Positions 1 through 64,000 of a stretch of DNA of 64,000 bases are shown here, piece after piece. The notes under the pieces were generated by a model. The model had not been told where the DNA came from and did no database searches. It saw nothing but the letters and a program-made list of their open reading frames with translations. Made by a program: the position numbers and the translations under genes. The stretch is taken from positions 28,733 through 92,732 of the forward strand of contig CALJKN010000192.1 in NCBI GenBank assembly GCA_937973585.1, written 5' to 3'. Numbering within the stretch: position 1 is the stretch's first letter; each line of letters starts with the position of its first letter. The stretch is from an uncultured Helicobacteraceae bacterium. Lineage in GTDB: Bacteria; Campylobacterota; Campylobacteria; Campylobacterales; UBA6016.

Positions 1-437
1 AGCGAAAATTCCCTCTCCATACATGTAAAGGTTAGACTTTTTTGATATCTGCCGTTTTTGACGTAGTTGTCGAAAAAATCTATCTCTCCAATTTTGTGAA
101 ACAAGGCGCTAAAGGTCGTCTGAGCGACGCTCAGGGTCGAATACCCCTTGACATTACAAACAGCGATATCGAGATTTTTACACCATTCTATGTCGATGTT
201 GTTGTATCCTGTGGCGGCTACGCAAACAAGTTTTAGACTTTTAGCCCCCTCTAAAACCTCTCTACCCAGTACAACCTTGTTTGTTATGACGACATCGGCC
301 TCTATGATCCGCTCCAAAACAGATTCGCTGCCCGTAGTGTTGAATTTTACAAAGCTATATCTATTGTCAAAATCACAAAAATCTACCGAGCCGAGTGTGT
401 CTGAATCTAGCAAAACAACGCTATATTTTTTTTCCAT
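1..437 (-). CDS. D-isomer-specific 2-hydroxyacid dehydrogenase (glycerate dehydrogenase-like), N-terminal part; 3' end runs off the window
   Basis: Absent from the ORF track because there is no stop inside the window. My reverse translation from ATG 437-435 gives MEKKYSVVLLDSDTLGSVDF...VVITNKVVLGREVLEGAKSLKLVCVAATGYNNIDIEWCKNLDIAVCNVKGYS, the substrate-domain pattern of this family. The ATG overlaps the cheB stop as TAATG. Confidence 0.6.
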   Translation of the reverse strand, partial: MEKKYSVVLLDSDTLGSVDFCDFDNRYSFVKFNTTGSESVLERIIEADVVITNKVVLGREVLEGAKSLKLVCVAATGYNNIDIEWCKNLDIAVCNVKGYSTLSVAQTTFSALFHKIGEIDFFDNYVKNGRYQKSLTFTCMEREFS

Positions 438-1474
438 TACCGAATTGACTCTGCCGTTTTGATGATTGTCTCCGCTACCCTCTCTAGCCTCACCTGTTTC
501 TCTACGGCTCCTAACTCGTATGCGACTTTAGGCATACCGTATACTATTGCACTTTCTTCGTCCTGTCCTATAGTTTTTGCCCCTATCTTTCTCATAGAGA
601 GTAACCCCTTTGCCCCATCAGCACCCATTCCGGTTAGTATCACTCCGATAGAGTTTGCCCCTGCCGTTTTGGCTACAGAATTAAAAAGGACATCGACGCT
701 AGGTCTGTGGCCGGATACTTTGTCTCCGGCTCCTATCTCTACATAGTATCTGGCACCCGAGCGTCTTAGAACCATGTGAAAATCGCCCGGTGCAATCAAA
801 GCTTTTCCTACACCCAAAAACTCACCGTTTTTTGCCTCTTTGACCTCTATGGCACATATTTCATTTAGCCTATCCGCAAATGATTTTGTAAAATTAGGGG
901 GCATATGTTGGACTATGACAATCCCGGGAATATTTGCCGGAAGTCTTGTCAAAACCTCTTTGATGGCCTCTGTACCCCCAGTAGATGCCCCTATGGCTAT
1001 TACCTTATCCGTCGTTTCACTAAGAGCCGAATATGAGAGTCTAGGCTCATTGGTATGTGGTCTTGCCTTATGGACTTTTGCTTTTGCGGCCGCTTTTACT
1101 TTTTCTATTATTTCCGCTTTTATCTCATCGATACCGTCATATATGTTTGAATGCGGTTTCGGGACAAAATCTACGGCTCCCGCCTCCAAGGCCTCTAGCG
1201 TAGTCCTTGCCCCTTTTTGGGTAAGCGAAGAGACCATAACAACCGGAGTCGGCATGTGCGTCATTAGCTTTTTTAAGAAAGTAATTCCGTCCATTCTGGG
1301 CATCTCAACATCTAGGCATACAACATCCGGACGTAGCTCCACTATCTTATCTCTGGCAACATAGGCATCCTGCGCTGTCCCTACAACCTCTATATCTTTA
1401 TCGGACTCCAAAACCTCTCTGACAACTGCTCTAGCCGTAGCACTGTCGTCAACTATCAAAACCTTGATGGCCAT
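437..1474 (-). CDS. cheB: Chemotaxis response regulator protein-glutamate methylesterase CheB
   Basis: 345 aa. N-terminal receiver (LIVDDS, DVEMPRMDG, SS..K) plus CheB esterase core (GASTGG, VQHMPPNFT, GMGADG). Confidence 0.9.
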   Translation of the reverse strand: MAIKVLIVDDSATARAVVREVLESDKDIEVVGTAQDAYVARDKIVELRPDVVCLDVEMPRMDGITFLKKLMTHMPTPVVMVSSLTQKGARTTLEALEAGAVDFVPKPHSNIYDGIDEIKAEIIEKVKAAAKAKVHKARPHTNEPRLSYSALSETTDKVIAIGASTGGTEAIKEVLTRLPANIPGIVIVQHMPPNFTKSFADRLNEICAIEVKEAKNGEFLGVGKALIAPGDFHMVLRRSGARYYVEIGAGDKVSGHRPSVDVLFNSVAKTAGANSIGVILTGMGADGAKGLLSMRKIGAKTIGQDEESAIVYGMPKVAYELGAVEKQVRLERVAETIIKTAESIR

Positions 1475-1479
1475 TTGTA

Positions 1480-1947
1480 TCAGGACTCCTTTTGTGGGCT
1501 AGAATATTTCATTAACACTTTTCCGGTATCGGTTCTCATCATAATTCTTCTTCCCGATGAACCGCCGGTATCTTCCGCCGTTACCCGTATTTTATACTCC
1601 GATAAAATCTCTTTGGCGGTTAGTATATTTCTTTTGCCAATCATCATATCTTCGCTTGATGAAAAATTGATACTAGCTCCACCGAATATCTTTGCCTCCA
1701 TATTTGAGGTGCTGCACCCTATATCGGTCATCGACTGAATCATTCTAGGAATCGATATGTTTCCAAATTTTGGACTTTGAAGGCCATTTCCATTCCAAAG
1801 CGGCAAAAGATAGTGGTTCATCCCACCTATCTGTCTGGCTTTGTCAAAAAGGCAAACTGCTACGCATGAACCGAGTACGGTAGAGATCTCGGTTGGATTA
1901 AAACCTATATGAATCTGGCCGACGTGAATAAATACTTTTTCGTACAT
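1480..1947 (-). CDS. cheD: Chemoreceptor glutamine deamidase CheD
   Basis: 155 aa. Contains LGSCVAVCLFD and GGMNHYLLP, the CheD catalytic Cys/His context. Confidence 0.85.
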   Translation of the reverse strand: MYEKVFIHVGQIHIGFNPTEISTVLGSCVAVCLFDKARQIGGMNHYLLPLWNGNGLQSPKFGNISIPRMIQSMTDIGCSTSNMEAKIFGGASINFSSSEDMMIGKRNILTAKEILSEYKIRVTAEDTGGSSGRRIMMRTDTGKVLMKYSSPQKES

Positions 1948-1965
1948 TTATGTTATTCCGCCGAC

Positions 1966-2853
1966 TTACATTTCGAATGCGTCGTCAAAATCTTCAAACA
2001 GAATATCGTTTCCGCCGCCGCTACCGCACTCCTGACACTCGTTTGCCAATGGAATCTCAACCTTAAATACGGTTTTACCGTGCTCACTATCGTAATCTAT
2101 CTCTCCGTCAAGCGCCTCAACCTCGCCTTTTACGACGCTAAGACCCAAGCCGAGTCCTGTTTTTGCCCTATTGACACCTTGATTAAACTGACTAAATCTA
2201 TTATAAACGAGCATTTTGTTATCAACACTAATCCCCTCCCCCTCATCTTCTACTTCGATATAGAGTTTTGTATCATCGTTTTTTAGTCTAACGGTAATAG
2301 TTTTATCCGGATATGTGTATTCGCACGCATTGGATAGGAGATTTGAGATAATAAGATATAGTTTTGAGGCATCGGAAATTATTTTTTCACTACAGTCGTT
2401 TTGCAGGACAATATTGATATTTTTGTCTTTTATGAGGTAGATAAAAGCCGATTTTGCATCACTTAGGATACTCTCAAAATTGATTTTTGTATAGTAGCTC
2501 TCGGTTTTTCCGGCTTCTATCTCGCTAGCGGCTATTATATTTTTAATCTGGAAATCAAGCCTCAAAATCTCCATATGGAGCATCTCGACAAGCTCGGTTG
2601 TTTTTTCCGGCTTTTTACCCGTTAGGACTATTGAGCAAATATTTAAAACCGATGATATCGGGTTATTGAATTCGTTTTTTATAAGGGATAAAAACTCGCT
2701 TTTTACCGAGTCTACCTCAATCAGTCTCTGGTTTAGGTCTATAAGTTTTTTATTTAAAAATTCAGATTCTTCGATTGAGGCGTTTTTCTCTTTAAATCTT
2801 CTCTCAATCTCTTGCAGTATCGATTCGTCGCTTAAATTGTGCAAATCTTGCAT
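1966..2853 (-). CDS. Histidine-kinase-like protein (DHp + GHKL ATPase) lacking the phospho-acceptor His; soluble, no sensor domain
   Basis: 295 aa. ATP-binding boxes are intact: N (LIISNLLSNACEYT), G1 (DEGEGIS), F (YNRFSQF), G2 (GLGLGLS). The H-box reads SEFLSLIKNEFNNPISSV, with Asn60 (AAC at 2676-2674) where SHE is expected. Acidic C-terminal tail NDILFEDFDDAFEM. Confidence 0.8.
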   Translation of the reverse strand: MQDLHNLSDESILQEIERRFKEKNASIEESEFLNKKLIDLNQRLIEVDSVKSEFLSLIKNEFNNPISSVLNICSIVLTGKKPEKTTELVEMLHMEILRLDFQIKNIIAASEIEAGKTESYYTKINFESILSDAKSAFIYLIKDKNINIVLQNDCSEKIISDASKLYLIISNLLSNACEYTYPDKTITVRLKNDDTKLYIEVEDEGEGISVDNKMLVYNRFSQFNQGVNRAKTGLGLGLSVVKGEVEALDGEIDYDSEHGKTVFKVEIPLANECQECGSGGGNDILFEDFDDAFEM

Positions 2854-2874
2854 ATTGACCCTTTGTTTGGTTTT

Positions 2875-3696
2875 TTATAGTTTTGTATAAATTGACGACT
2901 TGAGAAGTCCGAATTCGTGCTTATTTTCGGTTATGGCCTCCGAATCACCGATAACCAACAACCCACCTTTGTCAAGTAGTTTTGCGTACCTGCTGATTAA
3001 CGCTTTTTTTGTCGGATTATCAAAATAAATCATAACGTTTCGGCAAAAAATAATGTCAAATTTGTTTTTAAAAATCGTAAAATCACCCGTCACGAGATTA
3101 AAACTTCTAAAAACAATATCGGACTTTAGCTCGTCTTTGACGGCGTACTGTAACCCATTGGCTGTTCTATGTTTGTCAAAATATTTTTGCAGCTGTGTAG
3201 ATGAAATACCGGATATATCCTTTTCGGCATACTCTCCCCTGACCCCTTTTGACATGGCTTTATGTGAAATATCGGTAGCAAGTATCTTGATATCTCTTTG
3301 TGAGAAATCTTTTAGGTTATCCCTCAAAAACATAGAAATAGTATACGGCTCTTCGCCGCTAGAACAAGCTGCCGACCAGATCCTGATTTTTTGTTTTTTA
3401 CCGAATATCTTCTCCATATTCTCTTTTAAATACTGCCACTGCTGCGGGGAGCGAAAAAAAGAGGTGACATTTGTGGAGATTGCGTTTATAAAATCTATAA
3501 ACTCATCCTCTCCCTCTTTAGAATTTAAAAAACGGTAATACTCACTAAAAGTCTTAAAGCCGAAATGTTTTAATCTTTTGTGTAGTCTACCCTTTACCAT
3601 TACCGATTTTTGTTCGGATAGGGCAATCCCTACCCTCTTGTAAACAAATGAACGGATTTTTTCAAACTCTTCGTTTGTTATCTCTATGTCAAGCAT
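2875..3696 (-). CDS. cheR: Chemotaxis protein methyltransferase CheR
   Basis: 273 aa. N-terminal helical CheR domain plus SAM-MTase motifs (IWSAACSSGEEPYT, IFCRNVMIYF). Confidence 0.9.
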   Translation of the reverse strand: MLDIEITNEEFEKIRSFVYKRVGIALSEQKSVMVKGRLHKRLKHFGFKTFSEYYRFLNSKEGEDEFIDFINAISTNVTSFFRSPQQWQYLKENMEKIFGKKQKIRIWSAACSSGEEPYTISMFLRDNLKDFSQRDIKILATDISHKAMSKGVRGEYAEKDISGISSTQLQKYFDKHRTANGLQYAVKDELKSDIVFRSFNLVTGDFTIFKNKFDIIFCRNVMIYFDNPTKKALISRYAKLLDKGGLLVIGDSEAITENKHEFGLLKSSIYTKL

Positions 3697-3699
3697 TAA

Positions 3700-5832
3700 T
3701 TATTTGTCCGACTCGGAGCATAGCCCGTCAATATTCAAAATCAAGGCTATATCGCCGTTGCCCAAAATCGCCCCGCCGGATATCTCACGTATTTTTGCCA
3801 TAGAGCGTCCGAGGCTTTTGATAACAACCTGTTGGCGACCAAGTAAGGCATCTACCAAAATAGCAAATCTACCACGCTCAGAATCTACGCATACAAGTGT
3901 GCTCTCCCAAATTTGTGGCCTGTGCGGAGTTTTTACGTCAAGTGCCTCATCTAATCTAATAACCGGAATCTGCTCCCCTCTTAGGTTTACAAACTCACCA
4001 CGCCCTTTTAACATATGGACTATCTCTTTTTGCGGGACAAACGACTCTACTACGCTAAGCGTTGGGATGATGAACGTCTCAGCACCGCTTTTAACCAACA
4101 TTCCATCAATAATTGCAAGCGTGAGCGGCAATATGATAGAAAAAGTACTACCGTAGCCTATTTCGCTGTCTATCTCAACTTTGCCCCGTAGCTTTTCTAT
4201 AGATGTCTTAACAACGTCAAGGCCGACACCTCTGCCGGATATATCACTAATTGTTTTTGCAGTGGAAAAACCGGGTTGCATGATAAGCGAGAATATCTGC
4301 TGGTCGGTCAGGGTGTCGTTTGGATCGACAAGACCTCTTTCTATCCCTTTTTTTAAGACCGCTTCCTTGTCGATACCCCTACCGTCGTCGGAGATTGCGA
4401 TAATAATATTTCCGCTTTTATGAAACGCTCTCAGGGATATCGTCCCATCTCTCTCTTTCCCTTTTGCTTCCCTCTCATCATTGCTATCCTCTAGCCCGTG
4501 GTCGATAGCATTTCGTATCATATGTACGATAGGATCAGATAGGGAGTCGATCATTGTTTTATCAATCTCTGTCTCTTCACCCTGAATAACCAATTTGATA
4601 TCTTTGCCGGTTTTTTTGGCCGTATCTCTGGCCACCCGTTTCATCTTCTCAAATGTATCCCTGATAGCAACCATCCTAAGAGACATAACTCTGTCTTGAA
4701 TCGTCTTCGTGATTTTAGAGAGCGTCTCTATCGTTTTGTTTATATTTGAGTCACCAAGATCTTTTATCTTTTCATTCTGAGCGATAAAGTTCTGGGCGAT
4801 AACAAGCTCCCCTACGGTGTCGAAAAGCTCATCCAGTTTTGCCGTGTCAATTTTGATATACGACTTTTGGGCTGACTCCTCTTTTTTTACAACTGAAGAT
4901 GTCTGTTGTTTGCTCTCAGGTAGTTTACTTGCCTGCTCCTGCTCTTCAATCTTTTTTGGTGCATCGCCTTGTGGTTTTATCTCCTCTTTTACTGCGGCTA
5001 TTTCTGCCGCTTTTGCCTCTATTGCCCTTATTGCATATTCGTGCTCGAATAAAAATTCAAAAATCTCAGATATCTCAGCCTCCGGCTTCTCAGAAGCGAG
5101 AAGAACAGATACTAATGGAAGATATGAGTCCTCGGCTGCAAATTCCGAGAGTTTCGGGACGTGCTCCATGTCCCAATATGTATGGAGTATATCGCCGACA
5201 TCGGATAGCATCTTCAAAAATACGATATGGTCATAGCCTCTAAAATATATATCTTTGTCAAATATAAAATCTACCGCATATAGAGTTTTGCCGTCTATAT
5301 GGTATTTTTGCCCATCAGCCGATATCTTTTGCTTTATCCTCTGGGCACACTCTAGTCCGCTCGAATCTTCGCCAATTTGAACTTCGTTGGCGCTAAATTC
5401 AGATGCTAAATCTTTTAGCGGCGGTTCGTCTTTTGTAGCCTTGGCACTTCCGCCGTCAAGTAAAGCGATAATGGCAGACAGACACTCGTCATAGTTTTCC
5501 GGTAGTCCGTCCGATTCGGCAACCTCGTAATTTAACGTCTCTTTTATTACGTCTACCGATTTTAGCAACGTATCAACGGCTGATTCCGGAACTACGGCAC
5601 CGGGGCTTCTATAGTTATCTAGCAAATCCTCAAAATGATGGACAAAGCCGCCGAGTCTGGTAAACCCAAACGCATTGGCATTCCCTTTTAGGGTATGAAC
5701 ACCACGAAAAAGCTCATTGATTAGCTCTTTATTTCCTGTATCAGACTCAAAATCCACAATATCGGCATCGAGTTTTTCGATAATCTCGGAGGCCTCTTCG
5801 ATGAATATATTTTTTAACTGCTCTTTATTCAT
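3700..5832 (-). CDS. cheA: Chemotaxis histidine kinase CheA
   Basis: HPt (FRGVHTLKGNANAFGF), dimerisation region, HATPase boxes (HMIRNAIDHG, DDGRGID, GRGVGLDVV) and a C-terminal CheW-like domain. I prefer ATG 5832 (MNKEQLKNIF) to the track start 5871, which would overlap the upstream gene by 47 nt. Confidence 0.9.
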   Translation of the reverse strand: MNKEQLKNIFIEEASEIIEKLDADIVDFESDTGNKELINELFRGVHTLKGNANAFGFTRLGGFVHHFEDLLDNYRSPGAVVPESAVDTLLKSVDVIKETLNYEVAESDGLPENYDECLSAIIALLDGGSAKATKDEPPLKDLASEFSANEVQIGEDSSGLECAQRIKQKISADGQKYHIDGKTLYAVDFIFDKDIYFRGYDHIVFLKMLSDVGDILHTYWDMEHVPKLSEFAAEDSYLPLVSVLLASEKPEAEISEIFEFLFEHEYAIRAIEAKAAEIAAVKEEIKPQGDAPKKIEEQEQASKLPESKQQTSSVVKKEESAQKSYIKIDTAKLDELFDTVGELVIAQNFIAQNEKIKDLGDSNINKTIETLSKITKTIQDRVMSLRMVAIRDTFEKMKRVARDTAKKTGKDIKLVIQGEETEIDKTMIDSLSDPIVHMIRNAIDHGLEDSNDEREAKGKERDGTISLRAFHKSGNIIIAISDDGRGIDKEAVLKKGIERGLVDPNDTLTDQQIFSLIMQPGFSTAKTISDISGRGVGLDVVKTSIEKLRGKVEIDSEIGYGSTFSIILPLTLAIIDGMLVKSGAETFIIPTLSVVESFVPQKEIVHMLKGRGEFVNLRGEQIPVIRLDEALDVKTPHRPQIWESTLVCVDSERGRFAILVDALLGRQQVVIKSLGRSMAKIREISGGAILGNGDIALILNIDGLCSESDK

Positions 5833-6094
5833 GGCATATCCATTCAGCTTTTCCGAGTTTTTTAAAATCAAATCCTCCGCCGTCTATAAACGGTATCTTG
5901 ATGTTGGATTTTGTTTTTTTGAGACTCACCAAAAAAGCGATAAGGGCTGACGACAGGGGCATCTCATCGTCGCCGCCCTCAAAACCGACCTCTTCTATAT
6001 ATTCAAGACGAGGCAGAACAAACTTTTTTAGCTCATCGATATCTGCCTGCGTCATATCTAACGATATGTTTAGTCTATCACCGTCTATTTGCAT
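5825..6094 (-). CDS. Small STAS-like (anti-sigma-antagonist fold) protein
   Basis: 89 aa. The beta-alpha pattern and the segment DDEMPLSSALIAFLVSLKK align by eye with the SpoIIAA-type fMDSSGLGvil helix start. Its stop overlaps the cheA ATG by 8 nt (ATGAATAA), and its start lies 2 nt after the MCP-1 stop. Confidence 0.5.
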   Translation of the reverse strand: MQIDGDRLNISLDMTQADIDELKKFVLPRLEYIEEVGFEGGDDEMPLSSALIAFLVSLKKTKSNIKIPFIDGGGFDFKKLGKAEWICHE

Positions 6095-6096
6095 AT

Positions 6097-6963
6097 TTAA
6101 AACTCTTTCAAATCGCTTTCATCTAACGGAAATATCTCATCCGCATCTTTTCTGCCTTGTGCAGGTTTTGCTTTTGCCGTTACGACAGGTCTATGTGATA
6201 CCTGTCTTATCTCTTTTTTTATAGGAGAAGATTGTTTGCTTACAGACTTCGGTGCTGAGTGTGGGTGATGTGAATCAACATCAATCCCGACTATTTTAGC
6301 AAGAGCCGCTACGGCTTCCAAGGCCGCTACGGCTTGTGCATTAAGCTCTTCCGATGCTGCTGCTGCCTCTTCCGAGTTTGCCGCTACCTGTTGGGTTACC
6401 TGATCTATCTGACCCATTGCGCTGTTTAGCTGTGTTAAACCCTCGGTTTGTTCTCTGCTTGACATTGCAACTTCGCCGATTAGGTCTGATACTTTTTTTG
6501 CTTTGTCTTCGATGTCTCTAAACGAGTTACTGGCTAGATTGGCTATCTCTGAACCTTTTTTGATTTGACCTACAGCTTCTTCGATGACTACGGCCGTCTC
6601 TTTTGCACTATTAGCCGCTCTTTGTGCAAGGTTTCTAACCTCATCGGCAACAACCGCAAATCCTAGTCCGTGCTCCCCTGCCCTTGCTGCCTCCACTGCT
6701 GCGTTTAGCGCTAGTAGGTTTACTTGAAATGCTATCTGGTCTATTGTTTTTACTATGTTTGCTATTTTTGCAGCCGATTCGGTAACCTCTTGCATAGAAC
6801 CTACAAGCTCTTCACCTTTGCTTAGACCCTCTTTTGCCGCTTTGTTTGCCTCTTTTGCCAATATATCTGCCTGTCTGGCGTTTTCAGTATTAGATGTAAC
6901 GCTAGCCGTAGTCTCTTCGAGGGTAGCACTAACCTCTTCAACGCTACTTGCCTGCTCTGATGC
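6097..6963 (-). repeat. Copy A of an 867-bp direct repeat (3' part of MCP-1)
   Basis: Block-by-block comparison by eye with 7788-8654 (offset 1691) found no mismatch. Identity starts exactly at the stop codon and ends at 6963. Confidence 0.85.
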
Positions 6964-7755
6964 ACCTTGCGCCAAAGAGGTAGAACTAGATGCTACCTGA
7001 TCGGCGGCAGAGGTGATTTGTAATGCACCTTCGTTTATAGTGGTGACCGCTTCTGTGATTGAGCGTGTTACGGAGCGGATGATGAGGGCGGCCAAGATAA
7101 TAGATATGACTATAACTACCGAAGCCGATACGCCTACAGAGTTTCTGGATGAAGATGCTTCCCCATAGGCCGTATCCACAACCTCTTTTATTTTTGACTC
7201 TCTTCTGTCAAGTAGTTTATTGAGCGCTGAACCCATTGCATCTGACACCGGTATCATATGCGATACCTCTGCTTTATATGTCACGAAAAGCTCTTTTTGT
7301 ATATTTGGATCTTTATTCTCTGATAATTTTTTTATCACAGAATCTATTTGAGCATATTCGCTTCTCCAAGCTTTATACTTTTCGGTAAAATCTGCAAAAT
7401 CTTTTTTGCCGTTCTCTGTTGCAATTAAACTTTCATATGTTTTCATATGCTTTTCGAAAATAGACCACGATTTTTCTCTCTGATCTAAAACTTTAGCAAA
7501 TGAGGCTTGTGCATTATAATTTAACTCATGCTCATAGACGGAAAGTGTTTGCGCCCTGATAACAAGTCTCTCCCTGTCCATTTTTAGTGCGGCGGTACTC
7601 TGAACAACTTCTTTTTTACCAATACCTTCAACATCTTCTATCCACCCGTTAGCGCCAGAAAATCCTTTGTAGGACAAAAAAGCTATCCCCGCCAACATAA
7701 AAACGGTAAGTAACATTAGCTTGGTTCTTAAAACCATATTATCTAGCCAACCCAT
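6097..7755 (-). CDS. Methyl-accepting chemotaxis protein (MCP-1)
   Basis: 552 aa. TM1, a roughly 170-aa periplasmic helical sensor, TM2, and a signalling domain with the hairpin motif [23 protein letters not shown]. Long tail ending [14 protein letters not shown]. Confidence 0.9.
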
Positions 7756-7787
7756 AGAAATTCCCCCCTCTTCTTGCGCTTATTTTC

Positions 7788-8654
7788 TTAAAACTCTTTC
7801 AAATCGCTTTCATCTAACGGAAATATCTCATCCGCATCTTTTCTGCCTTGTGCAGGTTTTGCTTTTGCCGTTACGACAGGTCTATGTGATACCTGTCTTA
7901 TCTCTTTTTTTATAGGAGAAGATTGTTTGCTTACAGACTTCGGTGCTGAGTGTGGGTGATGTGAATCAACATCAATCCCGACTATTTTAGCAAGAGCCGC
8001 TACGGCTTCCAAGGCCGCTACGGCTTGTGCATTAAGCTCTTCCGATGCTGCTGCTGCCTCTTCCGAGTTTGCCGCTACCTGTTGGGTTACCTGATCTATC
8101 TGACCCATTGCGCTGTTTAGCTGTGTTAAACCCTCGGTTTGTTCTCTGCTTGACATTGCAACTTCGCCGATTAGGTCTGATACTTTTTTTGCTTTGTCTT
8201 CGATGTCTCTAAACGAGTTACTGGCTAGATTGGCTATCTCTGAACCTTTTTTGATTTGACCTACAGCTTCTTCGATGACTACGGCCGTCTCTTTTGCACT
8301 ATTAGCCGCTCTTTGTGCAAGGTTTCTAACCTCATCGGCAACAACCGCAAATCCTAGTCCGTGCTCCCCTGCCCTTGCTGCCTCCACTGCTGCGTTTAGC
8401 GCTAGTAGGTTTACTTGAAATGCTATCTGGTCTATTGTTTTTACTATGTTTGCTATTTTTGCAGCCGATTCGGTAACCTCTTGCATAGAACCTACAAGCT
8501 CTTCACCTTTGCTTAGACCCTCTTTTGCCGCTTTGTTTGCCTCTTTTGCCAATATATCTGCCTGTCTGGCGTTTTCAGTATTAGATGTAACGCTAGCCGT
8601 AGTCTCTTCGAGGGTAGCACTAACCTCTTCAACGCTACTTGCCTGCTCTGATGC
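7788..8654 (-). repeat. Copy B of the 867-bp direct repeat (3' part of MCP-2)
   Basis: See copy A. The first mismatch is 8655 (c) versus 6964 (a). Confidence 0.85.
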
Positions 8655-9449
8655 CCCTTGTGCCAAAGAGGTAGAGCTAGATGCAACTTGGTCTGCGGCA
8701 GATGTTATTTGCAAAGCACCCTCATTGATTGTGGTGACTGCTTCTGTTATTGAGCGGGTTACGGAGCGGATTATTAGGATGGAGAGCGAAACACCTATAA
8801 AAAGAGCCGTCAACACTACGACAATAGAGATATTTCTATACTCGCCGGAATCGCTTATTGCTTGCGAAACCATTGTCTCTGCACCTTTTTTGCTAATATC
8901 TAACATAACGGTAATCTCTTTAAAGCCGGCCTCTCTTACGGGGCGCATTTTTTCTATCATCGGCGTTATGCGTAAAAATAACTCCGATACTACCTTTTGG
9001 TCGTTTTCTTTAGAGATAGGCTCCAAGGCAGATGCAACAAGCTCGTCATTTAGTTTTTTCCATTCGGCGTATATTTTTTTAAATTCTTGCCAACTTTTCT
9101 CCTCCTCAGGGGTTCTCGGCAAAGGTTCGTATGTTTTCCACCCTTTTTCGATAGTCTCAAATCCGGCTTTGAATTTTGCTATAGAGTCAAGCATTTTACT
9201 TTTGTAGTCTGAATCACCGGCAAGACCTCGCACCCTATTGGCTTGAACGGCTACCTGATACACACCGTCTTTGATTGTATAAAGACCGTCAAGAGAGGGG
9301 AGATTATTTTTACCTATCTCCGTAGTCTGCATCGCCCATTTATCGACTCCGCTATAGACTATCGCACCTAACACCAAAAAACCAATAACCATCACTAACG
9401 TCAAAAGCACCAACTTGCTTTTCAAAACCATATTATCAAGCCAACCCAC
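7788..9449 (-). CDS. Methyl-accepting chemotaxis protein (MCP-2), GTG start
   Basis: 553 aa. Same topology as MCP-1. The C-terminal ~328 aa are identical to MCP-1 while the periplasmic sensor is unrelated in sequence. GGGGAA RBS lies upstream of GTG 9449. Confidence 0.9.
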
Positions 9450-9460
9450 CGTTTCCCCTT

Positions 9461-9952
9461 TTAGTTTTTACTCATCATATCAAGAGCCGACAACTCTTCG
9501 GCTTCAAATAGTTTTTCAAGATCCAAGATCATAACAACCGTCTCGCCAACTCTAGCCATATTTTTTATAAAGTCGATGTTGATGTTTGTCCCAAACCTCG
9601 GCGGTTCAGATATGTTCGCATCATCGATAGAGAGTACCTCTTCGACCTTATCGACTATAAAGCCGATACTAATTTTGTCTATTTCTACAATGATTATCGC
9701 AGTTTGCTCGTCATACTCAATATGCGGCATATCAAACCTAAGTCTTGTATCGATAACCGGAATAATCGAACCTCTTAGGTTTATAACGCCCACCACGTAT
9801 GCGGGTGTTTTAGGTACGGCAGTTGTTTTCATAATGGCTATTATCTCTTTAACCTGAGAGATATCGATCCCGTATTCCTCTTCCCCTAAAAAAAATGTCA
9901 AAAATTTATTTTTGGAGGCTTTTATGTGTGATTTTTCGCTCTCTTTCATCAT
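9461..9952 (-). CDS. cheW: Chemotaxis coupling protein CheW
   Basis: 163 aa. CheW pattern [18 protein letters not shown]...[13 protein letters not shown]. Its ATG overlaps the cheY stop (TAATG). Confidence 0.9.
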
Positions 9953-10338
9953 TAAATCCCTAAAACCATCTTGATGGATTTTACAAGTTTCTCATCGCTA
10001 AAAGGTTTAACCATCCATCCGGTCACTCCAATATCCTTGCCCATTTGCTTCATATCCGCCGAACTCTCGGTGGTTAAAATGAGTATCGGCTTTTGCTTGA
10101 ATCTGGCATCGTTTTTAATCTCTCTAGCAAGATCCAACCCGTTCATCTGGGGCATATTTATATCCGATATCAGCAGATCGAAGCTCTCGGCTCCGCTTTT
10201 TAAATTGGACAACAACTCCTCCGGATTTAAATACGTCTTAAACTCAACAACTCCAGAAGCTGCAAGCTCCTCCACAGCCATCTGCGCCGTTGCGAGAATG
10301 GTTTTTGAGTCGTCTACGAGTATTACTTTTTTAGCCAC
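9952..10338 (-). CDS. cheY: CheY-like single-domain response regulator
   Basis: Receiver residues are present: DD (ILVDDS), phospho-Asp (LISDINMP), T (LTTES), K (VKPF). I place the start at GTG 10338, preceded by GGAGG at 5-nt spacing. The longer track ORF (to 10476) would overlap the upstream transporter gene. Confidence 0.85.
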   Translation of the reverse strand: MAKKVILVDDSKTILATAQMAVEELAASGVVEFKTYLNPEELLSNLKSGAESFDLLISDINMPQMNGLDLAREIKNDARFKQKPILILTTESSADMKQMGKDIGVTGWMVKPFSDEKLVKSIKMVLGI

Positions 10339-10391
10339 TAGAACCTCCGTGTATCTTTTAAGTCGGTAGATTTTACTATATTTTTCAGTTT

Positions 10392-11462
10392 TTAGTATAT
10401 TTTTTTTGAACTTTGTAAAAGTCTGGAAGAGGCCAGAAACAAAGCCGCCACAAAAGGCCCCACGATAAACCCCCAAAATCCGAAAGTTGCCAGCCCTGCG
10501 GCTATCGAAAAAAATAGTAAAAACTCATTCATTTTATAGTCGGATCGTAACATTACGGCAACTTTTGAGAGCAAAAAAAGCCTCAAAAAATTATCTATCA
10601 AGAATGCCATCACAAACCAACTGTAAAAGGAGATAATAATAGCCCCTATGATGTTCCCCTGCAAAAACTCGTTAGCCGCAACCGGAACCCATACAAGAGC
10701 CGTCCCTAAAATCGGAACAACAGATGAGACAGCCGATAAAAAGCCTAGCATTGCCGCATCATAATCAAAAAATAGCATCAAAACATAAAAAGCAACCCCC
10801 TGTGCCGCCATGACACCAAGAAGGGTCAAAAATACAACGGATATAGCGCTTATAATCTCTTTTCCTAGCTCTTTTTTTTGTTCGGACTCCAACGGTATGA
10901 GCGGCTCAAAAAACCGGACGATATCTTTTTTGAACCAGTGGATTAAAAAGAAGAAAATAACAACCATGGCAAGTTCTGCCATAGATGATGCTACTTTGCC
11001 AAGTATCCCACCGACTATGGAGGCTATATTTTTACCCTCCTCTATCCAAAAAGATTCCGAATTTAGCCTCTCAATCAAGGCAATTGCTTCATTTTTTATC
11101 TGGAGGCTCAAAAAAGAGCTTTTTTGGATCGTCTCCTCAACTGTCCGGATCCAACCCTGTACGGATGAGATATCAAATCCGGATAGGTCATTCAATATAT
11201 ACACCGTAGAGTAGCCGATCGGAGCAAACAGTAAAACACCAAAAATAACGGTAAGGAGCGAAGCCGTTATAAGATTTTTGTTTTTTGCTATCAAATTTAT
11301 CCGGACATTAGAGAGTCTACCGTCAATTCTGTCCGAAAACTCGTATGTTGCCAAAACCAATAAAGATGCAACCAAAAAAGGTTTCAAAAAAATAGAAAAC
11401 AGCCATATAAATAATGCAAACGAGCATAAAAATAACCAACTAGTAAATTTCAATTTTTCCAT
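10392..11462 (-). CDS. AI-2E/PerM-family (UPF0118) membrane transporter
   Basis: 356 aa and polytopic throughout. Size and TM layout are typical of the AI-2E family. Family assignment is by pattern only. Confidence 0.65.
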   Translation of the reverse strand: MEKLKFTSWLFLCSFALFIWLFSIFLKPFLVASLLVLATYEFSDRIDGRLSNVRINLIAKNKNLITASLLTVIFGVLLFAPIGYSTVYILNDLSGFDISSVQGWIRTVEETIQKSSFLSLQIKNEAIALIERLNSESFWIEEGKNIASIVGGILGKVASSMAELAMVVIFFFLIHWFKKDIVRFFEPLIPLESEQKKELGKEIISAISVVFLTLLGVMAAQGVAFYVLMLFFDYDAAMLGFLSAVSSVVPILGTALVWVPVAANEFLQGNIIGAIIISFYSWFVMAFLIDNFLRLFLLSKVAVMLRSDYKMNEFLLFFSIAAGLATFGFWGFIVGPFVAALFLASSRLLQSSKKIY

Positions 11463-11648
11463 TATTTTAAACCTTCATATTACTAAGACGTTTTTATTAT
11501 ATCCGATTTTAAGCGATAAAGGCAGATAATATAGGCACAGTCAAGTACTGAAAACGCAAGGCAGTATCCCAAGGGTTGGGACGCACATCCTGTATGCACT
11601 ATCTACGATGTCAAGTTTTGCCTGCGCCTAAAAATATGAGGAGCAGCA

Positions 11649-12956
11649 ATGAGCTACGAACAATACCACTCTCTATGGAACAAACTAGGTATCGATACCC
11701 AAAAAATAACGGTCGGAGTTGACGGGGCAATCAAAAGACACGAAGAGGTGTTTTTGACGCAAAACAACAGACCGTCAAAAATGGAATACTTTGATGAGTT
11801 TTGGAGAAATCTACAAACGGGCAGAATAGCTGAACTAGACAAACTCAAAGAACAGGGCAAACCGCTTGTCGGAACATTTTGCATATTCGTTCCCGAAGAG
11901 ACTGTCGTGGCGGCAGGAGGTGCTTGTTACGGTCTATGTAGCGGCTCGCCAGCCTCTATACCTGAAGCCGAAAAAGAACTCCCTAGAAACATCTGTCCGC
12001 TAATCAAGTCTGCTCACGGCTTCAAGCTGCTAAAAATGTGCGGATACACTCAATCTGCAGACTTTATATACGGCGAAACGACCTGTGAGGCAAAGAAAAA
12101 AACATGGGAAGTTCTAAACACACACCATCCCGTTCATGTAATGCAAATCCCGCAAAAAAAAGATGAAAAAAGCATGGTATTGTGGGGCAAAGAGGTTGAA
12201 GAGTTCAACACGCATATCGAAGAGGTCGCCGGCAGGGAACTTAGTTTTGAAGAGATGAAAAATGCAACCGAGATTATCAATGCAAAAAGAGCTGCGCTTA
12301 GAAGACTAGACAAATTAAGGGGGATGTATCCTGATATCGTACCTATAAGCGGCAAAGACGGACTACTAATATCTCAAATATCGTTTGTAGATGAACCTAC
12401 CAGGTTTACCGAAATGCTAAACGAATTGTGCGACGAGCTAGAAAAAAGAGTATCACAAAAAAGCAGTGTTTTTGATAGCGATACGGCTAGGCTTATGGTG
12501 CTAGGCACCCCTTTTGCCGCTCCAAACTGGAAGTTACATCACATAGTAGAAACAAGCGGCGGAGCTATCATCAACGAAGAGTCTTGCATAGGGCACAGAT
12601 ACTACAAGGATGACGTAGAGCTTGACGGTGTCGGCACAAAAGAAGAGTTGACGGCAAAAATGATGCAAAGATACAAAAAAATAGATTGCGCTTGTTTCAC
12701 TCCGAACGAAGAGCGAATACAAAAAATAGTCTCCATGTTTAAAGAAAGAGAAGCGGACGGCGTTATTTATTATACGTTGTCATTTTGCCACACATACAAT
12801 GTTGAGTCTTTTTTGGTAGAAAAGGCGCTAAAAGCAGAAGGAATACCATATCTTGCAATAGAATCCGACTATTCACCGGAAGATGCCGGACAGATAAAAA
12901 CAAGGGTTGAGGCGTTTATCGAATCCGTTAAAGCAAAAAAACAGGCAAAAGCCTGA
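11649..12956 (+). CDS. 2-hydroxyacyl-CoA dehydratase / BcrC-HgdB-family protein (double-cubane-cluster-type reductase candidate)
   Basis: 435 aa. Spaced Cys residues typical of the family (FCIFVPEE, GACYGLCSG, NICPLIKS, TTCEAKKK, DCACFTP, SFCHTYN). GAGGAG RBS 5 nt upstream. TGATG overlap with the activase gene. Confidence 0.7.
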   Translation: MSYEQYHSLWNKLGIDTQKITVGVDGAIKRHEEVFLTQNNRPSKMEYFDEFWRNLQTGRIAELDKLKEQGKPLVGTFCIFVPEETVVAAGGACYGLCSGSPASIPEAEKELPRNICPLIKSAHGFKLLKMCGYTQSADFIYGETTCEAKKKTWEVLNTHHPVHVMQIPQKKDEKSMVLWGKEVEEFNTHIEEVAGRELSFEEMKNATEIINAKRAALRRLDKLRGMYPDIVPISGKDGLLISQISFVDEPTRFTEMLNELCDELEKRVSQKSSVFDSDTARLMVLGTPFAAPNWKLHHIVETSGGAIINEESCIGHRYYKDDVELDGVGTKEELTAKMMQRYKKIDCACFTPNEERIQKIVSMFKEREADGVIYYTLSFCHTYNVESFLVEKALKAEGIPYLAIESDYSPEDAGQIKTRVEAFIESVKAKKQAKA

Positions 12957-13702
12957 TGTATTGGGGAGTGGACATCGGCTCGACGTACACCAAAATAGCG
13001 GCATTGGATGCTAACGGTGGCGTATCCGAAGTTTATACGATACATACACTAGTCAACCAAGACGATAGAGTCATGGAGTTTTTAAACGGCAAAAATATAT
13101 CGTCCATAGTTGCCACAGGTTATGGGCGAGACATGATGAAGCAAAAAACTGGATGCAAAAGTATCAGTGAAATACAAGCTCACGCAAAGGGGGCTTGTAT
13201 GTTTTTTGAGGATACCTCTGTTGTTATAGACCTCGGCGGTCAAGACGCAAAAGTGATACAGATAGAAGACGGGCAATTTGTTGATTTTAGAATGAATGAT
13301 AAATGCGCCGCAGGAACGGGAAAATTTCTAGAAATTGCGGCAACAAGACTCGGATTCGCACTCGAAGAGTTTGGAGAAGCGTGCAAAAAATACGACAAGT
13401 TGATAGAAATATCTTCCATGTGTGCCGTATTTGCAGAATCAGAGCTAATATCCCTAATAGCCAAAAAAGAGAGTGCTGAAAATATAGGGGCAGGGGTACA
13501 CAATTCCGTGGCATCAAGGCTATCAACAATGGCTAGAAAATATCAGCTTGACAAAAGAGTCGTATTTACGGGTGGCGGAGCACTAAACCCGCTGCTTGTG
13601 GAAATGCTAGAGTTGCAATTGGAAATCAAACTATCTTTGCATCCTTATCCACAGCTAAACGGTGCAATAGGTGCTGCAAAAATAGCTTTTGACGGGGCTT
13701 AG
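12956..13702 (+). CDS. Acyl-CoA dehydratase activase (BcrAD/BadFG/HgdC-type ATPase)
   Basis: 248 aa. ASKHA motifs GVDIGSTYTKIA, DLGGQDAKVI, FTGGGALN, and NDKCAAGTGKFLE (bridging-cluster Cys context). Confidence 0.85.
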   Translation: MYWGVDIGSTYTKIAALDANGGVSEVYTIHTLVNQDDRVMEFLNGKNISSIVATGYGRDMMKQKTGCKSISEIQAHAKGACMFFEDTSVVIDLGGQDAKVIQIEDGQFVDFRMNDKCAAGTGKFLEIAATRLGFALEEFGEACKKYDKLIEISSMCAVFAESELISLIAKKESAENIGAGVHNSVASRLSTMARKYQLDKRVVFTGGGALNPLLVEMLELQLEIKLSLHPYPQLNGAIGAAKIAFDGA

Positions 13703-13703
13703 T

Positions 13704-13721
13704 AGGAGCTTTTATGCTCCT
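13704..13721. terminator. Hairpin between convergent genes (aggagc-ttttat-gctcct)
   Basis: Perfect 6-bp inverted repeat between the activase stop and the moeA stop. No clear U-tract on either strand. Confidence 0.3.
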
Positions 13722-13754
13722 CTAATCCTGTTGTATACCGCCATTTAAACAACT

Positions 13755-15002
13755 TTAATTAATCATAAAGTCGGAAAACTCTTCGATGAGTCCGGAGTCT
13801 AGCAGAACAACTTTGACGTTATCACCCTCTTCTACCTTTGTTATATTCTCCCCCGTTACGATAAAAGCATTGGATCCTGCTATCGGTTTTAGCATCCCGG
13901 AGCCATACTTGTTTTGCCCGTAAACCTCAAACTCTCCATCTCTCAGAGAGCCTAAAACAACGTTTGCTCTTGAGTTTTTAATCTCAAATCCGATTTTGTT
14001 TTTTGCCAGTACAAAATTTGGATAGAGTGCTTTTGAGCCTTGCATTTTGGCTATTGCAGGTGCTCCGAATAGATAGAAATTGACTATAGCCGACAACGGA
14101 TTTCCAGGGAGTGCCAATACGGCAGTTTCACCCAAATATCCAAACATTGTAGGTTTCCCCGGTTTTAGCTGGATTTTTTTGAATATTACAGAGAGTCCGC
14201 AATCGATAAATGCTCTGCCGATGTAATCGGCCTCACCCATGCTGATTCCTCCGGTAGTCAAAATCAGGTCGTATCCACTAAGCGATTTTATTGCATCCAC
14301 GGTAGCCTCGTATGTATCGGCTAGGAGTCTGACATAGTGAGGCTTTGAGCCGTACTGTTTGCAAAGCGCCATGAGGGTGGATGCATTTGAGTTATAGATT
14401 TGATGCTCTAAGGCCTTATCCCACGGCTCCACTATCTCGTTTCCGCTAGAGATGACGGCTACTTTCGGTTTTGCGGCTACCGTAACGGCAAAAATCCCCT
14501 GACTGGCAAGCATCCCGATAGCAGACGGGGTCAAGACTGTTCCGGTCGACAACAGGGGTTCGTCCATGTCTGCCTCCTCCCCTTTTTTTCTGATGTTTGC
14601 CCCTTTTTTTAGGTTATCCGGCAGAGTGACCCCTGTATCATCCGGCTCAATGCCGTTTTCAAAAGGGACAACAAGCTCGACTGACGGAGGAACCGGGGCT
14701 CCTGTCATTATTTTTATCGCCTCGCCGTCATTTATTGCCACACCTTCCGGATTATCTCCCGCATACACGGTGTATTTGACAACTATACGTTTACCGCCGT
14801 CGGAAACTTTGACCCCATAGCCGTCCATTGCCGAGTTTGTAAAAGCCGGAAGCGGTTTTACGCACAGTATATCCTCTGCCAAAACCATATCTACCGCTTC
14901 AAACAACGATACCGTCTCTTTTTTTGAAAAATTTTTTGTTTTATCCGCAACCAAATGCAAAGCGTCCAAAAATCCTACAATAGGGTCATTACCTTTATTC
15001 AT
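13755..15002 (-). CDS. moeA: Molybdopterin molybdenum/tungsten transferase MoeA
   Basis: 415 aa. MoeA motifs FTNSAMDGYGV, LTTGGISMGEADY, KPGKP. Confidence 0.9.
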   Translation of the reverse strand: MNKGNDPIVGFLDALHLVADKTKNFSKKETVSLFEAVDMVLAEDILCVKPLPAFTNSAMDGYGVKVSDGGKRIVVKYTVYAGDNPEGVAINDGEAIKIMTGAPVPPSVELVVPFENGIEPDDTGVTLPDNLKKGANIRKKGEEADMDEPLLSTGTVLTPSAIGMLASQGIFAVTVAAKPKVAVISSGNEIVEPWDKALEHQIYNSNASTLMALCKQYGSKPHYVRLLADTYEATVDAIKSLSGYDLILTTGGISMGEADYIGRAFIDCGLSVIFKKIQLKPGKPTMFGYLGETAVLALPGNPLSAIVNFYLFGAPAIAKMQGSKALYPNFVLAKNKIGFEIKNSRANVVLGSLRDGEFEVYGQNKYGSGMLKPIAGSNAFIVTGENITKVEEGDNVKVVLLDSGLIEEFSDFMIN

Positions 15003-15134
15003 ATACTTTTCTCCGAAATTTTTTCTCTGTTTGCGGGATATTATAGTTTGGAGATGTTAAAAAGCTTTTATCTGGACGGTTGTGATTTTTTTGGTACAAT
15101 TTTTATAGGTATGTTGCATAAAAAGAGGTGAAGC

Positions 15135-15515
15135 GTGAAAGCAAAAATAAAAGTTTGGATTGAAGACGACAACGGGCAGATAGTTTTCGGTGAGGGGAAA
15201 AAGGCTCTTTTGTCTGCAATCAAAGAGACAGGCAGTATTTTAGGCGCATCTAAAAAAATGGAGCTTGGATACAAAAAAGCGTGGGGGCATGTCAAAGTAG
15301 TCGAAGAGCTGCTGAGCAGTGATATTTTGAGCAAAAAACAAAGAGGCGGAACAGACGGCGGCGGCGCCGAGGTATCGGCTATCGGCGAAGAACTGATATC
15401 AAAATATGAGCTTTTTAGGCTTGATGTAGATGGCTATGCAAGCAAACGGTTTGCCGAGATATTCGGTGAAAACGGGGAATTCTTTGATGGGTTGAAACAA
15501 AAAAATGAGGCTTGA
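15135..15515 (+). CDS. ModE-like winged-helix regulator, N-terminal domain only (no Mop domain)
   Basis: 126 aa with a GTG start. GEGKKALLSAIKETGSILGASKKMELGYKKAWGHV matches the ModE/LysR-type HTH. Too short to hold a molybdate-binding di-Mop domain. Confidence 0.6.
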   Translation: MKAKIKVWIEDDNGQIVFGEGKKALLSAIKETGSILGASKKMELGYKKAWGHVKVVEELLSSDILSKKQRGGTDGGGAEVSAIGEELISKYELFRLDVDGYASKRFAEIFGENGEFFDGLKQKNEA

Positions 15516-16530
15516 TATCGCTTTAAACCCTTTGCCTTTACCGAATAGCGGGGAGATTTTTGCAAACTATTTCGGGAAAAAACCGACACCTAGCGATCGT
15601 AAGAGCCAACTGGAGGCAAAAAATATACTCTCCTCTATAGCCTCCACAATGAATCGTCAAAATATCGTTTATGCAGACTCGACCGTATCTTTGTATTTGG
15701 GTATTTTTGATTACCTAAAATCCATCGGTTGCAACAAAATAGCGGTTAGCAAAAAAGAGAGTATAGATCTGCAACGAATCGCCAAGAGTTTTTACGGAGA
15801 CAACTGCTTTGAGATACAGATAGACAGTAAGTGCAATGTATCGCTCCATTCATTGCAAGAGGCCATAAAACAAGGAGCTGAGGCCTTTTTTGTATCGGAG
15901 ACCGATTATGAGTTGTTTATTGTTGAGAGTCTCGAAAATATCAAGCATACCATAAAAGATGCTCTACTGATAAGTGACGTATCTTTCGGGTGTGCACCTT
16001 CAAAGTATACCGATATACCGTTTGTCAGAGGTGATAGGATAACGGCCGGAACAAAAGCGTCGGTTTTTTGTTTTGATAAAAAAACAAAAAATATCGATCT
16101 CTCCGGAGTGGATTTATTTGCCCTAGCCTCTTTGCACTATGGTATAAAACAAAAAACAGAGCTAAAGATTACAGATACAAAACAAAGAGTAATAAACGCC
16201 TTAAAAACAGTATTCGGTGATGATCTTATATTTTTTATAGAGCCTGACAAGACGTTTAAAAACGGATTTGCATTCGGCCTAAAAGGGATAAAGGCCGGTG
16301 AATTCGTCTATATAATGTCTCTTGATGGAATTATGATTACAAACGGTGAGGGTTGCAATGCTATGACAAAAGAGCCGTCTTTTGTACTTAGGGCTGCCGG
16401 ATACGATATTGAGGCCGCCAGAGAGATGTTGAGCTTTAGTTTTACGGAATTGTCTGATTCCGAAATAGCCGAGACGGTCTCACTATTAGGACTTAGATAC
16501 AGACAACACAAAGCCCTAAGTATAAAATAA
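15505..16530 (+). CDS. Degenerate NifS/IscS-like (class V aminotransferase fold) protein
   Basis: 341 aa. The C-terminal NGEGCNAMTKEPSFVLRAAGYDIEAAREMLSFSF resembles the IscS active-site loop SSGSACtS..EPSyVLrAlG....ssiRfSl. At the expected SxHK PLP site it reads ASLHYGIK. Confidence 0.5.
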   Translation: MRLDIALNPLPLPNSGEIFANYFGKKPTPSDRKSQLEAKNILSSIASTMNRQNIVYADSTVSLYLGIFDYLKSIGCNKIAVSKKESIDLQRIAKSFYGDNCFEIQIDSKCNVSLHSLQEAIKQGAEAFFVSETDYELFIVESLENIKHTIKDALLISDVSFGCAPSKYTDIPFVRGDRITAGTKASVFCFDKKTKNIDLSGVDLFALASLHYGIKQKTELKITDTKQRVINALKTVFGDDLIFFIEPDKTFKNGFAFGLKGIKAGEFVYIMSLDGIMITNGEGCNAMTKEPSFVLRAAGYDIEAAREMLSFSFTELSDSEIAETVSLLGLRYRQHKALSIK

Positions 16531-16593
16531 TCTAATCCCTTAAGCTTTTTATAACATTTTAAAGGCATAATTTCGTTATTCTAAAAATGCATA

Positions 16594-17532
16594 ATGAAAC
16601 GGGGATTATTTTTTATGAAAACAAAAACAGGATTCATCCTTGCCGCACTCCTTTTTGCCTCAACAATACTCTCGGCAAAGGATAAAATAGTGGTTTTCCA
16701 TGCCGGTAGCCTATCGGTTCCGTTTGCGGCCATTGAAAGCGCTTTTGAGTCCAAATATCCTGAGTACGACGTTTTGCGCGAAGCATACGGCTCCAGAACC
16801 GCTGCAAGAAATATAACTGAGCTTAAAAAACCGTGTGACGTGATTGCAACGGCAGATTACAAGGTTATTGACGAACTGCTAATAGAGTCCGGAAATGCAA
16901 CATACAATGCCCTCTTCGCTACAAACTCAATGGTAATTATGTATACCCCAAAATCAAAATTTGCAAACGAGATAAACAACCAAAATTGGTTTAACGTAAT
17001 TCAAAGAGCAGGAGTAAACTACGGACACTCTGACCCGAATGCGGATCCAGCCGGTTACAGGACAATGCTCGTATGGAAGCTCTCGGAACTATTTTACAAA
17101 AAACAGGGATTATTTGATTCGTTAGTTAAAAACAGACCGATAAAAAACATACGCCCGAAAGAGACCGACCTATTGGCGCTTTTGGAAAGCGGTCAACTGG
17201 ATTATCTGTTTATATACGAATCGGTAGCAAAACAACACAAAATGCCGTACGTCAAACTACCGGCTCAAATCGACTTGTCTGACCCTGCAAAAGATGGGGA
17301 GTATAAAAAAGTATTTTTCGATATAACCGGCAAAAAACCTGGTGAAATAGACAGACAATACGGTGAGGCCATAGTATACGGGTTGACGATACCGAAAAAC
17401 CAAAATAGTCCGCAAAATCCGAAAGGGGCAGAACTGTTTGCCTCTTTTGTCCTTTCAAAAGAGGGGCTCGAGATAATGAGGGCAAACGCACATAATCCAC
17501 TTCCATCCGTAGTCATCAAAGGTAAAAAATAA
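16594..17532 (+). CDS. WtpA/ModA-type periplasmic molybdate/tungstate-binding protein
   Basis: 312 aa with a signal peptide. VVFHAGSLSVPF ... CDVIATADY resembles archaeal-type WtpA (FHAGSL ... ADVIATADY). The start may be the internal MKTKTG. Confidence 0.75.
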   Translation: MKRGLFFMKTKTGFILAALLFASTILSAKDKIVVFHAGSLSVPFAAIESAFESKYPEYDVLREAYGSRTAARNITELKKPCDVIATADYKVIDELLIESGNATYNALFATNSMVIMYTPKSKFANEINNQNWFNVIQRAGVNYGHSDPNADPAGYRTMLVWKLSELFYKKQGLFDSLVKNRPIKNIRPKETDLLALLESGQLDYLFIYESVAKQHKMPYVKLPAQIDLSDPAKDGEYKKVFFDITGKKPGEIDRQYGEAIVYGLTIPKNQNSPQNPKGAELFASFVLSKEGLEIMRANAHNPLPSVVIKGKK

Positions 17533-17533
17533 G

Positions 17534-18517
17534 GTGTATTTCGTATCGCTAAAAAATTTATCTTTTACTGGCTCCGGATTTTGTCTTTCGCCCATAAATC
17601 TTGACATAAAAAAAGGTGAATTTTTTGCAATTTTGGGCTCTTCGGGTAGCGGAAAAACATTTTTGCTGGAGAGCATTGCGGGTCTTCGTGATATAGCCGG
17701 AGAGATACATATTGACGGCAAAAATATGACGAAATCTGCCCCTGAAAAACGGAATATAGGCTTCATATATCAGGATTTTGCCCTATTTCCAAATATGAGT
17801 GCAAGGGAGAATATTCTATTTTCGTGCAAATACAAAAAAGATACTGCAACAACTGCCGAACTAGATAAGATATATGCTTTTTTGCAAATAGAAAAAATAT
17901 TGGATCGCAAAATAGCAAATCTATCGGGCGGCGAAAAACAGAGGATAGGGATAGCTAGAGCTTTGGCATCTAAACCGAAACTTTTTTTACTGGATGAACC
18001 TCTTAGCTCGATTGATCCATCGCTGCGAAATTCGATAATGCAATTTTTACTTGAGATGCACAAAGAGTTCTCGCTAACAACCGTGTATGTAACTCATAAT
18101 TTCAGGGAAGCCTCTTTTTTGGCGGATAGAATCGGTGTACTTTTGAATGGCTCTTTGTTGCAAGTCGGAGACTGCAATAGCGTACTCAAACATCCATCAA
18201 ACCTGCAAGTAGCGGAGTTTTTGGGGCATAAAAACATTTTTGAATGCACAATGCTAAAAAAAGAGTGCACCAAACGTCATTTTAGTATTGACCCGAATCT
18301 GGTAGAGATTTCAAGAGACAAAAACGGCAAGGAGCATACCTTTGGGGCCAGTATTATAAATATCATAGAGATAGTAGATCACTTCAAAGTCTATCTCTCT
18401 TTTGCGGCAGGGGAGTTGTTTGTCAAAGTCCCGTTAAAAGAGTATTACGCATTATTACCCAAAATCGGCGAATCGGTATATATCGGATTTAACGAAAAAG
18501 ATGTGTGGTTTTTATGA
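17534..18517 (+). CDS. Molybdate/tungstate ABC transporter ATP-binding protein with C-terminal TOBE-like domain
   Basis: 327 aa with a GTG start. Walker A GSSGSGKT, signature LSGGEKQR, Walker B LFLLDEP. Confidence 0.85.
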   Translation: MYFVSLKNLSFTGSGFCLSPINLDIKKGEFFAILGSSGSGKTFLLESIAGLRDIAGEIHIDGKNMTKSAPEKRNIGFIYQDFALFPNMSARENILFSCKYKKDTATTAELDKIYAFLQIEKILDRKIANLSGGEKQRIGIARALASKPKLFLLDEPLSSIDPSLRNSIMQFLLEMHKEFSLTTVYVTHNFREASFLADRIGVLLNGSLLQVGDCNSVLKHPSNLQVAEFLGHKNIFECTMLKKECTKRHFSIDPNLVEISRDKNGKEHTFGASIINIIEIVDHFKVYLSFAAGELFVKVPLKEYYALLPKIGESVYIGFNEKDVWFL

Positions 18518-19290
18518 TTAAGGGTCGTTTTTTTTGGATTTTTATTTTTCTAAGCTCAATACTCCTTATGTTTATAACGATTCCATTGGCAAAAATGATT
18601 TTTGGGGCAGACCCAAAAGCCGTTATCCAAACCGCTATGGAGCCGTCTGTTTTGGAGAGCATATTTTTAACCCTAAAAATTGCCCTTTACGCTACTTTAT
18701 TTGTGGCCTTAACAGGTATTCCGCTTGCTTATCTACTGGCTAGATACGACTTTTTTGGGAAATCTGTCATAGAGACGATCATTGATATACCGACGCTAAT
18801 CCCGCATACGGCTGTCGGAATTGCATTGCTTGGTGTTTTTGGGGGCGGGTATCCGGTTGGAGAGCTGTTTGGTGCCGTTGGTATCAGCTTTATGGGGACG
18901 GAGGCCGGAATCATGATAGCTATGATGTATTTATCGGCACCGTACCTTATAAACGGGGCAAAAGAGGGTTTTTGTAAGGTTGATAAAAGACTCGAAAACG
19001 TCGGTAGGACCCTTGGGGCCGGAATGTTTAGCGTATTTTTTAGAATATCGCTTCCGCTAGCCAAAAGGGATATATTTAACGGGGCTATTATGATGTGGGC
19101 GAGAGGTATAGGCGAATTCGGAGCCGTAGTCATATTGGCATATCATCCGATGACAGCTTCGGTGCTCATATATGAGAGGTTTAACTCTTTCGGTCTAAGC
19201 TACTCGGCACCTGTTGCCGCTATAATGATGGTTGTATGCATAGTTATTTTTATCACTTTAAGACGATTAAACAATAAAGCCTCAGCCTAA
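18514..19290 (+). CDS. Molybdate/tungstate ABC transporter permease
   Basis: Polytopic, with EAA-type loop ENVGRTLGAGMFSVFFRISLPLAKRD. I prefer ATG 18514, which overlaps the ATPase stop as ATGA. Confidence 0.85.
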   Translation: MIKGRFFWIFIFLSSILLMFITIPLAKMIFGADPKAVIQTAMEPSVLESIFLTLKIALYATLFVALTGIPLAYLLARYDFFGKSVIETIIDIPTLIPHTAVGIALLGVFGGGYPVGELFGAVGISFMGTEAGIMIAMMYLSAPYLINGAKEGFCKVDKRLENVGRTLGAGMFSVFFRISLPLAKRDIFNGAIMMWARGIGEFGAVVILAYHPMTASVLIYERFNSFGLSYSAPVAAIMMVVCIVIFITLRRLNNKASA

Positions 19291-19655
19291 AAACAACCGA
19301 AACAACAATCTATGACTTTTACTCCGGCTTCATCGGCGACTGAAGCGGCCTTTAAAAGCGAGAGGTTGTTTTTTGAGGCAAACCCCCATAGCTCTTCACA
19401 TGATATCTTTTTTTCAGTATCTACCTGTTTCAACAGCTTTTCGACTATTTCACCGTTAAAGCCGCCCGTCATATCTCGTCTATTTTTTTTCTTTCCAAAA
19501 AGACCTAGTTCACAATCCGAGATTTTAATATTAGAACCTTTGCATATATCCCCGATTTTCGTTTTTTCAATCGAAAACTCCTTGGATATTTTCCACCCTT
19601 CAATACACGGAAGCTTTGAGTCGCTACCGACACGGGTAGAGACTATATCTATCAA
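19287..19655 (-). CDS. Small Cys-rich protein of unknown function, translationally coupled to fdhD
   Basis: 122 aa ending VIDCCFGCF. ATGA overlap with the fdhD stop. I recognise no family. Its stop (TAG 19289-19287) overlaps the converging permease stop (TAA 19288-19290). Confidence 0.5.
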   Translation of the reverse strand: MIDIVSTRVGSDSKLPCIEGWKISKEFSIEKTKIGDICKGSNIKISDCELGLFGKKKNRRDMTGGFNGEIVEKLLKQVDTEKKISCEELWGFASKNNLSLLKAASVADEAGVKVIDCCFGCF

Positions 19656-20455
19656 ATACCTACTCTTTTAAATCCAGATAATCTAGCAGAGTGAGAATAG
19701 ATATTCATCTTTTGTCCTCTTGCGAAACCAATAAGTGTGATACCGTGCACCATGGCGGTCTTGACCCCTAAAAATGTGGGTGCGGTTCTTGAGACTACAA
19801 TCGGCAGTTTGTGCATAACCGCCTTTACAACCATCTCACTAGATAGCCGCCCGCTGACAACCAAAATAGCCCTGCTTGTACACTTGCCGGATAATCTTGC
19901 TTTTCCTACCACTTTGTCGATTGCATTGTGTCTACCTATATCCTCGGCACAAATCGTCAGACCGTCATCCAAAATCAGCATCGCCTTATGGACGCACCCC
20001 GTCAATCTATATAGTTCACTCTCCTGATAAAACTGCTTTACATTGCTTCTTATGTAGTCTACCTCTACGGTAAAATCGCTCTCAATAAAATCAACCTCTA
20101 CCGCATTTTCAACATTTCCGGTTATGCCGCCGCCGCAACCTGATACAAGGGTCTTTTCGGTGTATAGATGCTTGAGGCTCTCTTCGTTAATTTTATTTGT
20201 AAAAATATCAACCCTTAGGCCGTCTTCTGATATCTCTATCTTGTCCACATCAGACACATCTGATATGACCCCCTCGCCCATCAAAAAACCGAGCGCATGA
20301 GCATCCTGATCTACCGGAATACACATCATCGAGATAGCTTTTTCTCCGTTTAAAAAAACAGACATTCTACTCTCTTGGATTGTCACATCCTCTTCTATAA
20401 CGGCGGTATCGCCGTCCAAACGCTCTATAACTACTTTTTTTAAAAATTCGCTCAT
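19652..20455 (-). CDS. fdhD: Formate dehydrogenase accessory sulfurtransferase FdhD
   Basis: 267 aa. FdhD pattern LVSGCGGGITGN, GRHNAIDK. Confidence 0.9.
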   Translation of the reverse strand: MSEFLKKVVIERLDGDTAVIEEDVTIQESRMSVFLNGEKAISMMCIPVDQDAHALGFLMGEGVISDVSDVDKIEISEDGLRVDIFTNKINEESLKHLYTEKTLVSGCGGGITGNVENAVEVDFIESDFTVEVDYIRSNVKQFYQESELYRLTGCVHKAMLILDDGLTICAEDIGRHNAIDKVVGKARLSGKCTSRAILVVSGRLSSEMVVKAVMHKLPIVVSRTAPTFLGVKTAMVHGITLIGFARGQKMNIYSHSARLSGFKRVGI

Positions 20456-20476
20456 TTATATACCTTGCCTTACATA

Positions 20477-20496
20477 CCCCCTGAAAAATCAGGGGG
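20477..20496 (-). promoter_or_regulatory. Strong intra-operon hairpin between fdhC and fdhD (CCCCCUGA-UUUU-UCAGGGGG)
   Basis: Perfect 8-bp GC-rich inverted repeat with a 4-nt loop in the 60-nt fdhC-fdhD spacer. No U-tract follows on the minus strand. Confidence 0.5.
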
Positions 20497-20515
20497 CTAA
20501 TAAAGCAATTATAAA

Positions 20516-21448
20516 TTATTTCAGCTCAGAGGCTATTTCCGGATGGAACTTTTCGAGATACTCTCTCGGATATTTTCCGCTCCATAGTCCCCTTAGATAA
20601 CCCTTTACCGCTACTGCACTTGAATATACGTATTCGAGTGTAAAAAACATAAAAATAGCGGTTCCGGCAAAGTGGGAAAACAGCATCAGCCTTCTCATGT
20701 TGATTGTTTCCGCATTGATTAATGAGTGCGGATGAACCAAAAACATATATAGGCCGGATACAACAATCAATGTACCGAAAATTGCGTATGCATAGTATCC
20801 TACCCTTTCAGTCGGTGTAAAAGCACCTTTGAACATTACGCTTGCAAGACTAGTTTTTTTGAGCAACTTACAATCTTTAAACGCCAAAATTGTCATAGCC
20901 ATAAATACCGGAGCCCACAAAAAGCCCACCAGTTCATGAAGTTGTCTAAGATAATAAGGGATCATACCGCCTTGAGATCTGTCGCCGAACGTGATATTAA
21001 AGCCGGAGATAATCAGACAAATCATCATAAAAATGTTAGCCCATATAACCGCTCTTTGGAAAGGTGAAAACACCGTGACCAAATCATCCGGTCTGGTTAG
21101 TTTGGCCTCTTTTCTCCCCAAAAATATAAACATCAAGGCAAAAACCGTAATCTCTATACTAAACACCCAAGGGAGGTATTCGGCTCTCTCGGCAGAAGCT
21201 CTCATCACCTCAGGGGCAAATAGTGCATAATCGCCGCTAAACACCTTATTTCCGATAGGGTCTCCGGCCGTCAATCTAGGTAGTTCGTCGTAAATACCGA
21301 GCAAATGCCCTGTTTTTACTGCGATAAATTGAACCACTAGACCCATATCGGCAACCGTAACGTTAAAATACCAAATATTTAGAAGCGTAAAAGCTATAGC
21401 GGTTAATATATACGCCTCGTATTTTTTGAAAAAGCTTTTATTTTCCAT
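20516..21448 (-). CDS. fdhC: Formate dehydrogenase cytochrome b (gamma) membrane subunit
   Basis: Polytopic membrane protein downstream of fdhB. I prefer ATG 21448 (MENKSFFKK), which overlaps the fdhB stop (ATGGAAAATAA). Confidence 0.75.
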   Translation of the reverse strand: MENKSFFKKYEAYILTAIAFTLLNIWYFNVTVADMGLVVQFIAVKTGHLLGIYDELPRLTAGDPIGNKVFSGDYALFAPEVMRASAERAEYLPWVFSIEITVFALMFIFLGRKEAKLTRPDDLVTVFSPFQRAVIWANIFMMICLIISGFNITFGDRSQGGMIPYYLRQLHELVGFLWAPVFMAMTILAFKDCKLLKKTSLASVMFKGAFTPTERVGYYAYAIFGTLIVVSGLYMFLVHPHSLINAETINMRRLMLFSHFAGTAIFMFFTLEYVYSSAVAVKGYLRGLWSGKYPREYLEKFHPEIASELK

Positions 21449-22034
21449 AAGCTTGCCCCCATGCAAAAGGTTGTTGGCTTCTGTCTATACCCAAAGCGTT
21501 TTTATGAACTCTTTTTTGGGCAATTTTTAAAAGTTCGTCACCGTCTCCGGCTACAAGTGCTTTTGTTGAGCACATAGCGGCACACAATGGTACTTTACCC
21601 TCGGCTATCCTGTTTTGTCCGTAATGGTGGAATTCGGCTTCCGAGTGTGTCTCATCAGGGCCGCCGGCGCAATAGGTACATTTGTCCATTTTCCCTTTGA
21701 CGCCAAAAGGCTCCTGTTTTGCAAACTGAGGCGCGCCGAATGGGCAGGCATAAAGGCAATAACTGCAACCTATACATTTGTTTTTATCGTGCAAGACGAT
21801 ACCGTCTGCTCTGATATAAAAACAATCGACCGGACAAATTTTTGCACAAGGGGCATCTTCACAATGCCAGCAAGCCACAGAGACCGAAATCTCTTTGTTT
21901 TGTATCCCCTCATTAACCGTAACAACTCTTCGTCTATTGACACCGACCGGAAGCTCATGCCCCTCTTTGCATGCTATGACGCAAGATTGACATTCGATAC
22001 ATCTGTTCTCATCTATTAAAAACTTAACTCTCAT
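21438..22034 (-). CDS. fdhB: Formate dehydrogenase iron-sulfur (beta) subunit
   Basis: 198 aa with four ferredoxin-type Cys clusters (CIECQSCVIACK, CWHCEDAPCAKICP, CIGCSYCLYACP, CTYCAGG...C). Confidence 0.9.
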   Translation of the reverse strand: MRVKFLIDENRCIECQSCVIACKEGHELPVGVNRRRVVTVNEGIQNKEISVSVACWHCEDAPCAKICPVDCFYIRADGIVLHDKNKCIGCSYCLYACPFGAPQFAKQEPFGVKGKMDKCTYCAGGPDETHSEAEFHHYGQNRIAEGKVPLCAAMCSTKALVAGDGDELLKIAQKRVHKNALGIDRSQQPFAWGQAYGK

Positions 22035-22044
22035 CCATTCCCCC

Positions 22045-24882
22045 TTACGCTTTCTCTATTCTGCATAGTCCGCCTTTTGTTTCAGGCATCTGCGTAACGG
22101 AGTCAAAACCGTAGTTAGTAATCGTATTTACACTCTCACCGGTTGCATAAGGCTTGCACCCTTGCGGGTATTTGTGCGATAAATCTTCACCCTGGAATAC
22201 ACCGGCAAAATGGAAAGGCATAAATACGCTTTTTTCATCCACTTGATGGCTATATTTTGCTTTGACTTTGATTTTTGAACCCTCAGGAGAGTGAACCCAA
22301 ACCATCGAATTATTTTTCACCCCTAACTCTTTTGCAAGATTTGGATGAATTCTCACAAACATCTCAGGGACGAGTTCTGCCAGATATTTAGACGCTCTAG
22401 TCTCAACACCGGCACCGTTATATACAACAAGTCTTCCGGTAACAAGGTTAATCGGAAACTCTTTTGACCAGTCTTTCTCTTTTTGTTTTGTGATATATTG
22501 GGTATCAACACGGAAAAAGTCTTTTTTGTCTGCCTGAGCAGGGTATTTTTTGGCCAAATCTGCTCTTTGAGAGTGTATAGGCTCCCTATGGATTGGCAGT
22601 TTATCGCCGAGGTTCCACGCAAATGCCCTAGCTCTTCCGTTTCCAAAAGGTGCCAAACCGTTTTCAAGGGCTTTTTTGACAAGAATACCGCTTCTATCGG
22701 TTTTCCAGTTTTTCCCTTTTACCTTTTCGGCCTCTTCCGGCGATAGCGCAATACCTAATTTTGTTAGCTCATCAGGTGTTATCTCCCCGTATCCGCCTGC
22801 TACTTTAGAGCCGACAGGGGCAAATCCGTCACCCGCCATAAGGTTTACACCGTCTTTTTCATAAACAGTTACAACTTTGCCTTCGGCGTTTTTGTCCGTC
22901 CAGCCGTTTCTAAACCCTAGACCGCCCTCCATAACCGATTTTGAAGTATCGTATAGGTTTGGACTTCCCGGATGATTTTCGCTCCAACAAGGCCAAGGAA
23001 CACCGAAATACTCGTTAGCGCAAGTATCTTTGCCCATTAGGTCTTTGACGCTAAACAAATGCCAATTGTCGGAGTGCTTTTTTAGTCTCTCCGGCGTAGC
23101 CCCTTGCATACCGATCGTTAGTATGTTTTTGTTAATCTCTCTAGTCGCATCTTCCGGCCAACTAAAGTTTCCGTTTCCGTCGCCTAGCGATTTGGTGTAC
23201 TCTTTGTAAAAACCGAGTCTTTTTGCAAGCTCGAACATAATCTCTTGATCCGGTTTTGCCTCATGCACAGGCTTAACAACTTGATGTCTCCACTGTATTG
23301 AACGGTTTGTTGCAACCACCGAACCGCTTGTCTCCATCTGCGTAGCCGCCGGAAGCAAGAAGACGTTGTCTTTTTTGTCGGTTAGTACTGCCGCCTCGTT
23401 TACAAAAGGATCTGCCAAAACAATCAATTCTAGCTTGTCCAAAGCCGCTTTTACTTTTGGCTGTAGCGCCGTAGAGGTTATACCGTTACCCAAAACCACC
23501 AATGCTTTCAGGTTTGTTCCGCCGTTATATATCTTCTCTTCTTCCAATACCCCCTGATTCCATCTGGCAAGCGTAAAGCCCACTTTTTCCATCAGGTCTT
23601 TGGATTTGAATCTGCCTTTCATCCACTCGTAATCAACACCCCATCCGGCGCTAAAATGCTTCCAAGCACCTTCTGCTAAGCCGTAATAACCGGGAAGCGT
23701 ATCGGAGTTACAACCCATATCGGTAGCACCCTGTACATTATCGTGACCCCTTAGGATGTTACAACCGCCGCCTGCTTTACCCATATTGCCGAGAATCATC
23801 TGGATAGTAGGGGCAAGTCTTGCATTTGAAGCTCCTATGGTATGTTGCGTTAGCCCCATCGCCCACAATAAAGTACCCGGTTTGTTTTTGGCAAAAACCT
23901 CCGTTACCTCTCTTAGTAGGGCCGCCGGAACACCGGTAATATCTTGAACTACTTCCGGAGTATATTTTTTTGACTCCTCGATAGCTTTTTCCATACCGTA
24001 GACTCTGTTTAGGTAGAAATCTTTATCGTCCCATCCGTTTTGGATTATCAGATTTATCATCCCGTACATAAACGGTATATCGGTACCCGGTCTTACTCTG
24101 ACGTAATAATCTGCCTTTGCGGCCGTTTTCGTATATCTAGGGTCAACAACGATTATCTTTGCACCGTGATGCTCTTTTGCCCTTAATATATGCTGCATAC
24201 CTACAGGATGGTTCTCCGCAGGGTTTGAGCCTATTATCAATACGGCTTTAGAGTTTATGATATCGTTGATAGAATTGGTCATAGCACCATAACCAAAAGT
24301 ATTCGCCACACCGGCGACTGTAGTGCTGTGTCAGATTCTAGCTTGATGATCTATATTGTTCGTCCCGTAAAAAGCCGCAAATTTTCTGAAATAGTAAGCC
24401 TGCTCGTTATTTAGCTTTGCAGAACCCAAAAACATAGTCGAATCGGGACCGTTTTTGCTTCTCAATTCAGAGAGTTTTTTGGAGATTTTATTGAACGCTT
24501 CATCCCAGCTAATTCTCTTCCACTCTCCGTTTACTTTTTCCATAGGATGCTTGACCCTAACTTCGCTTCTGACCATGTCGATCATAGAAGCACCTTTGCA
24601 GCAGTAGCCCCCTTGAGATATCGGATGGTCTATTGCCATCTCTTGGCGTAGCCACACCCCGTTTTTGACCTCTGCAACTATTCCGCAACCAACTGAGCAA
24701 GCCGAACAAACGGATCTTACCAGTTTTGAGCCGGAATGTGCCTCTTTGAGGTTGGATGCTGTTTTTGTGACTGCCGTGTTAGCCAAAGCTCCGGTTGACC
24801 CGAAAGCGGTAGCGGCGGCGGCCATTTTTAGAAAAGAGCGTCTTCCGACCTTTGCAGGACGGACATCGTTTCTTGTTTCCAT
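22045..24882 (-). CDS. fdhA: Periplasmic formate dehydrogenase catalytic (alpha) subunit, selenocysteine-containing (UGA at 24333-24331)
   Basis: Track ORFs 24331..24882 and 22045..24309 are in the same frame and joined by one TGA. The read-through sequence is ...[30 protein letters not shown], the canonical FDH Sec context. Tat signal GRRSFLKMAAAATAFG. N-terminal 4Fe-4S Cys group CSACSVGCG. bis-MGD domains follow. Confidence 0.9.
24303..24317 (-). promoter_or_regulatory. Candidate SECIS hairpin for fdhA (UCGCC-GGUGU-GGCGA)
   Basis: Perfect 5-bp stem with a 5-nt G/U-rich loop starting 13 nt 3' of the UGA. Spacing is comparable to the E. coli fdhF SECIS (11 nt). Confidence 0.55.
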
Positions 24883-24908
24883 TAGCCCCTGTTTCCTTTC
24901 ATAGAAAT

Positions 24909-25127
24909 TTAATTAACCGATGCGTAGTACTTATCCCATGTCGGACTAGATTCAAAAAGAATCTCTTTTTTGCGAGACTTACCGAACTTAACGTCGTCGC
25001 TGTCTGACTTCGGCAAATGTGGATGGGTTAATTCCACAAGACCCAGAGAACCCGCAATAGCAGCGGTTCCTATACCGGCTCTTTTTAGAAAATCCCTTCT
25101 CGGATTCACATTAGCTTCATCGTGCAT
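24909..25127 (-). CDS. Small Tat-signal protein of the formate dehydrogenase region
   Basis: 72 aa. The twin-arginine signal NPRRDFLKRAGIGTAAIAGSLG is followed by only ~40 residues. Sits directly upstream of fdhA, as in the family I recall being named 'formate dehydrogenase region TAT target'. Confidence 0.6.
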   Translation of the reverse strand: MHDEANVNPRRDFLKRAGIGTAAIAGSLGLVELTHPHLPKSDSDDVKFGKSRKKEILFESSPTWDKYYASVN

Positions 25128-25157
25128 TTCTTACCTCCTTTATAAGATAAACTGTTT

Positions 25158-25847
25158 TTATATCTCACAGCTTCCGCTGCTCTCTTGTTTTTTTCTTTTT
25201 TTCCCAAATTTAGGCGGCGATAGCAGATTTGCCTTTTCGCTTCTATGCGCTCTTACAATCCCGTACGACTCTCTTTCGAATGCAACAAAAAAATCCAGTA
25301 TCACTGCTATGTCTTTGTAAAGTACCGAATTTGGATGCTGGCTCAACAATTCGGTAAAATCCGATACAAAAGGGTTGATTAGTTTTGAAAATAACTCAAG
25401 CTGAGCTTTTTCGGTCGCCTCTTCGGAGATCTCTTTTTGGATTAGAGTGTGCATAGATGAGAGTAAAAAACCTATAGTATCTTCTGATTCCGTATATACA
25501 TCTTCATTTTTCTCAATACCGACACCCCATAGTATCTCTCTGGCGGTAATAAGTTTTTTCCCAAACTCCCTCCCCTCCTCATAATACGATGCGCTAAGCG
25601 GAACTAAAACATTAAACGGATTATAAAAAAGCTTATCTGCTTCAGAGACCAAAAGTCCAAAATCGCTCTCCAACACATCCGCAAGGCGCCCAAGAGAATC
25701 CGCCATCTCAGCTGTAGGCGAGTTATCCATTAAAGATTGAATTGCTTTTTTGACGGATGGGAGGTTGGACTCCAAAGCCGAATAGATAAAAAAATTAGAT
25801 AGTAATCCGTAAAAAAAAGACCTTACTGTTAGCAACTCTTTGTTCAT
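25158..25847 (-). CDS. TorD/DmsD-family redox-enzyme maturation chaperone (FDH-specific candidate)
   Basis: 229 aa. N-terminal RSFFYGLLSNFF plus PLSASYYEEG...ESEDTIGFLLSSM match the TorD-family pattern (pp.eS.y ... e.pDHi..eL.fm). Confidence 0.65.
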   Translation of the reverse strand: MNKELLTVRSFFYGLLSNFFIYSALESNLPSVKKAIQSLMDNSPTAEMADSLGRLADVLESDFGLLVSEADKLFYNPFNVLVPLSASYYEEGREFGKKLITAREILWGVGIEKNEDVYTESEDTIGFLLSSMHTLIQKEISEEATEKAQLELFSKLINPFVSDFTELLSQHPNSVLYKDIAVILDFFVAFERESYGIVRAHRSEKANLLSPPKFGKKRKKQESSGSCEI

Positions 25848-27550
25848 TATAGCCCCTCTCCTGCACCGAATTTTTGCTCCGCAAACGCCTCGACCGACAA
25901 TCTAGCTTTGCAAGCAGGGCAACAATGAAGGGATTTTATTTTAAACATATCGTTTGCAAACAACGGGGTCATCATGGCGGTAACTTTTTCAATAGCTTTT
26001 TTAGGGGCAATCGGTACACCGCACTCAATGCACAAAAACGGCTCATCCGCAACAAGGGTTTTATGTGAGAAATACCCTCCGTTTAGGTGTACACCATCTC
26101 TTGCAACGGTTATACATTTTTCCGGACAGACCGCTTCACAGTATCCGCAAGTCGTGCACTCCGGAGCGCTAAACAAAAGCTCACCCTTCTCCTGATCGGC
26201 AAAAATGGCGTTAACGTTGCAAACCGTCGCACACCCGAGACACATAGTGCATCTGTCTTTGTCAACCTCTACAAGACCGTATTTTGTAAATTCATAAAAA
26301 TCGAGCTTTCCGTAATCGTTGTTGCCGATCAGCCTTGCAATCCTGATAGCAACATCCTGTCTTTTTTTAGGGGCGTTAGTCTGTGTAAGAGGGATAAAAG
26401 AGCCGTCCACACAGGTTGCGCTTTGCATAGCCTCCGCCAGCGACTCTTTGTCTTTACATAAATGTATAGCTTTAGTATTAAAAACCCTCGTATAAAGGTC
26501 GTTTAGCATCTCGATAGCCTGCAATGTCCCAGGTGCTACTTTTTTACTGTAAAAAATAACCTGTGAGCCGCTTTCGCCGAGAAGGGTCAAAAATGCCCAC
26601 TCCTCCAAAAATTTTGCGCCCGAAATAACAAAAGGGAGGAGATCGTGTCTAAGTTCTATATCCAAATCTTCAATCAGGTACTCCGGTACCACAAAAGGAA
26701 TTTTGTCTTTAAACAGTTTTGACACCTCAAAAAAACTCTCTTTTGAAAAGCTCTGAAACTCCAAAGCTCCGGATGGGCAAACAGATACGCAACCCCCTTC
26801 TGCACAAACAGAACATTCGACACCGCTAAAAGAGAGCTTCATAACAGAGTCGTCGGCACTAACCCCCATGCTTGGGCAAACCGTCGCACAAGCTTTACAT
26901 AAAGGAGTTTGTCTCTCATTATATTGACAAATAGTAGAGTCGTAAGACAATACTTTTTTATATTCAAAATTTCCAATCCTGCTTTGCAGTTTTGAAACGA
27001 CACTATCATCCTCTATCTCACCCCCAAAGGCTACGATGCCTCCGAGCTTCAAAAGCGATTCACTCGGATTCTCGACAGCTATCTGCGATACATCGATACA
27101 CTCCTCAGTCTCCCCTTTTTGAAGCCTTACTTTTATGCTTCCCAGTTCTCCGGATATACCGATAATATCAGAGCCGTCCGATAGATACACATCTGCAAAA
27201 CCGGAGATTTTTGCACTTAGCCGATTGAGTGATTCGTCAGATTTGGAGATTATCAATATTTTATTGCCGAGATCGGCGCTCTCAAATTCTGTTTTTGAAA
27301 AATCATAAACAATCGCACGAGCCTCATACATTGATTTTATATTTGAGGCTTGCACAAAAAGCGGTGCACTGCTGTGCTTTAGATACCAGTCGATTTCAGG
27401 TGCCGTAATATCCGCTTTTGAATTATTAGAGATAAGAGCATTTTCGGTAAAAATCTCATCTTTTTCCTTTACCGATATCCCAAAGCTCTCAAGCAAGCGA
27501 GATATTTCGTCGTTTTTGCTATTTTTTATGTATAAAAATTCTGCGCCCAT
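25847..27550 (-). CDS. Multi-cluster 4Fe-4S ferredoxin-domain protein with a non-Fe-S N-terminal ~200 aa
   Basis: 567 aa. Cys motifs CKACATVCP, CSVCAEGGCVSVCP, CTMCLGCATVCN, CTTCGYCEAVCP, CIECG...CCPACK. ATG/stop overlap with the chaperone gene. Confidence 0.7.
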   Translation of the reverse strand: MGAEFLYIKNSKNDEISRLLESFGISVKEKDEIFTENALISNNSKADITAPEIDWYLKHSSAPLFVQASNIKSMYEARAIVYDFSKTEFESADLGNKILIISKSDESLNRLSAKISGFADVYLSDGSDIIGISGELGSIKVRLQKGETEECIDVSQIAVENPSESLLKLGGIVAFGGEIEDDSVVSKLQSRIGNFEYKKVLSYDSTICQYNERQTPLCKACATVCPSMGVSADDSVMKLSFSGVECSVCAEGGCVSVCPSGALEFQSFSKESFFEVSKLFKDKIPFVVPEYLIEDLDIELRHDLLPFVISGAKFLEEWAFLTLLGESGSQVIFYSKKVAPGTLQAIEMLNDLYTRVFNTKAIHLCKDKESLAEAMQSATCVDGSFIPLTQTNAPKKRQDVAIRIARLIGNNDYGKLDFYEFTKYGLVEVDKDRCTMCLGCATVCNVNAIFADQEKGELLFSAPECTTCGYCEAVCPEKCITVARDGVHLNGGYFSHKTLVADEPFLCIECGVPIAPKKAIEKVTAMMTPLFANDMFKIKSLHCCPACKARLSVEAFAEQKFGAGEGL

Positions 27551-27706
27551 CTGTACCTACATTTTAAGTTGTATTTGCCCTGAACCTATACGAATCAATC
27601 GTTATTCTATAGGGGAATAATGCATTTTAGCTTTAAATTAACATTATTACAATTGCGAATATCTTAGCCGTTGAAATTTTAAAGTTTTATTAATTGAAAA
27701 AAATAA

Positions 27707-27728
27707 TTATCTTATTAATTTAAGATAA
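27707..27728. promoter_or_regulatory. 22-bp inverted repeat TTATCTTA-ttaatt-TAAGATAA in the divergent fdh/sel control region
   Basis: Perfect 8-bp arms separated by 6 bp inside a 525-bp, very AT-rich intergenic region. Operator-like geometry. Confidence 0.35.
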
Positions 27729-28075
27729 GAAAACGATAATAATATAAAATATTTTTATTATTCAGCCAAAAAATAGGTTTGATAAAATATCTGAAATTAA
27801 AGGGTTTGCGGCTATTTTGGTTAAATTTATTTTTAATATAAAATGAAAGCAAAGATAGATTGCGGTTTCAATCAAAAATCCTTAACATTAAAACGATTTC
27901 GGCGACAAATTGACTTATTATTATATTAAGTTATATTTCAGTTCCCTTGTATATAATTGGCGGACGATATAAATCAGGCAAACAAGGTCTAAGTTTTAGA
28001 CAGACAAAAAAGTTAAAGCCAACCTCTTTTTGTTTCGGCCGTTTATACAAATCCCATATTAGCAAGGTTGTCAAA

Positions 28076-28666
28076 ATGGTTTTTTTAGATTTACGGGGGA
28101 TGGAGTGCCCAAAACCTGTCGTCGAGACAAAGCGCTCGATACAAGAGGGTAAATTTCCGATAAAAATAGTAGTAAATGGGCAGGCTCCAAAAGAGAACAT
28201 AGCCAGAATGCTGGACGGTATTAGCGCCGATTACCAAAAACATACGGAATCCGGTGAGACCGAATTTGTAATTTCAAATGCTGTTTTTTTGGCAGATACC
28301 GAGGAGATTATAGAGTGTTCACCGGAGAGGAAGAAAGAGAAAATATTTTTATTTAAAGGTGACTTTATAGGTTCCGACGAGGTGCTCGGCAAAAAACTGG
28401 CAAGAGGTTTTTTAAAGACGATTCTAAACCTTGACACCAAACCACAAGCGATTTTTTTTATAAATAGCGGTGTCAAACTGACAACTTCAGAGGAGACAGA
28501 GCTAAACGAAACCCTAAAAAATCTGGAAAACTCAAACATAGATATCTACTCCTGCGGTGTATGTCTTGAATATTTTGGTTTAACCGACTCTTTAAAAGTC
28601 GGCAAAATAGGCAATGCGCTTGATACGATGAACTCACTTGTAAAATATGAAACGGTTTCATTATGA
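28076..28666 (+). CDS. yedF: YedF-type selenium metabolism protein (TusA-like N-domain + DsrE-like C-domain)
   Basis: TusA/SirA CPxP motif LDLRGMECPKPV. The C-terminal domain has the redox motif CGxC (SCGVC). I start at ATG 28076 (AAGG RBS); the track start 27947 (TTG) lies in the promoter-like AT-rich DNA. ATGA overlap with selD. Confidence 0.7.
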   Translation: MVFLDLRGMECPKPVVETKRSIQEGKFPIKIVVNGQAPKENIARMLDGISADYQKHTESGETEFVISNAVFLADTEEIIECSPERKKEKIFLFKGDFIGSDEVLGKKLARGFLKTILNLDTKPQAIFFINSGVKLTTSEETELNETLKNLENSNIDIYSCGVCLEYFGLTDSLKVGKIGNALDTMNSLVKYETVSL

Positions 28667-29697
28667 CGGATAAAATAATACGACTCACGCAAAGCGTAAA
28701 AGCGGCTGGTTGAGCGGCAAAAGCGGGCCCGTGCGGCCTACACGACGCATTGTCGGCCATAAAGCAAAACGCTAACGAAAAAGTAATAGTCGGCTTCGAT
28801 ACAAAAGATGATGCCGGTGTTTTTGAGATAGGCGACGGTCTTGTCTTGGTTCAAACCGTTGACTTTATAACGCCTGTGGTAGATGATCCGTACGAATACG
28901 GACAAATCGCCGCCGCAAACGCCCTAAGCGATTCGTACGCAATGAACATAAGGCCGCTTACGGCGTTAAATATCGCATGTTTTAATTTTAAAGAGTTTTC
29001 AGGCGAAACTCTAAAGGCTATATTATCCGGCGGTATGGACAAGGTATCTGAAGCTGGTTGTACACTCCTTGGAGGGCATACGGTTGAGGATTCGGAGATA
29101 AAATTCGGCCTTTCGGTTACCGGAATCGGTAAAAAAAATATGGTAGTAAGAAACAATACCCCAAAAGAGGGAGATTTGTTAATTTTGACAAAACCTTTGG
29201 GTAGCGGAATTATATCAACCGCTATAAAGGCAGGTGTTGCAGCCCCGTATCATATATATGAAGCCACTAAATGGATGAAAAAATTGAATAGATTAGAGGC
29301 TCTCTTGGATGGAAGGCTAAATGTTAATGCAATGACCGATATAACCGGTTTTGGCCTTATCGGGCACCTAAAAGAGATGCTATCCGAGCGGTTTTCGGCG
29401 GATTTGCATCTCGATAAAATACCGCTTATGGAAGGGGTCAAGGGGTATTTTTTGGACGGTTTCGTACCGGAGGGAAGCTATAAAAATAGACATGAATCCG
29501 GCGAAAATACATATATAAACGATGAGTTTTTTAATACATTGCTTTTTGATGCTCAGACATCGGGCGGGCTGTTAATATCCGTAGCGGAAAATATGGCAGA
29601 ACCCATATTGCAAGAGGCGAAAAATGCAGGTTTTTTGCAGGCGGCTATCATCGGAGAGGTAAAACAAAGGGTGGAAGCCGAGATTATAGGGGGATAA
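28663..29697 (+). CDS. selD: Selenide, water dikinase SelD, itself a selenoprotein (UGA at 28711-28713)
   Basis: The track ORF starts at 28750. Reading upstream in frame from ATG 28663 gives MTDKIIRLTQSVKAAG-U-AAKAGPCGLHDALSAIKQNANEKVIVGFDTKDDAGVF, the SelD N-terminal loop with Sec at the Cys/Sec position. Downstream motifs: GGHTVED, LILTKPLGSG. Confidence 0.9.
28725..28739 (+). promoter_or_regulatory. Candidate SECIS hairpin for selD (GGGCC-CGUGC-GGCCU)
   Basis: 5-bp stem (one G-U pair) with a 5-nt loop, starting 11 nt after the UGA. Confidence 0.45.
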
Positions 29698-29699
29698 AC

Positions 29700-29796
29700 G
29701 GCGAGAAGGCGAAGGAGTCGAACCTTCCTCCAGACAGCCACCTGTCCGGACAGTGGGTTTGAAGCCCATGACGCCCCCGGGGTCGTATGCCTTCCG
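29700..29796 (-). tRNA. selC: tRNA-Sec (anticodon UCA)
   Basis: Minus-strand read: GGAAGGC-AU-ACGACC-CCGG-GGGCGU...UGGG-CUUCAAA-CCCA...UCCGGACAG-GUGG-CUGUCUGGA...GAAGG-UUCGACU-CCUUC-GCCUUCU. This gives a 6-bp D-stem with a 4-nt loop, the same anticodon loop CUUCAAA as E. coli selC, a 9-bp extra arm and T-loop UUCGACU. The exact ends are uncertain by 1-3 nt. Confidence 0.85.
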
Positions 29797-29845
29797 TGTT
29801 TTAAAAAGAGGATTCTACACGAGTGAATATTAAAAAGAGTTATAA

Positions 29846-31195
29846 ATGATGGAAGAGCTAAAAAAAATACCGCAAATCGGAAAATTTCTTTTGAGAAAAG
29901 AGTTTGACGCCATAAACAAAACATCTTTACAAAAGATAATCAACAATTTTTTCTCAAAACTAAAAGACGGAGCAAAAAAGGGGCTTGCGATAAATCAAAG
30001 TCAGGATGAAATGGCAAAAGAGGTTTTGAAGATGTTAGACAATATTGCAGAAAACTCTTTAAAGCCGATTGTAAATGCGACCGGCGTAGTGTTGCATACA
30101 AATCTCGGCAGGGCTCCGATAGACAAGGAAATTATAGGTGAGGCCGAAAAAATAGCCGGATATTCAAATCTGGAATTTGATTTAAAAACAGGCAAAAGGG
30201 GGGAGAGGTATGCACATCTTGGGGAAAAACTCTCCTTTTTATTAGGATGTGAAGATGCCATAGTCGTTAACAACAATGCGGCGGCTGTTTTTTTGGTTTT
30301 AAACACCTTTTCAAAAAATAAAAATACTCTAGTCTCAAGAGGTGAACTAGTCGAGATCGGCGGATCATTTCGGGTTCCGGATGTTATGAGAGAGAGCGGC
30401 GCACTGCTAAAAGAGATCGGAACTACAAATAAAACAAAAATTTCAGACTATGAAAACGGGATCGATGAAAATACGGCAATACTGATGAAAGTCCACAAAT
30501 CTAACTTTTCGATAGTCGGTTTTTGCGAGGAGACCGATTTTTTGGATATTACTGCCTTGGCTGCAAAAAAAGGGCTGGTCGATTATTTCGATGTCGGTAG
30601 CCTTGCTCTTAAAAAATACGATTTTATCGGCGATGAACCTAGCGCTGAGGAGATTTTTTCAAATAATCCGTCGCTTGTCAGTTTTAGCGGCGATAAGCTG
30701 TTCGGCTCCGTGCAAGCCGGAATAATAGCCGGGAAAAAAGAGCTCATAGAAAAAATCAAAAAAAATCAACTCCTTAGGATGCTTAGAGTCGATAAGTTTA
30801 CTTTGGCAATATTGGAGGCAACTGTATCCAGATATATCGTAAGCGGTGAAAAGAAGATTAAAACGCTCCGTCTATTGTCAAAAACCAAAGAGCAGATGCA
30901 TAAAGAGGCAGCCACCCTACTCTACCTTTTAGGAAATAACCCTATTTTTAAGATTAAAGAGGGCGAAACTTTTGTAGGCGGCGGCTCTTTGCCCGGTCAC
31001 AAAATTCCAACCGTTTGCATAATAGTTGAGGATCAGGCCAAAAAAGCGGAAGCAAACCTAAAAGCACTCAGAGAGTACGGCATAATAGGTCGGATAGAAT
31101 CTGATGCCGTGGTGATAGATCTAAAAAGTGTAGACGAGGATGAACTCCAGATAATCGCCGAAGGGCTTAATAAAATATTCGGAACAAGACAATGA
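29846..31195 (+). CDS. selA: L-seryl-tRNA(Sec) selenium transferase SelA
   Basis: 449 aa. SelA pattern VVNNNAAAV, FSGDKLFGSVQAGII (PLP-Lys context). Confidence 0.9.
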   Translation: MMEELKKIPQIGKFLLRKEFDAINKTSLQKIINNFFSKLKDGAKKGLAINQSQDEMAKEVLKMLDNIAENSLKPIVNATGVVLHTNLGRAPIDKEIIGEAEKIAGYSNLEFDLKTGKRGERYAHLGEKLSFLLGCEDAIVVNNNAAAVFLVLNTFSKNKNTLVSRGELVEIGGSFRVPDVMRESGALLKEIGTTNKTKISDYENGIDENTAILMKVHKSNFSIVGFCEETDFLDITALAAKKGLVDYFDVGSLALKKYDFIGDEPSAEEIFSNNPSLVSFSGDKLFGSVQAGIIAGKKELIEKIKKNQLLRMLRVDKFTLAILEATVSRYIVSGEKKIKTLRLLSKTKEQMHKEAATLLYLLGNNPIFKIKEGETFVGGGSLPGHKIPTVCIIVEDQAKKAEANLKALREYGIIGRIESDAVVIDLKSVDEDELQIIAEGLNKIFGTRQ

Positions 31196-33015
31196 CCTCT
31201 GTAATTATCGGTCTGGCCGGACACGTTGACCACGGCAAAACAAGCCTGATAAAAGCAATCAGCGGCTTCGATGGAGATGAGACAAAAGAGGAGAAAAACA
31301 GAGGACTCACTATTGATCTTAGTTTTAGCTTTATAGAAAACGACTCAAAAAGGGTATTTTTTGTCGATGTGCCTGGGCATGAAAAGTTTGTAAAAAACTA
31401 CCTTGCCGGAGTATTTGGTTTTGACTCTCTTTTGCTTATCGTTGCGGCAAATGATGGGATTAGGGAGCAGACTTACGAGCACTTGCAGATTGCAAAACTA
31501 GCCGGAATCATAGATGTAAACGTTGTAATCACAAAAGTAGATTTAGCCGACACCCAAACAATACAAAAACTAAAAACAGATATTGCAACGCTACTAAAGA
31601 GTAACGGTTTTTTACTCGGAGATATTTTTTCATTTTCAATAAAAATCGATGGAAGCGGCGAAAAAATCAAAGACAAACTACTATCATCAAAGATAGAAAA
31701 ACGGTCCAAGGAGCCGCTTTTTAGATACTACATTGACAGGAGCTTCTCGGTTGAGGGGTTTGGAACCGTTGTAACCGGCAGTGCTCTCGGCGGCAAAGTA
31801 TCCAAAAAAGATAAAGTATATATCCCAAATATCAAAAAAGACGCAATAGTAAAAAATATAGAATCGGCAAAGCAGAGCGCCGATACCGCAAACCCTTCGG
31901 AGAGGATAGCCCTAAATATTGCAGGGATCAAATCCTCAGAACTACGAAGAGGTTATCTAATCGTTGCCCCAAATTATCTACGGGGTTTTAAAGAGATAGA
32001 CGTAAAAATAACCAGCCTAAACGATACCGGAATAAAGCACCTCTCCACCCTCTCAATGCACATAGGTTCGGCAAAACACGATGTAAAGGTAAAAATTCTG
32101 GAGGAAAACAAAGAGTTTTCATTTGCAACACTAGAGAGTAAAAATGATATCTTTTCGCTATTTTCAGAGAGATTTATACTCAGGAGTGAAACAGGGACTA
32201 TCGGTGGCGGCGTTGTCCTAAACCCTATAGCAGAGCCTATGAAAAAAAAGCAAAAAATAGAGTTTTTGACACTACTTGCCGATAATTTGATGATAAAAGC
32301 TTTTGAGATGCTAGTCGGTGTCCACAAAAAAGGGTTCGGACTAATCGGGGCGTACCAACGTTTCGGATTGGAGCAGGAGAAAGCCCTAGAGATGGCCTCA
32401 AAAATGGAAAACGTTTTTGTAGATATCGGCGAAAAAGTAGTCTATCCAACGGCTACGGCTGAGCTTTTAAAAGAGGAGATACTTAAAATATTTAAAAAAA
32501 ATAAAAGAGCTCTTTTGTCAAAAAATTCGATGAATAACAGATTTTCATGGGCCTCTGTTGCGGTTTGCGATTTTGCCTTAAAAAAACTGGAATCGGACGG
32601 TTTGCTAATCTTTGAAAACGGTCTTTATAAAAGCAAAGATTGCGATATCAAAGACATGAAGGCTTTTATAGAGGAGGCGATATACAAGGAGTTGGAAACG
32701 GGCGGGTTTTCACCGGTCGCCCCTTACAATATTTATGATGCCTTGGATATCGATAGAAAAACAGGGGATGAAGGGTTAAAAAAACTATGCTCATCGTCTA
32801 AAGCAATCAGACTCTCGCATAACCTATTTTTGACATCTCAAAATTTATCGGATGTAATGGTACTGCTTAGGAAAATAATCTCGGAAAAAGGTTTTGTGGA
32901 TATCGAAACGGCCAAAAAAGAGACGGGGCTAAGCAGAAAGTATCTGATAGGATATCTGGAGTATTTGGATAAATTTTCTGATATTAAAAAAGACGGACAA
33001 AGAAGGTTTATATAA
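31192..33015 (+). CDS. selB: Selenocysteine-specific elongation factor SelB
   Basis: 607 aa. GTPase motifs GHVDHGKT, DVPGHEKF, TKVD, and a long C-terminal winged-helix extension. ATGA overlap with selA. Confidence 0.9.
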   Translation: MTSVIIGLAGHVDHGKTSLIKAISGFDGDETKEEKNRGLTIDLSFSFIENDSKRVFFVDVPGHEKFVKNYLAGVFGFDSLLLIVAANDGIREQTYEHLQIAKLAGIIDVNVVITKVDLADTQTIQKLKTDIATLLKSNGFLLGDIFSFSIKIDGSGEKIKDKLLSSKIEKRSKEPLFRYYIDRSFSVEGFGTVVTGSALGGKVSKKDKVYIPNIKKDAIVKNIESAKQSADTANPSERIALNIAGIKSSELRRGYLIVAPNYLRGFKEIDVKITSLNDTGIKHLSTLSMHIGSAKHDVKVKILEENKEFSFATLESKNDIFSLFSERFILRSETGTIGGGVVLNPIAEPMKKKQKIEFLTLLADNLMIKAFEMLVGVHKKGFGLIGAYQRFGLEQEKALEMASKMENVFVDIGEKVVYPTATAELLKEEILKIFKKNKRALLSKNSMNNRFSWASVAVCDFALKKLESDGLLIFENGLYKSKDCDIKDMKAFIEEAIYKELETGGFSPVAPYNIYDALDIDRKTGDEGLKKLCSSSKAIRLSHNLFLTSQNLSDVMVLLRKIISEKGFVDIETAKKETGLSRKYLIGYLEYLDKFSDIKKDGQRRFI

Positions 33016-33021
33016 GATCTC

Positions 33022-33036
33022 CCCGCTTTGAGCGGG
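33022..33036. terminator. Weak hairpin between convergent selB and atpE (cccgc-tttga-gcggg)
   Basis: 5-bp GC stem with no strong U-tract. Confidence 0.3.
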
Positions 33037-33051
33037 AAGTAAGTAGGTAGA

Positions 33052-33366
33052 TTAACCTAGGAAAGGGTTTGCGTAAAGAGCGATTAGAGCGATAACAAGT
33101 GTATAGATAACTTGCGCTTCGATCATCGCAAGTGCGATAAACATTGTAGTAAGAAGCTTGCCGCCCATACCTGGGTTTCTAGCTGTACCGGCGATTGTTG
33201 CAGCAGCAGCATTACCCATACCGATAGCGCCACCAAGAGCGGCTATACCAAGACCAACGCCTGCAGCGATGATTGAAGCAGATTTAAGAGTTTGATTTGC
33301 AACTTCACCGTCAGCAGCGAAAGCAGCAGCAGCAAGAGCAAGAATCATAAGAACGATTTTTTTCAT
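33052..33366 (-). CDS. atpE: F0F1 ATP synthase subunit c
   Basis: 104 aa. A signal-like N-terminus then a c-subunit helical hairpin (GLGIAALGGAIGMG...ARNPG...ALAMIEAQVIY). Confidence 0.9.
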   Translation of the reverse strand: MKKIVLMILALAAAAFAADGEVANQTLKSASIIAAGVGLGIAALGGAIGMGNAAAATIAGTARNPGMGGKLLTTMFIALAMIEAQVIYTLVIALIALYANPFLG

Positions 33367-33451
33367 TGTGAGTCTCCATAAAAAATTTTTGCAAGTAAGT
33401 CTGTTCGGCTTGCGTATCCCTACTAAACACTTTTGCGGGTGGCATTATAGC

Positions 33452-35656
33452 CTAGTAAAACTTAGCATTTGCGAGTTCGACCTTGTTCTGGGCGGATGCC
33501 ATTACTTTGACCTCCACTTCGTCGCCTTCGCTTAGATGATCTCTAACATTATTGATTCTCTTGTCGGAGACTTTTGAGATATGCATTAGCCCCTCTTGAC
33601 CGTTTGGAAGCTCAACAAACGCACCGAAATCTACTATTTTTTTTACTTTCCCCTTCACTACTGCCCCAACCTCTAAAAGGTCATATTTTTTTGCCGGAGC
33701 TTTCGGTTTTGCAATCGTTAGTATGTGCTCTTTGGCTCCGTCAACTTTTGCTTTGTCTCTGCCGACAACTTTTACTCTACCTTTTTCACGATCCAGATCT
33801 ATCGCAACCTCAAATCTCTCTATAATCTCTTTTATCGTTTTTCCGGCTTGTCCGATAATATCTACTATCTTGCCCGTATCGACATGAAATATCTCCGTGC
33901 TCGGTAATACCGAATCATTAAACACTATCTTTGCCTCTGCATCCTCCATCAAGGATAGTATATGCTCCCTACCCTCTTTAGCTTGCAAAAGCGCTGCTTT
34001 AAGCAGTTCAAAATCTAGTCCGCCAAGCTTTATATCCATCTGCAGAGCCGTTACCCCTTTTCTGGTTCCGGCCACTTTAAAGTCCATATCGCCGTCAAAG
34101 TCCTCAAGACCTATTATGTCGCTTAGGATTGCATATTTATCGTTTTCTTTTACAAGCCCCATAGCTATTCCGGCACATAGAGAGGTAAGCGGTACTTTTG
34201 CGGCCTTCATAGACAAAACACCGGCACATACGGTAGCCATCGATGACGAACCGTTTGATTCCAAAATCTCGGATACAACCCTTACAATCGGTTCATATGT
34301 TTTTGGGATCAAACACTCTATTGCTCTCTTAGCCAAATTTCCATGCCCAAGCTCCCTTCTGCCTGGAGCCCCGACACGACTTGCCTCGCCGACTGAGAAA
34401 CCCGGAAAATTGTAGTGCAGCATAAATCTCTCGGCCTGAGAACCTTTGTCTGTTAGATTTTCAAAAGATTGTTTATCCATATCGCTTCCAAGTGTTGCGA
34501 CGGCCAAAGCCTGCGTCTGACCTCTGGTAAAAAGGCAAGAGCCGTGTGCCATAGGGAGGATGTTTGTCTCGATACTAATAGGCCTCACCTCGTTTAGTTT
34601 TCTACCGTCAGGTCTTTGATGTTTATGGAGGATTAGCCCCCTTAGTATCTCTCTTTTTATCTTTTCTGCACTAAAAGCCACAAGCTCTTTGTCGTAGCCA
34701 AACTCTTGCACAAAAGGGTCTGCAACGATATCGTCAATTACGTTTTGAATCGCACTGCTTCTTTCCGATTTGCTAAGCTCCGTTATAGCGTTTTCCAATT
34801 TGCCGGTATAATAATTTTTGATATGCTCTATTAGCTTGTCGTCTTGGATTATTGTTTTTAGCCCGTAATCTCTAGTTTGTGCTTTTAGAGCCGATAGTTT
34901 AGGGGTTAGCTCCGTAGAGGCGGCTTTTATTGCATCGGATGCAAATTTTATAGCCTCCAACAACTCCTCTTCGGATATCTCGTTTGATTTGAAGTTTTCG
35001 ATAATCTCCGCATTCAAACCTAAATCCAAAAACGGAACTACCGGCTGCATAGATCCTACTTCGATATCCTCGGTAGATACGGCTCTCATCTCTATCATCA
35101 GTATCTCTTCTTCTGTTCCGGCCACAAACAAATCAAGGGAGCTTTTTTCGTTTAAATCGGCTATTGATGGATTTAAAACAAGCTTTCCGTCTATTTTTGC
35201 AACCCTTACCCCTAGAACCAATTTTTCAACAGGGATGTCTGATATAAATACGGCCGCAGACGCAGAATTGAGAGCCAAAACTTGCAAGTCGGCACTTTCG
35301 TCACAGCTAAAAACAGTCGTAGTAATTTGGGTTTGATAGTTGTACCCTTTTGGGAAAAGCGGTCTAAGGCTTCTATCAATTAGTCTTGACGTAAGGGTCT
35401 CGAAGTCACTCGGCTTACTCTCTCTTTTTACAAAACCCCCTGGAAACTTTCCGGCAGCATAGCTTTTCTCAATATATTGAACCGTTAAAGGTAAAAAATC
35501 CTCATTTATCATTTTTCTTTCGCTTACAACCGCAGACAAAAGAACACTTTTTTCACTTGTGAGGGTTACCGATCCATCGGCAAATTTTGCCATTTTACCT
35601 GTTTCAAATACATCTTTTTTGCCGAAAACCTCAGTAGATACCGATGAGAACTTCAT
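33452..35656 (-). CDS. pnp: Polyribonucleotide nucleotidyltransferase (PNPase)
   Basis: 734 aa. Two RNase PH domains, then KH (IGQAGKTIKEI) and S1 (GKVKKIVDFGAFVEL). Confidence 0.95.
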   Translation of the reverse strand: MKFSSVSTEVFGKKDVFETGKMAKFADGSVTLTSEKSVLLSAVVSERKMINEDFLPLTVQYIEKSYAAGKFPGGFVKRESKPSDFETLTSRLIDRSLRPLFPKGYNYQTQITTTVFSCDESADLQVLALNSASAAVFISDIPVEKLVLGVRVAKIDGKLVLNPSIADLNEKSSLDLFVAGTEEEILMIEMRAVSTEDIEVGSMQPVVPFLDLGLNAEIIENFKSNEISEEELLEAIKFASDAIKAASTELTPKLSALKAQTRDYGLKTIIQDDKLIEHIKNYYTGKLENAITELSKSERSSAIQNVIDDIVADPFVQEFGYDKELVAFSAEKIKREILRGLILHKHQRPDGRKLNEVRPISIETNILPMAHGSCLFTRGQTQALAVATLGSDMDKQSFENLTDKGSQAERFMLHYNFPGFSVGEASRVGAPGRRELGHGNLAKRAIECLIPKTYEPIVRVVSEILESNGSSSMATVCAGVLSMKAAKVPLTSLCAGIAMGLVKENDKYAILSDIIGLEDFDGDMDFKVAGTRKGVTALQMDIKLGGLDFELLKAALLQAKEGREHILSLMEDAEAKIVFNDSVLPSTEIFHVDTGKIVDIIGQAGKTIKEIIERFEVAIDLDREKGRVKVVGRDKAKVDGAKEHILTIAKPKAPAKKYDLLEVGAVVKGKVKKIVDFGAFVELPNGQEGLMHISKVSDKRINNVRDHLSEGDEVEVKVMASAQNKVELANAKFY

Positions 35657-35667
35657 TATACGCCTTT

Positions 35668-35934
35668 TTAAAATCTAAATCTTTTTTTGTAATCTTCAAA
35701 TGGATATTGAGAGGAGACCTCGCCCTCGTCCAATTTAAATCTGTAATTTTCCATATACCCCAAAAGGAGTTTATAACTTTTTGAGAGTTTTGACATACTC
35801 TCTTCGTCTCCACCGCAATCAGGGTGCATTTTTTTGGAGAGCTCTTTGTATCTTTTTTTTAGCTCTTTTGCCGTTATAAGCGGAGGGAGTTTCATAAAAG
35901 CCCTAGCCTCTTCAATCTCCCCGAAAAAACTCAT
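35668..35934 (-). CDS. Small J-domain protein
   Basis: 88 aa. KELKKRYKELSKKMHPDCGG carries the HPD motif. Confidence 0.6.
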   Translation of the reverse strand: MSFFGEIEEARAFMKLPPLITAKELKKRYKELSKKMHPDCGGDEESMSKLSKSYKLLLGYMENYRFKLDEGEVSSQYPFEDYKKRFRF

Positions 35935-37313
35935 TTTAGAAAACTGGAGGCTCCGCCGACCATATATTTTAAATCGTCATCTACAAAAGTTACGCCGACC
36001 CCACCGAATACGTTTGCCGCTTTTTTGTTAAGGAAGTTGTCATATCCGGCAACCAAATCCACATGCTTTAGGAGTCTGTATCTTACACTTGCTTTCAAAT
36101 GCGCCTTGTCGCCTCTCACATCGTTTTGGGCGCTAAAATCATAAGCGTCAAATGAAGCTTTGATTTTATCGTTTTTAGCAAAATAATCTATACCGACTCC
36201 TCCGGTTGACTCAATTATCCCACCCCTAACCATAACGTTATCATATCTTTTACCAAATTGAGCCGATACATATGTCTTGCTTTTTGAGTGCTTTTCCGGT
36301 TCGACAAAATTTTTTGCCCCATCTGTTATTGTATTATCCCTATTAGATACTACGTCAACCAGATAGTGCTTTGTAGGCGAAGGGGAATAATCGGCGCTAA
36401 AATACCCTTTCGTAGTTTTATCTTTACCCATATACTCCCCTCTGAGGGCAAGCTCAAGACGACTATCGGTTCCTTTTGAGATATATTTGTCTAACTTTTT
36501 CATAGTATCGTTACCGTTTGCAAAAAAAGTGTCTACCGATTTTAGGGCACTATTTAGAGGCTGCTTATTCTCCCCTATAACCTCTTGTAACTCTTTTTCT
36601 ATTGTGGCAAATCTATCCATTATTTCCGGAAGTTTTTTATTTACGTCTTTACCTGTTTGGGCAAACTCTCTTGAGAGGTCATCGATTTGAGCCAGAATTT
36701 TCGGAAGCCTTTCGTTTACCGTAACCCCCGTTGTTTTAAACTCTTTTGACATAGCCCCAAACTCTTTTGCCGCCACGGCTACGTTTTTAGCCATCTCATT
36801 AAAATTTTTGATAGTGTCTTGAATGTTTTCTCTCGAATCGGTATTAAAAGTCCCTCTAAGCTCCGATATAAACATCTTTAGCTCGTTTGCGGCAGAGTTT
36901 ATGCTAGTAGCAGTCTCATCAAAAGAGGCAAACTTCTCCTCTTTTAACAACACACCCCCCTCGGTCAAGTAGTTTTTTTGCTTCCCGGGTCTAATCTCAA
37001 CAAATTTTGTCCCGAGTAGTGAGTCTTGAGCTAGGTTAACGGTAGAGTCTGCAGGGATAAATACGGTTGAGAATATAACCATTGTTATTTTCGGCCTATT
37101 CCCCTCTAGTGTTTTTTGTTTGACAAAACCGACATCAACTCCGCCGATTTTTACTTTTGCATTCACATCTAGACCGGATAGGTTTTCCAGATATGCACTG
37201 AGGATATAGCCGTCTTTGCCGATATTGGTCACCTTGCTAACCTGTAGGCTTAGTAAAAATAACGCCACTAGCCCGACTAGTACGAATAACCCTACTTTTG
37301 CCTCTGTTTTCAT
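35931..37313 (-). CDS. MCE/MlaD-domain protein with helical middle and beta-rich C-terminal region
   Basis: 460 aa. N-terminal TM plus MCE domain, a long helical segment, and the last ~150 aa with an alternating beta-strand-like pattern ending GGASSFLK. Confidence 0.6.
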   Translation of the reverse strand: MKTEAKVGLFVLVGLVALFLLSLQVSKVTNIGKDGYILSAYLENLSGLDVNAKVKIGGVDVGFVKQKTLEGNRPKITMVIFSTVFIPADSTVNLAQDSLLGTKFVEIRPGKQKNYLTEGGVLLKEEKFASFDETATSINSAANELKMFISELRGTFNTDSRENIQDTIKNFNEMAKNVAVAAKEFGAMSKEFKTTGVTVNERLPKILAQIDDLSREFAQTGKDVNKKLPEIMDRFATIEKELQEVIGENKQPLNSALKSVDTFFANGNDTMKKLDKYISKGTDSRLELALRGEYMGKDKTTKGYFSADYSPSPTKHYLVDVVSNRDNTITDGAKNFVEPEKHSKSKTYVSAQFGKRYDNVMVRGGIIESTGGVGIDYFAKNDKIKASFDAYDFSAQNDVRGDKAHLKASVRYRLLKHVDLVAGYDNFLNKKAANVFGGVGVTFVDDDLKYMVGGASSFLK

Positions 37314-37320
37314 TGTTGCC

Positions 37321-39429
37321 TCATTTGGAAGTACTTATCGAATAAGCCTGATTTACCCCGCCTAGAGGGATAAGATTGATACTAAAATATATTATATAGT
37401 TTTTAATTGAACTGGTATCTGTACTTGTTAGAATTGGGGTATTCTCATTTTTTATCTTAACGGCGTAATTGATACATCTTTTGCTCATAGATGCCCCTAT
37501 ACTCCAAGCCCTCGTCTCTTTTGCCGCTTCGTCGTATTCGTATGTGCCGAATACATCATAGATATATCCAAACTTTTGAGATGCGCCGAGGGTATAATAA
37601 TTCCCTTTGTCGCTCCCCAAAAGGGTGGCTTTGTTTTTATAGACATGCGACAATGATACGGCACTCTCTTTATCATCGTATTTAATGGTAGTTGTGGAGG
37701 CCGATATCCGGCTATAGTCGTTTGAATAAAAAACGTCGGTTACAACTGAAAAATCTTTAGTCGGGTAGTATGCAATCTCATTTTCGGTATCCGAATATCT
37801 GTATGCGGCCCTAGAATCGTCGTGGTATATATATTGGTTTAACCTATGAATTAAAATTAGGCTCCCTTTTGTATCATAAAAAAACTGGCTTAGCTTAAAT
37901 GCGCTATTTTCACTCTCGGAACTACTTGTGACAAGTGAAGTCAACTCGTCTTTCACGCTTGGGTAATTTTTCTCAGATTTCGTACCCGGCTTTGTATATG
38001 TATACTCCAAATTCAGATAATGGGTAAAATTCTCATATGGCTTTATTAGGTCTGTAAATAATCCTGCTTTATGGGTTGCACTATAAAATGAATAATCTTT
38101 CAATTCCGCATTCGCAATATTTGAAAAAGAGACTTTATTTGCGTAAAGATTCTCCGATACCTTTACTCCAACCAAATCATTAAAAAATCTATCGGTGTAC
38201 GTTATAGGGAGTGCAATCTCATTTTGCAGGGCGTTTATGCCGCTCCTTCTATCAAACCTAGCGCTTTTTGCATCAGCTGAAAAAAGGAGTGTGTGTAGCC
38301 ATAAACTATCAGTGCTATGATGATAATGAAATTTCGGATACTCTTGAATGGTATCATCATTTGATGTTTTAGAGGTATCTATGTAGTATTTTCCGTAAAT
38401 ACCGAAATAGTTATTTTGCTTTTGGTAAAAATAGTTGATTTTCGAGGTTGTTATTTTATCAACTACGTTATCCCGAAAGTTATCTCTGTTTTTTAGATTT
38501 ACATAGTCGATGTCGTTTAGATAGTTGATATCTACGTAAAAACCGTCTTCCGAATCTTTTGAAAACTTATCGGTAAATACTTTCTCCCTATCGTAAAAAA
38601 CTGAAAAACCGTAGTGTGAGCCGTATTTTAGGTTATAAATCTCTTTAAATGATTTTTCATCACCGAAATACCCGCCTTTGATATAACCTCTGGAGTACGG
38701 AGAATCCATAAACCTAAAAGTCTGGTTTATCCCCTTCCCTCTTTTTGTTCTAATCTGCGGATTTGTCTCACTATCCCAACCGGAATCCGGATCGGTTACA
38801 AAATATATCGGCTGCATATATATGAAGCCTTCGTTGCCTTTTAGCCCTATATCCGGTTTTAGTAGACCGCTCCTTCTGGTTTTATCTGTTGAAAAAGAGA
38901 AATACGGACTATAAAGAATCGGTACCGAACCTAGATATAGTGTTGCACTATTTAAAGCCATCACCTTTGAGTCGGTATCATATTCGCTACTTGAATATTC
39001 TAATCTCCAATCCGGATTTGCAGGGTTACAACTGGAGCTGACAGATGAATTCGTGGAATATACTTTTCCTTTTACATCCCCTTTTTTTGAGGATACCCAT
39101 ACGTCATCGGCAATATTTTGCATAAAAAACTTATCAAAAAAACCGCTCTTAGCCTCAGTATTAAACACCACATAATCAGACAATATCTGCATAGATGAAT
39201 CTTTGAGGATAAAAATATCCCCATAACCCTCTATAGTAGAGTTTTTCTTGTCGTAAACCAGCTTGTCGGCTTTTATATAGTAGCCGTCTCCGGTAGCTAC
39301 CGCCTCCCCTATCGCCGTTACTATCTCGTCGCTATGCTCTACTTTTTTTGCTACGATTTCGACTTTTTCATTTGCCAAAAGTGCCGAGGCGCACATAAAA
39401 GATAATAAAAAAAGTTTTTTAGCGCCCAT
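37321..39429 (-). CDS. lptD: LPS-assembly outer membrane protein LptD (OstA)
   Basis: 702 aa. Signal peptide, OstA-like N-domain, and a large Tyr/Asp/Asn-rich beta-barrel region. Confidence 0.75.
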   Translation of the reverse strand: MGAKKLFLLSFMCASALLANEKVEIVAKKVEHSDEIVTAIGEAVATGDGYYIKADKLVYDKKNSTIEGYGDIFILKDSSMQILSDYVVFNTEAKSGFFDKFFMQNIADDVWVSSKKGDVKGKVYSTNSSVSSSCNPANPDWRLEYSSSEYDTDSKVMALNSATLYLGSVPILYSPYFSFSTDKTRRSGLLKPDIGLKGNEGFIYMQPIYFVTDPDSGWDSETNPQIRTKRGKGINQTFRFMDSPYSRGYIKGGYFGDEKSFKEIYNLKYGSHYGFSVFYDREKVFTDKFSKDSEDGFYVDINYLNDIDYVNLKNRDNFRDNVVDKITTSKINYFYQKQNNYFGIYGKYYIDTSKTSNDDTIQEYPKFHYHHSTDSLWLHTLLFSADAKSARFDRRSGINALQNEIALPITYTDRFFNDLVGVKVSENLYANKVSFSNIANAELKDYSFYSATHKAGLFTDLIKPYENFTHYLNLEYTYTKPGTKSEKNYPSVKDELTSLVTSSSESENSAFKLSQFFYDTKGSLILIHRLNQYIYHDDSRAAYRYSDTENEIAYYPTKDFSVVTDVFYSNDYSRISASTTTIKYDDKESAVSLSHVYKNKATLLGSDKGNYYTLGASQKFGYIYDVFGTYEYDEAAKETRAWSIGASMSKRCINYAVKIKNENTPILTSTDTSSIKNYIIYFSINLIPLGGVNQAYSISTSK

Positions 39430-39868
39430 CTAACACCAACGTTTTTGCGGCTTTATCGTGCCACCCTTGTCTGTATTTATCGAAAAAAGCCCACAAAAAT
39501 CCGAGATAAAAAAGGGTCTCGCCTAAAAACCTAACCGCTGCCCTCAAAAAAGAGTATCTCCAGCCGGGATTATCCAAAAGCTCCATATCTACGACTCTTA
39601 TTTTGAGTAGCATTTTTCCGATTGTCGCACCGTATAGTTTTGTAAAGATCGCCTGATAGCATATCTCCACGACAGTCGTAAAAACTATAGCCTGATTTAG
39701 AGCGGCTACAACGCCTTGCAGGTCTTTACCTTCAAACCGTCCACCCATGGCCGCAAATACTATAAGTGCCAATAGGAGTTTATCAAGAACAAATGCCAAA
39801 ACCCTTTTTGACACCGGAGCAATACTCAGCTCCTCTTTGTATAGCCTATATTCTAAATCTCTTTCCAT
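39419..39868 (-). CDS. RDD-family membrane protein
   Basis: 149 aa. RVLAFVLDKLL ... GWHDKAAKTLV matches the RDD pattern. Confidence 0.65.
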   Translation of the reverse strand: MERDLEYRLYKEELSIAPVSKRVLAFVLDKLLLALIVFAAMGGRFEGKDLQGVVAALNQAIVFTTVVEICYQAIFTKLYGATIGKMLLKIRVVDMELLDNPGWRYSFLRAAVRFLGETLFYLGFLWAFFDKYRQGWHDKAAKTLVLDGR

Positions 39869-39875
39869 AAAGATC

Positions 39876-41141
39876 CTACAAAACCTGATACGCTATATCA
39901 CTTCTATATTGCATCCCGCCAAAGCTAACCGTAGACATCACCTCGTAGGCATTTTTTTGAGCCGTTTTGATATCGCCTCCAAAACCCACAGCCGCCAATA
40001 TCCTACCACCGTTTGCGTAAAGGCCGTCACTTCTGGCTTCAACACCGGCAAAAGAGATATGTCCTAAATTAGACATTTCGGATAATTTTTGTTCATCTAT
40101 CTCGATCTTTACCGGTGCGGTATTTGAATACGGATATTTTTCGCTTGCAGCTATAACGGCTACGCTAAAGCTGTTTTTGATGGAAAATTGTAGATTCTCT
40201 ACCTCTCCACCCGCACAAGCATCAAACAGCTCCAAAACATCACTCTCGATAAGGGTCATCAAAACCTCACACTCCGGATCGCCAAACCTGACGTTAAACT
40301 CCAATGTATACGGCTCATTATTCACAACCATTATCCCCGCAAAAAGGACACCCTCAAACGGACACCCCTCCGAGTGCATCGCTTTTACGGTAGGGGCTAT
40401 GATATTTTTTTCGATTTTTTCCATAATTTCAGGGGTACATAGCGGAGTCGGGGCATAAGCTCCCATCCCTCCGGTATTTGGCCCCTCATTGCCGTCCTTT
40501 AGCCTTTTATGGTCTTGCGCCGCAGGGAGAATTTTGTAGTTTACACCGTCCGTCAATGCAAAGACGGACAACTCAAATCCATCCAAAAACTCTTCTATGA
40601 CGACTTTTTTACCGGCATCTCCAAAGCTGTCGCCGTTTAGCATATCTTTTGCCGCTTCTTTGGCTTCATCTTTGGTTTCGCAGATTATAACCCCTTTGCC
40701 GGCACAAAGTCCGTCGGCCTTTACGACAATATAGCCATCCATGGCATCGATAAAATCGAATGCCTCGGCTTCACTGGAGGTCTCTATATATTTTGCCGTA
40801 GGGATATCGTATTTAGCCAAAATATTTTTCATAAAAGCTTTTGAGGACTCCAGCCTTGCCGCTTTTTTGGATGGGCCGAATATTTTTAGGTTATGTTTTT
40901 TGAATACATCTACTATGCCGGACGACAAAGGTGCTTCTGGTCCAACAATAGTCAAATCTATACTATTTTTCTTTGCAAAAGAGGCAAGCCCCTCATAATC
41001 GGTGATGTCGATATTCTCACCGACTCTACTTGTTGCACCGTTACCGGGTGCGAAATATAGCTTATTTAATTTTTTACTTTTTTTGACGGCTAATCCTATA
41101 GAAAACTCTCTAGCACCGTTACCGACTATTAAAACATTCAT
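39876..41141 (-). CDS. purD: Phosphoribosylamine-glycine ligase
   Basis: 421 aa. MNVLIVGNGAREFSI..., ATP-grasp core, GGMGAYAP. AAGGA RBS. Confidence 0.95.
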   Translation of the reverse strand: MNVLIVGNGAREFSIGLAVKKSKKLNKLYFAPGNGATSRVGENIDITDYEGLASFAKKNSIDLTIVGPEAPLSSGIVDVFKKHNLKIFGPSKKAARLESSKAFMKNILAKYDIPTAKYIETSSEAEAFDFIDAMDGYIVVKADGLCAGKGVIICETKDEAKEAAKDMLNGDSFGDAGKKVVIEEFLDGFELSVFALTDGVNYKILPAAQDHKRLKDGNEGPNTGGMGAYAPTPLCTPEIMEKIEKNIIAPTVKAMHSEGCPFEGVLFAGIMVVNNEPYTLEFNVRFGDPECEVLMTLIESDVLELFDACAGGEVENLQFSIKNSFSVAVIAASEKYPYSNTAPVKIEIDEQKLSEMSNLGHISFAGVEARSDGLYANGGRILAAVGFGGDIKTAQKNAYEVMSTVSFGGMQYRSDIAYQVL

Positions 41142-41169
41142 TTGTTTCCTTGGGAAGTTATAGAAAGGG

Positions 41170-41372
41170 AAAAAACCCGGACGGGCGTTCTCATTAGAGA
41201 CTTTGGTCCTCCAAAGTCAAGTATTTGTGCTCTAGCCCGACCTTTAGGCGGCAACCTCTCGGAAATCAGATCCTCAGGCAAGGCCACCGAACACACCGGC
41301 GGGTCATTATGAGCAGACTGTTTATAGTTCGTTAGGACCCAAAATTTTACGGGTAGCGCACCGTCCAGGAAA
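41170..41372 (-). ncRNA. ssrS: Rod-shaped structured RNA upstream of purD; candidate epsilonproteobacterial 6S RNA (purD RNA motif)
   Basis: Six nested helices found by eye (plus-strand coordinates): 41176-87/41357-69, 41201-10/41334-43, 41215-18/41316-19, 41228-32/41311-15, 41236-39/41300-03, 41247-52/41283-88. A symmetric ~13x13-nt internal loop is present. The closing helix is followed by U6 (41175-41170), 29 nt before the purD ATG. Confidence 0.55.
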
Positions 41373-41503
41373 AGAAGAGGCATTGTATGCCATCTTCGAT
41401 TAACAATAGCTTACAAACGTTTTTGGATGCGGCCTTTACTTACGGCTAATATTTATATTTTTAGGCATACAATAGCTTACATCATTAATTATCGGAGAGT
41501 AGG

Positions 41504-44500
41504 ATGGAGTGTCCTGTTTGCAATACACAAAACGGCGATGATTCAAATTTTTGCGTCGGATGCGGTACGCCTCTTGTATTTTTATGCCTACAATGCAGAT
41601 GTCGTGCCGATACGGGCGATAAGTATTGCCGTGAGTGCGGACATAGATTGGTTTTGGTCTCGGATACCAAGATAATAGAGTCAAAAAAAACTGCGGTTCC
41701 GTCTAAAATACAAACAAAACAACCGGTTGTAACAGATAGCATTTCCGAGAGGAGAACCGTCACCGTACTATTTGCGGATGTCTCCGGTTTTACCTCTATG
41801 AGTGAAAAACTGGATCCCGAAGAGGTTACGACTATTATGAATAACTGCTTGCAGATGATGGGAGATACGGTTACGGCATACGAAGGGTACATCGATAAGT
41901 TTATAGGCGATTGTATCATGGCGCTTTTCGGAGCACCTACCGCACACGAAAACGATCCAGAATTGGCTGTCAGGGCAGCAATCGACATGATGAAAAAGAT
42001 AGAGGACTATAACAAAACCCTCCCTTTAAAACTAGAAAAACCGCTCGGTCTCCATATCGGGATAAACACTGGACTCGTCGTAGCCGGACAGATAGGCTCC
42101 GATGCAAGAATGGACTATACGGTTATGGGCGATACCGTAAATCTCGCATCCAGACTCGAATCAAGCGCCACAAAAGGGCATATTTTCATCTCATCATACA
42201 CATACCATCAGGTAAAAAACCTGTTTGAGTTTATCGAACAAGAGCCGATTACCGTCAAAGGGAAAGCAGAGCCGGTAGCTGTATATGAGGTTATTAGGGC
42301 ACTCGACGTATCAGAGGTCAAAAATACGGTAACGTCAGATATTCCGCTTGTCGGTCGGATAAAAGAGATAGAGGCTCTCTCCGTGAGTGTAGAGAGACTA
42401 CAAAAAGGTGAAGGGCAAACGATCTTTTTGATCTCTGACCCAGGCTTTGGAAAAAGCAGAATCCAATCTGAGGTGAAAAACAAGTTTAAACAAAAAAATA
42501 CCCAAATCATAGAGGGGAGATGTCAATCATACGGCAAAAATACCGCCTACCATACGTTTATAGACATCTTCAAAAGGGTACTCGGAATCGACTCGGACGA
42601 TACAAAAGAGACCGTATCGTCGAAGCTCTCAATCGGGATATCCCTCTTGATAGGTGAGGACAAAGATAGGCTATCCGACGAGGCCAAGAGCGCCATTACC
42701 CTTATTGCCAGACTCTTTGATATAGATTTGTCGTCTCAGCTAGGTGTTTCGTTTTCGGAGATGTCGGCACAAGAGGTTCATACTGCCACCATAAGGGCTA
42801 TAGGGTGGTTTTTTGCGGCAATCAGCAGACAAAAAGCCACAATACTATCGATTGAAGATCTGCATAATGCCGATAACTCTACGATTGAGGTTATATCAAC
42901 ACTAATATCGGTCTCCAAAAATCACTCTGTGATGCTGCTTTTGATGGTTAGACCGGAAAAAAGCTCTCCGGCTTACAAGTTATTGCCGCTAGCTAGGCGG
43001 ATACTTGGTGATAGAGCCGTAGAGATGACTTTTGAGAGACTCAGCAGAAACGAATGTGAAGCGTTTGTGGGCTTTGCACTCGGAAGTCATGAGATACCGA
43101 GAGAACTTATGGAGCTGATAGGTATGCGCTCGGATGGAAATCCGCTGTTTTTACAAGAGATAGTAAGGTCGCTTCTGGAGCAAAACGTCATCGAACAACA
43201 AAACGGAAAAATAACCGTCAAAAAAGAGCTCTCGAAAGTCACAATCCCAAACTCAATCACGGGACTCGTAATTGCTAGATTCGATCAGCTAAGCCATCTT
43301 CAAAAGGAGATTTTAAGCAGGGCGGCCGTATTTGGTCCGTCGTTTAGCCAAAAGCTGATCGAAGCCACAGTCAAAGACCCCGGACTAAATAATGCCCTGG
43401 AAGAGCTAATCAACTCTGAGATGATTTTTGAATCACAATCATTTCCGGATGTCGAATACTCTTTTCATACGACATTTATACAGGAGGCTATATACGATAC
43501 GCTACTCCTAAAGAGGAGACAAGCACTCCATTTGGAGGCGGCCGAGACAATCAAAGAGGTCTACAAAGAGAGATTACAAGACTATGTTGAACAGTTAGCG
43601 GAGCACTATTTAAAAGGTGGAGACTACGATAATGCCTACAGTTTTTTGGTTCAAAGCGCCTACAAAGCAAAAGGGGTGTACTCAAACGAAAGTGCGGCAC
43701 GATTTTTTGAAAAGGCAATCGAGATAGCGCCTAATATCAAAGAACAAAATCCGTCGGTTGAAAGCCTGTTTGAGCCTTATTCGGAGATTTTAGAACTTCT
43801 TGGAAATATGGAGGGGGCAATATCGGCATGGGAGCATATAAAACAAAATGCTGCCGATAGCACAAAAAAAGCCGATGCCATGAGAAATATCGGACGGATA
43901 GAGGAGAAGCGTGGAAACAAAGAGCGTTCGGTAAAGATATACGAAGAGGCTTTGAAGCTTATATCGGACAATAAAGATAGCATAGAATACGCAAAACTAC
44001 TAATGAACCTCTCGTGGGTTCAAAACCGCTACAGGCAGACGGACGAAGCAATCAAAAACGCATCCGCAGCACTTTCGATACTAGAAAAAACAGAAAATAA
44101 AGAGCTTATAGCATTGTGTTGTAACAATCTTGCTGTCTTTTACGAGGGGCAAAAGGAGTTTGATACGGCACTCTCTTATAACGAAAAAAGCTTAGCACTT
44201 TTTGAAGAGGCAAAAAATAAAAGACAGATCGCAAATCTGGAGCTATCTTTAGGATACCTCAAAACAAAAATAACAAAAAATGAAGAGGCTCTAAAACATT
44301 TCAGCCGCTCTGCCGAACTAATGAATCAGATTGGAAGTAAGTTGGGAAGTGCGGCAGCACTATTGGCAAAAGGGAGGCTGTATGCAGATATCGGTAAGCA
44401 TGATGAGGCAGTTATAGCACTTAGCGCAGCACTATCCGACTTTAGAGATATGGAAGCAAAAAGAAAAGAGGCCGCCACTATCATATCTTTGGTGCAGGTA

Positions 44501-44743
44501 CTCATCGAACAAAAAAACCTTCAAGCCGGATACGACTATATAAACGAAGGGTTGGAGCTTACCGATACGGATGATTTTTTATCGGAGAGGGGAAAGCTAT
44601 ACAAACTATACGGCAGAGGCCTAAAATCAGAACATAAAGCTGCAGAGGCAAAAGAATACTACGAAAAGGCAGTGGAGATATTCGAGAAACTGGGTAGAAA
44701 AAATGATGCAGAGGATGCAAAAAAAGAGGGGAGCGGGGTATAA
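41504..44743 (+). CDS. Zinc-ribbon / class III nucleotidyl cyclase / STAND AAA-ATPase / TPR multidomain protein
   Basis: 1079 aa. N-terminal double zinc ribbon (CPVCNTQ..CVGCG..CLQC..CRECG). Cyclase domain (TVLFADVSGFT, DKFIGDCIMALFGAP, MGDTVNLASRLE). Walker A DPGFGKSR, Walker B LSIEDLH. The C-terminal ~450 aa is TPR-like. Confidence 0.85.
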   Translation: MECPVCNTQNGDDSNFCVGCGTPLVFLCLQCRCRADTGDKYCRECGHRLVLVSDTKIIESKKTAVPSKIQTKQPVVTDSISERRTVTVLFADVSGFTSMSEKLDPEEVTTIMNNCLQMMGDTVTAYEGYIDKFIGDCIMALFGAPTAHENDPELAVRAAIDMMKKIEDYNKTLPLKLEKPLGLHIGINTGLVVAGQIGSDARMDYTVMGDTVNLASRLESSATKGHIFISSYTYHQVKNLFEFIEQEPITVKGKAEPVAVYEVIRALDVSEVKNTVTSDIPLVGRIKEIEALSVSVERLQKGEGQTIFLISDPGFGKSRIQSEVKNKFKQKNTQIIEGRCQSYGKNTAYHTFIDIFKRVLGIDSDDTKETVSSKLSIGISLLIGEDKDRLSDEAKSAITLIARLFDIDLSSQLGVSFSEMSAQEVHTATIRAIGWFFAAISRQKATILSIEDLHNADNSTIEVISTLISVSKNHSVMLLLMVRPEKSSPAYKLLPLARRILGDRAVEMTFERLSRNECEAFVGFALGSHEIPRELMELIGMRSDGNPLFLQEIVRSLLEQNVIEQQNGKITVKKELSKVTIPNSITGLVIARFDQLSHLQKEILSRAAVFGPSFSQKLIEATVKDPGLNNALEELINSEMIFESQSFPDVEYSFHTTFIQEAIYDTLLLKRRQALHLEAAETIKEVYKERLQDYVEQLAEHYLKGGDYDNAYSFLVQSAYKAKGVYSNESAARFFEKAIEIAPNIKEQNPSVESLFEPYSEILELLGNMEGAISAWEHIKQNAADSTKKADAMRNIGRIEEKRGNKERSVKIYEEALKLISDNKDSIEYAKLLMNLSWVQNRYRQTDEAIKNASAALSILEKTENKELIALCCNNLAVFYEGQKEFDTALSYNEKSLALFEEAKNKRQIANLELSLGYLKTKITKNEEALKHFSRSAELMNQIGSKLGSAAALLAKGRLYADIGKHDEAVIALSAALSDFRDMEAKRKEAATIISLVQVLIEQKNLQAGYDYINEGLELTDTDDFLSERGKLYKLYGRGLKSEHKAAEAKEYYEKAVEIFEKLGRKNDAEDAKKEGSGV

Positions 44744-44750
44744 AACCCCG
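44734..44750. terminator. Bidirectional terminator hairpin (cggggt-ataaa-accccg) shared by the cyclase gene and efp
   Basis: 6-bp stem spanning the cyclase stop codon. T-rich tail on the plus strand (tcttatttt) and a T-run on the minus strand a few nt downstream. Confidence 0.55.
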
Positions 44751-44752
44751 TC

Positions 44753-45316
44753 TTATTTTACTTTGTCCAAATATTCGCTAGTTCTGCTATCTACTCTAAT
44801 TTTATCACCCTCAAGGACGTGATAAGGAACCTGAACCGTTAGACCTGTCTCTAGCTTAGCAGGCTTTCTGCTTCCGCTGGTAGTGTCGCCTTTGAAGTTA
44901 GGCGGTGTTTCAACAACCAACAACTCAACAACTTGCGGAACATCTACGGTGATAGGTTTTCCGTTATGGAAAAGAACTTCAACCTCTGTATTTTCAATGA
45001 TAAAATCTTTTGCATCACCGACTTGGTCGTGTGTCAAAGGGTACATCTCATAGCTTTGTTGCTCTATAAAATGCATATAATCGTCATCGGAGTATGAGAA
45101 GTTCATAACCCTTTGCTCAAGATTCGGCTCATCCGCCTTATCACCGGCATGGAAGGTTTTTTCTATAACTTTGCCGTCGATAAGAGATTTTATTTTAGCT
45201 CTTACAAAAGCTGCACCCTTGCCCGGTTTTACGTGTTGATATTCTGTAATTCTATAAGGGATTCCGTCAAGTTCTATTCTAAGACCTTTTTTAAGATCGC
45301 CCATTGAGTATGCCAT
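44753..45316 (-). CDS. efp: Elongation factor P
   Basis: [18 protein letters not shown]...[16 protein letters not shown] 45316 is preceded by AGGAG at 5-nt spacing; the track start at 45319 is a TTG one codon upstream. Confidence 0.95.
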
Positions 45317-48300
45317 CAATTCTCCTAGGATTATTTTTTAAGTGCTTCCAATACATTAGAGGAGTTACTACCAAAGTGAGAATTGTAGCAATCATTACCC
45401 CAAAAATCAATGAAACGGCAAGCCCATTCCACACAGGGTCAAGGACTATCACAAACGATGCAAGTGCAATCGCAAGTGCCGTCAGCAAAATCGGCCTAAA
45501 TCTAGTTGCAGCCGCCTCCAAAACGGCATTTTCGATACTTTTACCATCCCCAATCAGCTCATCCGTAAAATCTATAAGCATAATCGCATTTCTGACGACA
45601 ATGCCGGCCAGAGCAATAAATCCTATCATACTCGTAGCGGTAAAATACGTAGGCGTAACAACGTTCATCACCCAATGGCCAAACATTATTCCGATTAAAG
45701 TCAACGGTATTGCGCTCGTAACAATCCCTGGCACTCTAAAGCTTTTGTAGTAAGCAACCATCAATAGGTAAATTAATAAAACCGCAACCCCGAATGCCGA
45801 ACCCAAATCCCTAAACGTATCAAACGTTACCTTCCACTCTCCGTCCATTACGATCCGGTATTTTTTGCCTGTCGCAATCTCGGTCAAATCTACGTTAAAT
45901 CTTGGACTACCGTCCCATTCGGCCTTAAATCCTTCCATTCTAAACAGCTCGCTTCTGGCCTCAAACTGAGCATATACAGAGCCTCTTTTGTCCATCTCAC
46001 CTGTTACTATCGTAACCTCGTTCAAGTCTTTAGAAGTTAATGCCTTATCTCTCGAATCGATACTATATTCTGCAATATCTTTTATAGGTATCAACTCCCC
46101 CGTTGTTCTGGACTGAACGGTTAGATCCATCAAATTCTCTATACTCTCTTTTTGAGCCCTATCCAGTTTTATAAAAACATCGATAGGATCTTTGTCGTCG
46201 GATGTGAGTACTACCGCCGCCTTATCTCCTTCGCCGCCTATCTTTAGAGCGTATGCTATATCTTCAACGCTCACGCCCATTGATGCAGCTTTTTGGATAT
46301 CCGGTTTTATGCTGTATTTTACGGAGGCTCTGTCCCCCATAACGTCGGTATCGACAACACCTTCAGTCTTTTTAAATATCCCTCTGATTTTCTCAGCCAA
46401 AATATCCCTTGATAATTTGTCTCCGCCGTATATCTCAAAAGCCAAGGTTGCCAACACCGGAGGCCCCGGAGGGTCTTCTACTAATTTGATATTGGCATCA
46501 CTAGCCGCTTCGCAAGATTTTACTTTTTTTCTAATATCGCTAACCATATCGCTAGAGCCTAGCTTTCTATCCCCTTTTTCACGGAGATTTACCCTGATTT
46601 CGGCTACGTTGTCTCCGGTTTTAATAGAATTTCCACGGAGTAAGCCGTTGAAATCGGCTATTCCGGTCGTCCCGACAAAGGTCTCGAAATCTTTTATATC
46701 TCTCTCTTTTTTGAGGATATTTTCGATGCACACCGAAGTCTCTTTTGTCTTTTCTAGCGACGAGGAGGTTGGTAAATCTATGGTAATATTAAAAGTATTG
46801 ACATTGCTAGCCGGAAGCATTTTCGCCTTTACAAGCCCTATTACCGGAAGTGTCAGAGAAAGACAGAAAAGTCCGATTACCGAAAACATAAACATATATC
46901 TTTTCTTCCGAACCAAAATCATCGGTCTGACGTAGTTGTCGTAAAACTTATATGTTTTTGTATCCTCAAAAGAAATACCGTGCTCCGCATGGTGTGGTTT
47001 TAAAAATCTATATGCCAACCATGGAGATAGGGCAAAAGCGATAATCAGCGATGAGAACATCGCAACCGGAACGTTAAACGGAATCGGCCCCATATAAGGC
47101 CCCATCATACCGGTAACAAAAGCCATAGGGATAAACGCCAATACAACCGCAACCGTAGCGACGTATGTCGGGTTTCCGACCTCGTTTGTCGCTTTTATGA
47201 TTAGTTTTGCCTTGTCTTTTTCTTTTCCTAACGCAAAATGCCTATGGATATTCTCTATAACAACAATAGCATCATCAACAAGTAGCCCCAAAGAGAGGAT
47301 GAGTGCAAACAGAGTAATCCTGTTTATCGTCTGATCAACAAGCATTCCGGCAAAAAGTGTCAATGCAAATACAAGCGGTATCGTGATTGAAACTATCATC
47401 GCCTCTTTGATACCAAGCATAAAATAAAGAAGTAAAACGATAATGCCGATAGAAATTGCAAGGTGGAACGTAAGCTCTCCAACAACATGTTTTGCTTTGT
47501 AGCCGTCGTTTCTGGTTATAATCAGCTCAACTCCGCCAGGAATAGAACCCTTTAGCTCTTCTATCCTTTTTTCAACTGCTTCGGCAACAAAAACAGCATT
47601 TGAACCCCGTTTTTTTGCCACAAACAGCGTAATCTGTCTACTTTTTTCTCCGCCAATACCGCCAAAAGCTTCCCCCTTGGTTACAAAAGCTTCTTGCTTT
47701 ATATTTTTATTCTCTGAGTCCTCTATCACGGCCACGTCTTTTAGATAGACTATTTTTGAATTTTTAGCCGATACTACTACTTCGTTTAGGGTGTTAAAGT
47801 TTTTTAGATACCCGTCTAGCGTTATGTCAAGGCTCATATTTTTGGTATCTATTTTTCCAACAGGCATAGACGAAGAGGCCGACGAAAGGGCTTTTTGGAC
47901 ATCAAAAACCGTGATTTTGTAAGCCGAGAGTCTCTGCGCATCAAGAGTCACGTTAAACTGCCGTTTATTTTCAGGCTTTATCCCAACGACCGATACGTCT
48001 TTGATTTTACTCATTTCATCGGACAGCTCTCTTGCAACTTTATATAAATCTGTGTTTTGTCGTCCGTTTGATGCTATCGCAACCGTATAGATAGGTACCT
48101 CGTCTATATCCATCGGTTTTACGAGCGGCGTCATCGCATTTTTAGGGAGCAGATCCATATTTTGCATAACCCTGTCGTATAGCTTCAAAAGAGAATTCTC
48201 TTTATTCTCTCCCACCTTAAACTGCACGGTTACAACACCTAATCCGTTTTGCGCCATTCCAAATATATGCTCAACTCCGGTTAACTCGTTTAGTTTTTTT

Positions 48301-48605
48301 GACAACGGCTCCACAACGGCCTTTTGGACATCGGCCGATGAGCCGCCCGGATAGGCTACTATTACACTGGCGGAGGGGACATCTATTTGAGGGTTCTCCT
48401 CTTTTGGGGTAAACATAAAAGCAAAAATACCCATAACCAAAACAAAAACAGCAATAATCGGAGTTAACGGGTTGTTCAAAAAAGCCGAAGCAAGCCGCCC
48501 TGCAAAATTAAGACTGACCTCCTCTTTTAACTCACGCAACTCTTTTTTTGTCCCGTCTATCTCATGGGTTACTGCGTCGCAACTATTGTGTAGTTCTTTA
48601 TCCAT
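45291..48605 (-). CDS. RND efflux transporter permease (AcrB/CzcA superfamily)
   Basis: 1104 aa with the typical 12-TM, two-large-loop layout. Its 3' end overlaps efp by 26 nt. Confidence 0.9.
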
Positions 48606-48608
48606 CCC

Positions 48609-49601
48609 CTACTCCGCCTTTTGTCCGTCCATAAGGCTCTCTTTTGGGTTCTCGATCAGCTTTGTACCGCCCAAAACTCCGTCCACAACAGCAAAATCAC
48701 CGCCGGATTTTTTGATTTTGACTGGGATAAATTTCGCAATACCGTTTTGATATGCAAAAACTCCGGTCATCCCCCCTCTTTTTGCTATAACAGTAAGCGG
48801 AACTCTAGCTACAGAATCGTTTGTTGCCTGATTTGATAGTATCTTTACAAACATACCGCTATATAACCCGTCTAACTCTTTTGGTACGGCTCTAAGCATA
48901 AAACCTCTCGAGTTTGCACCGGACGGTGTTATGGAGAGTATCTTTGCCTCTTTTAGTGAGTTTTGAGCTTTGAATTTCACAAAATCGCCGACTTTTAGGT
49001 TTTTTAAATCGCTATCGTATATGTCTGCTCTGATTCTTAGATCCCCTTTGCCGCTAAATAATAGCACCGGTTGTCCAGGATTTGCCAAAGAGGCGACCGT
49101 GAGGTATTTTTTTAGCACCACACCGTCCATCGGAGCCCTCACGACAGAATATCCTAGCTCCCCCTTGGCCTGTGAAGCCAACGCCTGTCCGGCTATATAC
49201 GATTGGTTTTTAACCTCGTAATTGAGCTTTGCCCTCTCATACTCTTTTTCAGACACCACACCTTTTTCAAAAAGATTTTTATATCTCTCCATGTCTTTTT
49301 TGGCATCCAGATATGCGGCTTTGGCGGCGGCGCTATTTGCGGTAGCAGATACTACTCCGGCCTCTACGGATGGGGCATCCACTTCAAACAAAAGTGCCCC
49401 TTTTTTTACAGTTTCACCCTCTTCAACGTAAAACTTTTTGATATATCCGCCTATTTTAGTAGAGACAGCACTTTCGTCTTTTGAGTAGACTACGGCGGAG
49501 AGTTCGGTGAATCCGCTTGAGCCCTTATCTATGGTATACAGTTTTGGAGCGGCGCACAATGATAACGCCGCAAAAGATACAAAAAAAGCAATTTTTCTCA
49601 T
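48609..49601 (-). CDS. RND efflux periplasmic adaptor (membrane fusion protein)
   Basis: 330 aa. Signal/lipobox-like N-terminus, lipoyl-like motif (GGYIKKFYVEEGETVKKGALLFEVD), coiled-coil hairpin, beta-barrel. Confidence 0.85.
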   Translation of the reverse strand: MRKIAFFVSFAALSLCAAPKLYTIDKGSSGFTELSAVVYSKDESAVSTKIGGYIKKFYVEEGETVKKGALLFEVDAPSVEAGVVSATANSAAAKAAYLDAKKDMERYKNLFEKGVVSEKEYERAKLNYEVKNQSYIAGQALASQAKGELGYSVVRAPMDGVVLKKYLTVASLANPGQPVLLFSGKGDLRIRADIYDSDLKNLKVGDFVKFKAQNSLKEAKILSITPSGANSRGFMLRAVPKELDGLYSGMFVKILSNQATNDSVARVPLTVIAKRGGMTGVFAYQNGIAKFIPVKIKKSGGDFAVVDGVLGGTKLIENPKESLMDGQKAE

Positions 49602-49602
49602 A

Positions 49603-50943
49603 TTATTCCTTTACCCCTTGGCCTAGAGCATATTTGTATTCGGCTTTTGCATTTAAATATGCCGCCGTAGCGCCTATCAAAGCTGCTTGCGACAAACTAT
49701 CCTCGGCCTCTTTTTTGACAAGATCCGAAACCGACGTAAGACCGTTTTTGTATTTTATTTTGTAGTTTTCAAAAATATTCGATGCTAGAGCTTTTGCCGA
49801 TTTAGCCTCAGAGAGTTGCAACTCTTTTTGTTTTAGCTCAAGCTCTTTTTGTTTTAGCTCAAATTTTGCAAAACTCTTTGTGGCAGCCTCATCGTATGAA
49901 GCTTTTAAAAATTCGGCTCTGGCACCCTCTGTCTTTGCCGAGGTAGCTCCAAAGTCGGTTATATTGTAGCTAATGCCGACACCGGCAAGATAAAAATCTT
50001 TTGAAGAAGATAGCGTCAAAGAGTTATCGTTGTAACCGTATTTAGCAAATGCAAATACCTTTGGATAAAAATCGGCCGACGACGCATCGCTGATTTTTTT
50101 TGAGGCATCCTTGATAGCAGATTTTGCGGCTATATCGTCTCTTTTTAATTCTATTGTCTTGTTTAGCCGAGGCTCAAAAAAACCGCCTACACCGTCAACA
50201 GCCTCATCGTCCGTCAAAAATTTTAGATAACTAATCGCAACTTCATAGTTTTTTTCCGCTTCAAACAGCCTTGCCCTTGACACAGAATCAGCATACTCTG
50301 CCTCCATCAGGTCTGTTTTTGAGGCTAGCTTCTCTTTTAACATCTCTGACGTATTTGAAACTATCATCTCAACACTTTTTTTAGAAACCCTCATCGCTTC
50401 CAAATACTTTTGCGCCGCCACTGCATTGTTATATGCCCTAAGCGTCTCTACCGCAAGCGCTTTTTCATCTTTTGCCGCAAAAAGTTTTGCCGCCTCTTCT
50501 ATCTTTTTTGCCGCCGCCTCTTGGTTTGAGAGAGCAAAACCGGCAAAAATAGGGAGCTTGTACTCAACAAAGCTCTCATAGTTGTCTCTGGGTTTTGGAT
50601 TGTTGAGCTCATCCGGAGTAATAGAGAGTGGATTTTGACCGGAGGCTTGCGCCGACAAAAAATCTCCAAACCCGAAATCGGCAAATGTAGCTTCTCTGGA
50701 GGAGAGCTTATTCATAAATACATATCCGGCATGATTAGTCCTTGTGTAGTTATGTCCAATATTTAACTCGCCGAATTTTTTTGCCGAAATCTCAGAAACC
50801 CTCGATTTTGCGATCTCAATATCTATTTTTTTCGCTTTTAACGAGTTGTTATTGGTCAAAGCTTTTTCCAAAATCTCTTCAAAGCCATACTCTCTGGCTG
50901 CTAGCAATATAGGTAGATAAAGGGCGAATAGAACCTTTTTCAA
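49603..50943 (-). CDS. TolC-family outer membrane efflux protein
   Basis: 446 aa. Signal peptide and two repeated coiled-coil/beta units typical of OMF proteins. Confidence 0.8.
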   Translation of the reverse strand: MKKVLFALYLPILLAAREYGFEEILEKALTNNNSLKAKKIDIEIAKSRVSEISAKKFGELNIGHNYTRTNHAGYVFMNKLSSREATFADFGFGDFLSAQASGQNPLSITPDELNNPKPRDNYESFVEYKLPIFAGFALSNQEAAAKKIEEAAKLFAAKDEKALAVETLRAYNNAVAAQKYLEAMRVSKKSVEMIVSNTSEMLKEKLASKTDLMEAEYADSVSRARLFEAEKNYEVAISYLKFLTDDEAVDGVGGFFEPRLNKTIELKRDDIAAKSAIKDASKKISDASSADFYPKVFAFAKYGYNDNSLTLSSSKDFYLAGVGISYNITDFGATSAKTEGARAEFLKASYDEAATKSFAKFELKQKELELKQKELQLSEAKSAKALASNIFENYKIKYKNGLTSVSDLVKKEAEDSLSQAALIGATAAYLNAKAEYKYALGQGVKE

Positions 50944-51021
50944 AAAAGCTCCTTAAGAAATTATAATAATTCGTTAATTATAGCATAATGCAGCATTATT
51001 ATCAATATGATGAATGTGGGA

Positions 51022-51039
51022 CTCCCCTTTTTAGGGGAG
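51022..51039 (-). terminator. Hairpin downstream of serA (CUCCCC-UAAAAA-GGGGAG)
   Basis: 6-bp GC stem 37 nt after the serA stop with no clear U-tract. Lies in the 132-bp spacer ahead of the efflux operon. Confidence 0.35.
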
Positions 51040-51075
51040 ACTAAAGCAAGTTTTAAAAAGTATATAGAGGGCGAA

Positions 51076-52659
51076 TCAGATCTCTGCGTATGTAACGCTA
51101 ATGGCCGCTTTTATTTTTCCAAGCTCAGCCAAAACGTCTGTAGTAATATCGTTATCGACTATGATAACGGCTAGTGCTTCTTTGTGCTGGCTCCTGCCGA
51201 GTCTAAAGTCTGCTATATTGATGTTGTGTTTTGCCAAAGTAGCCCCTACATCACCGATTACACCGGGAACGTCCGAGTTTTTAAAGAATATCATTTTGCC
51301 CTTCGGCTCCACGTCAACCTCAAAACCGTTAATATTCATAACCCTTGCCGTATTTTCGTCAAACATCGTTCCGCAAATTGTAGTTATATTGCCTCCGGCA
51401 GTTGTAAGCTTGACACCAATTTTATTTTTGTATCCGCTTGTATTTTTATCTGCTTTTGTAGAGACTTCGACACCCATCTCTTTCATCAAAAACATCGCAT
51501 TCACGTAATTTACGTTTTCACCTACAGACTGACTGGCGGCACCGACGATAGCAAAAGTAGCCAGAGGGTCCAAATAGTCTGCTATCTCACCCTCGGCGGT
51601 TACTTTTATAGACTCGATAGCCCCTTTGTTGATTTGCGATGCCAAAAATGCCATCTTTTGTGCAAGCTCCAAAAATCCTAGAGCAAACTCGGGAACCTCG
51701 CTAACTTTTACAGGCAGATTTAGGGCGTTTGGATACGCAATCCCCCTTGCTGCTTGCAATGCGTTTGTTGCTGCTTCGATTGCTATTTTCTCCTGACTCT
51801 CGAGCGTATTTGCACCAAGGTGAGCCGTAACACAGATATTATCAAGATCCAAAAGCGGGTTGCTCGTTGCAGGTTCTTTGTTAAAGACATCCATTCCGGC
51901 AAAAGATACTTTTTTTGATTTTAATCCCTCATACAAATCCTCTTCGTTATACAGACCGCCTCTGGCGCAGTTTATCAGTACGACACCCTCTTTCATTTTG
52001 GCTATCTCTTTTGAGGTTATCATATTAACGGTCTCTTTGTTTTTCGGAGTGTGAATAGTGATAATGTCGCATGACAAAATGTCATCAAAACTAGTCGTAT
52101 ACGCAACGCCAAGGTCTGTCGCTTTTGTAGGCTTAATATATGGGTCATACGTCACAACCTCCATACCGAATGCCAAAGCTCTCGTAGCAACCCTGCTCCC
52201 TATATTTCCAAACCCTATAACGCCGAGCTTTTTACCGTTCAACTCTCTACCGTACCAATCTTCTCTCTTCCATACCCTCTTGTCTTTTAGTTGCGAATGT
52301 GCATACGGAAAAGTCCTCATGCAGCTGAGCATATGAGCCATTGTAAGCTCTACGGCTGCTATAGTGTTTGCTGTCGGGACATTCATAACTATGATCCCTT
52401 TTTTACTGCAAGACTCTATATCTACGTTATCAACCCCGACCCCTGCCCTTACTACGGCTTTTAGCTTATCGGCTCCGGTCAAAAAATTTACGTCTACGTC
52501 GGTAGAACTTCTAGTAATCGCTATATCTGCGCCTTTGATTAGTTCCGGCACTTTATCTTTCGGTTCATTGGCTATGTTTATATATTCTATATCCTTGGCA
52601 TTCTCTAGGATTTCAAGACCTTTTTTATGAATGTGGTCGCATACAATTATTCTTGGCAT
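51076..52659 (-). CDS. serA: D-3-phosphoglycerate dehydrogenase (long form with ACT domain)
   Basis: 527 aa. Rossmann motif GVIGFGNIGSRV, catalytic R/E/H context (CARGG, TAHLGA), C-terminal ACT. Confidence 0.9.
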   Translation of the reverse strand: MPRIIVCDHIHKKGLEILENAKDIEYINIANEPKDKVPELIKGADIAITRSSTDVDVNFLTGADKLKAVVRAGVGVDNVDIESCSKKGIIVMNVPTANTIAAVELTMAHMLSCMRTFPYAHSQLKDKRVWKREDWYGRELNGKKLGVIGFGNIGSRVATRALAFGMEVVTYDPYIKPTKATDLGVAYTTSFDDILSCDIITIHTPKNKETVNMITSKEIAKMKEGVVLINCARGGLYNEEDLYEGLKSKKVSFAGMDVFNKEPATSNPLLDLDNICVTAHLGANTLESQEKIAIEAATNALQAARGIAYPNALNLPVKVSEVPEFALGFLELAQKMAFLASQINKGAIESIKVTAEGEIADYLDPLATFAIVGAASQSVGENVNYVNAMFLMKEMGVEVSTKADKNTSGYKNKIGVKLTTAGGNITTICGTMFDENTARVMNINGFEVDVEPKGKMIFFKNSDVPGVIGDVGATLAKHNINIADFRLGRSQHKEALAVIIVDNDITTDVLAELGKIKAAISVTYAEI

Positions 52660-52680
52660 TACAATTCCTTCGTAAAGTTG

Positions 52681-53133
52681 TTATAGAGTTTTTTTGAGTT
52701 CGTCAATAAGAGCATTCATCGATTCCTTATCTCTAAAGGATACGTTCACAGAGTAGCTACTCTTCTCTTTTTTGACCGTGTATAGCAGATTTAATGATTT
52801 TAGCCTATTCTCAACATTTTGTAGTTGCTCTTCGTCTAGTTTTGATATTGATAGAATATGGTAATACTCTTTGTCGTCGCTCTTTTGCTCTCCCAGATCT
52901 ATGCTGTATGTAGCCTCGATAGCAGGATATAAATCACCGGTTTTTTTTCCGGTTAGCCTGTCAAACCAACTCCCGATCCCGCTACCTCGCATATCAAGCG
53001 GGAGCTGTTTTATCGGTGTAACGGAGGTAGAAAAAATAACCTCCGTCGTCAGTTTAATATAAAAAAATACGCCGACTGCACCGCACAGAAGTAAGGCAGA
53101 CCATATCAATAAAAACAGTTTTTGTCTGCTCAT
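52681..53133 (-). CDS. Membrane-anchored hypothetical protein
   Basis: 150 aa with one N-terminal TM. No family recognised. Confidence 0.4.
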   Translation of the reverse strand: MSRQKLFLLIWSALLLCGAVGVFFYIKLTTEVIFSTSVTPIKQLPLDMRGSGIGSWFDRLTGKKTGDLYPAIEATYSIDLGEQKSDDKEYYHILSISKLDEEQLQNVENRLKSLNLLYTVKKEKSSYSVNVSFRDKESMNALIDELKKTL

Positions 53134-53142
53134 CTAGTCAAA

Positions 53143-54813
53143 TCAGCTTTTTATCTGTTCTCTAAGCGTCTGGTTGAAAAAAGGGTCATCTGAGCTTTTG
53201 TTTGCCTCCCTGATAGCCTCTTTCTCTTTGTCTTTTTGGACTTTTCTTGTAGAGAGCCTTATTTTGCTATCTTCCAAAATAACTATTGCCGCCTCTATAT
53301 CATCGCCTATTTTTAGTTCAGATGATTTTTTAGGGTATAGATCATCGTTTCTAATAAGGCCGTCAACACCTCTGGCAAGCTCAACAAATACGCCGAACTC
53401 TTTTATGTCCCTGATTTTGCCCGTTACTGTATCACCTATTTTGTGTGTTTTGGAGAAAGCTTTTGAAGGGTTTTCTTGCAATTCTTTTATACTCAACGAT
53501 ATCTTCTCTTTCTGAGCATCTATTTTGATGATTTTAACATCTACACTATCACCTTCTTTTAGGAAGTCTTTGCACTTTTCATCCCTAAACCATGAGGCAT
53601 CTTCGTTGTGTAGCAACCCTTCAACTTCACCTATTTTTACGAATGCGCCGAAATCGGTAACCGATGTAACCACCCCTTTGACGCTCTGTCCTACGGAAAA
53701 ATCAGATGAGAATTTATCAAAAGGTTTTTGTAAAAGTCTTTTTACCGATAGTCTTAGCTTTCTATTTTGCAAATCAAGCTCTATAATCTCGGCATTTAGC
53801 TCTTGCCCTACAGTCAACACCTCGCTTGGATGTTTGATATTTTTCTGCCATGAGATCTCTGAGATATGCAAAAAGCCTTCGATATCATTGCCGATATCTA
53901 AAAATGCACCGTAATTTTCTATATTTGATACGGTAGCTTTTACTGCATCGCCCACCTCAAGCTCATTTTTTATATCTTCCCACGGATCAGACATCGCAGC
54001 TTTGATAGAGAATGAAAGATGCTTTTTCTCTTTGTCGTAGTTGATTGCTTTTACAGCTACATTATCACCTATACTGTACATCGTAGATGGATTTACCGGA
54101 CCTTTATAGCTTATCTCATTGTAATGCACGAGACCGTCTATGCCGTCAACCTCAACAAAAAGGCCGTAACTTGCTATTTTTTTGACAATACCGTCTACAA
54201 CTTCACCGTCTTCGATAAGTCTTTTTATTACGTCTCTTTTGGCTTTTCTCTTATCGTTTAACAGTTTTTTTCTGGATATTATGATGGAGCCGCTGTTTTC
54301 ATCTACTTTTACTATGACGGCCGATACCCTTTTGCCTATAGTATCTTTTTCATCTTTTTTAATAAGAGCAAGGGAGTTAGGGAGGAAAAATTCAACCTCA
54401 TTGTCGTCTTCGACTACAAAACCGCCTTTATTTTTCTTAGTTATAACACCCTCAACGGCTATATCCCTACTTTCAAAATCCATTACCGATTTAGCAAAAG
54501 CGGTTTGAACCTCTTTTTTTACTGCATTCTTGTGCGATATTATCGGCCTTTCGTTTTTTGCGCCGGAAATTGCAACTAAAATTTTATCACCTACTGCAAA
54601 TTTGAAAGAGCCGTCTTTGTTTTTTATCTCAGAAACAGGCAGTCTACCCTCTATTTTTTTACCTACATCCACCGATGCGTAATCGTCTTTTATATCGACT
54701 ATCACACCCTCTACAACCCTGTCGCTCTTCTCGTTTTTAAACGACTCCTCGAGCATTGCGGCAAAATCTTCCTCTTCGCCTATCTCTTCAAAACCCATCG
54801 GCCCCTGAATCAT
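53143..54813 (-). CDS. rpsA: 30S ribosomal protein S1
   Basis: 556 aa. Six S1 repeats (e.g. GIVKKIASYGLFVEV, ATVSNIENYGAFLDI). Confidence 0.9.
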   Translation of the reverse strand: MIQGPMGFEEIGEEEDFAAMLEESFKNEKSDRVVEGVIVDIKDDYASVDVGKKIEGRLPVSEIKNKDGSFKFAVGDKILVAISGAKNERPIISHKNAVKKEVQTAFAKSVMDFESRDIAVEGVITKKNKGGFVVEDDNEVEFFLPNSLALIKKDEKDTIGKRVSAVIVKVDENSGSIIISRKKLLNDKRKAKRDVIKRLIEDGEVVDGIVKKIASYGLFVEVDGIDGLVHYNEISYKGPVNPSTMYSIGDNVAVKAINYDKEKKHLSFSIKAAMSDPWEDIKNELEVGDAVKATVSNIENYGAFLDIGNDIEGFLHISEISWQKNIKHPSEVLTVGQELNAEIIELDLQNRKLRLSVKRLLQKPFDKFSSDFSVGQSVKGVVTSVTDFGAFVKIGEVEGLLHNEDASWFRDEKCKDFLKEGDSVDVKIIKIDAQKEKISLSIKELQENPSKAFSKTHKIGDTVTGKIRDIKEFGVFVELARGVDGLIRNDDLYPKKSSELKIGDDIEAAIVILEDSKIRLSTRKVQKDKEKEAIREANKSSDDPFFNQTLREQIKS

Positions 54814-54856
54814 TGAAATCCCTTTTGTTTTTGTTATTATGATTGCCTTACTTAGC

Positions 54857-55687
54857 TTAAAATTTGCTTACCTTATCTATTACTCCCGTTATTACCCAAT
54901 CCGGAGTTGAAGCCCCAGCCGTAATTCCGCATAGTTTTTTGCCATTTAACCAGTTTTCGTCTATATCTTCACTTGACTCAACAAGGTAGCTCTCATCGCA
55001 GTTTTTCTTGCATATTTCCAAAAGCTGCTTTGTATTTGATGAGTTTTTACCCCCGACAACAAGGACGATATCGGCCTCTTTTGATAGTTTTTTTGCAGCC
55101 TCCTGATTTTCACCGGTAGCGTTACAGATTGTATTAAACACCCTAACCTCTTTTGAGGCTAGAATTAACTTTGAGACTATCTCCATAAACTCATCAAATT
55201 TTCTGGTCGTCTGTGAAACTACGGCCACCCTCTCTCTAATACAAAGCGTATCAAGCTCACTCGGTTCTAAAACCACAAAAACACCGCTTTTTTCACTCGC
55301 ATAACTCATAACCCCTTTTACCTCTGGGTGATTCTGATCCCCGAATATAACAATGTCATATCCCTCTTCCGACATTTTTTTGCAAATCTCTTGAGGTTTT
55401 GTGACATACGGGCAGGTTGCATCTACAATACTAAAATCGTTTTGCTTTAGTCTATCAAGCTCGTTTTTTTGTATCCCGTGTGTCCTGATTACAACCGTTC
55501 TATCGGAACTCAAAGCATCAAAATCTTCAACTAAACCGACATTAAAGCCGCTTTTTAGCCTCTCTATCTCCATTTTGTTATGGATTAGAGGGCCGTATGT
55601 TGCGCTATTGGGGGTATTTTCTGCTATTTTTATAGCCCTTTTAACCCCAAAGCAAAAACCGTAGTTTTCAGCTAGTTTATAGTTCAT
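54857..55687 (-). CDS. ispH: 4-hydroxy-3-methylbut-2-enyl diphosphate reductase
   Basis: [19 protein letters not shown]..., [16 protein letters not shown] prefer ATG 55687; the track N-extension runs into aroA. Overlaps the aroA stop by 11 nt. Confidence 0.9.
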
Positions 55688-56981
55688 AAACCGCCGTCTC
55701 TGTAATTTTGGATAAAAGCTCGATAAAGTTTGGGAAAGATGTACTGACTGCCTCAAAACCGTCTATCTCTCCACCGCATTTGAGGGCGGCTATTGCAAAA
55801 CTCATAGCGATTCGATGGTCGCCGAAGCTGGTTACGTGAGCCGGCTTTAAAGAGCCTCCGGATATCCTATATCCGTCGTCAAACTCTTCACAACTTACCC
55901 CAAAAGCCTTCAGATTGTCCATTACGGTTGTTATCCTATCGGACTCTTTAACCCTTAGCTCTTTCGCATTTTTGACAACACTCTCCCCTTCGGCTACAGC
56001 CATAGCAATAGACAGCGCCGGAAGCTCGTCTATGAGCCATGATATATTTTCACAAACCTCGACAGCTTTTAGTTTTGCACCCTGCACAATGATGTCGCCT
56101 ATCGGCTCATAAACGTTTTCTCTCTCGATAAATTCGACTTTAGCCCCCATTTTTTGGAGTACGACAAAAGCCTCTATTCTAGTCGGATTTAACGTCAGAT
56201 TTTTCAGTGTTACTTTTGATCCCTCAGTAATAGCGGCAGCAACTGCGAAGAAAAAAGCACTGGATGGATCAGAGGGAACACCCATGTGAAGTGGTTTTAG
56301 CGGCTTTGTCATTGGAGAGACGTGTATTTTGCCATCCTCTACTTTTATGTCGGCTCCCATTCCGGCTAACATCCTCTCTGTATGGTCACGACTAAGCTCC
56401 GGTTCGCTGATTACGGACGGCGATTTTGCATTTAGTGCCGCCAAGACAAGGGCGCTTTTGACCTGAGCCGACGATATTTTACTCTCAAAAACAATTCCAT
56501 CCAGCTTGACCCCACGTATTGCAAGAGGGGCTAAATTTCCACACTCTCTGCCGTCTATCGATGCACCTACGCTTCTGAGTGGATCCGCAACCCTCCTCAT
56601 CGGTCTTCGTCTCAAATATTTATCGCCGGTCAAAACAAAAAAACCGTCTATAGACGACAAAAAACCGGACATTAGACGGATGGTCGTACCGGAATTTCCG
56701 CAATCTAGCACATCGGATGGCTCTACCAGTTTCTCCGGAGGGGTTATCGTTAGCGTATCACCGTCCCACTCCGCTTTTGCCCCAAGAGCTACCGCAATAC
56801 CCAGAGAGTTTAGCGTATCCTCTGCTTTTAGAAAATTTTTTATAACCGAGGGTTTATCCGAGAGTAGTGAAAAAATGGCGCATCTGTGCGAAATAGACTT
56901 ATCGGATGCAATCGTATCTATCTGAATATCGAATTTTCCGCTTTTGTGTACCCGAAGCCCTTTACTAAACTCTTTTGACAT
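55677..56981 (-). CDS. aroA: 3-phosphoshikimate 1-carboxyvinyltransferase
   Basis: 434 aa. EPSP synthase motifs ([24 protein letters not shown]). Confidence 0.9.
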
Positions 56982-59329
56982 TATTTTAGCCCTATTCCAA
57001 GTTCGCTTTGCAGTGCCGCAAGAGCCTTATCGACTACGCCGACTATATCCCTCTCCTCCAAAGTCCTCTCATTTGATTGCATCACGAGCCTAATCGTAAG
57101 CGCTATATGCTCTTTATCGGATTTGTCTTTGTAGACATCTATCGGATAAAACTCTTTTAATAACGGTTCACAGAGTGAGTCGAGACATTTTTTTATAGGG
57201 GCAAACGCAAAAGTAGAAGAGACATTTAGAGTAATATCTCTATCGCTTTTTTGGAATTTTGAAAACTCTGCTGCTTTAACTTTTTTTTGCGTACCGCTTC
57301 CTACCGAAATCTCACACACAAAAGTATCTTTTAATTCAAAAAACTCTTCTGCGCCATGGTTCAGTTTTGAGATAAACCCTATATTTGCACCGTCTTTAAT
57401 AATTCTGGCGTATTGATAAGGGTGGAAAAACTCGGATTTCGGCTCCTCTTGGACAAGCTCCACTTCACCTATTATATTTACGATTTTAGAGATAAAACCG
57501 CCGAGATCCATCATAGCCGGTTTTCCGCTATTTTTTATCCCCTCAAAAGAGTCTGCTCCGCTCCACACGAATGCCATCGAATGACTCTCTGACCTATCGG
57601 CGGCAAAAACGGTTCCGGATTCAAAAAGGGCAATCTTTTTTTGTGAGTTTTTGCCGTTTTTGGATGCCGAAGAGAGGATATTTAAAAGTAGAGTACTCCT
57701 AAGAGTGTTGAGCTCGGACGTTATCGGATTTAGTAGCTCCAAAGACTCATCCAAACTCTCAAAACCAAATCTCTCCTGCAGGGTTCTGTCGGCAAAAATA
57801 AAATGGACGCTCTCAAAAAATCCTTGAGCCGCCGCCTTTTCTCTTAATTTTTTAAGATAGAGATATTTTGAATAAGATTCGTTTATCCTGTTTTTTTCGC
57901 AAAAAGACATAGGCACCGATGCAATAGTGTCAATTCCTTTAATCCTGACTATCTCCTCTGCCAAATCATAGACGTTTGATATATCGTGCCTAAATGCCGG
58001 AATCTGAACTACACAACTGTCAAACTCTGCATTTACGGTCACGCCGAAATATAGTTTTCTGAGGAGTGTAACAATGTGGTTTTTATCGAGAGCGGCACCG
58101 ACAATCGTATTTATCTTGCCGATATCGACCTTTATAGGGTCTTTGCCTATCGGTTTTTCATCTTCGGCTAATCCGGCATAAAACACGACATCGCAACACT
58201 TTGACATCATTCCGGCGGCGTAGTTAATCCCTAAAGATAGATTCGGCTCACTCCCCCTAGAGCTTCTAAAGTATAAACTGTCGTCTTTTTGTTTATCACC
58301 CCAATTCGCCTCCAAAACAACATTCGGCGGGATATACGTAGCGCACAGCAATATATTTTCATCTGTCTCTTTTGGCTTGCTATCATCCAACTGTCTAACG
58401 CCGATAGTTAAAAGCTCCCCTTTTTTACCGCCGATAACCTCTAGCCCACTATCTAACGTATCAATTTTGACGTCTATTTTCCCCTCTGTTTTTGAAAAGG
58501 AGCTATCTCCCAAAAATGCTACGTTTACCCCTACGGCTTTTGCCGTATAGTCGCAAATCTTGTCGAGAGTTTTTTTTGTGTGGCTACCGTCCTCAAACAG
58601 CGAAAGTCTAAGATCAACCAAAAACGAATCGTTAACGGATGTACTTGACGCATCATAAACTCTAAAGGCGGTATTGGCCGATATTTTTGAGTTTGAGTGC
58701 AAAGACAATATTCTGCCAATCCCTTTTTCGCTCTCTTTTATTGCTTTTACATCTATCTCTTTTAGCTCAAGACCATAGTATGCGCCAAGCTCTCTGGCTA
58801 TTCCGTAGACACTTAGGCAGTCCCCTCTGTTAGGTGTAATCTCGACCTCAAAAACAGAGTCTGCAATCTGTGGATAATGAGCAAGCTCTTCACCGATTTT
58901 TATTTTTTCTATACTGCCGTCTAAAATCATAATCCCGTCATTTGACTTCGGCAATCCAAGCTCCGTGGACGAACAGAGCATACCATAGCTTTGAACACCT
59001 CTAAGCTCTGCGTGTTTTATCGTTACCCCACCGGGGAGTTTTGCCCCTATCGTAGCAAGCGCCACAAGTGCATCTTTTTTGACATTTTGCGCTCCGCATA
59101 CGATATCCTGTACCCCGATACCGCTATCTACTTTGCAAACCGATAGTTTATCGGCATTTGGATGTTTTTCAAAGTCTATTATTTTCCCCACAACTACCCC
59201 TTTCGGTAGCTCCAGTTTTTTATATGCGGCAACCTCAATACCGGTTTTATTTAGGGTATCCATAATCTGGACATCGGATATAGCCTCAATATCTATAAAT
59301 TCAGATAACCAACTTCTAGTAAAAATCAT
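56981..59329 (-). CDS. pheT: Phenylalanine-tRNA ligase beta subunit
   Basis: 782 aa. tRNA-binding OB domain, B3/4, B5 and FDX-ACB domains in order. Confidence 0.95.
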
Positions 59330-60318
59330 ACAAATTGCTCCAACAGTCTAAGATCTCCCTCAAATAGCGACCTCATATCCGAGGTGTTATTTAGTAGCAT
59401 CGAAAATCTTTCGACTCCGAGGCCGAATGCGTATCCGCTTACGTTTTTATATCCTACCGCCTCAAAAACGTTAGGATCCACTACGCCGCATCCCAGTACT
59501 TCCAACCACCCGGTTTGCTTGCACACCCTACAGCCGTCACCGCCGCAAAATACACACGATATATCGACCTCGGCCGACGGCTCCGTAAACGGGAAAAAGC
59601 TAGGCCTGAACCTGACTTTTATATCGCCGAACATATATTTTAGGAAGTCTTCCAAAAGAGATTTTAGGTTTGCAAACGAAACCTTATCCCCCTCCTCTAC
59701 CACAAGCCCTTCAACCTGATGAAACATAGGGACGTGAGTAAGATCATAGTCTCTTCTACAGACTGCCCCAGGAGCTATCATCCTGATCGGCGGCTTAGAG
59801 TTTAGCATCGTTCTTATCTGGACACTTGACGTATGGGTGCGAAGCAGCATGGAGTCTTTCATATAAAAAGTATCCTGCATATCCCTTGCCGGATGGTGTT
59901 TTGGGAGGTTTAGAGCCTCAAAGTTATTAAAATCGTTCTCCACTATCGGACCGGTCTCAATCGAAAAGTTTTGGGAGGCAAAATACTCAATCATCTTGTC
60001 CATAGTGGCTAAAACCGGATGGAGTGCACCGGAACCGATTCTTGTATCAAGAAGGGTTATATCCACCCTCTCCTTTTCGAGTTTTAGCTTCAGAGCCTCA
60101 GCACTAAGGGCTGCCTTTTTCTCATCAAGGGCAACACGCATCCCCTCTTTAATCTCGTTTAGCACTTTTGCCAGATTCTTTTTCTCTTCACCGTCTAGAG
60201 TTTTCATTTTTTCAAACTCTGCGGCCAAAAACCCTTTTTTCCCGAAAACCTCGATCCGTAGCTCTTCAAGTTTATCAAGATTTTTGCATTTCTCTACTTT
60301 TTTTAGCCAATCTTGCAA
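59326..60318 (-). CDS. pheS: Phenylalanine-tRNA ligase alpha subunit
   Basis: 330 aa. Class II aaRS motifs ([34 protein letters not shown]). Confidence 0.95.
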
Positions 60319-60404
60319 AACTAATATTCCTTTGTACCGTGTATTTATGGTATTTTACTATAGAGTTCATTATAATAGCCGAGGTAAAACTCAAAGGAGC
60401 TTCG

Positions 60405-60767
60405 ATGGAAACGGTATTTCATAAAATTTTAAAAGGGGAGATACCCTGCTCAAAAGTATACGAAGATGAGCATACTCTGGCCTTTCACGACATCAATCCG
60501 AAAGCGCCTATTCATATACTCGTAATTCCAAAAATATTTTCAAAAGATTTTGAAGATGTAGAGAATGATCCACTAATACATATGGCAAAAGCGGTTAGAG
60601 AGGTTGCGAAAATCACCGGCTTAAACGAGAGCGGCTATAGACTCATTACAAACATCGGAAAAGATGGCGGACAAGAGGTGCCATATATCCATTTTCACGT
60701 TTTGGGCGGCAAAAAACTAAAGTGGACCCATTTAGCAGATGAGACGGAAAGTCACAAAGCTATGTAA
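60405..60767 (+). CDS. HIT-family nucleotide hydrolase/transferase
   Basis: 120 aa from ATG 60405 (AAAGGAG RBS; TATAAT at 60371-60376). Contains FHDINPKAPIHILVIPK and IHFHVLGG. The track N-extension overlaps pheS antisense and is rejected. Confidence 0.85.
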   Translation: METVFHKILKGEIPCSKVYEDEHTLAFHDINPKAPIHILVIPKIFSKDFEDVENDPLIHMAKAVREVAKITGLNESGYRLITNIGKDGGQEVPYIHFHVLGGKKLKWTHLADETESHKAM

Positions 60768-60860
60768 CCCGCCTACGCCTTTCTGCCGCTTTTGCGGCTA
60801 ACTTTAGCGCCTCGGCGGCCAGCGTAGCCGGACGGGCTTCGCTCGTCCGTGCGTACTACC

Positions 60861-61325
60861 TTAATTACAGCAACCGCCTATGTCTTCGGTCATATATTCA
60901 ACTCCGACTTTTGATATCTTGGCATTTTTTACTATCTCTACCCCGTTTTGAATAATCGTATAAGTCAAATCTACGCAATTTCTAACAGTATTGATTGTTG
61001 AACAATATGTCTCGATGCTTGACATAACCCATCTTTTTACCATTGTCTCGTCGGCATCACAGTCGATTTTGTAGAGTATTTCGGCAGAGTTAAATTTTTT
61101 TGGAAAATCCTCATTTCTAACACCGTTCATACTCATTGAAAAAGATTTTACCTCTATGCTATTTTTCTCAGCCATAGCTACTATATCGACACCGGAACAC
61201 GATATAAGCCCCAATCCGAAATATTCAAGAGGGGTTATCACGGTTGGATCTATCACAAAAGAGCCGCCACCGCCAAAAGCCTCAAATTTTTTACCGTCAA
61301 TATGTTTTATCTCTAACTTCATCAA
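60861..61325 (-). CDS. OsmC/Ohr-like small redox protein
   Basis: 154 aa. OsmC-like spacing with Cys in GLISCSG and ETYCSTIN. Unusual C-terminus GGCCN. Confidence 0.55.
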   Translation of the reverse strand: MMKLEIKHIDGKKFEAFGGGGSFVIDPTVITPLEYFGLGLISCSGVDIVAMAEKNSIEVKSFSMSMNGVRNEDFPKKFNSAEILYKIDCDADETMVKRWVMSSIETYCSTINTVRNCVDLTYTIIQNGVEIVKNAKISKVGVEYMTEDIGGCCN

Positions 61326-61326
61326 C

Positions 61327-63876
61327 CTAGTCCTTAAAATTTATCTGTGCCAATTCATGCTTTAAAGTATGTATCGCCTCGCCGTAATCAAAATCGTGAA
61401 CTCCAGATAACGCCTTTTGCTCTATCACAAGGCTTATCTCTCTAAGCTTGTCAAGCCTTAGATTTCCGGCGGCACCTTTGATTTTGTGAGCATAGTTGCC
61501 AAGCTCTTTTAAATCGCCTCTGCCAAAAGCATCCTCCAAAGAGGCTAGGTCTTCGGCTGCTTCAACGGCGAAGTCCTCCAATAGCATCATTAGGCTCTCT
61601 TTGTCTAGGCCAAGCGCCTCCTCCAAAATACACAACAAATCTTCAGTTGTCCTCTCCGGCTTTGTCGCTATATCATCCGGTCTCTCGCTCAAAATCTCCA
61701 ATATAGCCCTCTCCTCTAAAGGTTTTTGCAGATATCCGTCAAATCCGATAGCAATATACTTCTCCCTATCTCCGGTCAACGCATTCGCTGTCAAAGCGGC
61801 GATATACGGAGCCTTCTCTTTGTATTTTTCCCTTATAGCGACCAATGTTTCAACACCGTCGAGATTTGGCATATTAATATCCAAAAAGACAAAATCAAAT
61901 TTCTCTCTCTCAAGTGCATACAGAGCTTGCAAGCCGTCGCCTACGACCGAAGATACGTAACCGTGCTTGGAAAGTATCGCCGCTACAAGTTTTTGATTTA
62001 CCGTATTATCATCGGCAACTAATACTTTTACCGTTTGGGAGTGCTTTTTGACATCTTCCACTTTTTTCTCTATCGGCTGAAAATCGGTTTTTGAAAGCGC
62101 TTTGACTATTTTTGTGGCATTTATCGGGTACTTGACTATAGCAGATCCCACCATCCCGTCGTTACCGTAAAAAGGGCTTGACGATATTATGATAGTTTTT
62201 TGAGGGTCGTCCGAATATTTTATTCCGCTCTCACACACAAAGGTCTTGTCGGCGTTTTGAATACCCCCTACGGTTCCCGTCGTATAAGTCAGATTTAGCG
62301 ACTCCAGATATCTTGCAAGCAGCAAAACGGCACTTTTGTCGATGGAGCCGTCAATAAGAGTGCTATATTTCCCTTCAGCTGTTATAGATGGGGCATAATC
62401 GGCTATATCGGTTTTTAACTCAAACCAAAATCTACTCCCGCTCCCCTCTTCGCTATCAACCGCAAGCTTACCCCCCATTAGCGAAACTAGGTTTGAGGAT
62501 ATCGACAGCCCGAGTCCTGTACCGCCGTATTTACGTGATATTCCGGCATCCGCTTGCGAGAACGGAGAGAAGATCTTTTCCGATTTATCCTTAGATATCC
62601 CTATGCCCTCGTCAATCACCTCAAAAAGTATAGTAGCACAGCCGTCGTCTATGCCGCTCAAAATCACGTTAACGTTAATGTGCTTCTCTTCAGGAGTAAA
62701 TTTTATAGCATTTGATAGGAGGTTGAGGATAATCTGTTTTATTCTAAGCGGATCTCCGATAATTTTTTTAGGCAACCTGGGGTCTATAAACGTCAGCAGC
62801 TTAATCCGTTTCTCATAAGCCTTCATCGCAAATAGCTCAACGGCAGACTCAAACTCCTCCAGAGGCTCAAACTCTGCTTTTTCTATCTCAAATGAACCAC
62901 TCTCTATTTTCGAGTAATCCAATATATCGTTTATTATGGCCAAAAGGCTTTTGCCGCTTGATTCTATAATGGAGATATACTCGTCTCTGACCGACTTCAT
63001 CTCGGTCTCTTTTAGTAGCGACGTAAACCCGAGTATTGCGTTTAGCGGAGTTCTAATCTCGTGGCTCATGGCAGCCAAAAAGTCCCCTTTTGCTTTTTCG
63101 GCAAGCTTTGCACGCAAAAGGGCGTTTTCAAGGGCGGTAACGTCGGTTCTAATAGAGATGTACTCCTCTATCTCTCCGTTTTCATCCACAATCGGCAAAA
63201 CTGTCGTATCAACTATATATGTCTCATTGGTTTTGGAGAGATTTTTTACTATCCCTCTCCAAATTTTTTTTGCCTTCACGGTACTCCATAAATCGGCAAA
63301 AGTCTCTTTTGGCATATCGGCATGCCTGATTATATTATGGGATTTGCCGATTAGCTCATCTTTTGAGTATCCGGAGACGTTACAAAAAAGTTCGTTGACG
63401 TATGTAATAATACCGTTCTTATCAGCTTTGGAGACTATGTTTGCAGCATCTACGGCACTTTTGTATTGTTCCAAAAGGGCAGTTTTTTGCCTGTTATCCC
63501 TTTGGAGATTGACAATCTCGCCAACCATTACGAGAGCCTCTTTTAACTGCTCAAGTTCTATCGGTTTAACTAAAAAGTTTGTTACCCCTAGCCTAATAGC
63601 CTCCAAAAAATGCTCAGTCTCATTGTGAGCCGTGATTGCCACTATAGGGATTAGCTTGTCTTTTTTTCTGACCTCTGCCGCCATCTCAAATCCGGTCATC
63701 CTCGGCATTTTAACGTCGGTGATGATGATATCCGGATTTTTTTCATAGTAAAGACCGAGAGCCTCCTCGCCGTTTGTTGCGACGTATACCTCTTTGGTTA
63801 ATTTACCCAGTATCCTCTCGAAAATATTTCTTATCTGCTCTTCGTCTTCGGCGTAGAGGACTCTTAAATCAAACAA
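61327..63876 (-). CDS. Hybrid sensor histidine kinase (REC-PAS-HisKA-HATPase-REC-HPt)
   Basis: 849 aa. N-terminal receiver (YAEDEE, ITDVKMP), PAS, canonical H-box AAMSHEIRTPLNAI, N/G boxes, second receiver (LVADDN, FLDINMP), HPt (HKIKGAAGNL). Only a TTG start is available after the in-frame purH stop. Confidence 0.85.
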   Translation of the reverse strand: MFDLRVLYAEDEEQIRNIFERILGKLTKEVYVATNGEEALGLYYEKNPDIIITDVKMPRMTGFEMAAEVRKKDKLIPIVAITAHNETEHFLEAIRLGVTNFLVKPIELEQLKEALVMVGEIVNLQRDNRQKTALLEQYKSAVDAANIVSKADKNGIITYVNELFCNVSGYSKDELIGKSHNIIRHADMPKETFADLWSTVKAKKIWRGIVKNLSKTNETYIVDTTVLPIVDENGEIEEYISIRTDVTALENALLRAKLAEKAKGDFLAAMSHEIRTPLNAILGFTSLLKETEMKSVRDEYISIIESSGKSLLAIINDILDYSKIESGSFEIEKAEFEPLEEFESAVELFAMKAYEKRIKLLTFIDPRLPKKIIGDPLRIKQIILNLLSNAIKFTPEEKHINVNVILSGIDDGCATILFEVIDEGIGISKDKSEKIFSPFSQADAGISRKYGGTGLGLSISSNLVSLMGGKLAVDSEEGSGSRFWFELKTDIADYAPSITAEGKYSTLIDGSIDKSAVLLLARYLESLNLTYTTGTVGGIQNADKTFVCESGIKYSDDPQKTIIISSSPFYGNDGMVGSAIVKYPINATKIVKALSKTDFQPIEKKVEDVKKHSQTVKVLVADDNTVNQKLVAAILSKHGYVSSVVGDGLQALYALEREKFDFVFLDINMPNLDGVETLVAIREKYKEKAPYIAALTANALTGDREKYIAIGFDGYLQKPLEERAILEILSERPDDIATKPERTTEDLLCILEEALGLDKESLMMLLEDFAVEAAEDLASLEDAFGRGDLKELGNYAHKIKGAAGNLRLDKLREISLVIEQKALSGVHDFDYGEAIHTLKHELAQINFKD

Positions 63877-63885
63877 GCGCCATCC

Positions 63886-64000
63886 CTAGTGTAAAAAGTG
63901 TCTAACTCCGGTAAAATACATAGCCATCCCATATTCGTTTGCGGCCTCCACCACCTCTTCGTCTCTCATGCTACCGCCAGGCTCTACGATAGCCGATACC
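63886..64000 (-). CDS. purH: Bifunctional AICAR transformylase/IMP cyclohydrolase PurH, C-terminal end (5' part outside window)
   Basis: My reverse translation gives [37 protein letters not shown]-stop, the conserved PurH C-terminus. Confidence 0.8.

Follow-up and report, generated by a model that had tools for sequence, protein, structure and literature searches.

A CheD-linked family of HisKA proteins with asparagine in place of the phospho-acceptor histidine

Introduction

A gene in a chemosensory operon of an uncultured Helicobacteraceae bacterium encodes a histidine kinase-like protein with Asn at the position of the phospho-acceptor His. The locus raises the question whether this replacement is an accident of one sequence or the mark of a distinct protein, and what such a protein might do. 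The window analysed here is a stretch of 64,000 nucleotides, in which the gene occupies positions 1966–2853 of the minus strand and codes for 295 amino acids plus a stop (ORF list, Pfam and 120 homologs of about 295 aa). Bacterial pseudo-histidine kinases include DivL, RocA, PsmA and similar proteins, and the protein of the window likewise combines a kinase fold with the loss of a residue essential for kinase activity, a state in which it is conserved.

To our knowledge, many chemosensory pathways possess CheD but lack CheC and any known CheY~P phosphatase. A His-less kinase that always lies beside a dedicated CheD would be a testable candidate for the role of CheD and for signal termination in such CheC-less pathways.

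Results

The pseudo-kinase gene starts with ATG, preceded by a Shine-Dalgarno-like AAGGG, and is part of a minus-strand che operon in which 22 nt lie between the CheR stop and its own start. Pfam recognizes HisKA (PF00512) at residues 51–115 (HMM positions 2–66; 28.2 bits against a gathering threshold of 26.9) and HATPase_c (PF02518) at residues 161–270 (79 bits). The former belongs to the DHp helical hairpin (residues 46–115; positions 2509–2718, minus strand), which is also delineated by AlphaFold2 helices at residues 9–78 and 82–113 and by Foldseek; the latter is the CA domain (positions 2044–2373, minus strand), likewise seen when the residues of the family are tabulated against those of canonical kinases. 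The Pfam scan found no other domain, neither a sensor domain nor a HAMP match, and the highest 19-residue Kyte-Doolittle hydropathy of 0.94 indicates no transmembrane segment, in agreement with the preliminary description of the protein as lacking both membrane and sensor parts. NCBIfam yielded generic kinase models only, all far under their cut-offs, and no named family.

In the AlphaFold2 model (mean pLDDT 79.5) a single unbroken helix spans residues 9–78; as predicted by this model and the alignments, the N-terminal segment of about 45 residues (1–45; positions 2719–2853, minus strand) is an extension of DHp helix 1. Within it D9, R19, E22, K23, E31, L37 and N41 are invariant in the Campylobacterota subfamily alignment, and R19, L37 and N41 are conserved in the wide family too. 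The best Foldseek matches of the model are HK853 in HK853-RR468 complexes and DivL, with RetS kinase regions also among the matches.

The H-box region (residues 51–72) reads KSEFLSLIKNEFNNPISSVLNI. Its degenerate core at residues 54–65 (FLSLIKNEFNNP; positions 2659–2694, minus strand) carries the signature N60-E61-x-x-N64-P65, invariant in two family alignments, and the codon AAC at positions 2674–2676 (minus strand) places Asn60 at the phospho-acceptor position. This assignment, made in the preliminary description, is borne out by the codon itself, by the Pfam match and by PDB alignments: phmmer sets the query 'kNEfnnP' against 'sHEirtP/sHElrtP' of GacS, SrrB and WalK-type structures. A misplaced H-box with a real His elsewhere, also considered at the outset, was rejected, since the Pfam match and three PDB alignments all put it in the same place.

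An alignment of orthologs, proposed as a check in the preliminary description, returned Asn at position 60 in 120/120 homologs, down to 44% identity. The same residue is found in 97 of 99 full-length family representatives (28–58% identity) which an unbiased profile search drew from 1.84 billion proteins, and none of the representatives has His. The aligned column of the long canonical kinases recovered by the same search holds His in 45 of 46 cases, the remaining one being a gap. A sequencing error, recent inactivating mutation or decaying pseudogene, which had been a worry with a single base separating AAC from CAC, is already refuted by these comparative data, by the identity of the protein in two independent metagenome assemblies (L016, L017) and by an intact ORF of conserved length with many invariant positions, and retains a negligible probability. 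The original label of a kinase paralog stands as far as the kinase ancestry goes and undersells what is a multi-phylum family, whose members are recorded from Sulfurospirillum sp. T05 and Sulfurimonas sp. among other sources. Because Asn is constant and cheD is constantly downstream in at least four bacterial phyla, the pseudo-kinase is a conserved signalling component, apparently undescribed, and not a mutation. A full-text literature search returned no description of a CheD-linked His-less kinase, and no orthology to a described pseudo-histidine kinase was found (DivL shares 21% identity and has another architecture; no NCBIfam model reaches its cut-off). A survey of Campylobacterota chemosensory systems marks cluster genes other than che genes only as '.' (PMC9321776).

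Of the features of a functional HisKA kinase, the DHp domain and the HATPase_c boxes are present and the phospho-acceptor His is absent. The other His of the second DHp helix to which attention had been drawn (His93, in EMLHMEI) occurs in only 54 of 121 homologs, His5 and His258 are not conserved, and the homolog alignment contains no column besides 93 and 212 with at least 30% His; His93 was thus rejected as a substitute phospho-acceptor. With Asn constant at position 60 and no conserved His elsewhere, the alignments support the view, already put forward in the preliminary description, that the protein would be unable to autophosphorylate at the canonical site.

The residues surrounding Asn60 follow a consistent pattern. 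N60, E61, N64 and P65 are found in 97, 97, 97 and 99 of the 99 representatives, respectively; the family motif N-E-x-x-N-P therefore retains the acid at H+1 and the Asn at H+4, that is, the Thr/Asn expected at H+4 of a phosphatase-competent HisKA domain, and replaces the Arg at H+3 by Asn. The phosphatase determinants are kept and kinase determinants are lost, the latter including the basic residue of the N-box (NAxK/R in aligned kinases): position 178 is Glu in 65 of 99 representatives as opposed to Lys in 46 of 46 canonical kinases from the same search.

The ATP-binding boxes had been described as intact, which holds for the Mg-binding Asn175, for Asp203, Gly205 and Gly207 of G1, for Phe220 and for Gly233, Gly235 and Gly237 of G2, but not for the N-box, where N171 and N175 are accompanied by Glu178. 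Conservation across the family shows that strong purifying selection acts on most residues of the nucleotide pocket and on the DHp surface motif N-E-x-x-N-P. Nucleotide binding may nevertheless be weak or dispensable, because the G1 Asp is Asn in 16 of 99 representatives and the N-box Lys is mostly Glu. If so, the retention of the CA domain has no explanation.

Directly downstream of the pseudo-kinase, 18 nt past its stop, starts a gene of the CheD deamidase family (positions 1480–1947, minus strand; Pfam CheD), the product of which aligns with Thermotoga maritima CheD (2F9Z) and keeps the GSC and H-x-x-LP motifs. Among metagenome loci retrieved with the pattern I[RK]NE[IF]NNP, which are informative on gene context only and not on Asn conservation, cheD lies immediately downstream in all 75 loci in which 450 nt or more of sequence follow the pseudo-kinase gene; clustering of these loci at 90, 70 and 50% identity gives 60, 37 and 12 groups, respectively. 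Loci L035, L060, L067 and L084 were rejected as exceptions to this rule, the ORF caller having picked an upstream Met. The gap between the two genes has a median of 9 nt and is at most 4 nt, or an overlap, in 30 of 72 cases; a fusion of the two was seen in none of 150 representatives and 86 loci. At L058, L063 and L077 the pair stands by itself, away from che clusters and with no adjacent CheY. At loci with two cheD genes the linked CheD falls into a separate subfamily, distinct from the unlinked paralogs, and the catalytic GSC motif is kept in 60 of 60 linked CheDs. Gene adjacency alone does not prove a physical complex of the pseudo-kinase and CheD. No member of the CheC, CheX or CheZ families is annotated within about 9 kb at four loci.

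The remaining operon, all on the minus strand, comprises CheB (REC and methylesterase; positions 437–1474; Pfam) and, directly upstream of the pseudo-kinase, the CheR methyltransferase (2875–3696; Pfam CheR_N and CheR), a neighbour shared by 36 of 63 loci. It continues with CheA (3700–5871, start codon uncertain; ORF list and orthologous genes with Hpt, H-kinase_dim, HATPase_c and CheW domains), two tandem MCP genes (6097–7755 and 7788–9449; ORF list and tail comparison), CheW (9461–9952) and CheY (9952 to about 10338, start codon uncertain), the last two assigned from the ORF list, translation and orthologous annotation. Between the MCP or CheW gene and cheA lies a conserved gene for a protein of 86–89 aa (5825–6094), which looks STAS-like by eye and has no Pfam or NCBIfam match; it is conserved in 24 loci, and its 98-aa counterpart in L014 weakly matches MlaB and anti-sigma antagonist models. 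In L014, L074 and L094 the pseudo-kinase is inserted before cheD in the order cheY-cheA-cheW-mcp-cheR-cheD-cheB. The same gene order has been described for F7 clusters, together with an anti-sigma-antagonist-like gene (PMC7184735). The Campylobacterota order is cheY-cheW-mcp-small-cheA-cheR-X-cheD-cheB, with the pseudo-kinase gene as X, and an F7-like assignment of these clusters is putative.

The protein ends in a Gly/Ser linker and an acidic tail, NDILFEDFDDAFEM (residues 273–295; positions 1969–2037, minus strand), predicted to be disordered (pLDDT <50 throughout) and containing seven acidic and no basic residues. A family-wide tail motif begins with N-[ED]-hydrophobic-hydrophobic-F and continues as an acidic stretch with a hydrophobic last residue. 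Acidic C-terminal tails with a final Phe are found in 29 of 42 cluster MCPs, 37 of 103 pseudo-kinase-type ORFs and 9 of 593 other ORFs, and both MCPs of the window have an acidic tail. By this comparison the pseudo-kinase tail resembles those of the cluster chemoreceptors.

Discussion

The combination of a lost phospho-acceptor, a retained phosphatase signature and constant linkage to cheD can be explained most readily, though tentatively and with somewhat less than an even chance, by a protein without kinase activity that would act as a phosphatase or sensor of phospho-CheY/CheB and would partner CheD as CheC does. The corresponding view of the family, also a little short of an even probability, is that of soluble kinase-dead HisKA proteins which may act as dedicated partners to one particular CheD paralog in, and sometimes outside, chemosensory clusters. 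In the proposed mechanism the DHp dimer would dock a phosphorylated receiver, either the cluster CheY, the CheB receiver or both. Phosphate transfer would be impossible in the absence of the His and the H+3 Arg; Glu61 and Asn64, possibly with Asn60, would instead position a water molecule for hydrolysis of the acyl-phosphate. The CA domain would act as a nucleotide-dependent conformational or regulatory element and not as a catalyst. CheD binding would couple receiver phosphorylation to the action of CheD on receptors, or CheD would stimulate the phosphatase, a coupling that would follow the logic of CheC-CheD feedback. Finally, the tail might tether the pseudo-kinase to the docking site of receptor tails, probably on CheR or CheB.

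Owing to the proposed hydrolysis by Glu61 and Asn64, the family would be the natural counterpart of the phosphatase-only NtrB (NRII) H139N and of the CheX/CheC ExxN site. The H-box of NtrB is HEIKNP, so that the H139N mutant reads NEIKNP, a near match to NEINNP or NEFNNP in the pseudo-kinase family. Both have the HisKA DHp and CA domains and the same His-to-Asn exchange, with the H+1 Glu and the H+4 Asn kept, and the mutant, which no longer phosphorylates its receiver but dephosphorylates it, is in use as a phosphatase-only enzyme (bioRxiv 10.1101/122606). However, H139N was made in the laboratory from a bifunctional, PII-regulated kinase with a PAS domain, whereas the pseudo-kinase represents a natural, sensor-less family and adds an N-terminal helix, an acidic tail and a constant CheD neighbour. 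If the reading is correct, a widespread natural phosphatase-only or sensor-only kinase derivative has arisen through the same change as was engineered in NtrB, and would be useful for studying the HisKA phosphatase mechanism and as a part for synthetic biology.

Phosphatase activity of HisKA kinases requires the H+4 Thr/Asn, and replacing the His by Ala costs little (PMC3510030). CrdA~P has a half-life of 0.7 min in the presence of wild-type CrdS, as compared with 2.6 min for H371A and 47.6 min for N375A (PMC3510030). The need for the His in the phosphatase reaction varies among kinases, since PleC H610A, as cited in the same paper, loses both activities (PMC3510030). With canonical bifunctional kinases such as HK853, EnvZ and CrdS the pseudo-kinase shares domain order, fold, the dimeric DHp, the H+4 Thr/Asn and the N, G1, F and G2 boxes. 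It differs from them in the loss of the His, the H+3 Arg and the H-1 Ser, in an N-box Lys that is mostly Glu, and in having no sensor or transmembrane region and no DNA-binding response regulator as partner.

The CheC-CheD pair of Bacillus subtilis and T. maritima (2F9Z) is comparable in that a CheD deamidase is encoded beside, and acts with, a protein handling CheY~P. An acid and an amide on a helix are also common to the ExxN site of CheC/CheX and to E61-x-x-N64. Yet the CheC/CheX/FliY fold is wholly unlike DHp/GHKL and there is no sequence homology: the pseudo-kinase has no Pfam match to CheC or CheX, its fold is DHp plus GHKL, and in place of the complete CheC-type D/S-x3-E-x2-N-x22-P site it shares only the E-x-x-N and the adjacency to CheD, gene linkage being what points to an interaction of the two proteins.

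The likeness of the tail to chemoreceptor tether pentapeptides (NWETF/GWEEF; also those of F7 Aer2/McpB, with CheR2/CheB2) lies in a short C-terminal peptide, both acidic and hydrophobic, behind a flexible linker. The MCPs of L014, L080, L088 and L094, ending in EYEKF or EFEKF, fit the motif, and the window CheR aligns without a gap to the pentapeptide-binding Salmonella CheR across the beta-subdomain, where Pseudomonas aeruginosa CheR1 has a gap of three residues. In contrast to these tethers, the tail of the pseudo-kinase sits on a protein that is not a receptor, and its best conserved element, N-E-F-x-F-D-D, precedes the last five residues. The docking partner of the tail is a guess, because the window pseudo-kinase (ending in DAFEM) and the window MCPs (DLKEF) fall outside the strict motif x-[HFYW]-x2-[HFYW]; pseudo-kinases of relatives end in GMVEF, EMEEF or DDMLF.

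A broader and rather doubtful version of the favoured reading regards the pseudo-kinase and CheD as a portable two-gene feedback module, which would supply the missing equivalent of CheC-CheD for CheC-less (F7-like) chemosensory pathways. Here the changes His to Asn, Arg to Asn and Lys to Glu would have made of a kinase scaffold an obligate phosphatase or sensor for phospho-CheY/CheB. Its receptor-like C-terminal peptide would tether it to the receptor array, and either CheD would regulate the pseudo-kinase or the pseudo-kinase the deamidase activity of CheD. More radically, CheD might covalently deamidate the Asn/Gln-rich DHp surface and so switch the activity of the pseudo-kinase.

Binding alone might suffice, with the DHp and CA domains capturing CheY~P or CheB~P without hydrolysis in the manner of DivL and passing the signal allosterically to CheD (by sequestering or releasing it), to CheA or to receptors. 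In B. subtilis the key CheC-CheD feedback consists of CheY~P-dependent binding rather than catalysis, and the strict linkage to CheD suits a role in binding or sequestration. Caulobacter DivL, one of the best structural matches, has the HisKA/HATPase fold without the phospho-acceptor His and is thought to read the DivK~P state; it is an established case of a His-less kinase repurposed to sense a phospho-receiver (PMC4211667). Nevertheless, DivL has Tyr and not Asn at this position, is membrane-anchored, contains PAS domains, regulates CckA in the cell cycle, and has neither a CheD link nor the tail. The invariant H+1 Glu and H+4 Asn are moreover the very residues associated with catalysis, for which binding alone has no obvious need, and a purely non-catalytic sensor or scaffold is judged unlikely.

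It is improbable that the protein is a GHKL protein kinase acting on a target other than His, be it the STAS-like protein (as a Ser kinase in partner switching), CheD or receptors, although a Ser/Thr-type activity had been suggested in the preliminary description. The nucleotide pocket is mostly conserved and HATPase_c_2 matches weakly, reaching 29.4 bits in the L058 member; the window protein scores 24.9 bits, under the gathering threshold of 27.4. Furthermore, Campylobacterota clusters hold the STAS-like protein, with an 'SS' helix cap, and ancestral F7 clusters contain anti-sigma antagonists and a Ser phosphatase with no described kinase (PMC7184735). Partner switching is nonetheless weak as an explanation, the linkage being with CheD in 75 of 75 loci and not with the STAS-like gene, which is absent from stand-alone pairs; nor does the L014 homolog keep the Ser of the 'SS' motif. 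Kinases of the RsbW/SpoIIAB type have no DHp, yet no part of the present protein is better conserved than its DHp motif, and a DHp with N-E-x-x-N-P would be superfluous in such a kinase. No Ser or Thr special to the family lies near the site, and the N-box Glu and the occasional G1 Asn disfavour efficient phosphotransfer.

A similarly small probability is given to a receptor mimic or decoy, in which the dimeric helical bundle and receptor-like tail would imitate a chemoreceptor cytoplasmic domain and titrate CheD, and through the tail CheR/CheB, off the real receptors; the pseudo-kinase might itself be deamidated by CheD. CheC binds CheD through mimicry of the receptor substrate (structure 2F9Z), the tail is like those of cluster MCPs, the linked CheD keeps its catalytic residues, and the gene lies between cheR and cheD in most che-cluster loci. 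This reading leaves the invariance of N-E-x-x-N-P and of the ATP-pocket residues unexplained, however, and the DHp bundle is far shorter than a receptor bundle. No Glu/Gln-pair consensus for methylation or deamidation runs through the family; a candidate site in the N-terminal helix, 'ASIEESE', was rejected, as it misfits the consensus and is not conserved beyond Campylobacterota.

Least plausible among the functional alternatives is an inhibitory heterodimer with a genuine kinase, comparable to RetS-GacS, which had likewise been suggested early on. RetS kinase regions do appear among the structural matches, and a PAS-HisKA-HATPase kinase downstream of cheB, the candidate partner, accompanies the cluster together with REC proteins in some Campylobacterota loci (L038, L042, L047, L053, L054). 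These loci are a minority, and the relatives closest to the window (L001, L002, L011) do not have the kinase, in contrast to CheD, which is present throughout; with no bona fide kinase consistently linked to the gene, heterodimerization appears very improbable.

Absent from the preliminary description were the H+1 Glu/H+4 Asn phosphatase determinant, the strict pairing with CheD, the conserved acidic C-terminal tail and the spread of the family over several phyla. In public records, family members are named 'HAMP domain-containing (sensor) histidine kinase', a title of which neither the HAMP domain nor the phospho-acceptor His is matched in the pseudo-kinase.

A Kinase Fold Without the Phospho-Acceptor Histidine

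The pseudo-kinase is encoded by a 295-aa ORF at 1966–2853 (−) and matches the Pfam models HisKA (residues 51–115, 28.2 bits; gathering threshold 26.9) and HATPase_c (residues 161–270, 79 bits). Neither another domain nor a hydrophobic segment was found in the protein (maximum 19-residue hydropathy 0.94), in agreement with the preliminary description, which had reported no transmembrane segment or sensor. The sequence of residues 51–72 is KSEFLSLIKNEFNNPISSVLNI, with AAC (2676–2674) as codon 60. In phmmer alignments with the solved kinases GacS (7Z8N), SrrB (6PAJ) and a WalK-type kinase (5C93), “kNEfnnP” lies opposite “sHEirtP/sHElrtP”; Asn60 therefore takes the phospho-acceptor position, as had been proposed. 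The Pfam alignment also places Asn60 there, which speaks against an H-box located elsewhere on a real His. The alternative His suggested earlier (in EMLHMEI) does occur in the window protein, but the column concerned, 93, holds His in just 54/121 aligned sequences, and no column of the homolog alignment except 93 and 212 reaches 30% His.

An AlphaFold2 model from 51 family members (mean pLDDT 79.5) consists of a continuous helix (9–78), a second helix (82–113) and the GHKL domain, with a low-confidence ATP lid (221–233) and a disordered tail (273–295). Its top Foldseek matches are HK853 in RR468 complexes, and DivL. Orthology to any NCBIfam model was not found. The protein has the kinase fold but is missing what defines a histidine kinase, namely the phospho-acceptor His; in general kind, it is a bacterial pseudo-histidine kinase. 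A literature search found no published description of a His-less kinase linked to CheD.

Conservation of the Substituted Site

The motif KNEFNNP is common to the window protein and two genome relatives (65–70% identity), and the proteins encoded at L016 and L017, related loci from independent ENA metagenome assemblies, are 100% identical to the window pseudo-kinase. Among 120 homologs of ~295 aa, with identity down to 44%, Asn60 is invariant and K-S-x-F-L-S-L-I-K-N-E-F-N-N-P almost wholly so. Given the identical protein in two assemblies and this invariance, a sequencing error, one-off mutation or other artefact is excluded.

Among the best 150 matches of a profile search over 1.84 billion representative proteins, run without any motif constraint, were 105 short proteins, of which 99 are full-length, as well as 46 long kinases of canonical or hybrid type. 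The His site is Asn in 97/99 full-length short proteins, Ser in one, Thr in one and His in none, compared with His in 45/46 canonical kinases (one gap). Counting from this site, H+1 is Glu in 97/99 (canonical kinases: Glu 43/46, Asp 2), H+3 is Asn in 79/99 (Arg 42/46), H+4 is Asn in 97/99 (Thr 43/46) and H+5 is Pro in 99/99 (Pro 45/46). Family members named in source databases come from Campylobacterota, Magnetococcales, Nitrospirota and Calditrichota. All of these carry the generic public label “HAMP domain-containing (sensor) histidine kinase,” which looks like a systematic mis-annotation, since no HAMP match was found in the two members scanned (window and L058) and a phospho-acceptor His is missing from the family.

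In the catalytic domain, the Mg-binding Asn175 (99/99 short, 46/46 canonical), the G2 glycines 233, 235 and 237 (99/99 each; 45, 46 and 46 of 46) and the G1 Gly205 (98/99; 46/46) are kept. Asp203 of G1, present in 46/46 canonical kinases, is found in 82/99 short proteins, with Asn in 16, and the N-box basic residue 178 (Lys in 46/46) is Glu in 65/99 and Lys in 23; the window protein carries Asp203 and Glu178. The earlier statement that the ATP-binding boxes are intact is therefore largely right, with the reservation that these two nucleotide-contacting positions show relaxation or charge reversal within the short family. From these residues we infer that the fold and probably nucleotide binding have been retained, and catalysis lost.

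Linkage to CheD

The window che operon runs on the (−) strand from CheY (9952 to about 10338) through CheW (9461–9952), two MCPs (7788–9449 and 6097–7755), an 89-aa protein between the second MCP and CheA (5825–6094), CheA (3700–5871) and CheR (2875–3696) to the pseudo-kinase, which is directly followed by CheD (1480–1947) and finally CheB (437–1474). This order recurs in five Campylobacterota loci (L001, L002, L011, L012, and L013). L014, a distant member on a 5.6-Mb contig, shows cheY-cheA-cheW-mcp-cheR-X-cheD-cheB, where X is the pseudo-kinase gene, and in a Magnetococcales member cheD again comes next.

For a wider survey, 80 metagenome loci were fetched and neighboring ORFs labeled by phmmer against the window Che proteins, so that generic REC proteins are labeled CheY or CheB; these loci were selected by the motif itself and are thus informative on gene context only. 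Downstream DNA of 450 nt or more is available for 75 of the 86 focal loci, and these 75 fall into 60 clusters at 90% identity, 37 at 70%, and 12 at 50%. A script located CheD within 350 nt downstream in 71/75; the other four are ORF-calling artefacts whose CheD clusters with the linked CheDs, bringing the count to 75/75. The intergenic gap has a median of 9 nt and is at most 4 nt or an overlap in 30/72. The upstream gene is less constant: in 36/63 loci it is CheR, whereas in 16/63 it corresponds to none of the nine reference proteins.

Stand-alone pairs occur in L058, L063, and L077 (pair at about 9001–10380), where no che genes were found within 9 kb and the neighbors are PAS, EamA-transporter, HDOD and GGDEF genes, so the module might act in signaling outside chemotaxis as well, perhaps c-di-GMP-related. 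Six loci carry two cheD genes (L062, L087, L088, L089, L091, and L093), and their unlinked CheD copies cluster together, apart from the linked subfamily. In L062, L088, L089, and L093, one CheD sits in the usual cheR-cheD-cheB place and a second, of a different subfamily, right after the pseudo-kinase. The GSC Cys motif is kept in 60/60 linked CheDs, and the window CheD aligns with Thermotoga maritima CheD (2F9Z) across the Cys and His motifs. Thus, the conserved unit is the pseudo-kinase plus CheD.

Possible Functions of the Pseudo-Kinase–CheD Pair

What is proposed here on the function of the pseudo-kinase draws on its sequence, its predicted structure and the order of genes around it. The motif of the family, N-E-[IF]-N-N-P, is nearly the NEIKNP of the NtrB variant H139N. 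This variant is described as acting solely as a phosphatase (bioRxiv 10.1101/122606). In HisKA kinases, phosphatase activity requires the H+4 Thr/Asn but can largely do without the His: CrdA~P has a half-life of 53.5 min by itself, of 0.7 min with wild-type CrdS, of 2.6 min with H371A and of 47.6 min with N375A (Willett and Kirby, PMC3510030). PleC H610A, which loses both activities, is a contrary case (PMC3510030). The kinase reaction needs the H+1 acid, and ExxN of CheX and DxxxQ of CheZ work in the same way as the phosphatase motif (PMC3510030). Since Glu61 is invariant in a protein unable to be a kinase, its conservation argues for a role other than the kinase reaction, for which a CheX-like acid–amide pair would be the obvious candidate. 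The cluster CheY is canonical, with its DD, D, T, and K residues in place, the cluster CheB bears a receiver domain, and CheC, CheX, and CheZ families were not annotated within ~9 kb in four loci. Because of these precedents, the motif, the available receivers, the missing families and the CheD pairing, we tentatively favor a functional CheC–CheD analogue, in which a phospho-receiver phosphatase or sensor would be coupled to the receptor deamidase.

A non-catalytic sensor resembling DivL, of which the pseudo-kinase is not an ortholog, is the next most likely reading, if an improbable one. A GHKL Ser kinase with the small STAS-like protein as its substrate would fit the anti-sigma antagonists and Ser phosphatase of ancestral F7 clusters (PMC7184735; the F class is presumptive here) and the conserved “SS” at the helix start of the Campylobacterota small protein; yet the L014 homolog lacks that Ser and matches STAS models only weakly, the stand-alone pairs do not come with the small gene, and the best-conserved part is the DHp, of no use to such a kinase. 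A receptor decoy would agree with the tail and gene position but leaves the invariant N-E-x-x-N-P motif and the ATP pocket unaccounted for. Heterodimerization with a genuine kinase agrees with a minority of loci only.

Acidic Tails

After a Gly/Ser linker, the pseudo-kinase ends in NDILFEDFDDAFEM, with seven acidic and no basic residues. The family tail keeps [GS]-N-[ED]-hydrophobic-hydrophobic-F-[DE] and then an acidic stretch with final F, L or M; the corresponding regular expression matches 64/103 pseudo-kinase-type ORFs versus 4/593 unlabeled ORFs. Cluster MCPs carry similar tails (DLKEF in the window; EYEKF or EFEKF in L014, L080, L088, and L094), and 29/42 MCPs, versus 9/593 other ORFs, combine a terminal Phe with five or more acidic residues among their final 16. 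The F7 receptor tether motif x-[HFYW]-x2-[HFYW] (PMC7184735) is fitted by EYEKF and EFEKF but not by DLKEF or by DAFEM of the window pseudo-kinase. The window CheR aligns gap-free over the beta-subdomain with the pentapeptide-binding Salmonella CheR (1BC5); at the same stretch, a gap of 3 residues opens in Pseudomonas aeruginosa CheR1 (5XLY). The insertion at this point reportedly marks pentapeptide-dependent CheRs (work of García-Fontana and colleagues from 2014). Docking is a plausible candidate for a function common to both kinds of tail.

REC-X and PAS-X proteins adjoining some Campylobacterota clusters have ..DDLEFF or ..DDFELF as their C-termini. Those in L042 (12556–13845 and 13859–15346), L026 (1498–2787) and L043 (10353–11879), as well as in L038, L047, L053, and L054, have REC or PAS domains and, after these, a ~300-aa domain without annotation that ends in ..LQIE[SA]IF.. 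and for which no sequence match was found in Pfam, NCBIfam or the PDB; the acidic tails that come next (..DDLEFF, ..DDFELF, ..DDFEMF) resemble those of the MCPs and the pseudo-kinase. A 254-aa protein without a Pfam match heads the distant L014 cluster (2309–3073), with the STAS-like gene and cheY downstream of it, and ends in ..NELFFPEKAEAVEDIDDIELF, a tail of the same kind as that of the L014 pseudo-kinase (..GNEFFFNADESF).

Other Features of the Window

The protein at 5825–6094 (−), conserved at 86–89 aa in the MCP-or-CheW to cheA interval, overlaps the annotated cheA start and is present in 24 related loci. Pfam and NCBIfam matches were not found, and its beta-alpha-beta pattern followed by ..PxSSALIAFLVSLKK is STAS-like in appearance; an analogous 98-aa protein in L014 (3095–3391) weakly matches MlaB and anti-sigma-antagonist models (E 0.0035–0.01). 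The tandem MCP genes share a 100% identical 867-nt block (6097–6963 and 7788–8654, −) covering the C-terminal signaling domain and tail, but not the N-terminal sensor regions, which are different. The pattern suggests that a duplication or gene conversion took place recently. Elsewhere in the window, a purD RNA motif (Rfam, 48.2 bits; gathering threshold 41) lies at 41175–41305 (−), by coordinates just downstream of the ORF 39876–41141 (−), and a selenocysteine tRNA (anticodon TCA) was identified by both ARAGORN and Rfam at 29703–29795 (−).

Follow-up and report, generated by a model that had tools for sequence, protein, structure and literature searches.

Gene Organization of the che Locus

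The window, which here means the whole stretch of 64,000 nucleotides that was analyzed, comes from an uncultured member of the Campylobacterales and contains two adjacent genes encoding methyl-accepting chemotaxis proteins (MCPs). According to Pfam matches and gene calls, both are found on the minus strand within a complete che operon with the order cheY-cheW-mcpB-mcpA-orf89-cheA-cheR-HK-cheD-cheB, in which the two MCP genes are accompanied by cheA, cheW, cheR, and cheB. The open reading frame mcpB (7788..9449, minus strand) begins with a GTG codon and encodes 553 amino acids with a B-type four-helix-bundle (4HB) sensor, of the allele denoted B1. The product matches MCPsignal (2.3e-43), 4HB_MCP_1 (3.6e-14), and TarH (2.4e-10), and its hydrophobic segments span residues ~7-36 and ~204-231. 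Gene callers chose other start codons for mcpB, giving 547 or 554 amino acids. The open reading frame mcpA (6097..7755, minus strand) encodes 552 amino acids with an A-type 4HB sensor; the matches are MCPsignal (2.2e-43) and 4HB_MCP_1 (6.8e-07), and the hydrophobic segments lie at residues ~8-27 and ~204-233. In both products the MCPsignal match (PF00015, E = 2e-43) exceeds the gathering score, and a ligand-binding domain (PF12729, 4HB_MCP_1) is placed between two transmembrane (TM) helices.

Many MCPs, but not all, have a HAMP linker. Pfam detected none in the mcpA and mcpB products at E ≤ 0.01, and the methylation-helix motif follows TM2 after only ~41 residues. By eye, this motif of 16 residues, a candidate site for methylatable Glu/Gln pairs, resembles the methylation helix of Tar.

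The spacer from the mcpB stop codon to the mcpA start codon (7756..7787, minus strand) is 32 nucleotides long and includes a G-rich ribosome-binding site, and the same tandem junction recurs in independent assemblies. Upstream of mcpB are cheW (9461..9952; Pfam CheW, 1.5e-40) and a cheY-like response regulator gene (9952..10338; Pfam Response_reg), which encodes 128 amino acids according to gene calls in relatives. Between mcpA and cheA is orf89 (5825..6094), encoding a protein of 89 amino acids that is kept in six other species. It matched no family in Pfam, NCBIfam, or the PDB sequences, and a single-sequence AlphaFold model of it has a pLDDT of 46.6. The remaining genes, assigned by Pfam, are cheA (3700-5871), cheR (2875-3696), a HisKA/HATPase kinase gene (1966-2853), cheD (1480-1947), and cheB (437-1474). 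All of these are encoded by the minus strand, like the MCP genes.

The Sensor Cassettes

The A-type sensor cassette (7087..7755, minus strand) comprises the N-terminus, TM1, the periplasmic four-helix bundle, and TM2, and is 99-100% conserved among strains of the same species. The B-type cassette of the window (8778..9449, minus strand) is allele B1, which displays 83% amino acid identity with a second allele, B2 (pS 0.79-0.82, dN 0.14). The initial annotation described the two sensors as unrelated and not alignable apart from a shared N-terminus (MGWLDNMVL followed by xKL). The DNA is indeed unalignable, with 22-45% identity per 60-nt bin, and the N-terminus is shared; the sensors themselves are related, however. 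The N-terminal halves of A and B are 27% identical (BLASTP, E = 4e-22), and both contain 4HB_MCP_1, with TarH additionally found in B. Judged from their sequences, the A and B sensors are therefore diverged homologues rather than unrelated domains. The conserved 5' coding segment of mcpB (9414..9448, minus strand; 12 residues) is identical to its mcpA counterpart (7720-7754) at 31 of 35 nucleotides. This segment also forms the left border of the block in which B1 and B2 diverge, and only two third-position differences separate the two alleles over codons 1-20.

The Shared 3' Module

The 3' parts of the two genes fall into two stretches that differ sharply. The first, zone 1, covers the last 288 codons and the stop codon, that is the signalling hairpin, the methylation helices, and the C-terminal tail. 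Its mcpA copy (6097..6963, minus strand) and its mcpB copy (7788..8654, minus strand) are offset by 1691 nucleotides and match over 867 bp with no mismatch. The identity begins with the first nucleotide of the stop codon, and the flanks from 6096 and 7787 onward are unrelated, so that pairwise comparison bears out both the length and the starting point reported initially. No third copy of the module was found in the 64-kb window.

The second stretch, zone 2, is 41 codons long; it opens at the cytoplasmic side of TM2 (LIIRSVTRS...) and closes with a glycine near GASEQ. The mcpA copy (6964..7086, minus strand) and the mcpB copy (8655..8777, minus strand) encode an identical peptide, with 20 differences at the DNA level. 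Of these, 19 are found in the 118 bp at 6964-7081, as had been counted before, and one more is a leucine codon difference at 7084 (CTC/CTA). All 20 are synonymous and at third codon positions (P = 3e-10 for every difference falling at a third position). The Nei-Gojobori method gives S = 33.5, with 20 synonymous and 0 nonsynonymous differences, pS = 0.60, and dS ~1.2; the earlier proposal that purifying selection acts on this stretch is thus supported. The differences are not evenly spread over the shared region, since all 20 are found in the last 123 of 990 sites (P = 8e-19), and a mismatch-free fragment of at least 867 bp was obtained in 0 of 200,000 permutations (P < 5e-6).

The two zones provide an internal control within a single gene pair. 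Zone 2 has the same protein and nearly saturated synonymous sites, as expected of selection only, while zone 1 has the same DNA, which points to recombination. Identity between the signalling domains of paralogues is usually credited to purifying selection, and the signalling domain has been described as under strict selection (PMC6974571). Such selection is visibly at work in zone 2; acting alone there, it has left synonymous sites differing at a pS of 0.60-0.70. Zone 1, in contrast, has 0 differences over ~199 synonymous sites, immediately next to a stretch with a pS of 0.60. Selection at the protein level cannot erase synonymous differences, and the contrast between the zones therefore sets the account aside for zone 1, unless the identity there were wholly an artefact of assembly. 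That purifying selection alone keeps the modules alike is accordingly extremely improbable.

That the zone 2 peptide is identical agrees with purifying selection acting on the membrane-proximal and methylation helix, and would be due to strong constraint on the helix leading from TM2 into the first methylation helix. Strong constraint is supported by codons 29-57 of the module, which hardly vary across the related species that were compared: three of these species have a single substitution each. Over the 57 codons as a whole, the haplotypes hapA and hapB differ by 27 third-position changes and 0 amino acid changes. The window and the closer species differ by 23-30 third-position changes and 4-7 amino acid changes, and the latter rise to 9-13 for the most distant loci. 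Comparing 0 with 4-7 amino acid changes as a test for extra constraint gives a rough P of 0.01-0.05, saturation barring a real estimate. Zone 2 is in this respect somewhat cleaner than expected, which was counted against the explanation favored below.

Variation among Strains of the Same Species

Nine assemblies of the same species, including the window, were compared; their flanks are 99-100% identical. The initial annotation had suggested comparing tract boundaries in related strains, and these do vary. The identical tract ends at 7080 in five assemblies (L021, L027, L028, L029, and L030), at 6963 in the window and L023, and at 6915 in L001 and L024. In the last two, the mcpB copy differs from the A copy at 10 nucleotides in 8607-8651, all synonymous and including a serine codon change (TCA/AGC), and the tract is therefore 48 bp shorter. 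The nine assemblies thus display three nested end-points, a polymorphism of the kind that gene conversion is expected to leave. Within the tract, 37 sites in 6097-6915 are polymorphic across the nine assemblies, and 0 of the 37 differ between A and B within an assembly. This gives seven tract haplotypes, each common to both copies.

Taken alone, a strain with a single sharp boundary and 867 bp free of differences would be compatible with just one recent event, for instance a module that was replaced once or a partial duplication. Near-identical strains with three nested end-points, seven haplotypes each present in both copies, and identity within the genome in three species whose modules have diverged differently (see below) make this very unlikely compared with recurrent conversion.

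The strains further differ in their B sensor. Although their flanks are nearly identical, the synonymous sites of B1 and B2 are saturated across mcpB codons ~21-265; the density of third-position differences is unbroken over this block and then ends. Zone 2 of mcpB is the 3' tail of the B1 block. It is absent in the B2 strains, in which the identity of A and B continues to within 6 nt of the TM2 edge, and the zone 2 haplotype of the window's mcpA, hapA1, matches both copies in these strains. Zone 2 is therefore the 3' end of the B1 allele and not a general property of the locus. That it is the tail of a deeply diverged sensor allele had not been recognized before. Two such deeply diverged B alleles in near-identical strains point to differences in sensing at the strain level. 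L021 and L027-L030 were considered as a sister clade, but this was rejected, as they match the window at 99-100% in the flanks and depart from it in the mcpB sensor block alone.

These observations raise the possibility that the boundary was set by allelic import. In that case a B1 cassette from another lineage would have entered a backbone whose modules were homogenized, with its right-hand junction 41 codons into the module (57 in L001 and L024), and zone 2 would be donor DNA. The saturated block between nearly identical flanks is in line with this. So are the mosaic structure of L024, which is B2/B1, and the left-hand junctions of the divergent block, which are unlike in L021 and L029. A third zone 2 haplotype also circulates among strains: the T patch, a five-site variant at 7036-7054 of mcpA found in other B1 strains. 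However, both hapA and hapB carry R8, E12, T25, and A28, which set this species apart, and since zone 2 of B1 thus has the species' own module-specific residues, the donor would not be a distant species. The junction moreover needs near-identity downstream, so the donor module must already have been homogenized with this gene pool. Import also leaves the module identity in other species unexplained, and it is complementary to conversion rather than exclusive of it. It is a serious possibility, though not the favored one, that import set the boundary; the end at 6963/8654 could equally have come from inter-strain recombination moving the B1 block or from A-to-B conversion.

A third paralogue was considered as the donor of the odd zone 2 haplotypes and rejected, as the T patch is an allelic haplotype common to several strains. 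Among 5.8 billion proteins, module identity above 90% was found only in the A and B clusters, with the next match at 83%, and the closest modules in the genome collection are 83-90% identical and belong to uncultured Campylobacterales MAGs. When metagenome contigs were searched for an outside donor, using the zone 2 peptide with free third positions, only two contigs were found, both of the same species, and no outside donor lineage turned up.

Concerted Evolution in Other Species

The A/B pair is also found in other species, with the gene order A-B in three of them and B-A in the window. The A and B sensors are 22-31% identical in every genome compared. Between species, sensor orthologues are 48-60% identical for the A-type and 34-39% for the B-type. 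For the modules, amino acid identity within a genome is 1.00 in the window, L033, and L035, 0.90 in L034, and 0.89 in L002, the value for L034 being at the protein level only because an indel breaks the in-register comparison. Between species it is 0.74-0.87. Sensors thus group by type and modules by genome, which is the signature of concerted evolution: the identity matrices show that, solely in the converted part, the two paralogues of one genome are closer to each other than orthologues from different genomes are. The synonymous sites agree with this, as they are homogenized in the tract (0 of 867 nt) and abruptly diverged outside it. At the DNA level, A and B in L035, a contig of 2.19 Mb, are identical over 998 nt, and those in L033 over 990 nt apart from a single synonymous SNP that lies 18 nt from the stop codon.

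Assembly of the Repeat

A direct repeat of 867 bp will break short-read assemblies, may be collapsed, and can lose 1.69 kb so that the two genes are fused. This hazard had been pointed out for the locus, and it is real: many related contigs break within the module, and one contig, L031, carries a single fused gene. Nearly all assemblies used here are short-read graph assemblies, and the contigs recovered from the same species are short-read contigs bearing SPAdes NODE names. It is therefore conceivable that the genes are real and near-identical, while the exact identity and the sharpness of the boundary stem from collapse of the repeat in the de Bruijn graph, with closed bubbles popped and a single edge used for both passes through the loop. 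The first base of several contigs lies exactly 55 nt inside the end of the repeat, as breaks in a k = 55 graph would produce. The complete agreement between copies at the polymorphic sites would also result from collapse, and the differences that survive are all contiguous with the fork, within a k-mer of the homology edges, where the assembler cannot collapse them.

Reasoning from how assemblers work, however, collapse hides only sparse, isolated mismatches, and cannot create the contrast with 16% divergence alongside. The end-point differences between strains, being contiguous with the fork, are not collapsible. The long identity in L035 is found within a 2.19-Mb contig, the diverged A/B pairs of L002 and L034 were assembled without collapse, and the same phenomenon is seen in finished Campylobacter jejuni genomes (PMC9769880). 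Such a partial artefact is less likely than not, but the exact 100% identity of zone 1 may be partly made by the assembler, with a few isolated mismatches hidden.

Probable Recurrent Gene Conversion

The observations are probably best accounted for by repeated gene conversion between an ancient tandem pair of chemoreceptor genes, which has kept their 3' halves identical. The initial annotation had proposed a recent conversion tract between the paralogues, with a sharp 5' boundary, on top of an old duplication, and sensors of 22-31% identity combined with modules identical within the genome in three species support that view. According to this model, mcpB and mcpA would be an old tandem pair of four-helix-bundle receptors whose sensor cassettes have drifted to 27% identity, each being orthologous to the A-type or B-type sensors of other Campylobacterales. 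The ~1 kb at the 3' end of each gene, which starts where TM2 reaches the cytoplasm and finishes with the stop codon, would have been homogenized repeatedly by non-reciprocal homologous recombination between the copies. As the homology ends at TM2 and at the stop codon, tracts cannot reach further. In the window strain, the latest tract would have ended 41 codons short of TM2, with conversion of 8607-8651 in this lineage probably running from A to B. The 41 unconverted codons belong to B1, and would be either an old polymorphism or brought in by inter-strain recombination. Homogenization of the module would make both receptors present the same signalling and adaptation surface to CheA, CheW, CheR, CheB, and CheD.

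The locus might alternatively serve as an exchange site for sensor cassettes. The first ~20 codons and the 1-kb module would then act as recombination anchors for swapping ligand-binding cassettes between strains or gene slots, and B1 and B2 would be kept in a near-clonal population by balancing or niche-specific selection. If so, the zone 2 peptide would be identical in both genes because cassettes are selected to be interchangeable, and not just through ordinary constraint. This seems improbable.

Comparison with Known Systems

Concerted evolution of bacterial paralogues is well known from tufA/tufB and the rRNA operons, where non-reciprocal recombination holds the copies of one genome identical although those of different species diverge, and where tracts run no further than the homology does. 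Here, in contrast, only one half of the gene is homogenized, and the other half diverges freely, with a deep allelic dimorphism.

The nearest precedent is Tlp2/3/4 of C. jejuni, which likewise are Campylobacterota paralogues with identical signalling domains and sensors that are ~30% identical. Their signalling domains give a tree that follows the species tree, whereas old duplications are visible in the tree of the sensors (PMC9769880). The DNA encoding the C-terminal part of the Tlps is a substrate for homologous recombination (PMC6433261). The Tlp sensors are dCache_1 domains, while those described here are 4HB_MCP_1, so the locus works alike without being a member of that group. Furthermore, the tlp genes are dispersed and bound invertible segments, while mcpB and mcpA are adjacent and in direct orientation within a che operon. 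Tract boundaries and a synonymous-only zone, which are resolved here, are not described for the Tlps (PMC9769880; PMC6433261). Repeated conversion as the most likely means of maintaining an identical signalling half is thus a pattern already known in Campylobacter and not a new kind of system; the present locus is an ordinary case of it whose details are well resolved.

In Pseudomonas aeruginosa PctA, PctB, and PctC, the signalling domains are >96% and the sensors <56% identical, which was explained by duplication followed by subfunctionalization of the sensors (PMC6974571). The conservation was there credited to purifying selection, while the identity at synonymous sites in the present pair shows homogenization by recombination.

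The receptors resemble Escherichia coli Tar and Tsr in having TM1, a periplasmic four-helix bundle, TM2, and a cytoplasmic part with methylation helices and a signalling hairpin, and the module aligns to positions 254-536 of the Tar model. They differ from these in that no HAMP linker was found to connect TM2 to the methylation helix, and in that the C-terminus reads ...DLKEF instead of NWETF.

Organization of the Tandem Chemoreceptor Genes

The two chemoreceptor genes are adjacent minus-strand ORFs. mcpB (9449..7788) encodes 553 aa from a GTG start, and mcpA (7755..6097) encodes 552 aa. They are part of a complete che operon in the order cheY, cheW, mcpB, mcpA, orf89, cheA, cheR, HisKA/HATPase kinase, cheD, and cheB, and the nearest genomes are uncultured Campylobacterales MAGs. 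The HisKA/HATPase_c histidine kinase found between cheR and cheD (1966-2853, minus strand) is soluble and is kept in relatives. orf89 (5825-6094, minus strand) encodes a conserved 89-aa protein, is always located between the last mcp gene and cheA, and overlaps the start of cheA by 47 nt. The protein had no Pfam, NCBIfam, or PDB-sequence match, and its single-sequence structure model (pLDDT 46.6) was too poor for use.

When 6097-6963 is compared in register with 7788-8654 (offset 1691), 0 of 867 bp differ, confirming the mismatch-free tract (zone 1) reported in the initial annotation. The identity begins at the stop codon; the sequence beyond it is unrelated, and the 64-kb window holds no third copy of the module, the shared 3' signalling half. 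The 19 synonymous substitutions previously counted in 6964-7081 were all recovered, with one further at 7084. These 20 differences, spread across the 41 codons of zone 2, are all synonymous and all at third codon positions, and a Nei-Gojobori count gave 20 synonymous and 0 nonsynonymous differences (S=33.5 synonymous sites, pS=0.60, dS ~1.2). Chance is excluded as the origin of this pattern: the probability is 8e-19 for the clustering of the differences and 3e-10 for their codon-position bias, and a clean fragment of at least 867 bp appeared in 0 of 200,000 permutations. The three-zone feature is real.

Upstream of 7086 the DNA of the two genes cannot be aligned, and the sensor domains (zone 3) had been taken as unrelated. 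This is wrong, since both match Pfam 4HB_MCP_1 and share 27% identity by BLASTP (E=4e-22); the proteins are homologous. The B sensor additionally matches TarH, and no HAMP domain was detected in either product. Otherwise the earlier observations stand, and their interpretation as a recent gene conversion over an older duplication holds with some refinements.

Tract End-Points within the Species

Ten same-species contigs were recovered beyond the window, and across these the 5' end-points of the A/B identity are three and nested. In L021, L027, L028, L029, and L030 the identity extends to 7080, leaving only CTC ATC vs CTA ATA. It ends at 6963 in the window and L023, and at 6915 in L001 and L024, where 33 differences in 57 codons are all synonymous, Ser TCA/AGC among them. 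The region 6097-6915 has 37 polymorphic sites in seven haplotypes among nine assemblies, and in 0 of the nine are the A and B copies discordant at these sites.

The same-species contigs are SPAdes-style assemblies, and several start exactly 55 nt inside the repeat. Such assemblers pop closed bubbles and may write out a looped repeat by using one graph edge twice. Every A/B difference that was retained (zone 2, the L001 extension, and edge SNPs) is contiguous with a graph fork. The exact 867-bp identity is that of assembled contigs, in which collapse, judging from how assemblers work, could mask just a few isolated mismatches; by the same reasoning it cannot produce the three-zone contrast or the differing end-points. 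The tandem junction (mcpB stop, 32-nt spacer, mcpA start) is repeated in independent samples.

In otherwise identical module pairs the surviving differences are confined to the margins of the homology blocks, at 3-18 nt from an end (5611 / 7290 in L033, from another species, and window coordinates 7081 and 7084 in strains with the B2 sensor allele). Either conversion has an edge effect or these are the sole positions that an assembler cannot collapse. L031 (RRZT012108359.1, reverse strand 3248-4927) has a single mcp gene, which carries a B2 sensor joined to an A-type zone 2 and lies immediately before orf89. The contig represents either the predicted fusion left by a 1.69-kb deletion or a shortcut taken by the assembler. 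Its zone 2 carries the "T patch," a third synonymous haplotype. Within the 19 nt at 7036-7054 of mcpA, the window is separated from all other B1-type strains by five third-position sites, at which those strains have the T-ending codons ACT, GCT, GTT, ACT, and ATT. This is a recombination patch rather than a product of point mutation.

The B1 and B2 Alleles and the Nature of Zone 2

The strains with end-point 7080 could be regarded as a diverged clade, but this was rejected, as their cheY, cheW, mcpA sensor, orf89, cheA, and cheR are 99-100% identical to those of the window. Among the genes compared only mcpB is divergent. It occurs as two alleles, B1 (window, L023, and L001) and B2 (L021 and L027-L031), while L024 has a B2/B1 mosaic. 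The two sensors share 83% aa identity, with saturated synonymous differences (pS 0.79-0.82) and dN 0.14, whereas the A sensor is 99-100% conserved in L021, L027-L031, and L024.

The third-position differences between B1 and B2 continue at unbroken density from codon ~21, across TM2 and into zone 2, and end at codon 265 (window 8655-9390). Zone 2 is therefore the 3' end of the divergent B1 block and falls within the module, whose protein sequence is conserved. B2 strains have the A haplotype in this stretch, and the left junctions of the divergent block vary among strains. The B1 block may derive from an old resident polymorphism or from recombination between strains. That the locus is a sensor-cassette exchange site with a balanced B1/B2 dimorphism appears improbable.

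Module codons 29-57, a stretch similar to the first methylation helix, hardly vary among the related species examined (one substitution each in three), whereas codons 1-28 have about five variable positions. Purifying selection is therefore sufficient to explain why zone 2 differs synonymously only. The zone-2 haplotypes hapA and hapB differ at 27 third positions with 0 aa changes and have the species' own residues in common, while the window and closer species show 4-7 aa changes at 23-30 third-position differences. Zone 2 is thus somewhat cleaner than the species comparisons predict, a weak residual for which saturation blocks a firm estimate.

Concerted Evolution in Other Species

Tandem mcp pairs are found in the equivalent operon position in four loci of other species (L002, L033, L034, and L035). 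Between species the A-type sensors are 48-60% and the B-type sensors 34-39% identical (aa), compared with 22-31% for A vs B in any comparison. The modules are 74-87% identical between species, but within a genome they reach 100% (window, L033, and L035), 90% (L034), or 89% (L002). The duplication thus predates these species, although the modules cluster genome by genome. The two genes of L035 (a 2.19-Mb contig) share 998 identical nt, and those of L033 share 990 nt except at a single synonymous SNP, located 18 nt from the stop codon. The L002 pair, with 60 synonymous and 39 nonsynonymous codon differences scattered along the module, serves as an example of an unconverted pair.

The sensor order is cheW-A-B-orf89 in three other species (L033 4001-7308; L034 4001-7313; L035 4327-7653) and cheW-B-A-orf89 in the window species (6097-9449), which implies rearrangement within the tandem array. 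In L003 (5311-8647), from another species, two complete tandem A-type genes share 100% identity from end to end, through either whole-gene duplication or an assembly loop.

Relation to Known Receptor Families

The locus is ordinary in kind, as identical signalling parts with diverged sensors are already known. In Campylobacter jejuni Tlp2/3/4 the signalling domains are identical and the sensors ~30% identical, and the signalling-domain tree agrees with the species tree (PMC9769880). The Tlp C-terminal DNA is thought to drive inversions via homologous recombination (PMC6433261), while the corresponding contrast in Pseudomonas aeruginosa PctA/B/C (>96% vs <56% identity) was credited to selection (PMC6974571). 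The present sensors are 4HB, whereas those of Tlp2/3/4 are dCache. Unlike the known cases, the present genes form a direct tandem pair within an operon, and they supply an internal synonymous-site control and population-level tract end-points.

The motif DLKEF in the C-terminal tail (window 6100-6130 / 7791-7821) is kept in all relatives down to ~75% module identity, and by analogy with NWETF it may be a tether motif.

Follow-up and report, generated by a model that had tools for sequence, protein, structure and literature searches.

The STAND NTPases PH0952 from Pyrococcus horikoshii (6MFV) and E. coli MalT carry a TPR sensor, share the order NBD, helical domain (HD), winged-helix domain (WHD), arm and TPRs, and have DNA-binding domains as their output. 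TPR-type STANDs such as MalT rest in an autoinhibited, ADP-bound state and multimerize when driven by an inducer (PMC6468293). Rv0386 from M. tuberculosis, together with Rv1358 and Rv2488c, joins an N-terminal class III cyclase to an ATPase of MalT/AAA_16 type, after which come TPR-like repeats (PMC3789758; bioRxiv 10.1101/2024.03.06.583649) and, at the C terminus, a LuxR-type HTH. LA_4008 from Leptospira interrogans, which has been proposed to act on host cells, and MXAN_4545 from Myxococcus are built from a soluble cyclase, an AAA ATPase and C-terminal TPRs (PMC3789758), the cyclase part consisting of two tandem, sAC-like domains. XC_0250 from Xanthomonas campestris is a cytoplasmic class III cyclase fused to a TPR-containing region; it makes cGMP and is adjoined by the gene of a receptor, the cNMP-binding GGDEF protein XC_0249 (PMC3770947). 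Mammalian ADCY10 (sACfl) has a class IIIb cyclase, formed as a C1–C2 pseudo-heterodimer within one chain, and behind it what is predicted to be a STAND P-loop domain (PMC12802110; PMC2613629). Nucleotides added to full-length mammalian sAC left its activity unchanged relative to the truncated form (PMC12802110), so that STAND control of a cyclase is to be taken as a hypothesis.

The gene studied here lies on the forward strand (41504..44743, +) of a 64-kb window, the whole stretch of DNA that was analyzed, and is a single, complete ORF from ATG to TAA encoding a protein of 1079 aa (ORF list, Pfam). The protein comprises, in order, a double zinc ribbon, a class III cyclase, a STAND (AAA_16) NTPase, an arm and about seven TPRs, with Pfam matches to DZR/Zn_Ribbon_1 (residues 3–46), Guanylate_cyc (83–257), AAA_16 (281–476) and TPR families (about 697–1020). 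Both the single 1079-aa gene and this domain reading had been put forward in an earlier note made from the DNA letters, and both are borne out, every motif that it quoted being in its place (FADVSGF from residue 90, DKFIGDCIMA from 131, MDYTVMGDTVNLASRLE from 203, DPGFGKSR from 312 and LSIEDLH from 448). The AF2 monomer model has a pLDDT of 83.8, and at least 22 contigs from public metagenomes encode the identical 1079-aa protein. Membrane anchoring was ruled out, the highest 19-residue Kyte–Doolittle mean being 1.37, with no transmembrane segment.

Where PH0952 and MalT have DNA-binding domains, the target protein has a cyclase and, unlike Rv0386, it carries no DNA-binding domain: Pfam detects none in the 1079 residues, as the earlier note had also read, nor any HTH family down to E 0.1, and TPR hairpins are modelled up to residue 1077. 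Assignment to the Rv0386 type was rejected for want of a C-terminal LuxR/GerE HTH. Unlike LA_4008 and MXAN_4545, with their two tandem domains, and unlike ADCY10, it has a single cyclase domain, which must homodimerize; the ADCY10 type was rejected since the tandem C1–C2 pair is missing. The TOMM system kinase/cyclase fusion (TIGR03903) was also rejected, the score being 246.6 bits where the equivalog cut-off is 705.75, with a match confined to profile positions 279–919 of 1267 and no kinase domain.

The cyclase homology domain, class III and of IIIb type (residues 81–265; 41744..42298, +), was delimited by PF00211, phmmer, Foldseek and conservation. Residues 83–257 match PF00211 (Guanylate_cyc) at E 2.4e-33 and 115.7 bits (curated cut-off 21.9) over positions 6–176 of the 183 in the profile. 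The metal-binding D92 and D136, the substrate-specifying K132 and T206, and the transition-state residues N213 and R217 are all present in one chain; across the 120 closest homologues each of the six is unchanged or conserved to 94% or more, with T206 kept in 119 of the 120 and K132 in all 118 that align at its column. The best match to the domain in both sequence and fold is P. aeruginosa CyaB (3r5g; phmmer E 2.7e-40), on which the AF2 domain superposes with a TM of 0.85 and an rmsd of about 3 Å at 40% identity (Foldseek). The metal, Lys/Thr and Asn/Arg motifs of the two are identical and align residue for residue, DKF.GDC and MDYT..G..VNLASRLES being common to both, and within the domain the AF2 monomer is of low confidence only at the dimer-interface hairpin (residues 195–207). 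CyaB itself is membrane-anchored with an N-terminal MASE2 sensor and is not known to have a STAND domain, TPRs or a zinc ribbon. Rv0386 is said, after the work of Castro et al. in 2005, to select its substrate by Gln/Asn and not by Lys/Thr.

Class IIIb is defined by a Thr in place of the substrate-binding Asp (PMC2613629), and the target carries this replacement (for which Ser may also stand) paired with Lys, as T206/K132. The pair is consistent with an ATP-type class IIIb enzyme, and the alignment with CyaB together with the conservation in homologues suggests that the cyclase is catalytically competent; the earlier note had argued both points. We infer that the gene product is a soluble, cytoplasmic, homodimer-type class IIIb adenylate cyclase with ATP as its predicted substrate. 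Given a class IIIb catalytic domain, the enzyme may in addition be modulated by inorganic carbon (as CO2 or bicarbonate), a response seen in every prokaryotic member of the subclass tested (PMC2613629). That the product is something other than cAMP, such as cGMP, appears very unlikely. The Xanthomonas CYC-TPR protein XC_0250 is indeed a guanylate cyclase (PMC3770947), as is Cya2 (2w01), the second structural match to the domain (40% identity, Foldseek); however, the alignments place a Glu in Cya2 where the adenine-specifying Lys would stand, the engineered adenylate-cyclase form of Cya2 has DKF like the target, and the conserved K132 and T206 match the adenylate cyclase CyaB. The predicted use of ATP would thus separate the target from XC_0250, as does its lack of a linked receptor gene in any context examined.

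Downstream of the cyclase, the STAND nucleotide-binding oligomerization domain (NOD; residues about 281–655; 42344..43468, +) consists of NBD, helical domain and winged-helix domain (Pfam AAA_16, AF2, Foldseek match to 6MFV) and is followed by the arm and TPR sensor (residues about 657–1079; 43472..44740, +), made of helical hairpins throughout (AF2; Pfam TPR_12, TPR_2 and, matching weakly, TPR_MalT). The NBD, HD, WHD, arm and TPR folds are present in the same order as in PH0952 and MalT (AF2, Foldseek), and the Walker A/B NTPase with TPR-like repeats behind it that the earlier note had described is confirmed (AAA_16 and TPR families; motifs at 312 and 448). Walker A is SDPGFGKS (residues 311–318), its first position being Ser, not Gly, in most family members, and Walker B is E451–D452; R483, at the end of the strand 476–482, was assigned as the sensor-I-like Arg, and GNP (545–547), before the helix 547–559, as the helical-domain GxP motif, both from their positions in the AF2 model. 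The protein thereby combines the sequence marks of a STAND NTPase, namely both Walker motifs, the Arg of sensor I and the GxP. Among the homologues, G314, G316, K317, R483, G545 and P547 are invariant and S318, E451, D452 and N546 invariant or nearly so, and this strict conservation of the four motifs across phyla speaks for a functional nucleotide switch. The top Foldseek PDB match for the STAND-TPR part is 6MFV (PH0952; E 3.7e-15, 751 aligned columns), with a TM of 0.33 by query and 0.47 by target and an rmsd of 10.9 Å at about 12% identity; a TM as low as this is to be expected where relative domain orientations differ. By analogy, PH0952 and MalT are the likely mechanistic template for the target protein.

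The TPR region is modelled with a pLDDT mostly of 83–96 and has TPR structures of LGN and OGT among its Foldseek matches, and conserved polar positions in the arm and sensor include G797, W838 and N874. On the concave face, R794, G797, R798, W838, N874 and N875 are conserved. Identity in the TPRs across phyla (33–50%) is similar to that in the NTPase, which points to a conserved cellular ligand. At E ≤ 1e-30, the STAND-TPR part by itself matches 7233 representative clusters. Of the 150 representatives nearest to this module, 125 have a cyclase domain, and the rest have a GGDEF or a winged-helix DNA-binding domain instead. A GGDEF output also needs dimerization, and such interchangeable output domains fit a generic switch that acts by inducing proximity.

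Class III catalysis requires a head-to-tail homodimer, in which one chain gives the metal Asp pair and the other the Lys, Thr, Asn and Arg. We hypothesize that the soluble class IIIb adenylate cyclase is controlled by the C-terminal STAND NTPase with its TPR sensor, a reading that we regard as probable, if by no means secure. At rest the protein would be a closed, autoinhibited, ADP-bound monomer whose cyclase domains are unable to form the homodimer; a ligand or partner protein would bind the arm and TPR sensor and open the NOD, which would then exchange ADP for ATP, and the protein would multimerize. Multimerization would bring the cyclase domains together and switch on cAMP synthesis, and the cAMP would reach receptors whose genes lie in other parts of the genome. 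The view of the earlier note, that this is a signal-gated generator of a cyclic nucleotide, thus stands as the best reading available.

It is, by comparison, rather unlikely that the STAND-TPR part leaves catalysis ungated, the cyclase being constitutive or governed by inorganic carbon alone and the remainder serving as a scaffold, a localization module or a separate function. Such an arrangement would agree with sACfl, where no tested nucleotide told the full-length from the truncated form (PMC12802110), and with the activity of isolated cyclase domains of the XC_0250 type (PMC3770947) and, as far as PMC3789758 relays Castro et al. (2005), of the Rv0386 type. However, a non-gating role sits poorly with the strict conservation of Walker A, Walker B, sensor-I and GxP across phyla, and with the fusion of the same module to other dimerization-dependent outputs.

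Within the preferred reading of STAND control, a more specific scheme can be offered tentatively, as a possibility that we do not think the likelier outcome: an NLR-like “cyclasome,” in which a cytoplasmic ligand of the TPRs would trigger ATP-dependent STAND oligomerization and so yield active cyclase dimers, with the tethered zinc ribbon as a second input (redox, metal or partner docking). Among cyclases that carry a STAND domain, full-length mammalian sAC alone is well studied. If true, the scheme would be a new way of activating class III cyclases, and the orphan STAND domain of the mammalian soluble enzyme would gain a tractable model in bacteria.

The double zinc ribbon (residues 1–50; 41504..41653, +; Pfam DZR and Zn_Ribbon_1) has the CxxC pairs C3/C6, C17/C20, C28/C31 and C42/C45 and is modelled with a pLDDT of about 84, whereas the linker behind it (residues 51–80; 41654..41743, +) is disordered and nonconserved, with a pLDDT of 32–40 and an identity of 7–10% even in close homologues. 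The earlier note took the ribbon for an unusual addition; it is instead a hallmark of the family, its eight Cys columns being kept in about 90 of the 120 homologues (88–95 per column) and the ribbon itself being present in 70 of the 150 nearest representative clusters (50%-identity cluster representatives). Rv0386 has no zinc ribbon and none is reported for LA_4008 or MXAN_4545, and a literature search on zinc-ribbon cyclases returned nothing relevant. Its apparent loss in a 91%-identical relative (P0002) is a gene-calling artefact, as the ribbon is coded upstream of the called start. On its flexible 30-residue tether, the ribbon probably serves the family as a further module for interaction or regulation.

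At this locus the gene does stand between housekeeping genes, as the earlier note had remarked: its neighbors are purD and efp, the latter convergent, and the 81-aa ORF between purD and the cyclase gene corresponds to the purD leader RNA motif. We take this RNA motif to be confined to Campylobacterota. The note had also given the gene a terminator of its own, a point that is corrected here. A single GC-rich hairpin (GCGGGGT-ATAAA-ACCCCGT; 44733..44751, no strand assigned) overlaps the stop of the cyclase gene and comes to within 1 nt of the efp stop (44753), and from its position at both stops it is most likely a bidirectional terminator shared by the two convergent genes. The GC content of the gene (0.433; GC3 0.444) falls inside the range of the neighboring genes and no mobile-element genes flank it, so that horizontal transfer or an island origin was ruled out; the housekeeping flanks reflect ordinary loss of synteny and not an island.

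Only near-identical and 91%-identical relatives keep the gene between purD and efp, and farther orthologues lie in unrelated neighborhoods, many with signaling genes (often GGDEF/EAL, PAS histidine kinase, HD-GYP and MCP), none of which is constant across contexts. Across nine distinct homologue contexts there is no conserved partner gene, TatD downstream in two related Campylobacterota contexts being the exception to nonrecurrence; in one Magnetococcales contig, a REC–metallo-beta-lactamase gene overlaps the 3′ end of the homologue. Within the 64-kb window, phmmer with E. coli CRP against 301 ORFs finds no cNMP receptor, Pfam finds no cNMP-binding protein among 30 further window ORFs and the identified flanking genes, and the general scan finds no phosphodiesterase among the Pfam-scanned window ORFs; the statement of the earlier note that no cNMP-binding protein or obvious effector gene lies nearby therefore holds.

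These neighborhoods also bear on an antiphage role, at which the earlier note had hinted and which we regard as extremely improbable. An Avs- or Pycsar-like sensor for abortive infection would recognize a phage protein through its TPRs and make an alarm for a distant effector with its cyclase, and the target, with its effector domain first, the STAND next and the TPRs last, is indeed laid out like Avs proteins. Defense and nondefense STAND clades are interspersed (PMC13581612). PADLOC PycC models match the cyclase domain too, but their scores (up to 98.6 bits) fall under that of the generic Pfam cyclase (115.7 bits), and the homology of class III cyclases at large would account for the matches; beyond PycC and one generic TPR model, PADLOC returns no Avs or other STAND defense model at E up to 0.1, and no Pycsar cyclase structure is among the PDB matches listed for the protein. 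One homologue (L009) adjoins McrBC and ParE and another (L028) has a PhdYeFM/PIN toxin–antitoxin pair about 2.5 kb downstream; against this, a cNMP-binding effector adjoins the cyclase gene in none of the nine contexts, the base composition is that of the surrounding genes, and the gene occupies a stable position on at least 22 contigs. Moreover, conservation of the sensor extends from Campylobacterota to Magnetococcales, unlike fast-evolving phage sensors, and the Lys/Thr pair would predict ATP and not pyrimidines. The hint is thus unsupported. A Pycsar assignment was rejected on the purD and efp flanks and the absence of a cNMP-binding effector in all nine homologue contexts, and Avs/AVAST and bNACHT assignments on the lack of any defense-STAND model match, a defense gene (the McrBC of L009) lying near the homologue in one context of the nine.

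The cyclase-STAND-TPR family is very large and little studied, and the gene described here is an ordinary member of this already annotated family, not a new system. Proteins of this kind are very abundant, and the way in which a STAND switch would control a cyclase matters for full-length mammalian sAC too; the target, being compact, with one cyclase domain and no motif damaged, would be a reasonable candidate for biochemistry. Some relatives instead have two adjacent cyclase domains (e.g., P0225, P0281 and P0296), and one 55%-identical homologue comes from a Campylobacterota MAG.

The cyclase-STAND-TPR gene is a single open reading frame (41504..44743, + strand; ATG to TAA, 1079 codons), as the earlier note had it, and each of the motifs quoted there was found where it had been placed. 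Pfam resolves the product into a double zinc ribbon (DZR/Zn_Ribbon_1, residues 3–46), a class III cyclase domain (Guanylate_cyc, residues 83–257; E 2.4e-33, 115.7 bits against a gathering score of 21.9), an AAA_16 NTPase (residues 281–476) and TPRs of many families (residues ~697–1020). No DNA-binding family was matched in the Pfam scan of the 1079-aa protein, bearing out the reported lack of a DNA-binding domain. A single GC-rich hairpin (44733..44751) overlaps the cyclase stop and reaches to within 1 nt of the convergent efp stop, and is best read as a bidirectional terminator common to both genes; the terminator that had been described as the gene's own is thus shared.

By sequence, the best PDB match comes from Pseudomonas aeruginosa CyaB (catalytic domain, 3r5g; E 2.7e-40), a class IIIb enzyme whose catalytic domain is the nearest to that of our protein and which has the motifs DKF.GDC and MDYT..G..VNLASRLES in common with it. 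The second match, the guanylate cyclase Cya2 (2w01), has Glu at the position of the query Lys, and Cya2 engineered to an adenylate cyclase (6fht) reads DKF, like the query. In an alignment of the query and 119 other homologues listed in the full-length search, the catalytic residues are nearly invariant: D92 (116 of the 117 sequences aligned at that column), K132 (118/118), D136 (113, plus four with Glu), T206 (119/120), N213 and R217 (both 120/120). As both halves of the active site lie on one chain, the sequence places the enzyme in the homodimer type, and ATP is its well-supported, predicted substrate. A different nucleotide product is possible but not favored, and we consider it improbable; a related CYC-TPR protein, XC_0250, does yield cGMP (PMC3770947). 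Class IIIb is defined by Thr replacing the substrate-binding Asp, and every prokaryotic member of this subclass that has been tested responds to inorganic carbon (PMC2613629), which may likewise modulate the query cyclase.

The full-length search returned 7760 significant matches, and the ~100 best full-length matches have the same length and architecture as the query; they derive from Campylobacterota MAGs (51–67% identity), Magnetococcales (about 40–45%), and Latescibacterota and Anaerolineae (both about 30%). Named homologues are labeled "class 3 adenylate cyclase/predicted ATPase/TPR" or "adenylate/guanylate cyclase domain-containing protein," and the query is most suitably assigned to a large zinc ribbon/cyclase/STAND/TPR family known from database annotation. 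The earlier observation was accurate and its interpretation largely right, but it overstated the unusualness of the gene, particularly in calling the zinc ribbon an unusual addition. The eight zinc-ribbon Cys are kept in 88–95 of the 120 homologues, and when the STAND-TPR part alone (residues 266–1079) was searched against 1.84 billion cluster representatives (7233 matches at E ≤ 1e-30) and the best 150 matches were scanned with HMMs from the query-family alignment, 70 carried the ribbon and 125 the cyclase domain; the ribbon is thus common in the family. A 91%-identical relative apparently without it was rejected as an exception, the ribbon being encoded upstream of the called start. Many of the best 150 are ~2200–2350 aa long and hold the module in tandem (P0170–P0211: zinc ribbon, cyclase, STAND-TPR, then a second cyclase and STAND-TPR), an order suggesting that two cyclase domains, each under a switch, pair within the molecule. 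The N-terminus of the cyclase-less relatives is GGDEF, an OmpR/SARP-type winged helix, a zinc ribbon alone or no domain; P0257, P0197 and P0165 exemplify the module with a GGDEF diguanylate cyclase, an OmpR/SARP-type winged helix or an enzyme-less zinc ribbon. The STAND-TPR unit would then be a general switch, attached mostly to dimerization-requiring outputs.

An AlphaFold2 model computed from 71 aligned sequences (mean pLDDT 83.8, pTM 0.65) comprises a small zinc-ribbon module (residues 1–50), a disordered tether (53–81), the cyclase domain (82–266; low confidence only at the dimer-interface hairpin, 195–207), an α/β NBD (~281–510), a helical domain (~515–560), a winged-helix domain (~585–655) and helical hairpins forming an arm, ~7 TPRs and a capping helix (657–1077). 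Foldseek aligned the cyclase domain with CyaB at a TM of 0.85, and the top PDB match of the whole model was the STAND protein PH0952 with its TPR sensor (6MFV; E 3.7e-15, 751 columns). In the family alignment, Walker A (G314, G316, K317), Walker B (E451, D452), R483 at the sensor-I position on a β-strand end and the GxP motif (G545-N546-P547) are invariant or nearly so; Ser occupies the first position of Walker A in 101 of 120 sequences, a variant that is hence family-wide.

PH0952 and MalT, the nearest regulatory folds, offer a mechanistic template by analogy: inducer binding to arm and TPRs leads to opening, nucleotide exchange and multimerization (PMC6468293). We hypothesize, with somewhat better than even confidence, that the query is a soluble adenylate cyclase gated by its STAND-TPR part, perhaps modulated by inorganic carbon and with an accessory zinc ribbon. 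A ligand on the TPRs and arm would release STAND autoinhibition, ATP-dependent multimerization would follow, and this would assemble the homodimeric active site, with the tethered ribbon as an added module for interaction or regulation. The main alternative, that catalysis is not under STAND-TPR control, draws on full-length sAC, on which nucleotides had no isoform-specific effect (PMC12802110), and seems to us rather unlikely. A defense role is very unlikely: PADLOC matched no Avs-type NTPase model, its only matches being generic PycC cyclase models, with scores below the Pfam cyclase score, and one generic TPR model. The TPR sensor, moreover, retains 33–50% identity across phyla, similar to the NTPase, which would be easier to reconcile with a conserved cellular ligand than with a phage target evolving fast.

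The gene lies between purD and efp, with an RND efflux operon, serA and rpsA past efp. Rfam finds the purD RNA motif, the purD 5′ leader, at full length (RF01069; 41175..41305, − strand; 48.2 bits against a gathering score of 41); an 81-aa ORF between purD and the cyclase gene (41138..41383, − strand) coincides with this motif and is almost certainly no gene. Taken with the best homology matches, the motif also assigns the organism to Campylobacterota. The composition is native, GC and GC3 matching those of neighboring genes. An identical protein occurs on at least 22 public contigs, with the same flanking genes in all six contexts displayed, and the 91%-identical relative occupies the same genomic place. 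Relatives of 41–67% identity have unrelated neighborhoods (GGDEF/EAL, HD-GYP, PAS histidine kinases, MCP, NUDIX, TatD, nirS-type haem d1 genes and, in one case, McrBC with ParE), and no gene recurs as a conserved partner across the homologue contexts examined. Nor was a cNMP-binding protein found in the window, by phmmer with E. coli CRP against all 301 ORFs or by Pfam scans of 30 ORFs beyond the flanking genes; the earlier note had likewise seen none nearby. In one Magnetococcales context (L028), a receiver-metallo-beta-lactamase (Lactamase_B_2) gene (11270..12502, + strand) overlaps the orthologue 3′ end by 4 nt, and may encode a cyclic-nucleotide phosphodiesterase partner; the arrangement was seen in that context alone. 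In Campylobacterota, two separate contexts have a TatD-family hydrolase gene directly or almost directly downstream of the orthologue (L001 9763..10530 and L002 9688..10458, the same place; L027 11554..12342); this gene is absent from the window locus, and its presence there is probably residual synteny.

The query fails the defining features of all of the following studied architectures. Rv0386, the nearest studied architecture, has a LuxR HTH, which the query lacks, and other specificity residues; LA_4008 and MXAN_4545 have two cyclase domains each against one here (PMC3789758); XC_0250 combines its cGMP product with a linked receptor gene; full-length sAC places C1-C2 before STAND; and the query scores far under the NCBIfam cut-off for TIGR03903 (TOMM kinase/cyclase). 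As a clean candidate, the query is of value for learning how STAND switches control cyclases.

Elsewhere in the window are a selenocysteine utilization cluster (22045..24882, − strand; 28750..33015; 29705..29794, − strand), in which an in-frame TGA (24331–24333; HQARI*HSTTVAGV) splits the formate-dehydrogenase alpha subunit gene near FdhD, a SelD-like AIRS protein, tRNA-Sec, selA and selB, and a complete chemosensory cluster (437..10476, − strand; CheB, CheD, an extra histidine kinase, CheR, CheA-CheW, two 4HB MCPs, CheW and a response regulator) followed by an AI-2E family transporter gene. A gene pair (11649..13702, + strand) whose products look like the D-component of a 2-hydroxyacyl-CoA dehydratase (HGD-D) and its BcrAD/BadFG-type activator ATPase adjoins moeA and a molybdate/tungstate-type ABC transporter.
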